This document shows, in pieces, positions 1 to 64,000 of a DNA stretch of 64,000 nt. The number at the start of each line of letters is the position of its first letter. Position 1 is the stretch's first letter. This DNA is from Callorhinchus milii (lineage: Eukaryota): assembly GCF_018977255.1 (NCBI RefSeq), contig NW_024704742.1, positions 121,894,001 through 121,958,000 on the forward strand. Reading direction: 5' to 3'. The notes under the pieces were generated by a model. It was not told the DNA's origin. It saw nothing but the letters and a program-made list of their open reading frames with translations, and ran no database searches. A program made the translations under genes and the position numbers.

Positions 1-70
1 CTGCCAGGAATTGAACCCAGGTCCTCTCATTTGCGAGGCGAGTGCTCTAACTACTAAACTGCAGGACTCC
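1..70 (-). mobile_element. tRNA-derived SINE head (continues beyond window start)
   Basis: Reverse of ggagtcctgcagtttagtagttagagcactcgcctcgcaaatgagaggacctgggttcaattcctggcag. Confidence 0.88.
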
Positions 71-633
71 ACACTCATAGTGGAGACTGAAAAAAAAGTG
101 CATCTGTTTGTTTAGTCACAACACTGATCTCTACTTTTGGCCCTTAATTTGTGAATTTGCTGGTGAAGCCAGCAGATTTTCAACCATGTCCATATTTTCT
201 ATCTACTTCATTATAAATAGATTCAAATAAATACATTCACTGGGACACTGGAACCTTTCCCAGTTTACACAGGCAGATAATTCTGGAGCACACACACAGG
301 AACATTGGCATTTTTTTGGAGCCATGAATTAAATTGTTATGGCACACGCAGACTCCTAAAGCTTCACTGGCAACCTACTTACAGCTCAGTCCCAACATTT
401 ATCGCACAGAATTTTGGATAATCCTTAATTTGGAGGCTGGTTTTCTGCAGTTCACAGAGTCGTGAATTTTAACTAATTTTAAGAATTTTCCAAAATTTGG
501 CACAGTCTTAAAACAAAGAACTTAATGAAGGCTTGTGGAATAGGAAATTTGGGCCCCTTGAGTCCTAACATCATATGGTATTGCAAACTTTCATAATACA
601 TTGGAAAAATTAAAAATACATTTATTTTGATAT

Positions 634-744
634 TTTCGCCCACAAAATATGGTCAATTCACTTTACAGTATATTCTGTGAAGCCCTTTGAGATGTTTCGA
701 AGACGTGATAAGGCACTATATCAAATGGAAGGATTATTATTATT
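634..744 (+). mobile_element. SINE 3' half
   Basis: gtcaattcactttacag...aaggattattattatt. Confidence 0.85.
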
Positions 745-1561
745 AATATTATCTTGTACTGAGGTCTATTTAAAAATCACAAGTGTCAAGGTGCAGAGTT
801 ATATGATTTTATAACACCAATTTATAGAAGGAGAGATTGTAGTTTCTAACTGCAACCATTAAAGATAACTTCTAAAATTCCCACTTCACAATGGGTGTTG
901 TTGATAAATACTCTGCTTTTTCCACCCACTTGACTGTGGCACTTCAACTGAAAATCAGGAATTGATATTAGAATAATTCTAAGCTTGTCACTTTCTGCTA
1001 GGAAGCAATGATAATATTTGACTACTATACACATGGCATAGAGAAGCTACATGAATATCGATGGATATCACTGAGCTGAACAAACAAGGGCAGCTTGAAA
1101 GCAGGCAACATTTTACTTAAGGCAGTCTCTCACAGTTCCAAGAACCATGCCTCTTTCAATCTGCTTTAAAAGACAGGTCACCTTCCTCCCATTTTGTAAG
1201 AAACATCATTGTGAATTTCACTGTTACAATATTTGCTTTTGGTGACCGTCTCACTGATAAAGCTCTTTTAAGTGTCTTTGAATGCTTATATGTGGAATTA
1301 AATATCGTGGGTCCATTCATCATGAATTCCACAGGAAAAATATTTTTTTCAGCGAAATCTCAATGTTGCACTAGAATTCCATGCTGATATTAAAAGAATG
1401 TTACATAGTTGTTTTTGAAATAGGTACTGATACTGTAGTTATTTGTATATATAGAGCACTTTTCAGTTAAAGTTTCAGCCGAGATTTAAAACAAAGAGAT
1501 CCGTTTTAGGATGTAAAAAGCGCTATACAAACGTAATTTGTTGTTGGTATTTTTGAAGCCT

Positions 1562-1586
1562 GAGAGAGAGAGAGAGAGAGAGAGAG
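1562..1586. repeat. (GA)n microsatellite
   Basis: Direct reading. Confidence 0.95.
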
Positions 1587-2211
1587 GTAGCAAGCCAAAG
1601 AGATTTATGAAAAGAATTCCAGAGGGCAGAGTCATGTTGGCTGAAAGTATGGTCACTGATGGTGGAGTGAAGGGAGTGAGAAATAAGGAATATACCAGAA
1701 TCAAAAGAAATAACTAATCAATGATGAAATAGCTGCTTGTTACTCTTTGTTTAAAAGTTTCTTATCCATTTCGAGTCACAGTTTTGTTTGCGTGAAAGAT
1801 GTGTTACATGAATATTTTGATCATGTTTTCGAATGCTATCACTGAGCGCACATTGTCTGTCTGGCAAATAAAGAAAGAGCTATCATTGAAATGCCACAAA
1901 GATAAGAAAATGATGTGCTAATAAGAATTTAATCTACCACAACAGATATGCTTCTCATGGGATTTGCTGCCATTTTGGAACTTGAGTTAGCAGCCGATCA
2001 CGTTACGTGTAATGAACTCATTTCTATTTTTATGATCTGAGGACATGTAGGTTGACAGAGGGACAGATGGCTAATTCTGGCTTCTGGTTTGTGACCATGG
2101 GTAGCAGTTTCCTTTTGAGCTGCTATTTGGTAAATTACCCAGAAATGTCTAATAAAAGGACAGAAAGCAGATGTCAGCTACAAAAGTGCCTTCGCTGGCC
2201 ATCAAAAGGTT

Positions 2212-2361
2212 TCGGCCTGGCGTAGTTTCTAGCATTTGTGCCTCTGAATTAGAAGGTTCAGGCCCCATGTTGGAACTTTGAGCTCATGTCTCGGCTGGTA
2301 TTCCAATATAGGGAATGCTCTGCATTGGCAGAGGTGTTGTCCTTCAGATGAAACACCAAAC
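2212..2361 (+). mobile_element. DeuSINE 5' fragment
   Basis: cctctgaattagaaggttc...ccttcagatgaaacac. Confidence 0.65.
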
Positions 2362-2441
2362 CTACCGAGGTTTGCAAATACCACATGTCAGCTTCATGTT
2401 GGTTTTAACCCATTCACTTATATTAGATTTTTTTATTTCTC

Positions 2442-2566
2442 ATTTTGCCCACAAAATACACAAGTCAATTCACTTTACAGTATATTCGGTGAAGCGCTTT
2501 GAGACGTCTCGAAGACGTGATAAGGCACTATATCACTAAGGCAGGATTATTAATACTATTATTATT
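2442..2566 (+). mobile_element. SINE 3' half
   Basis: gtcaattcactttacag...gagacgtctcgaagacgtgataaggcact. Confidence 0.85.
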
Positions 2567-2574
2567 TCCTCGAT

Positions 2575-2894
2575 ATTATTTCTACTGGCGGTGGGTCGGT
2601 AATCCGAGGACACCGACTTAAAATAGTTGTCATAAGAAACAGAGGGGAGGTGAGGAGAAATGTTTTCACACAGCGAGTTGTTTGGAATGGAATGCATTGA
2701 CTGAAAAGGTGGTGGAAGCAATAGCAACTTTTAAGAGAGACATAGATAATTATTTGGGGAAGGCAAGTTTGCAGGGCTACGAGGAGAGAGAGAGGGAGTG
2801 GAATTGATTAGGATAGCTCTTTTCAAATAGCCGGTACAGACACGATGAGCCGAATAGCCTCCTTCTGTGCTATATAATTTTCTATGATTCTTTG
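2575..2894 (+). mobile_element. CR1 3' end fragment
   Basis: Colinear with 15900-16202 (ttttcacacagcgagttg...cctccttctgtgctatataattttctatgattct). Confidence 0.9.
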
Positions 2895-4420
2895 ATATGT
2901 TATAAACAGTAAATTCAGTCTGAATTCTGACTTTTTGGAAAATCCAATAGAAAGTTCATGCCTTTAATCATATTTGAAGTTGGCGATGCAAAAATAAGCA
3001 TAACACAAGTGGATTATGGAAATCTTATATCTAGCTTAAACCGTTGAACTATAGTTACTACACTTTCTTGCACATCTAATGAGATGTTACATTTTCATCT
3101 TAATTTAATTGCGTTTCTTCAAACTACAGGCACATCTGATTCATATTGTGTTTGATATCAGTGATAGGCCAAATTTATTACATGTAGTTTCGTGAGTCCA
3201 ACATTGGATCAAATACCATCAAGAATTTAACACCACATCCATTTTTTCAAACGGAAACCTGCTTTTCAATTGTGAATTCAGATTTCATTTTTTTTTTNGC
3301 TGTTACATCATTTGTTTTCCTGATCCCAGATATCCAATTTCTTCATATTGTCAGACGTAAGAGAGATGCAGAGAATTCCTTTTTACAACTTGATAAGTAA
3401 TGCTGTATCTACAAACAAAACCAATGTTCCCTTATGGTAAAAAGTAACAAAATGTGACAATTGCTCATTTCTCAACAAGAAATTGATTGGCTAATATATT
3501 TTTAGCCAATTTTAGGGATGTCTGTTCTGAAGAATATTTTGTGTCAGCTTCAAGGATTTCCAGGTTAGACATAGGACAAGCACATCAAAGCACGTAATGA
3601 GGAAAGGCCATTCAATTCTAAATTCTGTTTCCTCTCCTTTCGCCAGGTTGAATAGTTTGATCCGTCTTGGCCATGGCCAATGGAACTCATTTAATTTGCT
3701 GAGAAAGGCTCTGCAAAAATTTTTTTTGCTCCCAAAGATAAATCCAGAAAAATATAAAATTTCCTATCTGATACATATATATCCAAGAATAATTGTTTTC
3801 CTTGCAAGAGCTTACCATAGTCTCAGTGAAACACATGCCATTTAATCATCTCTTATCAATACGTATCCTTATAATGTTCAATTCATTATAGCCCTCAATC
3901 CAATTCTTCCTCAGAATTCAGATTTAAATCAATCTTCATGGCCTTAACTGCTTAATCTGAAAGTCAATTCGACATACACACAGATTAGATTCAGAGCAAA
4001 ATGCCCCGTACTCTGTTCCAATATTATAGTTTGCACCTCCATTTCACTAGAGTTTCCGTTTTCCTAAAGACTGTGGAGATGGACTGGGAATTTAGTATCA
4101 GTCAGTGATACAATTTTGGCTATTTTGTTCTCCCATAGATTCAGAGATTGTACAGTTCAGAAACAGGCCATTTGGCCCATTCACTCCACACGAGTGACCA
4201 ACCCAGATCTTGTCCCTAGTCCCATACAATGTGACAGCATAGTAACAGTCTGCTCTGGTACTTTTCTCTACGTGAGCCAATATGCAATATGTAAAGTAAA
4301 ACTCACATAAATCTAATCTGTATCAATCTTATAATCGCCTAAATTGTACATCTGCCCAAGTCCCGTTCAAGAATTTATATTCTATGCAAGTTTGACATAA
4401 CTCATGGTTTGCATAAATCA

Positions 4421-4730
4421 TAATAAATAATAATAATCCCTGCATTTGGTATACAAATTCACTTCTCTTCCAGCTGCGACTCCAGGTCCGCTGATTTTCT
4501 GTTAGCTTGTTTGATGGAAATCAAGGCCTGGATGAGCACAAACTTCCTGTAGTTGAATGTTGACAAGATAATAATAATCCTTGCATTTGATATCGTGCCT
4601 TATCATGTCTTTAGGACATCTCAAACCATTTCACTGAATATACTGTAAAGTGAATTGACTATATTTTGTGGGCCAAACGTGGTACACACAGTAGTGTCCC
4701 ACAAACAGTTGTGGATTGAGTGACCACATT
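4421..4730. mobile_element. Composite: antisense SINE tail + L2 RT piece (+, 4451-4567) + antisense SINE 3' half (4568-4730)
   Basis: Junction gttgaatgttgacaag|ataataataatccttgcatttgatatcg identical to 36928-36971. Confidence 0.88.
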
Positions 4731-4979
4731 TGTTTTCAAAATGTTTTATTATTGAAACGTGACTGCCTATTGATACATCCTCCCCATATGAAAGGATTAT
4801 AGATCAAATGAAAGGACTATTATTAATATTATTATCCTGCTCACTTCTCCTTAATATTTCTTTTTGTTCTTGCACCCACTGCAAAATTACGAAACACATG
4901 ACTATCTACTGCTCTGTATCAATGACACCAAGTGCAGATTAGATGTCTGTTTTGCCAAACATCTTTATTCTATACATAA

Positions 4980-5122
4980 TTGATCTGGACTTCCGTGTGG
5001 CTCACCAATTAAACTTTTGCTCTCAGTCTTCTGCTCACTGTTCAACAGAAATCTCAGGAACAATCTCTTTGTTTTTCTTGGACAGCCTTCAGGCTTGAAA
5101 ACTTAATTTAACATCTTCAAAT
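4980..5122 (+). mobile_element. Second, more decayed Penelope-like GIY-YIG remnant
   Basis: gacttccgtgtggctcaccaattaaac (DLPVAxHFN-like); caggaacaatctc...cagccttcaggcttgaaaacttaatttaac (EQ...QPSGLN..FN-like). Confidence 0.5.
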
Positions 5123-5223
5123 CTATCATGTGGCTGGGGCATCTGCCTGGGTCAATTGGGGAAAGAATATCAGGTGGCATGATGGGTCGGTCAGTCAGTC
5201 GGGTGTGTGGATGAGTTTGAGGG

Positions 5224-5585
5224 TGTCATCTGGCCACACTTGACAGTATTCTCGCCTCTTGAGTCAGAAGAATCTCAAAAGCCTCCTCTTCGACCGAGCC
5301 TTCGACCACCCTCCTACACTCTCTGCCCTCCACCCCTCCCTGATCCCGACCCCGAGCTCAGGACCAAGTCCCTGACTGTCCAGCACCTCGGGACGTCCTC
5401 CTGATGTAAAAGGTGCTAATTTTGTAATTTTGTATTGTATTGTAAGATTATTGGTTCAAGCTCCATGCGAGGACTCTGAACTCACATAGTCTATGGTGAT
5501 ACTCCAATATAGTGCTTGGTGAGTGTTCCATTGTCAGAATTGCTGTCCTTCAGATGAGACATTTAAACCAAGGTCCTGTTCACCT
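5224..5585 (+). mobile_element. DeuSINE fragment interrupted by an L2 3' end (~5272-5443)
   Basis: gagtcagaaga^...^aagattattggttcaag; cagatgagacatttaaaccaagg. Confidence 0.78.
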
Positions 5586-6531
5586 ATTTGATGGGGAAGA
5601 GGATGGGGTGGATGGGCTGGGTAGGTCAGGGATAGGGGAGAAGATAGGATTGGCAGGTGGGGGACACAAATGAGTTAAGTTTGACATCACAAGTCAGTGA
5701 AAGACATTTGGGTACTAATTTGCCTGTTGTGCTTTGCCAGCACTCTCTGATTTTGTTCCAGTCCTACAGCATTACACTTTCTGTTATCTCTTCAGATTTC
5801 AGCTGTCTCCATTGTCTATCACATCTCCTAGACTTGTATGTTATTTACACGCAGTTGCACCAGAATGTTATCCTTTTTTGGTGCCGCCTTGCTTTCATAC
5901 TTTTGAGCATTTCTCAATCTTACAGATATTCATTCTTTCATTCGTTCAGTTTGTGTTGGATTCAACCAAGGTTGCCCATTAAAACCCTATTCCTGATTTC
6001 TTAAATTCTAACAAGCAACAGAGCTCATATCATATAATACATGGACCTTCAACTTATCCAGTCTCCATATGAATCCAGCCCCGACTGGAATTATAGTCTG
6101 CTGGCTTAGGATCTTGTGTGACGGGTTTGGGCACTAACAGCCCATTCATGTGAGCCTGTAAAACACAACAGACATTATTTCTGCATTAATTGGGACTAAA
6201 TTTGTCAACCACATTCAGAGAGGGCAGAAGTATTTAGGAATGTGTTTTATGTGAGTGTGCCAGAAGAGTGTATTAAGATAGATGGAATAGCTAATTGGCC
6301 ATAGAGGGAACAAGCTGCTGCAATGGCCTTTTACTTCTTAATGAATTAAATGATTTAAAAAATGATAGACCCTTTAGTATGACACTGCTAATGTCATTCC
6401 AATGCCAACTTAGAGAATGATTTGAGGCTACTGCCATTTACACTTGTGAATAGTAAACCATCTGAAAGTCTCATTTGAAAGTGGATAGATAAACAGTTTA
6501 GAGATTGGACGACTCTAAACTGAATCCTTCA

Positions 6532-6685
6532 ACAACAACTTGTATTTATATAGTCCCCTTCATATGGGGTAGCGTCTTGGAGTGCTTAACATATGAACGT
6601 GATGTCGAGCTGGGGGGAGGGGAGGTGACCACAAACATAGTCGAAGACGAAGGTCTTCAGGCATGATCTGAAAATGGTGAAGGAT
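6532..6685 (-). mobile_element. L2 3' tail fragment
   Basis: aacaacaacttgtatttatatag is the reverse L2 tail. Confidence 0.75.
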
Positions 6686-6688
6686 ATA

Positions 6689-6935
6689 TAATAATAATAA
6701 TCCTTGCATTTGATATAGCGCTTTTTCATGTCTTCTAGACGTCTCAAAGCGCTTTACAGAATATACTGTAAAGTGAATTGACTGTAAGTGACCAATTTAT
6801 TTTTGTTTTTTTTTCTTGAGGGATTATTATCAGGTGCATAGAATAAGGAAACTTGCCCAAGGTTTTGCCCTGCGGGAATCGAGCCCAGGTCTCACTTGCG
6901 AGGCGAGTGCTTGAACCACTGAGCTACAGGACTCC
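6689..6935 (-). mobile_element. tRNA-derived SINE with internal deletion
   Basis: Head and (ATT)n tail present; the gctgtgcgcaattggc block is missing. Confidence 0.9.
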
Positions 6936-6939
6936 ACAG

Positions 6940-7900
6940 ATGGTGGAGGTGGATGAGGGAGGAGAAACGGTGTAGGAGGATGGCATGATTGACTATGGAG
7001 AGGTCTAGAAGGATAAGGAAGAAGAGGGAGACCTGGTCACACAGAGAGAGAGGACATAATTTGTGATTTTGACAAGTGCTGTTTTTGTACTGTGGGCAGG
7101 GCAGAGAGCAACTGGAGGGGCTCAAATAGGGAGTAAAGGGAGAGGTGTGAGCAACATTGATTTGCAACCACATGTTCCAGAACTTTAGCAAGGAAAGGTA
7201 AGTTAGAAATGGGCCGGTAGTTTGTAAGGTTAGAGGGGTTGAGGATTGGTCTTTTAAGGAGGGGAGTGATGATAGCAGCTTTGAGAGGGAGTGAGATGGA
7301 GTCTGAGGTGAGGGACTGGTTGACTGTGTCTGCCAGCAGTGGGCTATGGAAGGGGAGTTGAGTGACAAGCAGCTGGGTGCAGAGGGGTTTGAAGCAGCAG
7401 GTGGTGGGCTTCACGTGGTGATGATTATGATAGTAACCCTTGCGTTTGATATTGCTTCTTTCACGACATTGAGACATCTCGTAGCACTTTACAGGATATA
7501 GTGTAAAGTGGATTGAGACCGACTGTGTATTTTATGAGTGAAGCATGGCTCATAAGATAGTTCAGAGGGAGGGAGGAGAAATGGGGGCTAAAGAGTGTAG
7601 GGTGGGGGCAGTGGAAGAAGCCATAACAGAAGGAGTGGGTGATGTTGAAGGTATAGGCGGTGAGGTATACTGAGAGGAAGAGGAGGCAGCCAGGCACATA
7701 TTTTCTATCTTTGAGACAAAGAAGTCCAGGGGATTTTTGCCCTTGGCATTAGATGAGAGGATCAAGGGTGCTTGAAGAAGTGCATGGAGGAGATGATGAG
7801 TGATAAAAAACAAGACTTTGGAGTTATTTTTGTTCTCCAGAATGGCCTGGGAATAGAAAGCAGTTTGGGCTTGTGAGAGGATGGGTATGAAGATGCTTGA
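6940..7900 (-). mobile_element. L2 ORF2 fragment (linker to RT start) with a SINE tail piece at ~7420-7535
   Basis: KAAIITPLLKRP..NYRPISNLPFLAKVLE; ILLDLS; AILENKNNSKVLF. Confidence 0.88.
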
Positions 7901-8168
7901 GCCACATTTGGTGGTGAGAATCCTTAACAATTCAACAGGAATTGAACAATAGAAGCTTTTATGAAGATATATTTGGTACTCTTAAAAAAATCTGCCAAAA
8001 CTCTAGTGAGGACATCTCAAATGCTGCTTGACAATTGAAGAGGAGAAAATTATACCCTTAATAGTCCTTGGGTTGTGATTATAATGGCCAGGGAAGCTGT
8101 GATTCATCCAGATCTTATTCGTGGGTAAAAGCCTTCCTATTGAAATACTAGACCTAAGCATTATCAGA

Positions 8169-8610
8169 TGTCACCCCGGCGCAGTTGGCAGCACGCTTAC
8201 CTCTGAGTCAGAAAGCTGTGAGGCGGTGTGCTAAGCAGTGTGTTGGGACTTTGAACTCACAGCTGACATTCCAATGCAATGCTGGGGGTGTGCCACATTG
8301 TCAGAGGTACCATTCTTCAGTTGAGAGGTTAAATTGAGTTCCTGTCTGCATATTAAAGTGAATGTTAAAGATCCCTCGGCAGTGTTCAAAAAGAGATGGA
8401 AATTTCTCCCAGTGTCCTGTCCAGCAATTACCCAGATAAAATTATCATTCTCTTCATGGCTGGGTCATTACTGAGCATAAATTGGCTGGTGCGTTTGCCT
8501 ACAAAATGCAGTAACTACACTTTACAGTAAATCCTGTGATGTTCTTTGAAAGATCCTCAGGATGTGAAAGGTACTATATCAAATGCAAGAATTATTATTT
8601 ATTATTATAT
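8169..8610 (+). mobile_element. Old full-length DeuSINE (SacSINE1-like)
   Basis: tRNA-like head cctctgagtcagaa; Deu domain gttaaattgag...gttaaagatccctcggcagtgttc...ccagtgtcctg; L2-type tail. Confidence 0.82.
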
Positions 8611-8675
8611 AGCATTTTCCTTGTCACCATCTCTCCTTTCTTCTCTATTTCTGCACCAAATGCTGTGTCATTATG

Positions 8676-8910
8676 AATAATAATAATCCTTGTTTTGATA
8701 TAGAGACCTTATCACGTCTTCGAGACGTCTCAAAGCGCTTCACTGAATATACGGTAAAGTGAATTGACTTATATCTTGTGGGTGGGCACAGCAGTGTCCA
8801 CAAACAATCGTGAATTACATGACCAAATTATTATTTATTTGTAATTTTTCTTTATTTTTGATGGATTTATTATCTCCAGAAAAGCGATCCGCCAATCGAC
8901 TAACAACCGG
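8676..8910 (-). mobile_element. tRNA-derived SINE, long-middle subfamily, 5'-truncated
   Basis: Contains gaaaagcgatccgccaatcgactaacaa, as at 40683-40710 and 37111-37140. Confidence 0.85.
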
Positions 8911-8914
8911 ATTA

Positions 8915-9145
8915 CTACTTACTGACTTTGATCTCCACCTTAACTCTTCCTACCCCATCTCCTCCGATTTCTCTGCTCCCTTCATTAATCTCATCCTCCA
9001 TATTGACTCCCCCACCCACATCTGTGGTCCTCCTCCTCGATCTTGCCATTCATACATAGTCTAAACGTCTCTGAGCTCACCATTTCTGACCACTTCCACA
9101 TATCACTCACCTCGTATATCCCCTCCCTCCACCAAACTCTCCACA
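8915..9145 (+). mobile_element. L2 APE endonuclease fragment
   Basis: DFDLHLN...IDSPTHICG..LDL, then tctgaccac (SDH). Confidence 0.7.
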
Positions 9146-9151
9146 ATTTGT

Positions 9152-9462
9152 GGAGTCCTGTAGCTCAGTGGTTAGAGCACTCGCCTCGCAACTGAGAGAC
9201 CTGGGTTTGATTTCCGGCAGGGCAAAAGCTTGGGCAAGTTTCCTTACTCACATACTTGATAATAATCCCTCAAGAAAAAAAACAATAATAAATTGGTCAA
9301 TTCAATCCACGACTGTTTGTGGGACACTGCTATGAGCAATTGGCTGCTGGGTTTCGCCCATAAATATACAGTCAATTTACTTTACAGTATATTCTGTGAA
9401 GTGCTTTGAGACGTCTAGAAGACATGAAAAGTGCTATATCAAATGCAAGGATTATTATTATT
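9152..9462 (+). mobile_element. Full-length tRNA-Ala-derived SINE
   Basis: A box TAGCTCAGTGG, B box GGTTTGATTTCC, Deu-like body, L2-type tail, (ATT)n. Confidence 0.93.
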
Positions 9463-12125
9463 ACTGAAAAATTCTTTTGGAGTTTCACAGAGTACGAAAT
9501 TGCTACACATATATTTCTAAACCATAATCAACAATTTGAAAATAAGGAAGTGAGATGCCCCTGCAATAAATGATTATTAACTTATTAAATTCATAGTTAC
9601 CTACATTATAGAATGATGTTTCAGAGATGTTTTACTACAAAGTACACAGATATGTCCCCTCGGCTATATCAAATCCAACGATTATTATATTAATGTAATA
9701 ATATTGCTCCCTTAAATGCAGTAAAAGCAAGGTGATGGCAATCACTTTGTGTATAATCTTGCTTTATCTCTCTCTCTCACAGAGGGCCTGCATTATTGAA
9801 AGCTTATCTAAACCAGGGAATTAAACACCTGGAATTATTCAATAAATAGTAATGTAATTAAAAGACAACACAACTTAAAAGCTTTTCTTCTAATTGTGTT
9901 TTGTGAATGGTAAATGCTATGCGGTATATATAGGAATGTATATCAGTATTTTGCGTTCCTATTTCATGACTTTTATAGTGTTAAAATATCCATTTTAAGT
10001 CTCCACTACTCTAAACATTAATCATCATAATTCAGGAAGAACTGCTTCCAACCAAGACAGTTCATGATTATTATCATCAGTAAAAATATTCTGTCAAAAG
10101 GCATTTGTTAACTTCTTCACATATAAATACGTAGTCACTACACTTTACAGTAAACTCGTATGATATGTTGTGACAATATGATAAGGCACTGTATCAAATG
10201 TAAGGATTATTTGAATGAAAAGATAATTTTGTAAGAGATTATTTGAAGCAAAGACACATCGTAACCCTAGATTTCATGATTTGCTAGAATTATGATAAAG
10301 AAAACCTTATAGATTGCACAGAGAGGTGTAGGAACTGGCACCACACAATTGTATATCTCATGGGGATCAATACATTAAAAATGAATTTGTAACAAATGTA
10401 GATATTGCCTGAAATTGCTTTTTGGACACTGGTCTTAATTTTTCTCTTCTCTTTATCTCATTCTATTTCTCTCATTAAAGTGTATGCCATTGCACTGGAG
10501 AGCGTCATTCTTTTAAATATAAACAAACATGGATTGTTTAACCTGTAAATGCTAATCAATCTCTGAGGGAAAAATACTTACATTGTGTTACATAGACTGT
10601 ACCACACTAAGACAGGCCATTTAGACCAACTTGTACACGCCAGTGTTTATACTCCACATAAGCCTCCTCTCTTCTAATGCCCCCTTCTTATTCCTATCTT
10701 CTTCAAGATCACTAATATACACTATCCTTAGAGACTATTATCAACATATAAGATGGCCGAAAGTAAAAGAAATAACAAAATATTTACCATAAAGCAATAA
10801 AATCTGAATTAAAACGAACATAACATGGGGAGTATAATCATTGGCACGGACTAGTTGGGCTAAAGGGTCTGTTTCATGCTGCAGCAGTCTATGTAATTCA
10901 ATATATGAATTGTATGAAGGTATAGATAGGATTATTAAATCTTCCTTTTTAAGAAACTCTAAGTGAGAGGTTGCTAAATAAGTATTCTTTTCAACCATAG
11001 TAATACCACAAAGTATATAATTTTACCAACAGATTGGACAATGTGTAGTCACTGTGAAGGTTCCTTTCACTATATTGTATGGACAAGATGTACAGTGCTG
11101 AAGTTGGAAGCTATCTTTGAGAATAGAACTGTACTATCTGAACCCCCAGCATTCTTCCTGACTTTCTTTCTATCTATTTTGGAATGTAAAAATATTCAGC
11201 ACCACCGGACAAATTTTTCTTTTTAAAAAAAGATGAAGGAACAGTGCACGGAATGCTGAAAGATAAAACACCATTCACTGATCTCACATCAGCACCAGAT
11301 TGTTAAGAGCCAGCTAAACAGCAAAATATTGATGCAACCAACCCGCAGTGAATTTCTTGCAAGAAATAAAATCCAGCAGCAATTCATGTATTGCTGTGGT
11401 ATTGTACGTGTGTAAAAGCTGATTTCTCCTTAAGTTTAAGAAGAGAATTATCCCCCAAAGAAATCAGATTCAACTTTCCTACATAGAGTTTAAGCATTAC
11501 ATTTCGATTCTTGCACTTTGAATGGATTCATTCTGGGTAATCTGATTCAATAATTTAGTACCACAATGGCTTAAATTCTCCTAAGGATTTTATAATTCAG
11601 ATACACGCTGTATTTTTCAAAACATTGCCGCATACTTTGAATTTGTTTGCTGCTTCTGGTTCATGCTATATTTAGAGCTAATAGTTCTAAGTTGTGGGAT
11701 TTTAAACTCTGCCTACTTTGATCCAGATGAACTTCCTGATTTTAACCTTAACTTAATCTCCCATAAAAATGAGTATCATGAAACAAGCCTAAACCTACAT
11801 CAGTAAATTATGGTTGCTTCTTGTGCGCAGTATGGTGATAATGACATTGTCTTGTGAAAATGATCAGCAGGATCAAACACATGAATGCGTGGCTCGAGAA
11901 ATAGTGCTGTAAGGAGGGCTTCTGGTTCCTGGAACATTGGGAGCAGCTCTGTGGCAGGTGAGACCTGTACATGGTGGTTGGGTTACACCTGAACAGGGCT
12001 GGGACCAATGTCCTCGCAGGAGGTTAACTGGGCTGTGGGGAAAGGTTTAAACTAATTTTGAGTGGGGAAGGAATCAGGATGTAGCAACAGAGAGGAGAAG
12101 CAAGTTACACAGAGGGCTGGGAGAG

Positions 12126-12870
12126 ATAAGAAAGTAAGAATTAGGAGCAGGAGTAGGCCATTTGGCCCCTTGAGCCTGCCCTGCCATTCGATAAGATCAT
12201 TCCATAAATTCACTACCCTCTGAGTGAAAAAATGTTTCCTCAACTCTGTTCTAAAAGGCTGACCCTTAATTTTAAGACTGTGACCCCTGGTTATAGATTC
12301 TCCTACCAGGGGAAACAGTCCCTCAGTGTCTACTTTATCCAGCCCTTTAAGAATCTTATATGTTTCAATAAGATCTCCCCTAATTCTTCTGTACTCTAGA
12401 GAATATAGCCCTAGTTTATTCAGCCTATCCTCATAGGTCAGTTCCCTCATCCCAGGAACTAACCGAGTGAATCTACGCTGCACCCCCTCTAGGGCAAGTA
12501 TGTCCTTTTTTAAATAAGGAGACCAAAACTGCACACAATACTCTAGGTGCGGTCTCACCGAGGCCCTATACAATTGCAGCAAGATTTCCCTACTCTTGTA
12601 CTCTAAACCTTTTGCAATGAACGCTAACTTTTTGAGACTGGTGTACAAGGACACCCAAATCCCTCCGAACACTAATCTCTCCCCCTCTAGAAAATAATCT
12701 GTTTTTCTATTTTTTCTACCTATGTGAATAACTTCACACTTCCCCACATTAAATTCCATCTGCCACCTACTCGCCCGCTCCCCAAACCTATCTATATCCC
12801 GTTGCAATCTTTTTGCATCATCCTCAGAGCTTACTCTCCCACCTAGTTTAGTGTCATAGTGTCATTTAGT
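12126..12870 (-). mobile_element. 5'-truncated CR1 LINE of a second family (HER1-like tail), nested antisense in the 11862-16202 CR1
   Basis: ORF 12052-12807 with WQMEFNVGKCEVIH, VRPHLEYCVQFWSP, FFTQRVVNLWN; tail ggccaaatggcctactcctgctcctaattcttac; host resumes gggagag^atgaatacc as in the 31.1 kb copy. Confidence 0.93.
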
Positions 12871-13784
12871 GATGAATACCAATGCAATAAGGAGTCCAGA
12901 AAAAGAAGGGATTAGATGGGAGAAAAATGCAGAGCAGACGCAGTCATTCTTGGAGTGCATGTGCGTAAATGCACGCAGTGTGACAAATAAGATTGGTGAG
13001 CTGCAGGCTCAAGGTGCCACATGGAGTTATGATGTAATGGCAATAACGGAGACTTGGCTCAAACAAGGGCAGGAATGGGAGCTGAATATCCCTGGCTACA
13101 CTGTATTCAAGAGAGATAGGGAAGGAAAAAAATGAGATGGGCTGACAATATTGATTTAAAAACATGGTTATCGCTTGGAAAGGGATGATGTGCTAGAGGG
13201 TCCAAAATCAGAATCTATTTGGTTAGAGTTAAGGAGCAGAAAATGAGCTGTTACTCTGTTAGGTGTATACTATAGACCATCAAATTGTGGGAAGGAGACA
13301 GACGAGCAAATCTGCAAGCAGATTTCAGAAAGATGCAAAACCAATAGAGTAGTGATAATGGGGGACTTCAATTATCCCAATATAGACTGGCAAAATAACA
13401 GTGTAAAGCGTAAGCAGGGAGAAGGATTCCTGAAATGTGTGCAGGATAATTTTCTGGATCAGTATGTTTCCAATCCAACAAGGAAGGAAGCAGTGCTGGA
13501 TCTAGTTCTGGAGAATGAAGTGGGGCACGTGGAGCAGGTTTCAGTAGGAGAGCATCTGGACAACAGTGATCCAAAGATCATTAGGTTTAGAGTACTAATG
13601 GAAAGGACAAGGAACAATTAAAGGTGAAGATACTCAACTGGAAGAGGGCTAATTTCAATGAGTTAAAAAGGGACCTAACCAAGGTGGACTGGAAAGAAAG
13701 ATTGGCAGATAAAACAGCTAATGAGCAATGGGAAACCTTCAAGGAGGAGATAGTTCGGGGACAGAACAAATGCATTCCCATAAA

Positions 13785-13868
13785 ACCAACAACAACAACA
13801 AAATTATATTTGTATCGTGCCTTTCACGTTGGGAGGACGTCCCAAGGTGCTGGACAAACAGAGTTTCC
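13785..13868 (-). mobile_element. Very short L2 tail inserted antisense in CR1
   Basis: aacaacaacaacaaaattatatttgtatcgtgcctttcacgttgggaggacgtcccaaggtgctggaca. Confidence 0.85.
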
Positions 13869-14953
13869 ACAAAGAAGAAAGGTAGGGCATGTAAACCTCC
13901 CTGGACGACTAAAGAAATTGGGATTAAAATAAAACAGAAAAAGGAGGCTTATGTTAAATGTTAGTTCCAAAATACAGAAGATAATCAAATAGAATATAGA
14001 AAATAAAGAGGAGAACCGAAAAAGAAAATAAGAGGAACAAAGAGATTATATGAGAAAAGATTAGCGGGTAACATAAAAGGGAACACTAAGGTATTGCATA
14101 AGCATATAAAGAATAAAAGGTTAGTCAAAGGTAGGGTGGGGCCAATTAGGGACCAAAGAGGAAATCTTCTTGTGAAAGCCAAGGGCATAGCTGATGTACT
14201 GAATGAGTACTTTGCATCCGTCTTCACAAAAGACGAGGATGCAGCCAATGCCACAGCATCGGAGGAGAGGGTAGAGAACTTGGATAGGATAAGAATAAAC
14301 AGAGAGGAGGGGCACTAAAAAGGTTGATGGTGCTTAAGGTAGATAAGTCACCCGGTCCAGACAGGATGCATTCTAGGTTACTGAGTGAAGTGAGGGTGGA
14401 GCGGAGGCTCTGGCCACAATCTTTCAATCCTCCTTGAACACCGGGGTGATGCCAGAGGATTGGAAGGTTGCAAATGTTACTCCCCTGTACAAAAAGGGGC
14501 AGAAGAATAAACCTAGGAACTACAGGCAAGTCAGCCTAACTGCAGGCCAGTCAGTAGTAGGGAAACTTCTAGAGACTATAATCCGGGACAAAATAATTTT
14601 TTTCTTAAAAAGTATGGGTTAATAAAGGACAGCCAAAACAGATTTGTTAAAGGCAAATCACGTCTAACAAACCTGATAATTTTTTGATGAAGTAACGGAG
14701 AGGGTGGATGAAAGTAGTGCAATTGATGTAGTTTATATGGATTTTCAAAAGGCGTTTGATAAAGTGCCACATAAAAGACTTGTAAGCAAAATAGAAGCCC
14801 ACGGTATTAAAGGGACAGTGACAGCATGGATACAGAAATGGTTTGGAGACAGATAGCAGAGAGTGGTTGGTGAATGCTTGTTTTTCTGACTGGAGGGAAG
14901 TATGCAGTGGTGTCCCCCATGGGGACCATTGCTCTTTTTGATCTTTATATATA

Positions 14954-15255
14954 AATAATCCTTGCATTTGATATAGCGCTTTTCACGTCTTCTCGACGTC
15001 TCAAAGCGCTTCACAGAATAGACTGTAAAGTGAATTGACCGAATATTTGTGGGCGAAACGTGGCAGCCAATTGCGCCCACAGTATCCCATAAACAGTCGT
15101 GGATTGAAAATGACCAATTTATTATTGCTTTGTTAAGGGATTATTATTAGGCGTGTGGAGTAAGGAAACTTGCCCAAGGCTTCGCCCTGCCTGGAATTGA
15201 ACCCAGGTGTCTTGCTTGCAAGGTGAGTGCTCTAACCACTGAGCTACAGGACTCC
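14954..15255 (-). mobile_element. Full-length tRNA-derived SINE nested in the CR1 RT
   Basis: Complete head and tail; tttata..aat on both sides. Confidence 0.93.
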
Positions 15256-16384
15256 TTTATAAATGATCTAGACTTGGGTATAGGGAGTACAATTTCCAAG
15301 TTTGCAGATGATGCTAAGCTAGGAAGAGTAGTAAACGGTGAGAAGGGTAGTAGCACACTGCAAGAGGACATAGACAGACTGGTAAAATGGGCAGACACAT
15401 GCAGATGAAGATTAATGTGTAGAAATGCGAATTGATGCATTTTTGGGAGGAAGAATAGGAGAGGCAGTATAAGATAGATAGTACAATCTTAAAGGGTGTG
15501 AAGGAACAGAGAGACCTGGGGTTTCATATGAGTAAATCTTTGAAGGTGGAGGACAAGTAGATAAAGCTGTTAGAAAAAGCATACTGGTTACTAGGCTTTA
15601 TAAATAGGGGCATAGAATACAAAAGTCAGGAAGTTATGATGAACCTTTATAAAACACTGGTAAGGCCTCAGCTAGAGTGCTGTGAACAGTTCTGGGCACC
15701 ACACTTGAGGAAGGATGTCAACTCATTTGGAGAGGGTGCAAAGGAGATTTACCAGGATGGTATCAGGAATGAGGGACTTCAGTTATCAGGAGAGGCGAGA
15801 GAAGCTAGGATTATTCTCCTTGGCAGTAGAGAAGGTTAAGGGGAGATTTAATAGAGGTGTTCAAAATTATAAGGGGATTCGATAGGGTGAACAAGGAGAA
15901 ACTGGTGGGTGGGTCGGTAACCCAAAGGCACCGATTTTAAAATAGTTGTTGAAAGAAACAGAGGGGAAGTGAGAAATGTTTTCACACAGCGATTTGTTTG
16001 GATCTGGAATGCATTGCCTGAAAGCATGGTGGAATCCGATTTAATAACAACTTTTAAGAGAGAAGTAGATAACAAGTTTACAGGGCTATGGGGTTAGAGA
16101 AGGGGAGTAGGATTGATTTGGATAGCTCTTTTCAAAGAGCCGCTGCAGACACAGTGGGCCAAATGGCCTCCTTCTGTGCTGTATAATTCTATGATTCTAT
16201 GAAATAGTGGGTCAAATACAAAAGAATAGAAGCAATGGGATTATATTTTGGGAAGAAGGTCTATAGGTTTTGAAAGTTGTATTTGGAAGGCCTATCAAAG
16301 GAATTAATGTAAATGAAGGCTCAGATTATCCAGTTCTAGAAACAACAACTTTTCATCCCATTGCTATCTTTTCTATAGAATCCA

Positions 16385-16785
16385 ATACAAATTTACATTT
16401 ATAAAGCACCTTTCACATCCCAAGACACTGGACAGTCAAGGGTTTGCACCCAAGCTGGGGGGTGGAATTTGAGAGGGGGGATAAAGGCCAAAATTGCGCT
16501 CGAAGAAGAAGTCTTGAGGCGTTCCTTAAAGAGGGGCAAGGGAAGCGGCGAGTCAAAGAGACTCCGGGTTGGAGTTCTGGAGAGGGGATAGATAGGCTGA
16601 AAGCCTGATGGTGGGTTGGGGAACGTAAAGCAGGCTTGTGCCTGCTAACCAGAAAGTCACAGAGGTAGGGTGGAGCAAGACCATGGAGGGATTTAAACGT
16701 TAAATAAATCTGCTGGGGTTTGGGGAGTCAGTGGAACTGGGCAAGAATGGGGGTGATAAGCTCACGAGCCTAGTGCGGGAAAGCT
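16385..16785 (-). mobile_element. Diverged L2 3' fragment
   Basis: Reverse tail acaaatttacatttataaagcacctttcac; gagtcagtggaactgggcaagaatgggggtgat. Confidence 0.8.
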
Positions 16786-17269
16786 AGGATGGTTTGGGAA
16801 AATATCTCATTTCAATCAACTTTATATGCCCCCTTCTCCGAAATGAAGTTACCTTTGTGGATTTGGTATTGAGAGATCACCTCCACTTTCATTAGGAGCA
16901 GGGAAGCATTTAGATTTCCCACTTACAGTTGCTTTTATCAGGGTAGAGATTATAATGCTGCTGACGCCATCAATTCCATTGGAAATGTCAATTTCAATAT
17001 AAACAGTGCAATATTAGGATGTAAAAGGCTATGAATGAATTTCTTCTGTAATCCCTAACATTTAAAACAGTTGATCTTTGTCTTGTGTGAAAAACAGGCC
17101 AAATACGTACAGGCAACTTGTATTAACATAATTTCATCACTTGATAATAATATTACTAATAAAAGTCCTTGCAACCGAAATAGCTACTAATCATGTAGTT
17201 GAAATGTCTCAAACTGCTTCATAGAATTTACCATATATTGATTCTGTATTTTGTAGATAAACTATGTTG

Positions 17270-17660
17270 TTTAAAGAAAGAACTCTCATTTTAAACTGCC
17301 TTATTCCATCAAAACATTTCAAAGCACTTCTCAATAGTTACTGTCACTTGAATCGTCAGATGCAGTAATCAATTTGTACACAGCAAGGTCCCACCTTGGC
17401 AGCTATGAGGTGAATGAACAATTAATTTGGAGGTTTGTTGGTCATCTCTTTATGAATGGTTTCATGGGATTGCTAATATCCATCTGAAGACCAAGCAGAT
17501 GGGATTTGGTTTAACATTTCATCTGAAAGATAGCACCTCTGACAATGCAGCGCTGTCAAAGCACTACATTGAAGTGTCAGGCTAGGTGATGAGCTCAAGT
17601 CCCAATATGGAACTCACAGCCTTCTGATCCAGAGAAGAGTGTGCATCAACTGAGTCAAAC
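17270..17660 (-). mobile_element. Old DeuSINE
   Basis: ggtttaacatttcatctgaaagatagcacctctgacaatgcagc; ccttctgatccagag. Confidence 0.75.
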
Positions 17661-17724
17661 TGAAAGATTATAACTGTTTGCTGAAGAACTCTTTGATTAT
17701 AAATATCATCTCTATTCACAAGAT

Positions 17725-17905
17725 GATTCTGATGTGATTTAGAGTTGCCATGTTACCTCCCCTCTCTTAACCTTTACTCTGAAATTTCTATCCTTGGCTT
17801 TCTACGTTGCTCTAGCAACGCTCAAAGCAAACCTGAAGAGCAGCATCATTTCTTTCACTGGAACTCTTTTCCACTTCTGTATCTCAATATTCTTGACTTT
17901 CATTT
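17725..17905 (+). mobile_element. Penelope-like GIY-YIG endonuclease C-terminal remnant
   Basis: My translation from 17778, SEISILGFLRCSSNAQSKPEEQHHFF...LNI, resembles the recalled motif SILGLLHC...RKLEEQHLIFRLG...LNI. Confidence 0.65.
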
Positions 17906-18075
17906 TTTTTTGGGGGGGTAGGGTCAGCTGTGTGTCTGACGCCCATTACCATGCTTAAGAATATCCAAATCAGACTGAGAATTCCATACATCCCACTTAG
18001 ACATGGAAATAGATAAATTGTTCGAAAGGAATACGCATTCTTTCCCTGGAGGGATGCATCCTGCTTACCTAATGT

Positions 18076-18398
18076 GGAGTCCTGTAGCTCAGTGGTTAGA
18101 GCACTCGCTTTGCAAGCGAGAGACCTGAGTTCAATTCCAGGAAGGGCGAAACCTTGGGCAAGTTTCCTTACTCCACACGCCTAATAATAATCCCTCCAAA
18201 CCCCAAAACAATAATAAATTGGTCATTTTCAATCTACGACTATTTGTGGGACATTGCTGTGCGCAATTGCTGCCGTGTTCACCAACAAATATACAATCAA
18301 TTCACTTTACAGTGTGTTCTGTGAAGCGCTTTGGGACGTCCCCCCAACGTGAAAAGCGCTATATCAAATGCAAGGATTATTATTATTATTATTATTAT
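18076..18398 (+). mobile_element. Full-length young tRNA-Ala-derived SINE
   Basis: A/B boxes; anticodon arm CTCGC-TTTGCAA-GCGAG; (ATT)n tail. Confidence 0.95.
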
Positions 18399-18940
18399 CA
18401 AGCCTCAATTACGGGAACTCCCTCCTCATCGGCCTTCCCAAGCTTCCCTTCACAAGCTGCAGATCACCCCCAAAACTCTGCAGCTCGTGTACTCTCATGC
18501 ACTAGGCTCCATGACCCGATCATTCCCATTCTCGCCCGACTCCACTGGCTCCCCATCCCCCAGAGGATCGATTTCAAGATCCTCGTCCTCACCTTTAAGG
18601 CCATCCATGGCCTTGCTCCCTCTTACCTCTCTGACCTGCTGACTCTCTACCAACCTGCCCGCTTCCTCCGTTCATCGGGCTCCGGCCTGCTCCATGAATC
18701 CTGCTCTACCATCAGGGGCCGGGCTTTCAATCTCTCTGCCCACACACTCTGGAACTCCATCCCACGGTCCCTTCGCCTCGCTTCTTCCCTTGTCTCTTTC
18801 AAGGCTGGTCTCAAGATCCTTCTCTTCAATCTCGCCTTTGGTCTCCCTCCCACCTCTCTGCCTTCCCTCACCCCTACACCACCCCTCCCCCATGCTCGGG
18901 CCCCAATGCCTGACTGTTCAGTGCTTTGGGACGTTGTTGT
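18399..18940 (+). mobile_element. L2 3' fragment
   Basis: QNSAARVL, LHWLPIPQRIDFKIL, FKAGLK; shortened tail gctttgggacgttgttgttg. Confidence 0.92.
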
Positions 18941-19204
18941 TGACTTTCTGCATCCTCAAACCTTAGGTGAGGGGACCCTGTGACAAGTGGGACAGAGGCA
19001 TACATTATCAGAAATGGGATTGAAGAAGTAAACCCAGATTAATACTGTAGGATGTACCAAGACAGTAGTACAAGAGGTCTTAGGTTTAGAGTGCAAACGG
19101 CAATTTCATTACAGATACCAGGAAGTTTAACTTTTCCCAGAAGATAATTAATGGCTGTAACACATGGCTAAAAAGGGTGCTTGAGGCCAGGACACTAGAC
19201 TTGA

Positions 19205-19360
19205 CAACAACAACACAATTACATATGTATAGCGCCTTTCATGTCGCGATGACGTCCAAGGCGCTGGACAGTCAGCATTTTGGACCCAAGCTGGGGGTCA
19301 GGATCGGGGAGGGTGGAGGGCAGGGGGGGGAAGGAGGGTAATTGAAGGCATGGTTAAAGT
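19205..19360 (-). mobile_element. L2 3' tail fragment
   Basis: caacaacaacacaattacatatgtatagcgcctttcatgtcg...gcgctggacagtcag. Confidence 0.85.
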
Positions 19361-19371
19361 GGAGACTCATC

Positions 19372-19650
19372 TAATAATAAAAATAATAATAATCCTTGCA
19401 TTTGATATAGCGCTTTTCACATTGGGAGGACGTCCCAAAGCGCTTCACAGAACACACTGTAAAGTGAATTGACTGTATATTTGTGGGCGAACGCGGCAGC
19501 CAATTGCGCACAGCAATGTCCCACAAACAGTCGTAGATTGAAAATGACCAATTTATTATTGTTTGGGGTTTTGGAGGGATTATTATTAGGCGTGTAGAGT
19601 AAGGAAACTTGCCCAAGGTTTCGCCCTCTGCCTGGAATTGAACCCAGGTC
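19372..19650 (-). mobile_element. Young SINE, 5' part of head missing
   Basis: Near-identical reverse complement of 18120-18398. Confidence 0.95.
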
Positions 19651-22600
19651 CAATTTCTATGAATCAATTTTCAACGCTCATTGTTTTGTTATGTTTTCTG
19701 ATATGAAGGATACCAAGCCCTTTAATTAGTTAGCAAACATCATGGATGAGATTTTGAAAGGTCATTTTAACGTACTGTTAATAATTTGTATATTGGACAC
19801 AACCACACTTTATATCTGACCTGTCTGTGTTCTTATCCATGAGATCTCATCACTAATCTTGTGTGGCTTCATAAGGATTGCAATGAGTGGAAATAGCTGG
19901 ATTTGAGTTTAAATTTTAGCACTTGAAAAAAGCCTAGTTGACAAATTTAGCTAAATTGACGTGACTAGAAACAGAAAATAGGAATAAAAAAATGTATATA
20001 TCTGCCATTCAAATGACTTTGTGCCAAGAGCAGATGGAGTTTATATAAAAGATTTCAGCGGCAGCGTCTCTGAAAGGTTATGTGATATTTGTAGGTAATG
20101 GCAGATTAACTAAAAGTGTTGCTGAATGTTAATGATAAAGTACAGTACAAATCTGGTTTGATTTCCATTTCTGCAAATAGGATTGGGTTGGAGACCCACC
20201 TGTTAAAATTAGCTTGAGCACCTTGCAGTTGTGCCTGCAATATATAAAAGCAGATATTGAAAATTAATTTGGTCTCTGCAGAAGAAATGAGCTCATAAAA
20301 CTTTGCTTATTAATGTTAATGAGGAGCTGCTTGCCTACAAAATAGCAGTCATAACACTTCAAAGTGTATTAACAGTTTGAGAAGTTTCAATGTGACAATG
20401 TGCTATATTAAATGTCAATGTTATTAAATTATTTACATGCGTTAACTAACAGAGATGTTTTGGCACATTATACATAGGTCATCGACATTGTTGGTATCAA
20501 TGTTGTTGGCTGCTTTATTAAGCAATAAAATGATGCTTGTGATGACAATGTGACAAAAATTCAACAACATCTTGCACAAAAGCACATAAATTGCACAATC
20601 TATACTGCAGTAAGTTTTGCCCTTTTTTGATGAGACTGTACAAAAAGAAGGAGAAAACAGCAAGCAGTTTCAACTTGCTCTGTGGCTGTTGATTGGCTTT
20701 CTGGCTACATTGCTAGCTATTCTTTGAAGGTCTACACTGTAGTATTGACTGGCTACCCTTCCGTTTATGTCAAGCCAAGAAAGAAGGCAAGTAAATTAAT
20801 AGAAAACTTAAATGGCACAAATGCTGACAGAGGATTAAATTTGTGGCTAAATAGATTCCTCCGTAACAAAGGTGTAAACATTGACTGAACACGTTCTTCA
20901 GCACATTTAATGTTCTAGAATTTGATAAGGACACATTTCTCCGAAAGAAATTTGTAGAAATATCTCACAAATTAGGCCCATTTGCTGTAACGACTCAAAG
21001 ACCAGGAAGGACTGGGTGGATTGGGTTACTGGTTGTCCATTTAAAGAAAAATACTAAATCTAGATACCCAAACTATATTAAATACCCACATCAAATGTTG
21101 GTATATTACATTTGCAGTGAATAAATGGAAATTATGTATACATCTGTTTAGCTTGTCTATTGTGCCAGCCAGTATCAGTGCATCAATTCAGCACTGTAAA
21201 TGGAATGCGAGGCTTTTGTTGCACCAAGCATAATTCGACAGGATGTTGAAACAACCGGTGAATCAATTATGGTAATATTAAATCTTGACCCTTCCCTAAC
21301 AAAATAGATACAAATGTACTTAAAAGCATACATGCAGCTAGTTACACTCAGTTGTTGGCAGCTTGATTGCAGGGTCATGAAACTGGGAGACGCAAAGTCA
21401 TGTGCACAATAATACAATGGTACATAAACATTCCAATTTACTGCTGTTTGCTCGACACATAAGAAAGGGACTTTTTTTAAAAAAAAACAGTGATACAAGA
21501 AATGAGGTAGTCAAAAAGCATTAAAGAAAATGGGTGCAGATTGGAAATGAGAGTACCAAATGCAAATTGCCTACAATAATGTGTGGTTGAAATGTTCGCT
21601 GTTGTAAATTCTACATAAAATCAAAGATGCGTGATTGTAAACTGTGCTTTGAAGAATCCTAATGTAATTTTATTATGAAAATTACTTTTCCAGAAACTTG
21701 ATGGAACATTGCACTGTACACAATTATGGCATGTCTTCTGCTGTGTGATGTGTGATGTCCTGTGAAGTGAAGTGATTGACCAATTGTCCATGAAGATTGA
21801 CCAATTTTACCTGAGGAATTGCTGAACAGGATACTGGGAGAAAATAGACATAATAGTAATAATCCTTACATTTGGTATTATGCCTTTCATGTCAAGAGGA
21901 CTTATATAAAAGTGCATCACAGGAATACTGTAAAGTTTAGTGACTGTGTTATGTGGGCAAACATATAAATAGGAAGAGGCAATTCAGCACATTGAATTTG
22001 TTCCACCAGGTATCAGATCTTGGCAGATCTATTAGTACCAGTGATAGGGATATGAAGGGGTGTGGCTCTTTTGCCATACCCCTTTATATCTCTATCACCG
22101 AAGTGTCTAACTCTCTTTTACATATCCCAATTGATTCAATCCCTGCAACTGTCTGAGTAGAACATTCTCCATCTTCATAATCATCTGTGAAGAAATGCTG
22201 AGAGGCATAAAAATAAACTAGGTAATCCAATGCGATATAGTGGTTTGAAGATGTTAGTCCATCAATTGAGATCCAAAACCACTACTTTCCCCAGAAACTC
22301 TTTTTCCCATCAAATGACCCTTGGATGTATCAAAGTGCTGAAAATTATTGAATCATAGAATCTTACAGCACAGAAGAATGCCATTCGGTCCATCAATGCC
22401 TGTGCCGGCTCTTTGAACAAGCTATCCAATTAGTCCCATTCTCCCGCTGGTGAAATTCAATTAGTGAAAGGCAGAACAGTGTGAATAGGGGTGCAATAGC
22501 AAATTGCACTGGAGCCCAGTTATTGAGAGCTCCTGCAGGTTTCAAGCACACTTGATTTGTACCCAATGCAGTAAAAACTCAGTAAGTGTGAATCAAATTG

Positions 22601-22911
22601 CCTTGCACTCCCTCCATGGTCATTGAAAGCTCTTGATGGTACATTGGATAGCCTTGGAACTGTCAAGAGGCTGTTTCTAAATGTTGTCAAGCAGCAATGT
22701 ACAGAACTTTGAAATCAGGTCTTAGTTTTCAGATGCTTTAATATGATGGGGAATGATGAATGCCAATCTGCCTCCTGCTTCATAGCAATCTATTACTGAA
22801 GGCAAGTCTCAACAGTTCTGACAGTATAAATGCAGGGTTGCCTCTTAGCCAATTTTCTTCCTGCACATTTGTTACACACTTAGGCCTGTTGCCAGTTGTA
22901 ATTGGCAAGAT

Positions 22912-23330
22912 GTCAGCCTGGCTTGATTCATAGTTCTCTCACCTCTGAATCAGAAGGTTGTCGATTCAAGCCGACATCGGGACTTTGAACTCATTCAGTC
23001 TCGGCTGACACTCCAAAACTGTTCCATGGCTAATACAGGGTGTGCTGCATTCTTGAAGATGAGATGTTAAACCGAGATCCAGTCTGCCTGTTCAGAACGT
23101 TAAAGGGCCTGTGGCACTACTTAGAGAGTAAGGAGTTTCACCCGGTGTCCTGGCCAGCAATTCCCCAGATATAATTGGTCAGTAAATTCATAGCTACGCA
23201 CAAATTGGTTGCTGTGTTTGCCTACATAGACAGCTACTCCACATTACAATAAATCCTACAAAGCACCTTGAAATGTCTTCCTGACGTAAAAGATACTCTA
23301 TCAAATAGAAGGATTTTTTATTATTATCAT
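22912..23330 (+). mobile_element. Old full-length DeuSINE
   Basis: gtcagcctggc...gatgagatgttaaaccgag...cggtgtcctggcca...aaggatttttt. Confidence 0.8.
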
Positions 23331-24049
23331 ACAGCAGCAAATACGTTTGTGGGCATGGGAGTGGAGTAATACCAGGAAGTTCGTGGAATGGAAAATGGGC
23401 CACTGACTGCCCATGCAGATGTGCCAGGCAAAGGAGAAAGCATGGGAGTGAAGCCTGGTGTCTGAGTGTTGCACACTATCATAGGGAATAACGAGAAGTG
23501 GGGCAAGCTACTGCAATTGACAGGAGCACGAGGGGAAGAGTAACTGCATTTCCAAAGGAAAATGGCAGGAGGAAGAGGAAGAAGAGGAATAGAGCATTGG
23601 AAGAAGCATGGGAGTGACTAGCACAGCATGACCCAAATACAGTAATTGTAATATTTAATTTTATTACACTCAATCAATATTTATCTTGTGAAATCAGCGC
23701 TGCAAATAGTTTAAAAGAAAGGAAAATATATTTATTTTTAAAATCCGGCTCAGATTTTATTTAATGATGTAAAGTAGTATTCCCATTGCTCATTAAGTTA
23801 ATGTAGTAACTGCTCAATAGTTAAATCAAGTCACTAATTGTCTTCCTCTTCTGCAGGGAGGATTGCAGGCCAACAATAATGCCAATACTAGAGACAATTC
23901 TCTGCTGTGAGTCAAAGCTAACTCGCTAACCAGGGGCAGGCTGGCTGGTAGCATTCTTGCCTGCGAGTCAGGAGGTTGTAGATTCAAGCTCCACATTGGG
24001 ACTTTGTACGCACAATCTAGGCTAATGCTCCAATACAGAGCTGGGAGTG

Positions 24050-24280
24050 TAATAATAATAATAATAATAATAATCCTTGCATTTAATATAGCGCTTTTCA
24101 CGTCTTCTAGACATCACAAATTATTATTATTATTATTATTATTATTATCCCAAAGCGCTTCACAGAATATGCTGCAAAGTGAATTGACTGTATATTTGTG
24201 GGCGAACGTGGCAGCCAATTGTGCACAGCAGTGTCCCACAAACAGTCATGGATTGAAAATGACCAATTTATTATTGTTTT
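24050..24280 (-). mobile_element. SINE 3' half with an internal opposite-strand (TTA)n tract
   Basis: (AAT)n tail at 24050-24074; (TTA)n at 24121-24148. Confidence 0.88.
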
Positions 24281-24644
24281 GTTATGTCGAGAGGCTAACT
24301 ATGGAACTCTCATGACCCATTTAATTCTGTTCTGTCCTGACCTCCAAACATATACATATTCACCAGAAATGAATGAATCATAATCCTTGATCGCAACCTG
24401 GGTTAGTTTTTCCCTCCATAATCAAATTATGTTAAAACCAATTTTAGTGGCCTTGACTTAATCTCAATATATGTGATGAACTCTTTACAGGTCTCAGTAT
24501 ACAATAGTTTTATAACAGAACTAGCAATTATGCATTTTTCAAATAAATTTTGTAATAAATTGCTCAAATGGGAACTACTTTAGGTTACCTCGAAGTATAT
24601 CCCATGAGATTTGAATGGCATCATGTACATATTAAATGTAGGAA

Positions 24645-24890
24645 TCAGTTTGGTGTGATATGGGGGGGTCTGATTAATAGGATGTGGGAGGGTGGGGGTG
24701 TTGGACTGGTGTGATGCGGGGGGGTTGGATCAGTGATGTGGGGGATTGCATCGGTATGATATGAGGGGAAGATGAGTGAGATCGGTGTGATGTGCGTGTG
24801 GGGCAGTGGGGGGGGATATTTGTGTGATGTGTGGGGGGAGGGACTGGCGTGATGTGGGAGGTGGATCAGTGTGATGTGAGGGTCAGATGA
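24645..24890. repeat. Degenerate G-rich minisatellite (ggatcggtgtgatgtgggg-like)
   Basis: Recurrent gtgtgatgtg followed by G-runs. Confidence 0.8.
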
Positions 24891-25124
24891 TTACTTTGAT
24901 CTAAATTTTCTGTTTGTATATTTGGTACCAGAATAGATTACATTGCCTTGATTATTGAATACAATCCCTGCAAATATCAGTGTTGTATAATCCTTATAAT
25001 GATCAGTCTCCGATAAAGAAACTTCCTTTATACCTTGGGATTATTCTTTTGATAGTTGGCTCATGTAGCTCCATTTTGCTGATTTCCTTCATAGCAAATG
25101 CCAATAATTATGGCTGAATGGCTT

Positions 25125-25560
25125 TGATGCTCATCTCACCTCAATTGGTAGCTCTTTTATATCTGGGTAGAAAGTTCAAGTTCTAGAGAATTTTAGGGAG
25201 TTTGAGTTTATGGTTTAGGTTGACGCGCCAGTGCAGTGCTGGGGGAGCATTGTTTTATCAGAACTGCCAACTTTTAGATGAGACATTAAAACCGAGGTAT
25301 TGTCTGCCTGTTCAGGTGGATATTAAAGATCCCATGACACTTCAAAAAGAGAACTGAGTTTCTTCCAGTTTCTGGTCTAAAATCTTCCAGAAAAAATTAT
25401 CATTCACTTCATGATTGTTAGTGGGACATTGCTGTGTGCAAATTGTTTGCTGTGTTCAACTACAAATACACATTCACTGCATTTAACAGTAGTTACTTTA
25501 CCAAGAAGTACTTAATGACATTTTAACATGTTAGTAAAAGGCAGTATTGTTTTCATTATT
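25125..25560 (+). mobile_element. Old DeuSINE
   Basis: gatgagacattaaaaccgagg...ttcaggtggatattaaagatcccatgacac. Confidence 0.8.
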
Positions 25561-26254
25561 AAATTTGGGCAAAATAAGCATTCTTTACAAGCAAATTGAG
25601 AAACTTGCTATACCTCATCCATGGATAACCTGAAGCATATTGGGATCATTTTATTTTTGCATTTGAGTGTCCCAAATATCAAGGTGCCGCATCACATGAT
25701 CAACCAGGGTTGAGAAAAATTCCATCAGCTCATTGACCTTGCACAAGAAAAAAAAACTTCATAAACTAATATATACATTTTTTNAAAATCCTTGACTGAC
25801 TGGTTTTGAAAAACAGTTGCTTCATGGCCTTGACAAAATAAAAGTAATTCAGGGATTGAATTGAAGCTACACAGTCCTAGTTCACAAAAACATTGTCACA
25901 GCAATTCAGGTCTGCGAAAATCAGTACAAAGAGTAAAATGGTAATTTGTATTACTCAGTGATAAAGCTATTGTTATTTCAATGACACATGGTACCTTAGC
26001 AACTTGACTGCCAGGGTCACTGTCAGTATTTGTGGAGTGATGGCTGTGCTGACTGCCCTATATTGTCTTCAGATTTCCACTCATTCAATACTGGAGGTTA
26101 GACCCAATGGATTTACATTGCTTTCTGTTGTTTATGATCAGATAAGTGCTGGAATTCCTGCCTGAATGAGCACAGAATATCACCAGAAAAGAAAATCCTG
26201 AAACACATCCCATTTTGTCACAGTCAGGAGAATCTCTTTCTATTCTTGCAACCC

Positions 26255-26950
26255 GGAACCAATTTATATTGGAAAATAAAAACCTAAGTGAGGTAGAGGA
26301 GCAAAGGGATCTAGGGGTACACATACACAATTCACTAAAAGTAGCAACGCAGGTTAATAAGGCCATAAAAAAAAGCAAACCAGGCATTGGGGTCCATTTC
26401 TGGAGAGATGGAAATGAAAAGCAGGGAAGTTATGGTAAACTTCTATAGAAGCACTGGAGAGGGTCCAAAGGAGATTCACAAGGATGAATCCGGAACTGAG
26501 AGGTTATACCCATCAGGAAAGGCTGAACATGCTTGGACTCTTCTCTTGAAAAAAGGAAGTAAGGGGTGACCTGATAGAGGTCTTTAAAATAATGAAAGGT
26601 TTTGATAGGGAAGGCATAGGGAAAATGTTTCCACTTGTGGGGGAGACCACAACCAGGGACCATCAATATAAAATAGTCACAAATTGATCAAATAGGGAAG
26701 TTAGAAGAAATTTCTTCACGCAGAGAGTAGTGAGAATGTGGAACATGCTACCACAAGGAGTTGTTGAGGTAAGTAGCATAGATGTATTTAAGGGAAAGCT
26801 AGATAGGTACATGAGGGAGAAAGGAATAGAAGGTTATGCTTGAAGGCTTAGTTGAGGGAGGGCAGGAGGAGGCTCATGTGGAGCATAAACACCGGCATAG
26901 ACCGGTTGGGCCAAATGGCCTGTTTCTGTGCTGTATATTCTAATGTATAT
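26255..26950 (+). mobile_element. CR1 3' fragment (third family)
   Basis: EQRDLGVHIHNSLKVATQVNKAIKK; ttcacgcagagagtagtgagaatgtggaac; tail gggccaaatggcctgtttctgtgctgtat. Confidence 0.9.
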
Positions 26951-27531
26951 CTGAGACAGATGAACTACTAATTCTCTCGCTATTGATTGATATTTCTGCT
27001 CCTCTGATGTCTATGGTTGATAACTGCACCCTGTGATATAGAACTAAAATACACACACTAGGCAACGCCACAGGTATTCTCACCCTGGCCTTGTTGAGTA
27101 CCTGGTCTCAACTGAGGTAGTTGTGAGAGGCAATAATTATCTTCAGGGTCCTTGACCAACAAATATGAAGATGGCAACTCTTGATTGCTTTCTTGGCACT
27201 CTGGCTGGAAAGTGCATGTGGATGAAGGTTGGGTAAAGAAAGTGTCAGATTTAGCTGTAATATGACCCATTGTCAAATAGCATGCCAGCACTTGCTGTTG
27301 AGGCTTGTACATGGCCACATAGTATTGGGATAGTGCTCATGCCTGTGGGACCACATCTTAGCATTATCACTGCCTTCAGGAAATGAGGAGGGAGGGGAAT
27401 TTTTTTAATATATATCTTCTGTGGTGACATTCTCAGGAAGTAATTTATTTTAATACTTTCAGTAAAGGAACATAGTTACTGTTGGTTTCTAACTACAGAA
27501 ATTGTGGTCTTAAAATGTCCAGTGATATTAG

Positions 27532-27857
27532 TAATAATAATAATAATAATAATCCTTGCATTTGATATAGCGCTTTTCACGTCAGGAGGACGTCCCAAAG
27601 CGCTTCACAGAACACACTGTAAAGTGAATTGACTGTATATTTGTGGGCGAACGCGGCAGCCAATTGCGCACAGCAATGTCCCACAAACAGTCGTAGATTG
27701 AAAATGACCAATTTATTATTGTTTTGTTTTGGAGGGATTATTATTAGGCTCTGTGTGGAGTAAGGAAACTTGCCCAAGGTTTCGCCCTCTGCCTGGGATT
27801 GAACTCAGGTCTCTCACTTGCAAAGCGAGTGCTCTAACCACTGAGCTACAGGACTCC
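27532..27857 (-). mobile_element. Full-length young SINE
   Basis: Complete head (ggactcc at 27851-27857) and (AAT)n tail. Confidence 0.95.
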
Positions 27858-27956
27858 ACTGAGTAATGAGAGAAAGAGAAATTCAATATTGAATAATGGA
27901 ATTTCATTTCAAGTATTACAATGCATGCCAAATGAAATCCGTTTCTCAACATGCAA

Positions 27957-30900
27957 TTCATAGAATCATAGAATTATACAGCACAGAAGGAGGCCATTCG
28001 GCCCATTGTATCTGTGTTGGCTTGAAAAGAGCTGTCCAATTCCATCCCACTCCCCCGCTCTTTACCCATAGCCCTGCAAACTTATCCTCCCCAAATAATA
28101 TCTACTTCTCTCTTAAAAGCTGTTATCAAATCTTCCACCACACTTTCAGGCAATGCGTTCCAGATCTGAACAACTCGCTGTGTGAAAAAATTTCTCCTCA
28201 CCTTCCATTTGTTTCTTTTAACAACTATTTTAAATGGGTGTCCTCAGGTTACTGACCCACCCGCTAGTGGAAATAGTTTCTCCTTGTTCACCCCATCGAA
28301 TCCTCTCATAATTTTGAAAACGTCTATTAAGTCTCCTCTTAACCTTCACTGTTCCAAGGAGAATAATCCTAGCTTCTCTCGCCTATCCTGATAACTGAAG
28401 TCCCTCATTCCTGACACCATCCTGGTAAATCTCCTTTGCACTCTCTCCAATGCCTTGAAATCCTTCCTAAAATGTGGTGCCCAGAACTGAACACAGTACT
28501 CTAGCTGAGGCCTAACCAGTGTTTTATAAAGGTTCATCATAACTTCCTGACTTTTGTATTCTATTTATAAAGCCTAGTATCCCATATGCTTTTTTAACAG
28601 CTTTATCTACCTGTCCTGCCACCTTCAAAGTTTACTTATATGAACTCTCAGGTCTCTCCGTTCCTTCACCCCCTTTAAGATTGTACCATCATCTTATATT
28701 GCCTCTCTTCATTCTTCCTCCCAAAATGCATCACTTTGCCCATTTTACCAGTCTGTCCATTTGCAGTTTGCTACTATCCTCCTCACTGTTTACTACTTTT
28801 CCTAGCTTAGCATCATCTGCAAACTTGGAAATTGTACTCCCTATACCCAAGTCCAAGTCATTTATGTAGAACAAAAGCAGTAATGGTCCCAATACTGATC
28901 CCTGGGGGACACCACTGCACACTTCCCTCCAGTCAGAAAAACAACCATTAACCACTACTCTCTGCTTTCTGTCCCCTCGCCAGTTCTGTATCCATGCTGC
29001 CACTGTCCGTTTAATACCATGGGTTTCTATTTTGCTTACAAGTCTCTTATGTGGCACTTTATAAAACACCTTTTGAAAATCCATATAAACGACATCAGCT
29101 GCACTATCTTCGTCCACCCTCTCCGTTACTTCATCAAAAAACTATCAGGTTTAGACATGATTTGCCTTTAACAAATCCATGTTGGCTGTCCTTTATTAAC
29201 CTATATTTTTCTCTGGCTCTGAAACTCTATCCCCCAGTGCCTTCGCCTTGCTTCCTCCCTTTCCTCCTTCAAGGCCGGTCTCAAGACCTTTCTCTTTGAC
29301 CGTGCCTTCAGCTCCCCTCTCAACTCTCTACCCCCTCCTCGCCCCCTCCCTTCCCTCCCCTCACCATTTCCCCCCTCCTCGCTCCCTCTCTTCCTTCCCC
29401 CTGACCATTTCCCCCCTGCTCGGGTTCTGACCCAACTGTTCAACGCTTTGGGACGTCCTCCCGACGTGAAAGGCGCTCTATAAATGGAATCTAGTTGATG
29501 TTGCTATATTTTTCTAAGTGAAAATTTATTTTGTTCCAGATTATATTCTCAAGAAGTTACCCCACTACTGATGTTAGGCTAACTGGTTCTGGGGTTTATC
29601 CTTCTGAACCTTTTTGTACAGGGGAGTACCATTTGCAACCCTCCAGTCTTCTGGCACCACCCCGGAGTCCAAGGAGGATTGAAAGATTGTGGTCAGAACC
29701 TCCGTTATTTCCACCCTTACTTCCCTAGGATGCATCCCGTCCGGACCAGGTGACTTATTTACCTTGAGTACCGACAACTTTTTCAGTACCTCCTCTCTGT
29801 TTATTCTTATCTTATCCAATTTCTCTACCCTCTCCTCCAATACTGTGGCATTGGCTGCATCCTCTTCTTTTGTGAAGATAGCTGCTAAGTATTTACATCA
29901 GCCATGCCCTTTGCCTCCACAAGAAGATTTCCTCTTTGGTCCCTAATTAGACCCACCCTACCTTTGACCAACCTTTTATCTTTATATGCTTATAAAATAT
30001 CTTGGGATTCCCTTTTATGTTGCCTGCTTTTCTTTTCTCACACAATCTCTTTGCCCCTCTTATTTCCTTTTTCAGTTCGCCTCTGTACTTTCTATATTCT
30101 ATTTGATTATCTTCTGTATTTTGGACCTGACATTTGTCATAAGCCTCCTTTATCTGTTTTATTTTAATTCCAATTTCCTTACGCATCCAGGGAGGTTTAG
30201 ACGTCCTACCTTTCCCCTTTATGGGAATGTATTTGTTCTGTCCCCAAACTATCTCTTCCTTGAAGGCTTCCCATTGCTCATTAGCTGTTTTATCTGGCAA
30301 TCTTTCTTTCCAGTCCACCTTGGCCAGGTCCCTTTTTAACTCAATGAAATTAGCCCTCTTCTATTTGAGTATCTTCACCTTTGATTGCTCTTTGTCCGTT
30401 TCCATAAGTGCTCTAAATGATATTGATAAGTATCTAATGATATTGTGATCACTGTTGTCCAGATGCTATCCTACTGAAACCTGCTCCACTTGCCCCACTT
30501 CATCTCCAGAACTAGATCTAGCACTGCTTCCTTCTTTGTTGGGTTGGAAATTATCCTGCACACATTTCAGGATCCTTCCCTCTGCTTACGCTTTACACTG
30601 TTATTTTGCCAGTCTATGTTAGGATAATTGAAAACCTCCATTATTGCTACTCTATTGGTTTTGCATCTTTCTGAAATCTTTTTGCAGATTTGCCTATTTC
30701 CTTCCCACTATTTGGTGGTCTGTAGTATACACCTAACAGAGTAACAGCTCCTTTTCTGCTCCTTAACTCTAACCAAATAGATTCTGGTTTTGGACCCTCT
30801 AGGACATCGTCCTTTCCAGGCCATAACCATGTCTTTAATCAATATCGCCACCCCACTCCCCTCCTTTTTTCCTTCCCTATCTCTCCTGAATACATTGTAG

Positions 30901-32225
30901 TCAGGGATATTCAGCTCCCATTCCTGCCCTTGTTTGATCCAGGTCTCTGTTATTGCCACTACATCATGACCACATGTGACAACTTGAGATCACCAATCTT
31001 ATTTGTCACACTCCATGCATTTACCACATGCACTCCAGGACCAACTTTGTCTGTTCTATATTTCTCCCCGGTCTAATTCCTCCTTTTTCTGGATTACTCC
31101 TGATTACATTGCTATTCGTCTCTCCCAGCCCTCTATGTAACTTGTTTATCCTCTCTAATGCTACATCTCGATTCCCTTCCCCCCTTAAAATTAGTTTAAA
31201 CCCTTCCCCACAGCACTAGTTAACCTCTCTGCGAGGACATTGGTCCCAGTCCTGTTCAGGTGTAACCCATCCACCTGATACAGGTCCCACCTGCCCCAGA
31301 ACTGATCCCAATGATCCGAGAACCTGAAGCCCTTCTTTCTACACCATTTCTCCAGTCATGCACTCATGTGTTTGATCCTGCTGTTTTGATACTCACTTGC
31401 ACGAGACACTGGGAGTAATCCAGAGACCACCACTTTTGAGTTCCTACTCTTTAGCTTTTTCCCTAGCTTCTGATACTCTTCCTGTAGGATCTCATCCCTT
31501 TTTTACCTACGTCAAGATCCCAACATGGACCATGACTTCTGGATGTTCCCCTTCCCCCTGTAGAATGTTTTGCATGGTTCCGTGATGTCTTTCTTTGCAG
31601 AAACACCTGTGTACTCCTTTCACCATTGTGTCCCCAATGACAATTGCATTGACACTCTTGCCTATGAGCCCCTGTGCATCCATTTGCTTTTGACTCCCCT
31701 CTCCAGAGGTGACATCACGCTGACTGTAAAGAGAACTGGATTGCGAGTACCACACTCAGAGGGGATTTCTGCACTGCCCATCCCTTCTTCCTACCATACC
31801 GGGTGGTCACCCACTCATTCTCCTTCTGAACCCTCCGTGGCTGTAGGGGACCACCTCCTGCAACATTCGTTCAATGAACTCTTCAGCCTCCCATATGCTT
31901 TGTAGCCTCTCCTCGAGCTCAGAAACTCTGAGCTCAAGCTCGAGCAGTTGGACGCACTTACTACACATGTGTCTGTCCAGGGCACACAGAGCATCCTGGA
32001 GTTCCCACATGGCACACATTGTGCATGCAACCAGTCTCAGCTGCCCTGCCACATTCCCAGACATGTTTTATATTATTTTAATATAAATATATATTTTATA
32101 ATTCTGCACCTCTTTCCCCCTCTGCACTGAATTCCCACTCTCACCAAATTCCTTAACAGAATTCTCACTCCGTTTCACCTCACTCAGTTCCCTCCTCAAG
32201 CTGCTGGGCTCTCTGCTCCATTCTT
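27957..32225 (-). mobile_element. Near full-length decayed CR1 LINE (5' UTR, ORF1 zinc-finger/coiled-coil + esterase, ORF2 APE + RT, 3' tail)
   Basis: ORF1 CTMCAMW...HMCSKC...LELRVSELE (31807-32064); esterase-like IVIGDTMV..VMVHVG (31507-31755); APE AITETW (30708-30959); RT YMDFQKVF, GVPQGSVLGP, KFADD (28731-29117); LVRPQLEYCVQFW; (ATTCTATG)n tail; many frameshifts. Confidence 0.95.
29210..29502 (+). mobile_element. L2 3' end nested antisense to the 27957-32225 CR1
   Basis: ttcaaggccggtctcaagacc...gctttgggacgtcctcccgacgtgaaaggcgctctataaatg; ctatatttttc on both sides (TSD-like, ~29202 and ~29504). Confidence 0.9.
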
Positions 32226-33879
32226 TGACATAAAGAGGTATCATAATGAAATTCCTGTCATAAAAGTACGATAGACTGCTCAAAGAATTATCACTCACTG
32301 CAAGATCACTTCGGTGTATAAATATTTGTTTTAATAGCGAGTGCTGATGACTTTATCAGGTTATGGCTTACAAGCATATGGTCACCAGGCTTGACAGCAA
32401 TTACTTCTGCAACACGTTCAACATTATGTCTGATATATCAGATGCAAGAGTTACTGACATTTTTACTGACAAAGAATTTACTAAGCCTATAGTCTCATAG
32501 AACTGTGTTAATTTGCACCTACCTCTAATAATATTAATTCAGCTCTCTTACACTATCACACTCAGTAATGCCTCAATGCTGTTACCTACATTGATGCCTT
32601 TAGCACACAATAGTTAAAGTATATTTTCGTCTCATTGAAGCTTGTTAATTTGCGGCTTTGTAAGCCAAAACATTTGGATAAGTAATATTTGTCTGCATGG
32701 CTCACATAATAGCTGAATATATAAAAGAACTACTTTGGTTCAAAAATTAATCTAGTTTTAGTCAATTAGCCAAAAACACTCGGCCACACATAACAGCACA
32801 AATTATATTCATTCATTGTTCTGTGCTGATTTAGTTGATCGAAAGACAAGTATCTCAGCAATATGGGGATAAAAATTCTGCCTAGTCTTTGTCTGTAAGA
32901 CCTTTCTACTTTAGAATTTAAGAATTGTTCAAAATTCTTAATTCAGTCTTAATGTCAGTTTTTGCAGTTCTTAAAAAAAACCTGTCTTCCAAATTAAGGC
33001 TGAATTTAAGTATTTTCCACAATTCTGCACAATCTTACATTTTAAGATAAATTGTGTTATAGAGTGAATCTAGGCTGAATTTCAGACCTGCCACACTTCC
33101 TGATTTGACCCAAATATATTGGCCTCTCTCAAACCATGCTTTGTTGATGTATCAGCCATAAAATGAGCATCGCAAACTTTAAAGCATGGTATGTCATTTC
33201 AATTTCTCTGATCTGGCTAAGTGCATCTGCTCTAGTCCAAGTGGTGCAGTTTTCATAGTTTGTATATATTACAATTCAGAAACCGGAACCCTGATCAAAG
33301 AATTGCCTTTGAGGTGCTATTTCTGCTTATTTTTAGGATAATATACTCTTGCTTTTTTACATTACAGGGTCCAAAATTCTCCTGGTTTTAGGTTTAAGAC
33401 CATCATGTTAACATTGATGATTGAGAGGAATACTTAAACATTCTTAATTTCAAAGCTGGGTTTTGCAATTTTTCTAAAGAACTAAAGAAAAAGGAATCCC
33501 CAATTTGAAACTTAGTTTATGAATATTCTATAATTCTACACCAACTCGAATTTTGTGTCAATCATTTTAAAGCTAAAATCATGAGAAATGTTACTTCTTA
33601 CAGTCTCTCCCCTGCAGTTTTTATAATCTGAACTCATGAACTCACATATAATATCTCTAGCTATAATTTGCTCATATTCATTTAAGCTTTCATGAAACAT
33701 GATTTCATGTTTTGTAAATATATAGTGTGGCACCTGAAATATTTACAAATAAAGTTCCCTGTTATATCTTACAATGGTTATTGAGGTAGGATTCTTGCAC
33801 AACTGATGTAAATTACAGGCATGAATCTATGAATGTTACAAAAAAAGGTAATTCTGCTTAACAGTGTGGTGTGCCAAGT

Positions 33880-34170
33880 ATAGAAATGTACAGCACAGAA
33901 GAAGGCTGTTTGGCTCATCATTGCCTGTGCTGGTTCTTTGAAAGAGAAATCCATCCAGACCCATTTGCCTTGCTTTCCCCCATGCCCTTATACATTACCA
34001 CTTTTTAGATACCAATTTAATTCCCTCTTGAAAGCTGACATAGATTGTATCCTGACCACTGCATGCGGCACATCTTAACTGCTCTCTGTCGAAACAAATC
34101 CCTTCTAATCTTCCCTTTTGTTCCTTTGTTAATTATCTTAAATTGATGCCCTCTAGTCACTGACTCACTG
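33880..34170 (-). mobile_element. Old CR1 3' fragment
   Basis: tagaaatgtacagcacagaagaaggctgtttggc is the reverse CR1 tail; diverged. Confidence 0.7.
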
Positions 34171-34699
34171 ATCTGTGTTGCATTATCTAAAATATCAGCA
34201 AGTCATTAACGGCAGAATTGCAGCTGCTGTACTGATCAAAAAAGCCATTGAGAATTATGCACTATTGAAGGTGCTTTCTCCTTGGGTGCTGAGATAGCAT
34301 TAAGCTGCTGTCACTCTAATGGTGGGTGGGTGGGGAGGATGTCTGGCATTGTGCTGATGACATTGGCATGAATGAGGAGGGAATGAATCACTTTTACCCA
34401 TAGCACCCAGTCTATAAACATTCATTCACAAGAGTTATATTAAGACCCGGTTATGTTAAGACTGAAATCATTAAAGTGACTAAGCTTTGGATCATTTTGT
34501 AATTCTTTAACTTGCTGTCAAATCAGTGGATTTTGATTTGAATGGATTTGGGATATCTTTATTATAATTATAAATTACTTTTGACAACTCAGCTATTATA
34601 TGATAATAATAATAATCCTTGCATTTGATATAGCGCCTTATCACATCTTTGAGATGTCTCAAAGTGCATCACAGAATATATTGTAAAGTAAATTGACTG

Positions 34700-35395
34700 T
34701 CCGGAATCTTGGCATCTTGTTTGACCCTCAACTATCTTTCTACTCCACATCCATGCCATGACCCGCTCTGCCTTCCCTCACCTCTGCAACATCGCCCGGC
34801 TCCGCCAATGTCTCACACACCGAAACCCTCATACAGGTATTCATAACATCCAGGCTTAACTATGCAAACTCCCTGCTTGTCAGTCTCCCCAACTCCTCGC
34901 TCCACAGGCTGCATATCAGCCAGAACTCTGCAGCCCGTGTCCTCTCCTGCACCAGGTTCCATGACCCTATCACCCCCATCCTCACCCGTCTCCACTGGCT
35001 TCCCATCACACAGAGGATACAGTTCAAGATCCTAGTCCTCATCTTCAAAGCCCTCCATGGCCTCGGTCACCCTACCTCTGCGACCTCCTAACCCCCTACC
35101 ATCCTGCCCTCTCCCTCCAGCCTGCTTCACATCCCCCGCCTCACCTGCCCCACAATTGGTTGGTGGGCCTTAAGTCACTTTGCCCCTACCCTCTGGAACT
35201 CCATCCCACAGTCCCTCCACCGCATTCCCTCCCTTGCCTCTTTCAAGACCCATCTCAAGACCCTACTATTCGATCAACCCTGCTTCCCCCCCTGCCCTCC
35301 ACATTCCCCAATCCCGACCTCCAGCTCTGGTCTGAAACACTGACTGTCCAGCTCCTTGGGACGTCCTTCTGTTGTAACATAAAAGCAACGTAACG
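34700..35395 (+). mobile_element. L2 3' fragment, preceded by an antisense SINE 3' end (34603-34700)
   Basis: Colinear with 43417-44120. Confidence 0.92.
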
Positions 35396-35589
35396 TAAAT
35401 CCTATCATTTCTAATCTTCTTAGCAGAGGCAAAATGTCATCTTACATGTGCACTTTACAAATGCAATTTTGTTGTTGTTGTGTATTTTGTGGGCGAAACG
35501 CAGCAGCCAATTGTGCACAGCAGTGTCCTCCAAACATTTGAGGGGTGTTAGTTGGCTCATCACCCATTGTGCCAAAATGATGTGAGGCA

Positions 35590-35790
35590 GAAATAAACAC
35601 AGGAGTTTGGTTGTGGGCTGGTGCTGTTTCCCAGGATAAATTGAAGATTACTGAGCCGTGGTTACTGGCTCCTAGTGGCTCAACTACTTCCACTTCCTGA
35701 ACAATGTCTGGGTCACTAACTAGAACTAGGTCAAGAAGGGAAGAGCATGATAGTTGTGTCAGTGATGGAAACTGACACAACTATGTAAAA
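35590..35790 (-). mobile_element. CR1-type APE endonuclease fragment
   Basis: LLDLVLVSDPDIVQEVEVVEPLGASNHGSVIF matches the LDL...LG.SDH C-terminal APE motif. Confidence 0.75.
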
Positions 35791-36689
35791 CTTGACTGAA
35801 ATTCAGACAATAACTGCTGGGGTTTTGTTTCCTTTGGAAACTTAAGTTCATTATTTGATTTACAATAAGAACATAAGAATTGCTGGACGAAAGTAGAGAA
35901 AGGTCCATCCAGTTTGCCTTCCACCATCCTGGCAGTCACATGCACATGTAAAGTGACTTTTTGTCCCTGCCAAGAAGACTAGAATTATAGGATTTGTGTT
36001 ACTGTGCTCTTATGTTCCAGCAATTCAGACGTTCACGTTTTAAAATAATGAATTTGTATTTGTTTTTTGATTTTTCATGTCAGAAATAAAGGAGTCTACA
36101 AAGAAGCAAAACCAGAAGGAAGGATAGAGAAAAGTTAGATCGAGGACATATCTGGTACACCATCTGAGGACACATAGATACAATTCATCTTATAGTTTTA
36201 CAGCAATTCAGAGCGAGACATTGGATTTGATGGTTCAACTGTAATCTGCAACCCGTCAAATGACAAAGCATGTACATCTGAAAGTGATGCATCATGCAGG
36301 AAGCCCACGCAGTTGCTGAATAGAGTTGAAAAGAAAAGGGAAACGAATTGCAAAGAACATAGAATTATTTAAAATTTAAACCTGCGCCTGTTTCTGTAAC
36401 ATTGAATGTCAATAGTGGAATTGCTTAGGCCAACATAAATTATAAAAAAAATAACATTTTTTTTACTGGTTCTCTTTGTCAATAAGGAAATGTTTAAAGG
36501 AAAAGCAAAGAATTCAGCATATTTTTTACAATATAAATATTCTATTTGACATCTGTATGAATTGTTCTTCCAATTTTGACATCTTGATTTGTCACTATAA
36601 ATATTCTCTTGAAAGAAAAAGTTACAATATGGGTCAAACGATATGATCCTACTTAACCTACTGCCATCAAATATTAATCTCCACAAACA

Positions 36690-38035
36690 TGTTTTTCCTC
36701 CTGTCCCCGCCCAGACACCTGTGGGGTACCAAAGGCTCCATTCTTGGCCCCCTTCTTTTCTTCATTTACATGCATCCTCTCGGTGGTGTCATCTGCAGAT
36801 ACGGAGTCAACTTCCACATGTTTGCAGATGATACACAAATTTACTTTTCCTTCAACTGCGACGCCACTGATTTTCTGTTAGCTTGTTTTTTGGACATCAA
36901 GGCCTGGATGAGCACAAACTTCCAGCAGTTGAATGTTGACAAGATAATAATAATCCTTGCATTTGATATCGCACCTTATCACGTCTTTGGGTTGTCTCAA
37001 CGCACTTCACAGAATATACTGTCAATTGCGCACAGCCAATTGCGCACAGCAGTGTCCAACAAACAGTCGTGGATTGAGTGACAACATTTTTTTAAGGGAT
37101 TATTAGCCCCGGAAAAGTGATCCGCCAATTGACTAACAACCCGGTTCCTACTTACTGCTAGGCAAACAGAGATGTGTGGAGTAAGGAAACGTGCCAATGT
37201 TTCGCCCCGTCCTGGAATCGAACCCAGCTCCTCTCACTTGATGATGATACTTCTTGGCTCCCGTCTATGTTTTCTCTCCTGCAGTTCTGACCTCCTCAAC
37301 CTCCTGGTCTTATCCCTAAGGCTTACTGAACCTGTGCATATCCTAGGCATCAGGTTTGATCCCTAGCTATCCTTCTTACCCCATATCCATTCCTTGAACA
37401 GGACTGCTTTCCTCCACCTCCATCACATAGCCCGCCTCTGACCTTACCTCACACCCAATGCAGCCGAGGCACTCACCATGATTTCATCACCTCCTGCCTT
37501 GACTATTCCAACGCATGTCTCAACAATCTTTACAGCTCCACGATCCACAAAATCCAACTAAATCAAAACTCTGCTGCCCATATATTCACCTGTGTCTGAA
37601 CTCTGTATCCTCATCACATCAATCCTTACCAGGCTCCACTAGCTCTCGATCACAGAAAGGATCGACTTCAAGATCCTCATATTCGTCTACAAATCGCTTC
37701 ATGTCTTGTCACTGACCAGCTTTTTGACATGCTTTACTCCCCACCTCCATCACCCGCCTCTTCTACTCGACTGGCTCATCCTTTGTCCGATCCGCTGCAC
37801 CATCACTGGGCCTGGTTGCAGTCACTACGCCCCAAAACCTTGGAATTCTCTCCCTCAATCTGTCTGCCTTGCCCTCTCCTCTTCCATTTTCAGATCATGC
37901 CTGAAGACCTTCTTCTTTGACCATGCATGCAATCATTTCTCCCTCCCCAGGCTGAGCTTTAGGCTCTGCTACTGTTAAGTGCTCCAAGAAGTTACTCTGC
38001 ATGAAGGGCGCTATAAATGCTAGTTTTGTTGTTGA
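36690..38035 (+). mobile_element. L2 LINE of a second family containing an antisense SINE at 36944-37240
   Basis: [36 protein letters not shown]; tail gggcgctataaatgctagttttgttgttg. Confidence 0.92.
36944..37240 (-). mobile_element. Long-middle SINE nested in L2
   Basis: Tail at 36944, B-box region at ~37213-37227, duplicated caattgcgcacagc. Confidence 0.9.
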
Positions 38036-39899
38036 AATCTATTCACTGTTTTCTAATGCAGTGTGGCTTGTTGTGTTGGATTGATTGGATTGTCAAGACA
38101 TCCCGAAGGTCATTACATCTCTTGCGATTCAGTCAGAAAGAGATTTTACAGTGGCTTGCATTTACCTACAGTGGGACTTAATAGATAAGAAGATATTGAA
38201 GACCAGTTATGTAAGGATGGATGAAAGTATATTTTTATAGTAGATGAACACTATAGTAGATAGTCAGTATTTTCCATTACTAGCAGTAGGAATATGTATG
38301 TATACTGTATGGTGTATATTGCAGAGATATTAGACTCTGAACATTCATATATCCTATTAGACTTTCAGGGAGATCAGAAACTCATCTACATCCCAGGGAG
38401 ATTGCACACATACACACATAACCTCCTTGTCTTCCAGGAAGATCAAACATACTTATTTGCTTGACTATGGAACGGACACACAACTGCTTCTCTGCCAGAG
38501 AAATCGAACACAACAAACACTCAGTTGTCAATTCCTTCTACCTTGCACCTTACTATAGAAGTTAGTTGCCTTTGTGTGAGATGCAGTCAGAGCAATGTGA
38601 TGTCTATAAATAGCATGTAGCCCCGGTTGATACAATAATTTATTCAGTTCCCTGACTGAGTACAAAAAGGTTGAAATTGTAAGTGTGCCCACAATGTGGT
38701 ATTGTGTTGGGATCTATTTTTATAACAGAAATATGACAAACTATTAGTGTTTCATTCTACAGAATTTCATAAATATATAAGTATTACTGTATTTCAAACA
38801 TATATGAGCGAAACTGGGCAAAACAGAATGGGATTTAATTTGTTATGTTCCACGATTCTCATGCTGAATTTGTTCTGTTCAAATGATTCCCATCTATTCA
38901 CAATCTACAGCTGATTACCCCCTGACAACAGCAGATGTGCTGCTGCATTCTGCTCGGAGTGTTTTTTTTTACATACATCGTTCACCTTCTGGGACTTTGT
39001 CAGATGTGCAGCTGACTGGAATTCTCAACAGTTTTTATACTTCTTATTCTCCACATTCTGGACCCCAAACCATTCCCTTTCTTTCTGGATATAAAACAAT
39101 CACCAAGATGGTACAAAAGGTTAATGCATGTGAAAGGACAAGTCTATCCCATTCTAACCCCATGCCCTCAGCAGGAGGATTGAAATGAATATGTAGCCTT
39201 GACTATCTTGGGTCTCCACACTGTCTGTAAATAGCACTTCACTCATCAAATACTTTTGATGTGAATTCTTTTACAATTTTTTTTCAATGGGGTTAATTGA
39301 ACCATCATATGTTTCTGTCCTGGAGTTTTTTTTTGTTATTATGATGTAAGTATATCTCAAGACAAATCGCTTTGACCATGCTTTCGGTCACATTTCCTCT
39401 CCCCATCCCACTCAGTTCCCACCTCCATCTCAGATACAGTTTGTCGAGCACTTTGAGTCTTCATTCCGACTTGAAAGGCATTACATAAATATAAATTTGT
39501 ATTGCATTGTATTATTACATTAATTATAATGTTTCTATCAAGAAAAATAAATGAGATAAACACACGAGGAGACGGGAATAGAAGGATACGGGAGGGGGTA
39601 AGGAGTTGGTAAAGACTCATGTGGAATATAAACACTGCCATTTGGGCTGAATGGGCTGTTTCCGTGCTGTACAATCTATATAAATCGATCTATTTTCATT
39701 GATAAGCACTCCAAGACACCATCTCAAATGAAGAGTGCTATATAAATGAAAGTTGCAGTTTGTTGTTGTTTAAGGAAATTACAACAATCTTCTGTACAGC
39801 AGGTACTGTATTTCTGTATTTTTTAAAAAGCGGTCCATGAAGTCTTACTGAGGTCATGATAAGTAATTGCGATTTACAAGGTATTTGCTGGTACATGCA

Positions 39900-40042
39900 G
39901 AATATGGCTTCCTTGCTTGACTCCTGGCTCCGTGCCAGTCTTCTGTGCATAACCATTGAGGCGTTTCCAGAGCGTTCCTGGCCTTCTCCGGAGTCTCCTC
40001 AGAACTGGCCGGAGCCCGGAATTAGACAGGGAAGCCATATTC
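39900..40042. repeat. Long imperfect inverted repeat (hairpin)
   Basis: gaatatggcttccttgcttgactcctggctccgtgccagt pairs with actggccggagcccggaattagacagggaagccatattc. Confidence 0.85.
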
Positions 40043-40194
40043 CCTTTCCTAAATGCTTATTCCTTGCGGTTTTTCTGCTTACTTAGGCAGGTGTAACTGT
40101 TTCCTAATTAGGGAGTTGGGTTACTCCTTGCTCAAGCGCTCTGAGACGTTACCCTGTGTGTGGGACTACATAAATAAAAGTTGTTATTGGTGTC

Positions 40195-40385
40195 ACACAT
40201 TATATCGGGTAATGCCCTCTTTGAGGTCCTGGAATCGGTTTGCTGAGATCCCGATAGGCAACATCTGGAAGAGGTAGAAGAGGAAAGGCGGGAGGTTTAT
40301 TTTTATTGTGTCTTCCAAGCAGGAAAGGACAGGCCAAGCCGCTCCATGTGTTCTGTTTAGTTTCCAGATTTCCCTGAAGCTTTGC
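40195..40385 (-). mobile_element. L1-clade LINE RT C-terminal remnant
   Basis: TIKINLPPFLFYLFQMLPI resembles the fish L1 motif IKMNILPRFLYLFQxLP (recalled). Confidence 0.7.
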
Positions 40386-40389
40386 TGAA

Positions 40390-40404
40390 GCTGCCCTCTT
40401 GTGG
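40390..40404 (-). promoter_or_regulatory. Candidate CTCF motif
   Basis: Reverse strand CCACAAGAGGGCAGC vs consensus CCASYAGRKGGCRS (one mismatch); motif match only. Confidence 0.4.
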
Positions 40405-40543
40405 TAACTGTGTTACACACTTTTGACTTTCTTTTTTTCCTTCTCAATGCATCTTATAAATGAAAACTTCTATAATGCTGGGGGTTTCATGTGCACTTGG
40501 AATATATGAAATAGAAATTACCAGAGGAAGCTGTTAGAGGCGT

Positions 40544-40925
40544 GGAGTCCTGTAGCTCAGTGGTTGGAGCACTCGCCTCGCAAGCGAGAGACCTGGGTTT
40601 GATTCCCGATGGGGCGAAATGTTGGGCAAGTTTTCTTACTGCACATGTTTCTGTTTACCCACCAGTGAGTAAGTACCTGTTTGTTAGTCGATTGGCGGAT
40701 CGCTTTTCCGGGGATAATAATCCTTCCAAAAAGCAATAATAATTTGGTCATTCAATCCATGACTGTTTGTGAGAGACTGCTCTGTGCAATTGGCTGCTGC
40801 GTTTCGCCCACAAATATACAGTCAATTCACTCTACGATATATTTGTGAAGTGCTTTGAGATGTCTGGAAGACGTGAAAAGTGCTATATCAAATGCAAAGA
40901 TTATTATGATTATTATTATTATTAT
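40544..40925 (+). mobile_element. Full-length SINE, long-middle subfamily
   Basis: Anticodon arm CTCGC-CTCGCAA-GCGAG; extra middle segment ~40648-40713 absent from short copies. Confidence 0.93.
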
Positions 40926-41009
40926 CTCCCCCTGTCATACATGTGTACACACATACGGTTCTCAACATCAGTATTTGTGAATCACAACAGTAATATAACA
41001 ATTTTTGCA

Positions 41010-41302
41010 CTTGATTAATGATAAGCAGTGTGCTTTATCACGTCAATGAGACATCTCAAAGTGCTGCACATGATTTACTATAAAGTATAAATAACTGTAG
41101 GCAAATGTTGCAGCCATTTTGTGCAGAGCAATGTCCCACAACAATCATGAAGCGAATGAACAATTTCTTGCTATCTTTAACATCTACCTGAACAGGCAGA
41201 TGGGACCTCGGTTTAACATCACATTTGAAGAACGGCACCTTTGACAATGCAACACATCCCCCAGCACTCCCCCCAGGAGTGTTAGCCTGGACCATGAGCT
41301 CA
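41010..41302 (-). mobile_element. Old DeuSINE
   Basis: acctgaacaggcagatgggacctcggtttaacatcacatttgaagaacggcacc. Confidence 0.78.
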
Positions 41303-42099
41303 AAGGTAGAGTGCCCGAAATGTCGAATGTTTCAGTGTGCTTCACATTCTATTTACATGATACATATTTCTACCTAAAATTAAGATTTGTTTCATTGGTT
41401 TAAAGTATTTTGGCACATTTAGAGTCCTGGCAATGGAGTGCCTAGCATTATGAGGTCAAGCGACGTGATCCAGCAGTGAGCAGCTGAGACGGGAGTTCAG
41501 AGTGAGGTTCTTTGGCAGGGAAAAGCTCAGGGATAATGGGGATTTGATTAGCACTAAGGATTACATCTGGTGTTTTTGCTGGGCTCATTGCCTTGCAAGT
41601 GTATTTTCCATCATGGCATTTAGACTAAAGTAAATTCTGCATCATTGTTTTGCGTGTAGCTGCAGATCTTCAACCTCTTCTTGTTCCTCTAATGGACCAT
41701 CAATAAAAAGGACAGATTATTGGTGTAGAAAATATGTTGGCTAGTTCCCCAGTAATCTACTTACAATTTCAGTCATCATTACCTTGTTGCTGTCTAGCAT
41801 ACGCTAAGCACTAAAAATAGTTATCTTTACGTTTTGTCTTTATTGGACATTGCATAAAAAAATAATATCACTTCTTTTAACAATAAATATATATATTTCT
41901 TGGCATGCTACAGACAAAAGAACATGGACTTTTTGTCTTAATTCTGTAGTTTCTTGGGCTAAACTATTTCTGAACAGAAATTGGATATTCACACACACTG
42001 TCAAAGGAAAAGTTCAGAAATAATCTCAAAGTTCCTTTTCATTGACCAGTGGCAAATGTTTAATGACAACTTTTTTCACCAATTCCTGTAATTTTAATA

Positions 42100-42455
42100 T
42101 GTTAATAATAATCCTTGAAAGCTTTATAACACCTTCATGTTGTGAGTATAGTGACTGTGTCCATCAGCCAATTTGCACACAGCAATGTCCCACAAATATT
42201 TTTTGCATGAATCTGGGATTATTTGCCAGGACACTGGGAAAAATTTCCTTCTCTTTTCCTAACATCCACCTGAACAAGCAAATGGGACCTCAGTTGAATG
42301 TCTCTTCTGAGGAACAGCATCTCCAACAATGTAGCACTTACCCAACACTTTATTGAAGTGTCAGCCTAACCTACTAGTTCAAATTCCCGAAGTGGGGCTT
42401 GAACCCACATCCTTCTGATTTAAAGACAAGAGTACAACCAACTGAGTCAGGTTGA
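42100..42455 (-). mobile_element. Old DeuSINE
   Basis: ccaggacactggga; acatccacctgaacaagc; cttgaacccacatccttctga. Confidence 0.78.
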
Positions 42456-42844
42456 TATCTGGCTAATTACTAATTCTAGAAACGTTAATGTTTTGACTAT
42501 TCATGTGCTACAATATTTACCTAAAGGTGAGCTGGTAGTGCTGAAACAGGATTAAAGTCTTATTTTTTTGACTTATTCCCTGTATTTGCTTGCGTACTTT
42601 GAGTGAATCTCTTTCGACCAGCAAAGAATTATCAATCTTCTCAAGTGGATTCTATTACAGAACCCTAGCTGACTAGTTAAAGAGCATCATCGTATTGCAG
42701 AGAGCTTTCAGAATAAATGGACTGCACATAAAGGAGGACAACAGTCATGTTTTTATTTTTACCCTGATTGAATGTGATCAAACGAGAGAAAAACTAGTCT
42801 GGGATCAGTCTACCTAATTCAGTGTTGTAAATACTTAATGCTTC

Positions 42845-44141
42845 AGGAAACCATTTTGGTCAAAGTGACAAATGACATTCTGTCCATCTGCGACCAGGGC
42901 TTCCTCTGCCTCCTCGTCCTCCTTGACCTCTCTGCTGCTTTTGACACCATTGATCACTCCATCCTCTTCCTCAGCCTCTCCTCTCCTTCGTGGTTCTGTC
43001 CTTCAATGGTTCAGATCGTACCTCTTATACCGTCTCCACTTCATCTTCAAAAACGGTTTCTCCTCTAGCTCCCGCACCATATTACGCGGCGTTCCTCAGG
43101 GCTCTGTCCTTGGTCCCCTCCTCTTCAATATCTTTTTGCTCCTCCTTGGTGACATCATCCTCAGACATGGGGTCAACTTCCACATGTATGCGGATGACAC
43201 CCAACTCTATCTGTCTGCCTCCACCCTTGACTCCAGGACCACTGCTGTCCTGACAGAATGTCTGTCAGACATCAAGTCCTGGATGAGAGCTAACTTTCTT
43301 CAGTTGAATGTCAACAAGACTGCGGCTCTCCTGATTGGTTCCCGTCAGCGCCTCCTCACCTCAGGCGCTGACAGCATCACCATCCATGGTTGCACACTCC
43401 ACCTTGCTAAGCCAGTCCGGAAGCTTGCGGTCTTGTTTGACCCTCAACTATCCTTTCTACCCCACATCTGTGCCATGACCCGCTCTGCCTTCCCCCACCT
43501 CCGCAACATCGCTCGGCTCCGACAATGTCTCACACCACAGGCCACCGAAACCCTCATACATGCATTCATTACATCGGGGCTTGACTATGCGAACTCCCTG
43601 TTTGTCGGCCTCCCCAACTCCTCCCTCCACAGGCGGCAGATCATCCAGAACTCTGCAGCCCGTGACCTCTCCTGCAGTAGGCTCTGTGATCCTATTACCC
43701 CCATCCTCGCCTGACTCCACTGGCTTCCCATCACGCAAAGGATACAGTTCAAGATCCTGGTCCTCACCTTCAAAGCCCTCCATGCCCTCGCTCCCCCCTA
43801 CCTCTGCGAGCTCCTAACCCTCTACCAACCTACCCGCTCCCTCCACTCAGTGGGCTCTGGCCTGCTTCACTTCCCCCACGTTGCCCACCCCACCATTGGC
43901 AGTTGAGCCTTCAGTCACTCTGCCCCCACCCTCTGGAATTCCATCCCACAATCCCTCAGCCTTGCCGTCTCCCTTGTCTCCTACAAGATTCCCCTCTTTG
44001 ACTGTTCCTTCGATCACCATCCTTCCCCCCCTGCCCTCTACCCTACCCAATCACGACTCAGGTCCGAAACACTGTCTGTCCAGTGCCTTGGGACGTCCTC
44101 CTGACATGAAAGGCGCTTTACAATTGTAATTTTTTTGTTGT
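42845..44141 (+). mobile_element. L2 LINE, RT domain to 3' tail (5'-truncated)
   Basis: [49 protein letters not shown]; tail gggacgtcctcctgacatgaaaggcgctttacaattgtaattttttgttg. Confidence 0.95.
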
Positions 44142-44193
44142 TTCATTTACAAATCTAATTATCTATATGCAGTAACAAAGTGTTAAGCACATA

Positions 44194-44515
44194 GGAGTCC
44201 TGTAGCTCAGTGGTTAGAGCACTTGCTTTGCAAGCGAGAGACCTGTGTTCAATCCCAGGCAGGTCAGGGCGAAACCTTGGGCAAGTTTCCTTACTCCACA
44301 CACCTAATAATAATCCCTCCAAAACCAAAAAACAATAAGAAATTGGTCATTTTCAATCTACGACTGTTTGTGGGACATTGCTATGCGCAATTGGCTGCCG
44401 CGTTCGCCCACATATATACAGTCAATTCACTTTACAGTGTGTTCTGTGAAGCGCTTTGGGACGTCCTCCCGACGTGAAAAGCGCTATATTAAATGCAAGG
44501 ATTATTATTATTATT
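44194..44515 (+). mobile_element. Full-length young SINE
   Basis: Complete; atagg at both ends. Confidence 0.95.
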
Positions 44516-44871
44516 TTATTATAGGTCTAATTTATCACTTCAGTAGGTTTGAGCTTATCTCACGTTTCTGGGTGAGAGGAAGCAAGTCAGAATATCACCA
44601 AGCAAGCGACATAAAGGTAGGAATCTACCTAGTGCAGAGCAATGCTACATAGAGTAGAGTCCTGGAACGCATTGTTACCATACAACCTCACTCGTACCTT
44701 TCCCTACTCAAGTCCCTGCAGTCTGGTTTCTACCCTGCCCACAACACTGAGACAGCACAGATTTTTTTTTTAGCAACATCAACTATCGGAATGCTGTAAA
44801 GGTATATGATTTCCTAACTATGCCATTACATTGCAGAAAATATTGCTTTGAGCCATCTGATCTAATTTGTG

Positions 44872-45495
44872 TGTCAGCCTGGGTCAGTCAGCATTCTCAC
44901 CTCTGAGTCAGAAGATTGTGGATTCAAGTCCCAAGTTGGAACTTTGAACTCAGATAGCCTTGGCTGACACTCCAGTGCAAGGCTGAGGGTGGGCTAAATT
45001 GTCTGAGGTGCCATCTTTTGAATGAAATGTTAAACTGAGGTCCTTTCTGTTTGTTCAGGTGGATGTTAAAAATCCCATGACACTATTTGAAAAGAGAGTT
45101 TCTCTCAGTGTCCTGGCCAACAATCCTCCAAATAAAATTGGTCATTCACTTCATGGCTGTTTGTGGGACATTGCTGAGCACAAATTGGCTGCTGGGTTTG
45201 CCTACAAAAATAGTCATAATAATAATAATCCTTGTATTCGATATAGTGTTTTTCCCGTCTTCTAGACGTCTCAAACGCTTCATAGAATATGCTATAAAGT
45301 GAATTGACCGTATATTTGTGGGTGAAACGCGGCAGCCAATTGCGCACAGCAATGTCCCACAAACAGTCGTGGATTGAAAATGACCAATTTATTATTGGTA
45401 CAGTCACTACACCTTACAGTATGTCCTGTGAAGCACTTTGGGATGTGCTCTTCATATCAAAGACCCTGTATTAAATGTAATTATTGTTGTTATAA
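44872..45495 (+). mobile_element. Old full-length DeuSINE hosting a younger SINE
   Basis: gtcagcctgggtcag...ttcaggtggatgttaaaaatcccatgacactatttg... Confidence 0.82.
45218..45397 (-). mobile_element. SINE 3' half nested in a DeuSINE
   Basis: Flanked by tagtca / cagtca; host resumes at ~45399. Confidence 0.88.
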
Positions 45496-48454
45496 CTCCA
45501 CTCTCCTGCTCGTCCCCCCTTAATATCCTACTTTTTCAAGCGTCAATTGAATTTACGTTTTAAAGAATTTATGAACTCTGCCACAATGGTTTTTATTACA
45601 TGATGTTACATCGAAGACTACGGCATGGAAACAGGCCATTCAGCATAACTAATCCAGAAGCACTTTGAGACGTCTAGAAGACGTGAAAAGTGCTATACCA
45701 AATGTAAGGATTACTATTATTATTCATGTTTATACTCTGCACGAGCCTCCACCCCTTTTAATCCCCTCTACCATATTTATACATCTCCCATTGTTTGTGG
45801 CAGAGAATTTCACATTCCAACAGCGATCTGTATAAGATAAATGGTGTTATTTTGCAGGCAAATGTAGACAAACAGCCATGAAGTGAATGACTAATTTTAT
45901 CTGGGGGGATTGTTAGCCAGGAGACTGGGATAAACTCCCTTTTCTTATTGCATTAGCAATGATCTTACTTTCAATTTTGTTACAAAAAAAAGCAAACAAG
46001 CACCTCACTTCATTTTGGAGTTTTTAGGCTCAATTCAGTGTTAATGAATGATGTGGGATAACTTCTGTGAATCACCACAAGGTGATAGTATAAGCACAGT
46101 TAAGGTATCACACAGAATCAAAGGGTGGTTCACTATTGAATACAAATCGTTATGATCTTGTGATCACATTCTTCGAACCATTTCAATGTGATTTGGTGGA
46201 GCAAAAGGTGCTTCAGAAGGAATATTTCACATTGTACAAGCTTCCTTTGCTGTTGATAATTGCAAACAGTGCACAACATGAAGCAAATTAATTTGTACGT
46301 TTTAGTTGTACGTCAATGGTGTTTTTATTTGTGACCTTATTTTGTGCATCATCAGTGGTTGCTGATGTGAACAGTAATTGTTAGTGTGGTTCCTACCCTG
46401 ATGTGCAATCATAAGCAAACAATATTTTTTATTTGACTTTTCTAGTACCGTTTTTGTTAGCCTCCTCAACTCCACCATTCACAATCTCCATCTCACCCAA
46501 CAACAACAACTTGCATTTATATAGGATCCCTCATGCAGGCTAGCATCCCAGAGCACTTAGACCTTGGTCCACCTCGGTGCACCCAAACCTCGGACCCCGC
46601 ATCCTTACCAGCACAGGACTTTCACTCTCATCACCCCATTCTTGCTGTCTTTCTGTCAATTGATTTCAAGATCGATTTTAAGATCCTCAATTTCACTAGC
46701 AAATCTCTTTGCTCCCTTTTGCATCTCCCTACATCTGTGATATTCTTTAGCCTCACTCTCCTACTTGCCCCATTTCCTTAACAAACCCAGGCTTGCTGTG
46801 AGTTTCCTGACTCTTCCACCTAACCATTGCAATCAAGCATTTAGTTATTATTTCTCAATCTCTTTCCCTCACCCCCCCTCCCTAACAGTTTTAAAAAGCC
46901 ACCCAGAAACTAAATCTTCAATCTTGTCAACAATCTCCTCCTTCCTCCCCCACCTGCACTTCTCGGTGAAACTGTCTCTAAAATGCTCCGAGATTTTACT
47001 TTGCATGAAAAGACTAAGTAAATGCAAGTTGTTGCATTGCACATTTACTTATGGGTGGTGAGTTATAATATATTGATTTAGAAATAGCAGTTGCTTCATT
47101 CTGTCCCACTAAAGGGATTTTTTGATGGAATCTATAGTCCATCTGAGCATTTGTGGCGTTATCAACAGAATTTGGACTAACATACCCAGCCTTTGAAAGC
47201 ACTATCAGATTTTTTTTAGAAATTGTCATATTATTCCATAGTATTATTAGTATCCAGTGGTTATTCTTTATTTGTTATGTGTGTCATCGTTTTGATATTG
47301 CAGCTTAGTTTGATTAAAAGAATTAACAAGATGTGTAGTCTTGAATATTTGTCCTCTTTGGTGTATGAACAGCAGCAATTTACATTTTAATTGTGCTTCT
47401 CAACAGCAACAACACGCAAACAACTTACATTTAATAGATCCCTTTACATCTCTGAGCAGTTAACAATGACCAGGTTGGATGGCGTGCAAGGGGAAATGAA
47501 CATTGCTGCAGTTGAAGAGGGTTTAAAGACAGGTAGAGTGGGGTTAGAAGGAGGCAGTTTCAGACGTTAGGAGTAGGGGAACGTCTAAATATACGATTCA
47601 ACAAATTCAAACTCATATACTAAACCAAGAATTATAAAGGCATTTGTTTTCCCCCCTTTTACTTTTAAATGTCTTCCTTTTTAGATCTCAAGGAGCTTTG
47701 CCCTTGCACTTTCACACAAGAAATGCTCATTTGCCGATCACTTTGTGTTTCACTGTCAACTGCTGTTATGTGTAGGCAGCAGCAGCCACCAGAGGACAGT
47801 ATTTGCTGAATTATTGGGCTCTGCCTCTTTTGACACCAATAACTTCACAAAGGACGTAAGTAGATTGTGAGATGTTTTTGTATACTGAGGCAGAAAACTC
47901 TATTCATTACCACCAACCCAAATAGTGGTTCCCACCAAGCAAACAGTAAATGTTACTAAAGCATTTAGGGGCAACCGATGAATAGCGTAAAGAAAGAAAT
48001 GTACTGATGTGCAGAAATAATCCACTTGATCAGCGTTTATCTTGAACGTTGATAGAATAAACAAATTAGAGTTAAAGGCTTCCTGGTATGTAAAACTCTT
48101 GAAGGAGCACAGGTTCCCAATGCATCATTGCCTCCGGCCCTGTGGTAACACAAGGGATTTGCTCTAATCACCAGCCTATAAAATGTGTGATGATGTGAGG
48201 ATTAGAATTTGGTAACTTTGATGTGAAACGTGTGAGAAAGAGACTTCGGTCCACAGCGAATTGTAAGATCAACATATGTTTGGCAATTATTTTCTGTAAC
48301 GAGCAAAGCATCAAAAAAGAATTATACATCAGAGGGGCAGTGTGCTACAGAAAGAGCCTGCAATGGCATAGATTTTGCCATTTTACGTCTTTTAAAACAA
48401 CATGAATAAGCCTTTGTTGACAATCCAAGTCACCTCCCACTTCAATTTGAACTC

Positions 48455-49270
48455 GAGTTCAAGATCCTTGTCCTCATCTTTGAGGCCATCCATGGCCTTG
48501 CCCCCTCCTACCTCTCTGACCTGCTGACTCCCTTCCAACCTGCCTGCTCCCTCCGTTCATCGGGCTCCGGCCTGCTCCATGTCTCCCGCTCGACCCGCCC
48601 TACCATTGGTGGCTGGGCTTTCAGCCTCTCTGCCCCCACACTCTGCCCCCTTCACTTCGACCGTGCCTTTGGTCTCCCCCTTCTATTTCTCTGCCTTCCC
48701 TCACCCCTACACCACCCTTCCCCCATGCTCGGGCCCCGACACCTGACTGATCAGCGCTTTGGGACGTCCTCCCGACATGAAAGGCGCTCTATAAATGTAA
48801 TTTTGTTGTTGTTGTTTACAAACACCCTCCTCACCCGCCAGTCTCCCCAGCTCCACTATGCACAAAATCCGATTATTTCAAAACTCTACCGCTATATACT
48901 CACCCGCTCTAAACTCTATACCCCCATCACACCAGTCCTTGCCAGGCTCCTCAGGCTCCCTATCACAGAACGGATCGACTCCAAGATCATCAAACTTGTC
49001 TACAAATCGTTTCACGCCCCAGCACTTCCCTACCTCCCCGACTTGCTTATTGCCTAAGCCACCACCTGCCGCCTCCATAGGCTGGCTCCTGCATGTCCCT
49101 CATCCCCACCGTTCCACCATCGCCGGCCGTGCTTTCAGCCACTTGCCCTGAAACTCTGGAACTCTCTCCCTTAATCTGTCCGTGTTGCCCTCTCCTTCCC
49201 CATTTTCAGATCACACATTTCAGACCTTCCTCTTCGACCGTGCCCACCGGCACTTCTCCACTCTACCCCC
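48455..49270 (+). mobile_element. Two adjacent L2 3' fragments of different families (48455-48815 and ~48820-49270)
   Basis: First ends in aggcgctctataaatgtaattttgttgttgttg; second encodes ITPVLARLLRLPITERIDSKI and lacks a tail. Confidence 0.85.
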
Positions 49271-50679
49271 AGCTCAGAATGCCAGAATTGAGTCCACTCT
49301 CTGTGGCGGTCTTTATAGTCCAGTTCCTGAGCCAGGCAGGTCCGCAGGACACTAGGGTACTGCTGATGACAAAGCCAGCCTGGCCCATCGGCAGGATGCG
49401 GAAAGGCAGAGCAGTCATTGGTGACAGGGACACTTGCGACTCAGCTCCTGCTGCCCTGCAAGACAAAGCCAGACAGTGCTCTCAGTGACAAGCTATGTGG
49501 TTTTAGCTGGTTAGACTACAGCAGTACCCCAACACACACTCCCCAAGTCTTGGCTCTTGACTTCTATAATAAACATAACAAACAAAGTGGATCTACAATT
49601 GACGTATGGCTACAGTTGGTGGGGCCGGAGGAAGGGAATTCTGTTACTCATTTTAGTGCACTTGTTGAAGTAATGGCAACAAACATTTAAAAGTAAATTA
49701 CAAAGATAAGGTTGTATGATGGTCTTACGTGAAAATCAACTATATCCAGAAAATTAAACATACAAGTGACATCAGCAGTGACCTATTGATCTGGTAGGTG
49801 GATTTTTTTTTACCACAGGAAAAGAGCTTGTCATTGCTGGAAGCTGGGTGTCTGGCACTTCCTGTATAGTGCAGGATCTCAATGCAGCCATATTATAAGT
49901 AGACCTGTGCTAAACCAGGGTTTGTTTTGTCGGATTACCTTGCATTACCAGATTGCCAGACACTCAATACTGGAATTCCTCTCTGTCAGTGAGAGATCCT
50001 AGAAGACGTGAAAAGCGCTATAACAAATGCAAGGATTATTATTATTATCCTTGTCCCCTTAGCGGCTTTTAATACTTTCGCATTATAAGACAATTTCTTA
50101 TTTCTGAAATGTTGACTTCTCTTATGGCTACACAGCAACGTTTGCCATTTTTGTTAGCTTTTTTGCAAAACCTGCAACATTGTTGATGCATTGAATATGC
50201 ACTAACCAATGAGTACAGCAGGTACAATAACCTGTTTCAACTTGTAATCAAATAGCAGGGTACTTTCTAATTGGTTGAGTTTACACCTCTATAAATCTAT
50301 TGGCTATAATAATTCTTGAACTTGATAATAAACCTTGCATTTGATAAAGAGTCTAAACATGCCATCGATATGTCTCAATGCGCTTCACAGGATATTACTG
50401 TGGTGTAATAACTGTATTTGCAGGGGTATTTGTCGGAGTCAGGCTCCGCCATTGTTAAGCCCTCATAGACGCTGCCCTGCGTGGAGGGCGCTATATAAGT
50501 GCAAGTTATTGTTGTGAAGCCAGCAGCCAATTTTGCATACAAATAAATATAAATTATATAAATTGTATTACTTTTTAATTGTAGTATATTGCAAGAAGGA
50601 TTTAAGCAGACTTTGTTGGTCTGATCGATGAATAGTGTGCAGCTGCTGTTTTTGTTTGATTTGCACCGAAACAGCAGAA

Positions 50680-50930
50680 TAGGAGAAGATAGATACAGGG
50701 TGGCAAAGGGCAATTTCAGGACAGACAGCAGGAAGCATTTCTTTACCCAGTGCAGTAAATAACAATGGGAATAGGTTACCAGGAAGGACAGTTGAAGTCA
50801 AACACTGGACTCATTTAAAACGCAGTTTGGTGCTGTGATGGGAGAATGATTGGATGGGAATTCTGGAATGATGAGAACAAATTGGCCAAAGGGCCTTCTT
50901 CATCGGAATTTCTCTTGTGATCTTGTTATT
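50680..50930 (+). mobile_element. Old CR1 3' fragment
   Basis: aggaagcatttctttacccagtgcagtaaataacaatgggaatagg (RKHFFTQ...W); tail ggccaaagggccttc...cttgtgatcttg. Confidence 0.75.
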
Positions 50931-51178
50931 CCTACAACTATAACTGATGCTAATCTCTTAATAGCTTCATGTGAGTTTTGATAAGGCTGTGCAAATATCT
51001 TTAATATTTCAGAGTTTACCCATTGTTAACTAGTAGAAATAAATGATATTTATAAAGGGGGTTTGGCCTGTTGTATTAATGGGTGTGTGAACATTACAGT
51101 ATTTGCATTGAGATTAGATGATGTCAACCTTGTATATTTGTTACAAATCAGCTTCAACTCAACCTTCAAGTTTAGTGC

Positions 51179-51470
51179 TTAATAATAATCCTTACATTTG
51201 ACATAGCGCCTTTCATGTCAGGAGGACGTCCCAAAGTGCTTCACAGGATGTATTGTAAAGTTCAGTGACTTGTGTGTTTTGTGGGCGAACGTTGTAAACC
51301 AGATTCAATAATAAAAATCCTTGCATTTGATATAGCACTTTTCACATCTTTGAGATGTCCCAAAGCACTTCACAGAATATACTGTAAAGTGAATTGACTG
51401 TAATTTGTGGGCGAAACGTGGCAACCAATTGTGGACACCAATTGCGCACACCAATTGCACACAGCAAACG
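51179..51470 (-). mobile_element. Two tandem SINE 3' halves
   Basis: Tails at ~51180 and ~51308; second ends in triplicated ccaattg. Confidence 0.82.
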
Positions 51471-51489
51471 ATTCAACTGTTTGTAGATT

Positions 51490-52010
51490 ATGATAATGTG
51501 TAAAGCATACGTGAATCCTTGGCTTTATAAATAGAGACATAGAGTACAAAAATAAGGAAGTTCTGCTAAACCTTTATATTCAAAACCGGTTGATAGATTT
51601 CTAAAGAATAGAAGGATTAAGGGATATGGGGATAGGGTGGGTAAATGAAATTAGGCTAGAAGATCAGCCCTGATCTTATTAAATGGCGGGGCAGGCTCGA
51701 GGGGCCGAATGGCCTACTCCTGCTTCTACGTCCTTATAGTCTTATGAGTCACTGGTTAGGTCTCAGCTGGAGCATTGTGTCCAATTCTGGGCACCATAGA
51801 TGTCAAAGCCTTGGAGAGGGCGCAGAGGTGATTTACCAAAATGGTACCAGGGATGAGGGACTTTGGTTATGTAGAGACTAGAGAAGCTGGGATTGTTCTC
51901 CTGAGAGCAAAGAGGGTAAAGAGGAAGATTTAATAGAGGTGTTCAAATTATGAGGGGTTTTGATAGGGTTTCCAATGGCAAGTGAGTCGGTAACCAGGGG
52001 ACATAGATTG
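51490..52010 (+). mobile_element. CR1 RT C-terminal fragment with a HER1-like CR1 tail (~51580-51745) nested inside
   Basis: aaacctttata^tcactggttaggtctcagctggagcattgtgtccaattctggg split by a segment ending gggccgaatggcctactcctgcttctacgtccttatagtcttatg. Confidence 0.8.
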
Positions 52011-52019
52011 ATCGATTTC

Positions 52020-52510
52020 TCTATCCCTCCACTTTGCCCTTTCCTTCCGCATTATCAGGTCGTGCCTGAAGACATTCCTATTCAACGGTGCCTACGTCAC
52101 CTCCCCCTTCCCCGGCTCAGTGTCCAGCTTTCTGGGACGCTACCCTGTGTAAGGGCGCTATATAAATGCAAGTTGTTGTTGATTTCAAGGTCCTCATCCT
52201 TCACACCCTGGCACCTCCCATCTCTGTCTGACCTGCTGATACCCGATTTCTCAGCCAGTCCCTTTGCTCAGCTGCCACAGTTGTTGGCTGAGCCTTCAGC
52301 CACTACATGCCTAACTTTTGGAACTACTTGCCTCAGTCCCTCCACTTAACCCCTTCCTTACCTTTCAATCCCACCTTAAGATATACCTTTTGACTGCACC
52401 TATGGAAATCTCTCTCTCCCTTTTTTCGTTGCTCTGCATCCAAGCCGGCCACTGTGCAGTCAGTGCTCCAAAACATTAAATGCCCTGTATAAATTCAGGT
52501 TGTTGTTGTT
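52020..52510 (+). mobile_element. Two L2 3' fragments
   Basis: Tails gggcgctatataaatgcaagttgttgttg (~52160) and tataaattcaggttgttgttg (~52508). Confidence 0.75.
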
Positions 52511-52832
52511 CTTGAATAATAAATGTGTTGTTCTCAAGAGAGCAATAATAACTTAAAGCCTGGACTGAGGCGAGGCTATTTGACTGATGGACCCTACTTC
52601 ATCCAGAGTCCCCAACAAAACCTTATCCTATGATCACTTTATTCCATCCACTCTAACTCCTGTGAGACAACTCCTTGTAGCGTCTCCCTGACTCTGTGTG
52701 ACATGTAGGGAATCACTTGGAGAAAGTGTGGTTTACGATGTCAGGTACATTTGCCAGCAACTTCACAGCAGGTCTGCCTGCTAATGGATAAAAGACCATC
52801 TACAATATAGAACTTGACCCCCTCCCCCATCA

Positions 52833-53159
52833 TTACACACACTGTACCCCTCCCAGCACACACATGGTACCCAGCACACACACTGTACCCCACCCAGAGC
52901 ACACACTGTACCCCTCCCAGCACAAACACTATACCCCTCCCAGCACACACACTGTACCCCTCCCAGCACACACACTGCACCCCTCCCAGCACACACACGG
53001 TACCCCACCCAGCACATACACTGTACCCCACCCAGCACACATCCTATACCGCACCCAGCACACACTGTAACCCACCCAGCACATACTGTACCCCACCCAG
53101 CACACACCCTGTACCCCATCCAGCACACACTGTACCCCACCCAGCACACACATTGTACC
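52833..53159. repeat. Minisatellite, ~22-26-bp unit cacactgtacccc(a/t)cccagcaca
   Basis: About a dozen visible units; one more unit after the L2 insertion at 54302-54322. Confidence 0.95.
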
Positions 53160-54301
53160 AACAACAACATTACATTTGTATAGCGCCTTTCACATCGGGA
53201 GGACGTGACAGTGTTTTGGACCAGAGCTGGGGGTCGGTATCAGGGAGGGTTGAGGGCAGTGGGGGAAGCAGGGAGATCAAAAGCATGGTCGAAGAGGAGG
53301 GTCTTGAGATGGGTCTTGAAGGAGGCAAGGGAGGGGGTGAGATGGAGTTCCAGAGGCAGAAGGCCCGCTAATAGTGGGGTGAGCGAGATGGGGAATGTGA
53401 AGCAGGCCGGAGCCTGCTGAGCGCAGGGAGTGAGCAGGATGGTAGGGGTTAGGAGGTCGCAGAAGTAGGTGGGAGCAAGACCATAGAGGGCTTTGAAGGT
53501 GAGGACCAGGATCTTGAACTCTATCCTCTGTGTGATGGGAAGCCAGTGGAGTCTGGTGAGGATGGGGGTGATAGGGTCACAGAGCCTGGTGCGGGAGAGG
53601 ACACGGGCTGCAGAGTTCTGGATAATCTGCAGCCTATGGAGGGAGGAGTTGGGGAGGCCAACAAGCAAGGAGTTTGCATAGTCGAGCCTTGATGTAATGA
53701 AAGAGTGTATGAAGGTTTTGGCGGCCTGTGGTGTGAGACAATGGCGGAGCCGGGCAATGTTGCGGAAGTGGGGAAGGCAGAATGGGTCATGACACAGACG
53801 TGGGGTAGAAAGGATAGTTAAAGGTCAAAATGATGTCTATGAGCAGAGGGCTAAGGAGGTAGAGCTGAGAGGTAAGAGAGGGGTAGGGATGAGATCGAGG
53901 GGCAGGTGGCCGTTTCATGCTGATTATAATTGTGGTGAGAGAGGAGTGGGAGACAGGTTCGAAGTTGTGGAGGGAAGGATAGGTAGTGGGAGGGGTAGAT
54001 AGGGAGAGTGTAGCAGTTGTCATTTGAGGTGAGGATGGGTGAGGCATGAGCGGGTGGGCGGAGGAGCCAGTTCATGATGGAGAAGAGGAGCCTGCAGTTG
54101 TCCTTGGCCTCCAAGATTGTCTTGGAGTAGAACTACGATTTAGCGGAGGCGAGGGGGGAGCAGTAATATTTGATAAGGTCCAGCCAGATCTGCTGATGAC
54201 CGTTAAGTTTGATCTAAGCAAGGTGTGCTCAGCGGCTCGCAACTGTGTTTTAAGAGAGCGGAGGTGACTGGTTTACCATGGTGATTTTTGTGAATAGGGA
54301 C
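53160..54301 (-). mobile_element. Internally deleted L2 LINE inserted in a minisatellite
   Basis: Reverse tail at 53160; LQIIQNSAARVL..LHWLPI ORF; linker-region segment 53820-54300 joined without the RT core; gtacc flanks both ends. Confidence 0.85.
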
Positions 54302-55244
54302 GTACCCCACCCAGCACACACAGACTGAACATCCCCCACACAGACTGAACCATGCATTGTTGACCTAACGATGGATAGTCTTAGGGTGATAGTGAAGAGC
54401 TATTTTGAGATGAGATGAAGATGCTCCACATTACGCTGAAATGAATGTTGCAATACTAACTTGTTAGTATGTTCAATGTCATCAGTTGTGATAAGATGGT
54501 TACCCTCTAGTTCACAGTTTCTCCAGGTAATACCCTATGTGTCACACAGAGAGGAGATAACAAATAAGAGTATTTGTTGACAAATACAGAACTGTCGCAT
54601 CTCCCCAGTTGCATCAATGCAGCAAAGTGAGTAATGGCGTGTGGTTAATTTGGGGCAGAATTGGTACGTTTGATCCCTGCAGCAAGCCCACCTGAAACAG
54701 GTAGTTTCCTCCATAATCATCTCACATCATGACTCACTGCCAGATGCTCAAACTTGTACTCTTTAAAGTTTTCAAAACTGACCTCAGGCAGCTGACACCT
54801 GATGCTGTTCAGTTAATGAATATTGGTTATCTTTCCAGCCTGTTCGCAATCATCAGGAATCTAATTTGTATGCATTCTGAGTACACACAGAGCCCTGCTT
54901 CCCTGATTCAATCGTGATGTGAGCAGATTTTATTGCCATGGCTGCCTGCTCAACACCACTGGTGAAAACACAATCTGTACCAGACCAGTTGACTGAGAGC
55001 AATATGTGCATCAGTCTTACCCTTCATTATTGATTTATTTAATAACCATTCATTTCTAGCGTAAGGGGGTTCTGGTTGGGGCTGTTTCGAGGATACAATA
55101 ACTTTTGTGGATTGTTGATAATTAAAAATAAGGTGATTTTTTAAAGTATATTTTTTCATATTTGTATTATGTTGCAGAAGAGATGGAGCATTTTTGTAAT
55201 GCTACTCCTGTTTTGACAGTGTGGGCAGGCAATCTCTATTTATT

Positions 55245-55425
55245 AATAATAAAATAATAATCCTTGCATTTGATATAGCTGCAAGTATAACATTTTCACA
55301 TCAGGAGGACATATCAAAGCACTTCACATTTTATACTGTAAAGTGTAGTGGCTGTATACTTTATAGGTAAATGCAGCAGCCAATTTGCACACTGCATGTC
55401 CCACAAACAGCCATGAATTGAAATT
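55245..55425 (-). mobile_element. Diverged SINE 3' half
   Basis: aataataatccttgcatttgatatagc...cagccaatttgcacac...cccacaaacagcc. Confidence 0.78.
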
Positions 55426-55429
55426 CTAG

Positions 55430-56365
55430 GTCAAATCCTTAGGGTTTACATTCAATTTGCTGCAAACTGCGTGGATTGCTCGAAATTCTCCAACAGCTTC
55501 AGTTCATTTCATGATTTACCTGTTTTTAACAAATAAATATCATTGGTCACAAAACAATTGCGTTAGGATTCAGCTGAAAACAATGCACCATTAATTATGG
55601 AGAACTCTATTTTCTATAACAGGAGAATCAATAACAATATCTTTAGAATCATGTGTGGCATGCTTTGCAACGTGCACTCTTCTTTTAATGGTAGAGAAAG
55701 TTTTTTTGTATTTAAGTAAGTGAGCTTGTGAATGAAAGATACTAAGTGACAGTAACTGTCTGTTCAATTGAATTATATTGGACAAGAGCCCAGTTTTACA
55801 GCTTCAGGAAAACGTTTACTTTCTGGTTACCAAGGCTCTCGCTTCCTGCAAATGTAAATTGCGGGGAAGGTTCAATGGGCTGACACACCATCCCTGAAGG
55901 AGATAACATTTGTGAATGCTCTATTATGTTATTTAAGCATAATCCTCCTATCTGGCATTTTGTACTAGCAGATCAGAAGTAACTCGGAGCTCTAACTTAT
56001 TGGTTGTAACCAATTTGATTGACTGCTAGATTGCGTTGACTGTAGCTGGGGTGTGTTCACCCTTATGTTCCTTTTTTCTGCTGCTACTTGCCATAATAGG
56101 TTCCTGTAGACCTGATTTGGGTGTAAGCAGCTGTTACACTACAGTTTGTTTGATTTTTTTCTTCCTTCTCAGAATCGGCTTCTTAGTGAGAGACTGAGGC
56201 ATCTATGCACATTGTTTAGAAAGCACTTTATGGTGCAAATTTAACAGTAACCTTTGTTGTTGTTGGTACATGTTGGTTGGTACAAGGATTTTTAATTTTG
56301 AATACATTGTTGTCACCTCACTTGTTAAGTGACCCAGAGGATCTCTACATGAATTTTGAAAAGTA
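55430..56365 (+). promoter_or_regulatory. Putative PDE4D5 alternative promoter / 5' UTR
   Basis: Stretch without recognisable repeats directly upstream of the isoform-specific exon in an otherwise repeat-dense window; CCAAT near 56010; E-box palindrome at 56121-56139. TSS not determinable. Confidence 0.5.
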
Positions 56366-56637
56366 ATGGCACAGGAAGCAACAAGTCAGGACATGGCAAC
56401 CTCACCTGATCCGAGGAAGGAATCATATCCACATCCTCTGCTGAATGAAGCTTTTGTTAAGATCTTAACTGAAAATGTACTGGGACATGAGAAGTCAAAA
56501 ACGGTACGAAAGTCACCATCCATTTCACCTGGGTTGTCTCCCAGCATTTCACCCAGAAATTCCCCAGTGGTTTTGCGAAGAGTGATGCTGAGCAAAAACA
56601 TTCAAAAGAAGAGGAGGTTTACAGTGGCTCATACCTG
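56366..56637 (+). CDS. PDE4D: Isoform-specific first coding exon of cAMP-specific phosphodiesterase 4D, PDE4D5-type N-terminus (90 codons + 2 nt, phase-2 intron follows)
   Basis: Translation MAQEATSQ...HPLLNEAFVKILTENVLGHEKSKTVRKSPSISPGLSPSISPRNSPVVLRRVMLSKNIQKKRRFTVAHT aligns colinearly with recalled human PDE4D5 (MAQQTS...NPWLNEDLVKSLRENLLQHEKSKTARKSVSPKLSPVISPRNSP...KQRRFTVAHTC). ATG in strong context (GTAATGG) with in-frame TGA at 56357. Donor TG|GTAAGA at 56637/56638 splits the final Cys codon. HEKSKT favours PDE4D5 over the PDE4B3 paralogue. Confidence 0.93.
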
Positions 56638-58119
56638 GTAAGAACAAATTGTATGTGGAACAACAGTTAATTTAGACATTTAATGTTTAACTTTATTTTG
56701 TGAAATTATTGCCGGGCCTCTATGAATCTTGTCACTGGAGGCTTGTGAGGTGTTAAATATATACTTTATTATCACCAGACTATGGGCTGTATTATTTTTG
56801 AATAGCCTGCAAGACAGAGAATATATTTTGGATTCATAGAATCAGATATACACAACATGCCCATATGCATGCTCTATTGTTCTTGAAAAGTTCAAGGTAC
56901 AGAAGCAGTGATATAAATAATCTGACATCAGCCATTAATGAACACAGTGACCTCGGCAGTGGTTTTATTCCTGGTTTCTCAACATATAAATTTATGATGG
57001 GGAAGACTGTATAAAAGGAAAGCTACGTAAATTAGATTAAATGAGATGTGTGCTCACAGAAATACTATTAGAGTTGACATGCCAGTGTTCTATAAATGAC
57101 TTACCACTGGCAGCAATCTTAGATTAACGGACGAGGTATGTGGTTCATATCAATTAGTAATTTTGTCAACTTATATCAGATGTGAAACGGCTTCAAAGCT
57201 ACGGCAACAAAACAATTGCTGTGGCAATATGAACTTTTTTCTCCGTCCCCTATTATGGAAGCAAATATGATTTTTCACTCTGAAGGAAAATGAGACATTT
57301 AAGCATTGAAACGCTGCATACAAAAATGTGATGATAGATCACCGAACAATTCCGAAATCATTGTGATAAAGAGAATAGAGGTACATTCGGTGACCAGTTT
57401 GGATTTTATTCAATCATGGCTTCAATTGAAAGCAAGTGAGTTTTTTTAACAGCAGAAAGCCGCATTCTAATCTGGATCATGATTGATTGAATGTTTATAA
57501 GGCAATTTGTGGTTTATACATCGGCAGACCAGCAGTGTTCCTATGGTGTAGTGCAGTGCTCTGGTGTACCGACACGCTGCCTCACAGATGGTAGGTTGCA
57601 AGTTCCTGCTGAAAATTATTCATATATTTAATTCCTGTTCCAAGTTACAGTGATGCTGAGCAAAGGACCTGTGCTTCCCCAGCAGTTGAAGGGCTCAATG
57701 CATGTACCTCTAGCCATTTCTGAAGCAGGTCATGGCAGTTGGTTTTGCAATAACATTGGCAGGGGGTTGGGAGCAGATTACCTGGCTGCCCTCTTGGCCA
57801 GAAACTGGGACGTGGCGTTGAGTAAAATAAGGGAGAAAATAGCAACAAAATGGAAGATGCAGTGACAACAGAATTTTCTTAAAGGGGTGTTGTTTTTGTT
57901 GCAAAAACTTTAATTGCTTGAGTGCAAAAAGCCACGTTCGACAAAGCATCATGTGCGAGTGACACAACGATACATGTCAATTGAACTTGCATTTAATTTA
58001 CATGATGTGTTCTTAAATAGATGGGAAGCATTTCTCATTTACAACACGTGTTCTGTAGATCTACACACCTGTGTTTTCAGTCCAATTTACTGTTTAATGA
58101 TTTCTCAGCACATTTGTTG

Positions 58120-59198
58120 GGAACCTCCCACCTCGATTTTTCCAAAGCTAGCTCCACCACCCACCCATAAAATATAACTAATTCAAAAACTCTATTGCCC
58201 ATATTTACACCCATACCAAACTCCGCATCCTATCATCCCAGTCCTTGCCAGGCTGCACTGTCTCCCTATTGCAGAATAGATCGTTTTCTGGATCCTCACA
58301 CATACTTATAAATCAATTCATGCCTTAGCACCTCTTCACTTGATCGATCTGCTTACACCCCATTCCACTTCTCACTTCCTTCGCTCAGCTGGCTCCGGTC
58401 TTCTACACATCTCTTGTCCCCTCCATCCACTATGGGTGGCCATGCTTTCAGCCACTATACCCGAAACTCTGGAACTGCCTCAATCGCTCCAACATACACA
58501 TCTTCGGTTTGCATCTGAAAACCTTTTGTTTTGATCATGCCTATAGTTACCTCTCTTCCCTGGCTCGGCATCAAACTACACCACTATTAAGTACTCAGAG
58601 ATGCTATCCTCGTGATAAAAATATTATCATATTTATAGATGCTATCTTTTTCTATACTAATAAAGTCAAAATGTGTGTGTCTGTTCGCCAAGAACGCAAT
58701 AACTGATTGATGTAGGGACATGATTATTCCTCATCGGAAAGGTCTTGCATGGCGGAATGTCATGGGTGTATTTGTTTTCAGGGATCTCCTATCGTTGATA
58801 AGCTATATTAAAAAATATATTAAAAAATGCTATATTTAAGCTCCAAAAAATGTGTGCATGGTATTCTGCAACAAAGATCACACACCCTTCTAGAGAAATA
58901 CATCTCTTACTACTAATAAAGACAAAATGTGCTCCCAACAGGAGTCCTCCACACCTGAATCCTCCCACAGGAGTCCTCCCAAAAGGATATGTGTGCAAAT
59001 ATGTGAACAAGGGATGCTAAGGAGTTCAATAACCCATTTTCATAATCTTAAGGACAAAGATGCCTAAGAGGTAAACATCAAGCCATTCAAGGACAAATAA
59101 AAATGCCAGATGAAAGAGAGAAGGCCGATTAAATGAAGCTGGTTGCAAGCGTAGCTGCAACAGGTACAGCTAGTATAAATACAAGTTGGTGTTGTTGC
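58120..59198 (+). mobile_element. L2 3' fragment whose tail is split by the Helitron
   Basis: atcccagtccttgccaggctgcactgtctccctatt; tail completed after 59173 by tataaatacaagttggtgttgttg. Confidence 0.8.
58645..59173 (+). mobile_element. Complete non-autonomous Helitron (rolling-circle transposon)
   Basis: 5' A|TC...CTATACTAATAAAG; subterminal hairpin GTTGCAAGCGTAGCTGCAAC (59142-59161); 3' CTAG|T (59170-59174); no TSD; removing it restores the L2 tail gatgcta^tataaatacaagttgg; Rep-like YVCKYVNKG at 58988-59014. Confidence 0.88.
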
Positions 59199-59249
59199 TG
59201 TTAATGCAAAGAGACCTAAAAAAGTCCTAGCATTTGGTCTAACTCCTTT

Positions 59250-59373
59250 CACGCACCAAGCTCAGTGAGCCGATCACCCCCATCCTCGCCCAACTTCACT
59301 AGCTACCCATCCCCGGAGGATCGAGTCAAGATCTTCGCCTCACTTTCAGTGCCCTCCATGGTCTTGCTCCTCC
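59250..59373 (+). mobile_element. L2 fragment fused to the antisense CR1
   Basis: gatcacccccatcctcgcccaacttcactagctacccatc...gccctccatggtcttgctcctccc. Confidence 0.85.
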
Positions 59374-60700
59374 CAACCTGTAATTTCTGGGTTTGTCTTT
59401 CTGCCCCTTTTTGTAGAGAGGGGTAACATTAGCCACTTTCCAGTCTCTTGGCACCATTCCTATGTCCAATGAAGATTGAAATATAATGGCCAAAGCCTCC
59501 GATATTTGAACCCGTATCTCCCACAGCAACCTTGGGTGAAACCCATCTGGTCCTGGTGACTTATCAATTTTGAGCCCAGTCAATCTTTTCAGAACTTCCT
59601 CTCGGTCTATAGTAATCTGATCTATTTCCTCTACCCTCTCATCCAATACTGCGGCATTTGGGGCATCCATTTCCGTTGTGAAGACAGATGCAAAGAACTC
59701 GTCCAGTACATCAGCCATGCCCTCTGCCTCCACAACAAGATTGCCGTCATTGTCTTTGATTGGCTCCACCCTACCTTAACTAACCTTTTTTTCCTTTATG
59801 TGCTTATAAAATATTTTAGGATTCCCCTTTATGTTACCCGCTAACCTCTTCTCATGCGATCTTTTAGCCCTTTTCCAGTCAAGCATTTTCACCCTTGACT
59901 GTACTTTGTCCCTATTCATGAGTATTAATAATATGGTCACTGTTACCTAGATGCTCCCCTACCGAAACCTGTTCAACCTGACCTATTTGATTCCCCAGGA
60001 CTAGATCCAGCAATGCTTCCTTTCTCGTAGGACTGGAGACGTACTGCTCAAGAAAATTTTCCTGTACACAGTCTATGAATCTTTCTCCTGCCTTGCCCTT
60101 AGCGCTGCTATTTTGCCAGTCTATATTGGGATAATTGAAATCCCCCATTATCGCAACTCTGTTTGCCTTACATCTATCCGCGATCTGATAGCAGATCTGC
60201 TCCTCTATCTCCTTCCCACTGTCTGGTGGTCTATAGTAAACCCTTATCAGTGTAACCACTCCTTTCTTATTTCTTATCTCTAACCAGATGGATTCTGTTG
60301 TCGGGCCCTCCAGAGCCTCGTTCCTTTCTACAACTATAATTGTATCCTTAACCAATATTGCCACCCTTCCTCCTTTTCTTCCTTCTCTATCCTTCCTGAA
60401 CACATTATATCCTGGAATATTTAACTCCCATTCCTGTCCTGGCTTGAGCCATGTCTCCGTTACTGCCACCACATCGTAACCCTGTACGGCCAGTTGAACT
60501 TGCAGCTCATCAAGCTTATTCCCTAAGCCACGTGTATTTAGGTACATGCATTTGAGGAAATTGTCCGCTTGTACCTGTTCTACACTTCCCACTTGTCTTT
60601 TTTCTCTAACCTCTAATTCATTGTTTATCCTTGGATACCCATCCCACCTCAACACTGGTTTAAATCCGCCCCCACAGCATTTGATAATCTCTTGGCAAGG
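59374..60700 (-). mobile_element. CR1 LINE fragment: open APE endonuclease domain and start of RT, internal deletion, 3' part missing
   Basis: ORF 59912-60730 (YLNTRGL, VTETW, YYRPP, GDFNYPNIDW, LDLVL, SDH); ORF 59326-59769 (KSPGPDGFHP, DWKVANVTPLYKKG, NYR). Confidence 0.93.
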
Positions 60701-61904
60701 AAGCTCACCCCTGCCTTGCCTAAGTGCCACCCATCCTCAAGGTAAAGATCCCACCTCCTCCAAGAAAAGTGTAGCTTTTCTTTTAGGTATAAGACAGTAT
60801 ATGTGAATAGCTACCCCCTCACTTCAACACATTTCTGACCTAAGCTATACCGAGAGGGGGGCTGCTTCCACACAGGACCATCTGAGGGAGAATAATGTTC
60901 GGGTGCTGTTGAGCATCTCCTTATCTTTGGCTGAAGAAGGGCATTGGTGGAGGCCTTAGAATGGTTTCGCAATTGGTGAGAACAAGGGACTTGCAAGATA
61001 ATTGAAGGATTCGTCTAAGGTCCTCTATCTTCTCACTGGGCCTTACCATGTGTGATGTTCTCATGTTTTGGATTCATATATAATAGATTGCTTTCTGCTG
61101 ATGTGTATGTAAGGACAATGACTATTTGTGGAACATTGTTGTGCAAAATTCGCCTGCAAATACACAGTCCATTCCTGTTAAATGTTTTGAGATGTTTCGA
61201 CATTGTGATAACATGCTATATCAAAATAGTAAAATAGCCCTTGCATTTGATATAAAGTCTTTCACGTTGGGAAGACATCCCAAGGCACTTAATATCACCG
61301 GAAAGTTGCAAGAATTATTTTTATCATTGTGACTGAATATTTAGGGTAAGAAAATTGTAAATGCATGGCCTGAAGATATTCACAAAATACATTTGAGATG
61401 CTGCGTAAAATACATTGACTCTCCTCAAAAACTGCTTATTAAAAAGCATCCCCAGCATCATGTGCTGTTTTTGACTGGAATGTAAAGGTCGGAAGTATGT
61501 CCTGATTCTAATCACAAACTCAATGTCAACTTCCAAATGGCAACATGTGCAGCATCAGCACCTGATGTGTGCAGCGCAACACAAGTTCAGCCCCAGGTTA
61601 GACAGCACCTTCACATGTTTGAAAGCCAAAAAGTGACTGATAATAGCACTTACAAAAGATCCACACAGTTTGTTTCAGTGCTCATCTGGCACTTACTGAC
61701 AAACATATTTATGGCTGTTATGTGTTATGTCCTGGCGCCGTGATGGTGGGATAGGGTGTCACATGAATGATTATATTTCATGCCATGATGTGCAACTGTG
61801 GAAACAGTCCAGCAGTCAACATGGTGTCAGCCTAACGCAGCTGGTTACATTCTTTTCTTGGGTCAAAAACTTGTGGGTTCAAGCCCCACATTGGGACAAA
61901 ATAA

Positions 61905-63000
61905 TCTCCACAAATGGTTTCTCCTCTAGCCCCCACACCGTCTACTGTGGCGTTCCTCAGGGCTCTGTCCTTGGTTCACTCCTCTTCAATTTCTATATGC
62001 TCCCTCTTGGTGACATTATCTGCAGGGGTCACTTCCACATGTATGCGGATGACACCCAACTCTACCCCTCTGCCTCCACCCTTGACTCCAGGACCACTGC
62101 TGTGCTGACAGAATGTCTGTCAGACATCAAGTCTGGATGAGAGCTAACTTTCTTCAGTTGAACGTCAACAAGACCGAGGCTCTCCTGATTGGCTCCTGTC
62201 AGTGCCTCCACACCTAAGGCACTGACAGCATCACCATCCATGGTTGCACACTCCACCTTGCTAAGCCAGTCCGGAACTTTGGAGTCTTGTTTGACCCTCA
62301 ATATCCTTTCTACCCCACACCTGTGCCATGACCCGCTCTGCCTTCCCCCACCTCTGCAAAGTCGCCCGGCTCCAACACTGTCACTGTCCGCAGGCCACCG
62401 AAACCCTCATACACATATTCATAACATCAAGGCTCGACTAGGCAAACTCATTGCTTGTCGGCCTCCCCAACTCCTCCCTCCACAGGCTGCAGATCATCCA
62501 GAACTCTGCAGCCCACACTAGGCTCTGCGACCCTATCACCCCCATCCTCGCTCGGACTCCACTGCCTTCCCATCACACAGGGGATACAGTTCAAGATCCT
62601 GGTCCTCACCTTCAAAGCCCTCCACAGTCTTGCGCCCCCTACCTCTGCAACCTCCTAACACCCTACCATCCTGTTTGCTCCCTCTGCTCAACGGGCTCCG
62701 GCCTGCTTCATGTCCCCCACCTTGCTCGCTCCACTATTGGCGGCTGAGCCTTCTGACACTCTGCCCCCACCCTCTGGAACTCCATCCTGCAGTCCCTCCG
62801 TCTTGCCCCCTCCCTTGCCTCCTTCAAGGCCCATTTCAAGACCCTCCTCTTCAACCGTGCCTTCGAATATCCTACTTCCCCCCCTGCCCTCCACCCTCCC
62901 CAAACACGACCTCCAGCTCGGGTCTGAAACGCTATCTGTCCAGTGCCTTGGGACATCCTCCCGACATGAAAGGCGCTTTATAAATGTAATTTTGTTGTTG
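61905..63000 (+). mobile_element. L2 LINE, RT to 3' tail (same family as 42845-44141)
   Basis: GVPQGSVLG, YADDTQLY; tail aggcgctttataaatgtaattttgttgttg. Confidence 0.95.
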
Positions 63001-64000
63001 ATATAAATGATAATCCTTGAAATAACACCTTTCACATTGGATGTCCCAAATTCCTTCATAGGATATACTTTAAAGTTTAAAGTTCCCTGCAGGGCTTCAG
63101 TGCACAACTATAATTTTATTTCTGTAAGAGATAACATAAAACAAGGTGTAGCTGAAGTCGACTATACTAATAGATGTTTTATAGATGATAACAATATTTT
63201 GGAGAAATTACGTTAGGAGCTTGCCTAGCAGGCTTGATAGGGAGTACTCAATTTTGTACTTGTCAAATATTGAACAACAAGTTGTGGACTCTCCTCTGTG
63301 GGAGGGGGTAGTGAGGTCTCCTTGGAGCTAAGGTGGCTCCAAGATGACATGCTTGGCAATGGGATATTAAAATCAAGTCACCTTTCTGTAGAGGTCTCTG
63401 TAGTAGTTTCTAGCCAGGTGGATTTACAGTCTACAATACACTGCTGATAACAAACCAACCAGCCAGATTCATTGACAGGACATGGAAGGGCAGAATGGTC
63501 ACTGGAAGCAGGGATTCATCCCACTCAGCTCCAATTGACCCTGCAAGTCAAAACCTAAATGGGTAGGGTGGTCCTAGCTGGGCAAGCAGTTGGAAACTAA
63601 ACATTGTTCGAAAAGGCAAGCTATACCGATAACATGCACCTAAAACTCAATGGAATTAGGTAAGCAGGATCCATCCCTCCAAGGAGAGAGTGAACATTCC
63701 ACTCTAGCATGGGAAATGTCCATATGTAAGTGGCATACACATGTGGAACTTGCAGTCTGGTTTGAATAATGTTTAGCATGGTGTGTCAGACACCTTAGCT
63801 GACTCAAAAGAATTGGCAAGATTTGGACTTTGCATAGATGGCCATATGTTGTGGTTAATGATAGAAAATGATGATGATTTTTTTTTGAAGACAATGGACA
63901 GCATTTCAAGAATTTACAATGTCTGGGAGAGAATACCACGGGAGGAGAAGTTGAGCTTTGATGTTGGTGTTCGTACAGACAATTTAATACTGACAACGTT

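Follow-up and report, generated by a model that had tools for sequence, protein, structure and literature searches.

We identified a 529-bp non-autonomous Helitron in an intron of the PDE4D gene of the chimaera Callorhinchus milii, where it splits the tail of a decayed LINE between an A and a T. The insertion lies on the plus strand of a 64,000-nt stretch of contig NW_024704742.1 (the whole of which we refer to as the window), and we put the probability that it is a Helitron at about 95%. In its interior, the element carries a second 5′ terminus, and by whichever route it arose, its origin is very probably composite.

Termini of the element

The element starts with TC at 58645-58646, directly behind an A at 58644, and ends with CTAG at 59170-59173, directly before a T at 59174. 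Both edges read exactly as the initial annotation had claimed, as does its 20-nt hairpin 8 nt before CTAG.

58645..59173, plus strand: whole non-autonomous Helitron (HLE1) insertion, 529 bp, delimited by its termini and A-T target
58645..58675, plus strand: outer 5′ terminus (left terminal sequence), TC preceded by A, at the point where the LINE tail breaks off
59140..59173, plus strand: 3′ terminus (right terminal sequence), common to a second family with a different interior
59142..59161, plus strand: subterminal hairpin, 20 nt long, 8 nt before CTAG

DNA folding gave the hairpin eight pairs, one bulge and a 3-nt loop. Its energy is -4.8 kcal/mol alone and -5.7 kcal/mol within the last 34 nt, for which a rival fold scores -6.0 kcal/mol, 0.3 better than the hairpin fold; the hairpin is thus weak. 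The element has a GC content of 38.6% and no coding capacity, its longest stop-free frame being 75 codons. We found no terminal inverted repeat: the 5′ end is unlike the reverse complement of the 3′ end, and of the 39 inverted repeats detected, the 25 longest include no pair resembling such ends. Neither side of the element carries a flanking duplication of 3-11 nt, and Rfam returned 0 matches at E<=1 over 58000-59400. HLE1 Helitrons are defined, in the accessible part of PMC11417382, by a 5′ TC, a hairpin plus CTRR and A-T targets (insertion between the two letters). The element shows the following of the HLE1 features: a TC start, a CTRR end, a hairpin, an A-T target without duplication and 3′ mobility.

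Short terminal motifs of this kind arise readily by chance. CTAGT occurs 62 times in the window on both strands, and a hairpin precedes one of these (1/62), which is this end. Shuffled windows contained a mean of 1.13 CTAGT-plus-hairpin ends, with at least one in 73 of 100 shuffles, and the terminal motifs alone therefore prove nothing. The 12-nt 3′ motif likewise had 4 window matches against 3.67 expected. No other copy of the element was found in the 64-kb window. The case is carried by the LINE tail that the element splits and by contigs from public sequencing runs.

Insertion into a LINE tail

The element interrupts the 3′ part of a LINE that we take to be an L2. The left part shows 67-71% identity to its relatives in the window at 48849-49163 and 37534-37707.

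58145..58644, plus strand: 3′ part of the host LINE, left of the insertion, placed by this identity to window relatives and by tail alignment
59174..59200, plus strand: remainder of the LINE tail, right of the insertion, beginning with the target T

A motif search of the window recovered eight further LINE tails of this kind, which serve as paralogous empty sites. When no target-site duplication is assumed, the 19 bases of the right flank fit the majority of these tails at 17/19 positions. The fit falls to 7/19 with one base removed and to 5/19 with TA removed, and of 63,981 plus-strand positions no more than 4 fit as well as 17/19. On the left, 5 of the 8 flanking bases fit the tail majority, and the upstream part of the tail aligns at about 58576-58615. 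The break in the tail sets the position of the 5′ end to within one base. Directly after CTAG the tail resumes, with no remnant of an outer element. Comparison with the tail majority thus places the insertion between A and T without target duplication. TA is present on both sides of the element, but since its removal drops the fit to 5/19, it belongs to the original tail. The right-flank register (17/19 against 5/19) accordingly rules out a TA target duplication, and the claim that the element lacks a target-site duplication stands.

The same comparison bears on a cut-and-paste origin. Tc1/mariner MITEs are defined by a TA target duplication together with terminal inverted repeats. That the element is a MITE of this type, or another cut-and-paste element with a TA target duplication, is very improbable: the TA on either side would suit it, but the terminal inverted repeat is missing, the right-flank register breaks once TA is taken out, and families that share only a 34-nt 3′ end (see below) are a Helitron trait.

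About 20 extra AT-rich letters, absent from the eight other tails, lie left of the insertion at 58613-58635 and hold a 6-pair hairpin of -3.0 kcal/mol. Because of these letters, the empty site is an imperfect tail. The proposal that excision restores a LINE tail holds, apart from these additional letters on the left. The tail offered for comparison was placed near 52135; it is actually at about 52153-52176.

Other copies in public sequencing runs

A search of public sequencing runs with the stretch listed thirteen, all under one organism code. Five of them, from two studies, contain the stretch or part of it; the remaining eight share almost no words with it, from which its absence does not follow. 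We aligned four of the five (X1-X4) as contigs to 58000-59330 at 80% likeness. The best-matching run may be the source of the window and hence gives no independent support. Over 58630-59169, summed depth in X2-X4 is 185-7711 per bin, compared with 4.7-11.2 in the unique flank at 58000-58179; all data of X1-X4 are contigs, so summed depth is no copy number. The element is multi-copy in all four aligned runs.

Behind 59174, 62, 65 and 58 contigs of X2, X3 and X4 continue into unlike flanks (agreement 0.45-0.47), and one contig of X1 leaves the element there. These contigs, which may derive from both families sharing 59140-59173, show that many loci have one exact 3′ boundary. A check proposed in the initial annotation, for copies that extend past CTAG, thus came out in its favour, as other copies share the 3′ terminus and then enter unlike flanks. 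Before 59140, 86, 82 and 75 contigs of X2, X3 and X4, and 1 of X1, have loose letters that agree at 0.75-0.77. A second, common family therefore shares only the last 34 nt (59140-59173) and has a different interior. This second family could lead to an autonomous partner.

Evidence for the 5′ boundary is indirect, coming from the split LINE tail and from joints of other contigs, which enter the element at 58651 (X2, X3, X4) and 58650 (X2); none of the 24 listed loose ends, of 1854, falls at this boundary. At the locus itself, the 5′ junction is bridged by one contig in each of X2, X3 and X4 (58433-58798; 0, 2 and 0 differences). For the 3′ junction, the listing has one X2 contig, which reaches just 24 letters into the element. 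Among the 15 listed joints of 109, none skips the element as an empty allele would. One contig per run in X2-X4 passes from the LINE part into the 5′ end of the element (58267 to 58651), perhaps where a further copy has entered a related LINE.

These contigs also speak to the idea that the motifs came together by chance in decayed intron DNA or through an assembly artefact. We consider this hardly credible. The terminal motifs do lie within chance and the window holds no second copy, but the stretch is covered by many contigs that all depart from it at a single base, and contigs bridge both the 5′ junction (X2, X3, X4) and the inner junction described below (X1, X3, X4). The split tail and the contigs together uphold the annotation of a non-autonomous canonical Helitron. 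Searches elsewhere were blank: the exact 5′ 21-mer had 0 matches in metagenome contigs and the 3′ pattern (a 29-mer) had 0 in metagenome and viral contigs, so that no autonomous partner came to light there. These blanks say nothing, because the collections contain little vertebrate DNA.

A second 5′ terminus inside the element

The interior of the element consists of two modules separated by a repeat of its own 5′ terminus.

58676..58902, plus strand: internal module A, common to many copies (depth 530-4413 per bin over 58675-58899 in X2-X4)
58903..58931, plus strand: second, internal 5′ terminus, TC after A, a repeat of the outer terminus
58932..58981, plus strand: minisatellite with a 14-15-nt unit in 3.4 copies (TRF)
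58932..59139, plus strand: internal module B, common to many copies (contig pieces over 58932-59167, most 13-16% different)

Between 58911-58931 and 58655-58675, 20 of 21 letters are identical. This terminus repeat has 2 matches in the window against 0.02 expected, a number reached in 0 of 100 shuffles. The repeat extends back to the TC at 58903, which is likewise preceded by A, and over 31 columns the two 5′ termini differ at 3 letters and by a 2-nt gap. Contigs of X1, X3 and X4 cross the inner junction with 0-2 differences, so the inner terminus is no assembly error.

Nor is this arrangement the norm of the family, on three lines of evidence. Depth drops from 383-520 at 58904 to 93-119 at 58908, so the majority of copies run along module A as far as the inner TC and diverge from there. 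Other copies link module A to module B without an inner terminus (joints from 58792 to 58940 and from 58850 to 58979); in one of them (X1 record 2), 94 letters separate 58766 from 58971, compared with 204 in this copy. Finally, the inner type of terminus elsewhere leads into module A, through joints from 58930 to 58688 and from 58930 to 58724. The description of the element as complete passes over the two 5′ termini and the probably composite structure.

The number of minisatellite units seems to vary among copies, and joints that go back within the minisatellite run from 58981 to 58932, 58982 to 58960 and 58978 to 58960. Module A contains a 12-nt A/T unit in 2.1 repeats at 58804-58828. We also considered 58645-58893 as a complete separate Helitron and rejected it: the CTAG at 58890-58893 precedes A, and no GC-rich hairpin stands at the right distance.

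Proposed origin of the probable composite

A second 5′ terminus that also follows an A suggests that this copy is a composite formed by nested insertion, the route that we favour by a modest degree. The underlying mechanism is modelled on Helraiser. According to the accessible text of PMC4778049, its RepHel transposase needs the left terminus, takes the hairpin as a stop signal and cuts at CTAG; circles with head-to-tail junctions form, and insertion occurs at AT. By analogy, a RepHel transposase made elsewhere and acting in trans would have nicked the outer TC, peeled the strand off and stopped at the hairpin and CTAG, and the product would have been joined into the A-T site of the decayed LINE tail in the PDE4D intron. 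In the nesting itself, a 271-bp deletion derivative (58903-59173) may have inserted at an A-T site inside another family member. The transposase would then have started at the outer TC and ended at the first 3′ terminus met, and the 529-bp composite would have moved as one unit.

Nesting of this kind would explain the A before the inner TC, the lack of an outer remnant behind CTAG and the clean host site. It also has precedents in other genomes: 17.6% of maize helAs carry several 5′ termini, with a nested origin described (PMC3288121, accessible part), and compound transposition of Helitrons is described in bats (PMC4224331, accessible part). Counting against nesting, no free-standing 271-bp copy was seen in the contig data. 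At the one other locus where the match begins at 58932 (X3 record 19), it is preceded by at least 48 other letters.

Alternatively, the inner terminus may have arisen within a single donor by re-initiation or template switching in the course of rolling-circle copying, or through a head-to-tail dimer later deleted, with no second insertion. We regard this as possible but doubtful. At another locus, one X2 contig of depth 13.8 joins 59172 to 58650 across three letters, in the manner of a head-to-tail pair; Helraiser produces head-to-tail junctions (accessible text of PMC4778049); and an autonomous Xenopus HLE2 has two left termini as a direct repeat (PMC11417382, in the part available). The dimer route, however, requires two precise deletions, one of them taking the whole of module B plus its 3′ terminus, and the inner TC is preceded by A, as expected of an insertion. 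The 3-letter and 2-nt-gap difference between the termini suits two donors, but age would produce it also.

A third route, two separate insertions at this site, would have a 3′-truncated copy (58645-58902) arrive first and the 271-bp element land exactly at its end. Each piece opens with a TC behind an A and is followed by the target T; in the accessible parts of the respective papers, Helitrons prefer landing near or in other Helitrons (PMC3288121), and a missed hairpin yields truncations (PMC4778049). We nevertheless judge this route improbable, as the second element must strike the last base of the first, and module A closes at 58902 with neither a hairpin (folding of 58850-58895) nor a CTRR.

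Age

Twenty-one listed pieces from other loci fall entirely within the element, and their difference from the window is 5.7-15.9%, with a median of 13.5%; several of these are one locus in three runs, and listing by longest pieces gives diverged copies more weight. Of 27 listed sites, 26 have a letter other than that of the window in most of the depth, which amounts to at least 4.9% of the element. From the divergence of the other copies (5.7-15.9%), we infer that the element is old. The data also support the earlier statement that it is younger than the LINE that hosts it, for it interrupts a LINE part that is itself 67-71% identical to its window relatives.

Host gene and neighbouring repeats

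The Helitron lies in the intron that follows a PDE4D exon, on the same strand and 2008 nt behind it, in agreement with the 2 kb first given.

56366..56637, plus strand: PDE4D first coding exon, 69-76% identity to the N-termini of five elasmobranch PDE4D proteins

The best 5 of 25 matches in a protein search with the exon were these elasmobranch proteins, with bony vertebrates next at 55-65%. The exon also matches the PDE4D fragment PDB 1E9K, and it ends at a GT donor in the phase required by the next Cys of its relatives. We assume that the exon is that of the 4D5 isoform and that 1E9K is the 4D5 region. In a tree of 12 rows (with 11 of the 25 matches, picked by clade), the exon joins the five elasmobranchs at 100/100 and stands outside them with weaker support (80/84), a placement in keeping with a chimaera. 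It retains a residue near its end that the five elasmobranch proteins lost, and a tblastn search of the 64 kb with a full-length relative found no other PDE4D coding exon. We have no indication of a host function for the Helitron, and its nearness to the exon is no evidence of an effect.

Other repeats in the window provide context. The youngest-looking is a presumably SINE-like repeat of ~330 bp, whose copies at 18074-18397, 27532-27859, 44194-44522 and 19372-19650 are 92-95% alike. LINE fragments that we take to be CR1-like, with endonuclease-like and reverse-transcriptase-like frames, lie at 59326-60736 (minus strand), beginning about 200 nt behind the Helitron, and also at 12052-14526 and 29506-31123. 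A low-complexity tandem array at 52741-53371 has long open frames on both strands and is no gene on its face.

Discussion

This copy is an ordinary member of an old, gene-less Helitron family in a lineage for which canonical Helitrons are already listed, both in the chimaera and in skates. It adds a hand-checked non-autonomous Helitron to a group of animals with few and thinly curated DNA transposons, and with it a clan in which no fewer than two interiors are combined with one 3′ end. It also provides, on a small scale, a vertebrate case of a probable composite in which two 5′ termini occur, a feature already known from maize. Since it sits in a known repeat and has no target duplication, it is a possible presence/absence marker among related species. 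The finding would gain weight if horizontal transfer had brought the clan to skates and rays or to bony fishes as well, or if PDE4D splicing or expression had been altered by the insertion.

A bolder reading is that the copy belongs to an uncatalogued modular clan of chimaera Helitrons, horizontally acquired and kin to skate and ray Helitrons, modular in the sense of several interiors on one 3′ terminus, nested composites and head-to-tail pairs. We think this unlikely. The accessible supplement of PMC11417382 reports HLE1 in four of eight chondrichthyan genomes, with 11,154 in Leucoraja, 4,818 in Mobula, 1,651 in Hypanus and 1 in Carcharodon. If the bolder reading were true, the counts of 1,651-11,154 in three batoids, 1 in the white shark and none in four genomes would represent separate invasions.

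Published surveys offer limited context, and the statements given here refer to the accessible parts of each. Helitron is named among the superfamilies present in a whale shark paper (PMC8455134). The elephant shark is called poor in DNA transposons in two papers (PMC4350176, PMC6817897), the first of which reports Helitron loss only in birds. Helitrons are mentioned in PMC10468316 only in its reference list, the word 'helitron' is absent from one supplement of PMC3964593, and 'rolling' is absent from the main text of PMC12952989. Our literature search, whose reach did not include Repbase or Dfam, found no paper on a non-autonomous chimaera Helitron family, and a search by Helitron family names likewise found none.

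Among known elements, the nearest by classification are Helitron-1_CM from Callorhinchus milii and Helitron-1_AmRa and Helitron-2_AmRa from Amblyraja radiata, which Supplementary Table S1 of PMC11417382, as far as accessible, assigns to HLE1 and credits with Rep and Hel domains. They belong to the same group and the same host class as the element, a comparison made by name alone. They have Rep and Hel, whereas the element described here encodes nothing. With a chimaera as host, Helitron-1_CM suggests itself, again by name, as the candidate autonomous partner.

Likenesses in structure come from bats. HelibatN of vespertilionid bats and Helraiser share with this element a 5′ TC, a 3′ CTAG, an A-T target and no target-site duplication (PMC4224331 and PMC4778049, accessible parts). 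The Helraiser hairpin is 19 nt long and stands 11 nt upstream of the end (accessible text of PMC4778049), compared with 20 nt and 8 nt here. Bat Helitrons span 123-5,503 bp, a range that includes 529 bp, and their families share the last 30 nt while their interiors differ (same two papers, as accessible). Unlike in HelibatN and Helraiser, the hairpin here is bulged and weak, and the likeness to Helibat is one of description, not of end sequences.

The Helentrons (HLE2) belong to the same rolling-circle superfamily, and one Xenopus element among them also has two left termini. They are defined by short terminal inverted repeats and T-T targets (accessible part of PMC11417382), whereas the element has no such repeats and an A-T target. 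We therefore rejected membership of this group.

The composite structure itself has a match in maize, where helitrons also contain a true-looking internal 5′ terminus, for which a nested origin followed by composite transposition was proposed (PMC3288121, accessible part). Most maize helitrons contain gene fragments, and pseudo 3′ termini are frequent in them, whereas the chimaera element has a second start and no internal 3′ terminus.
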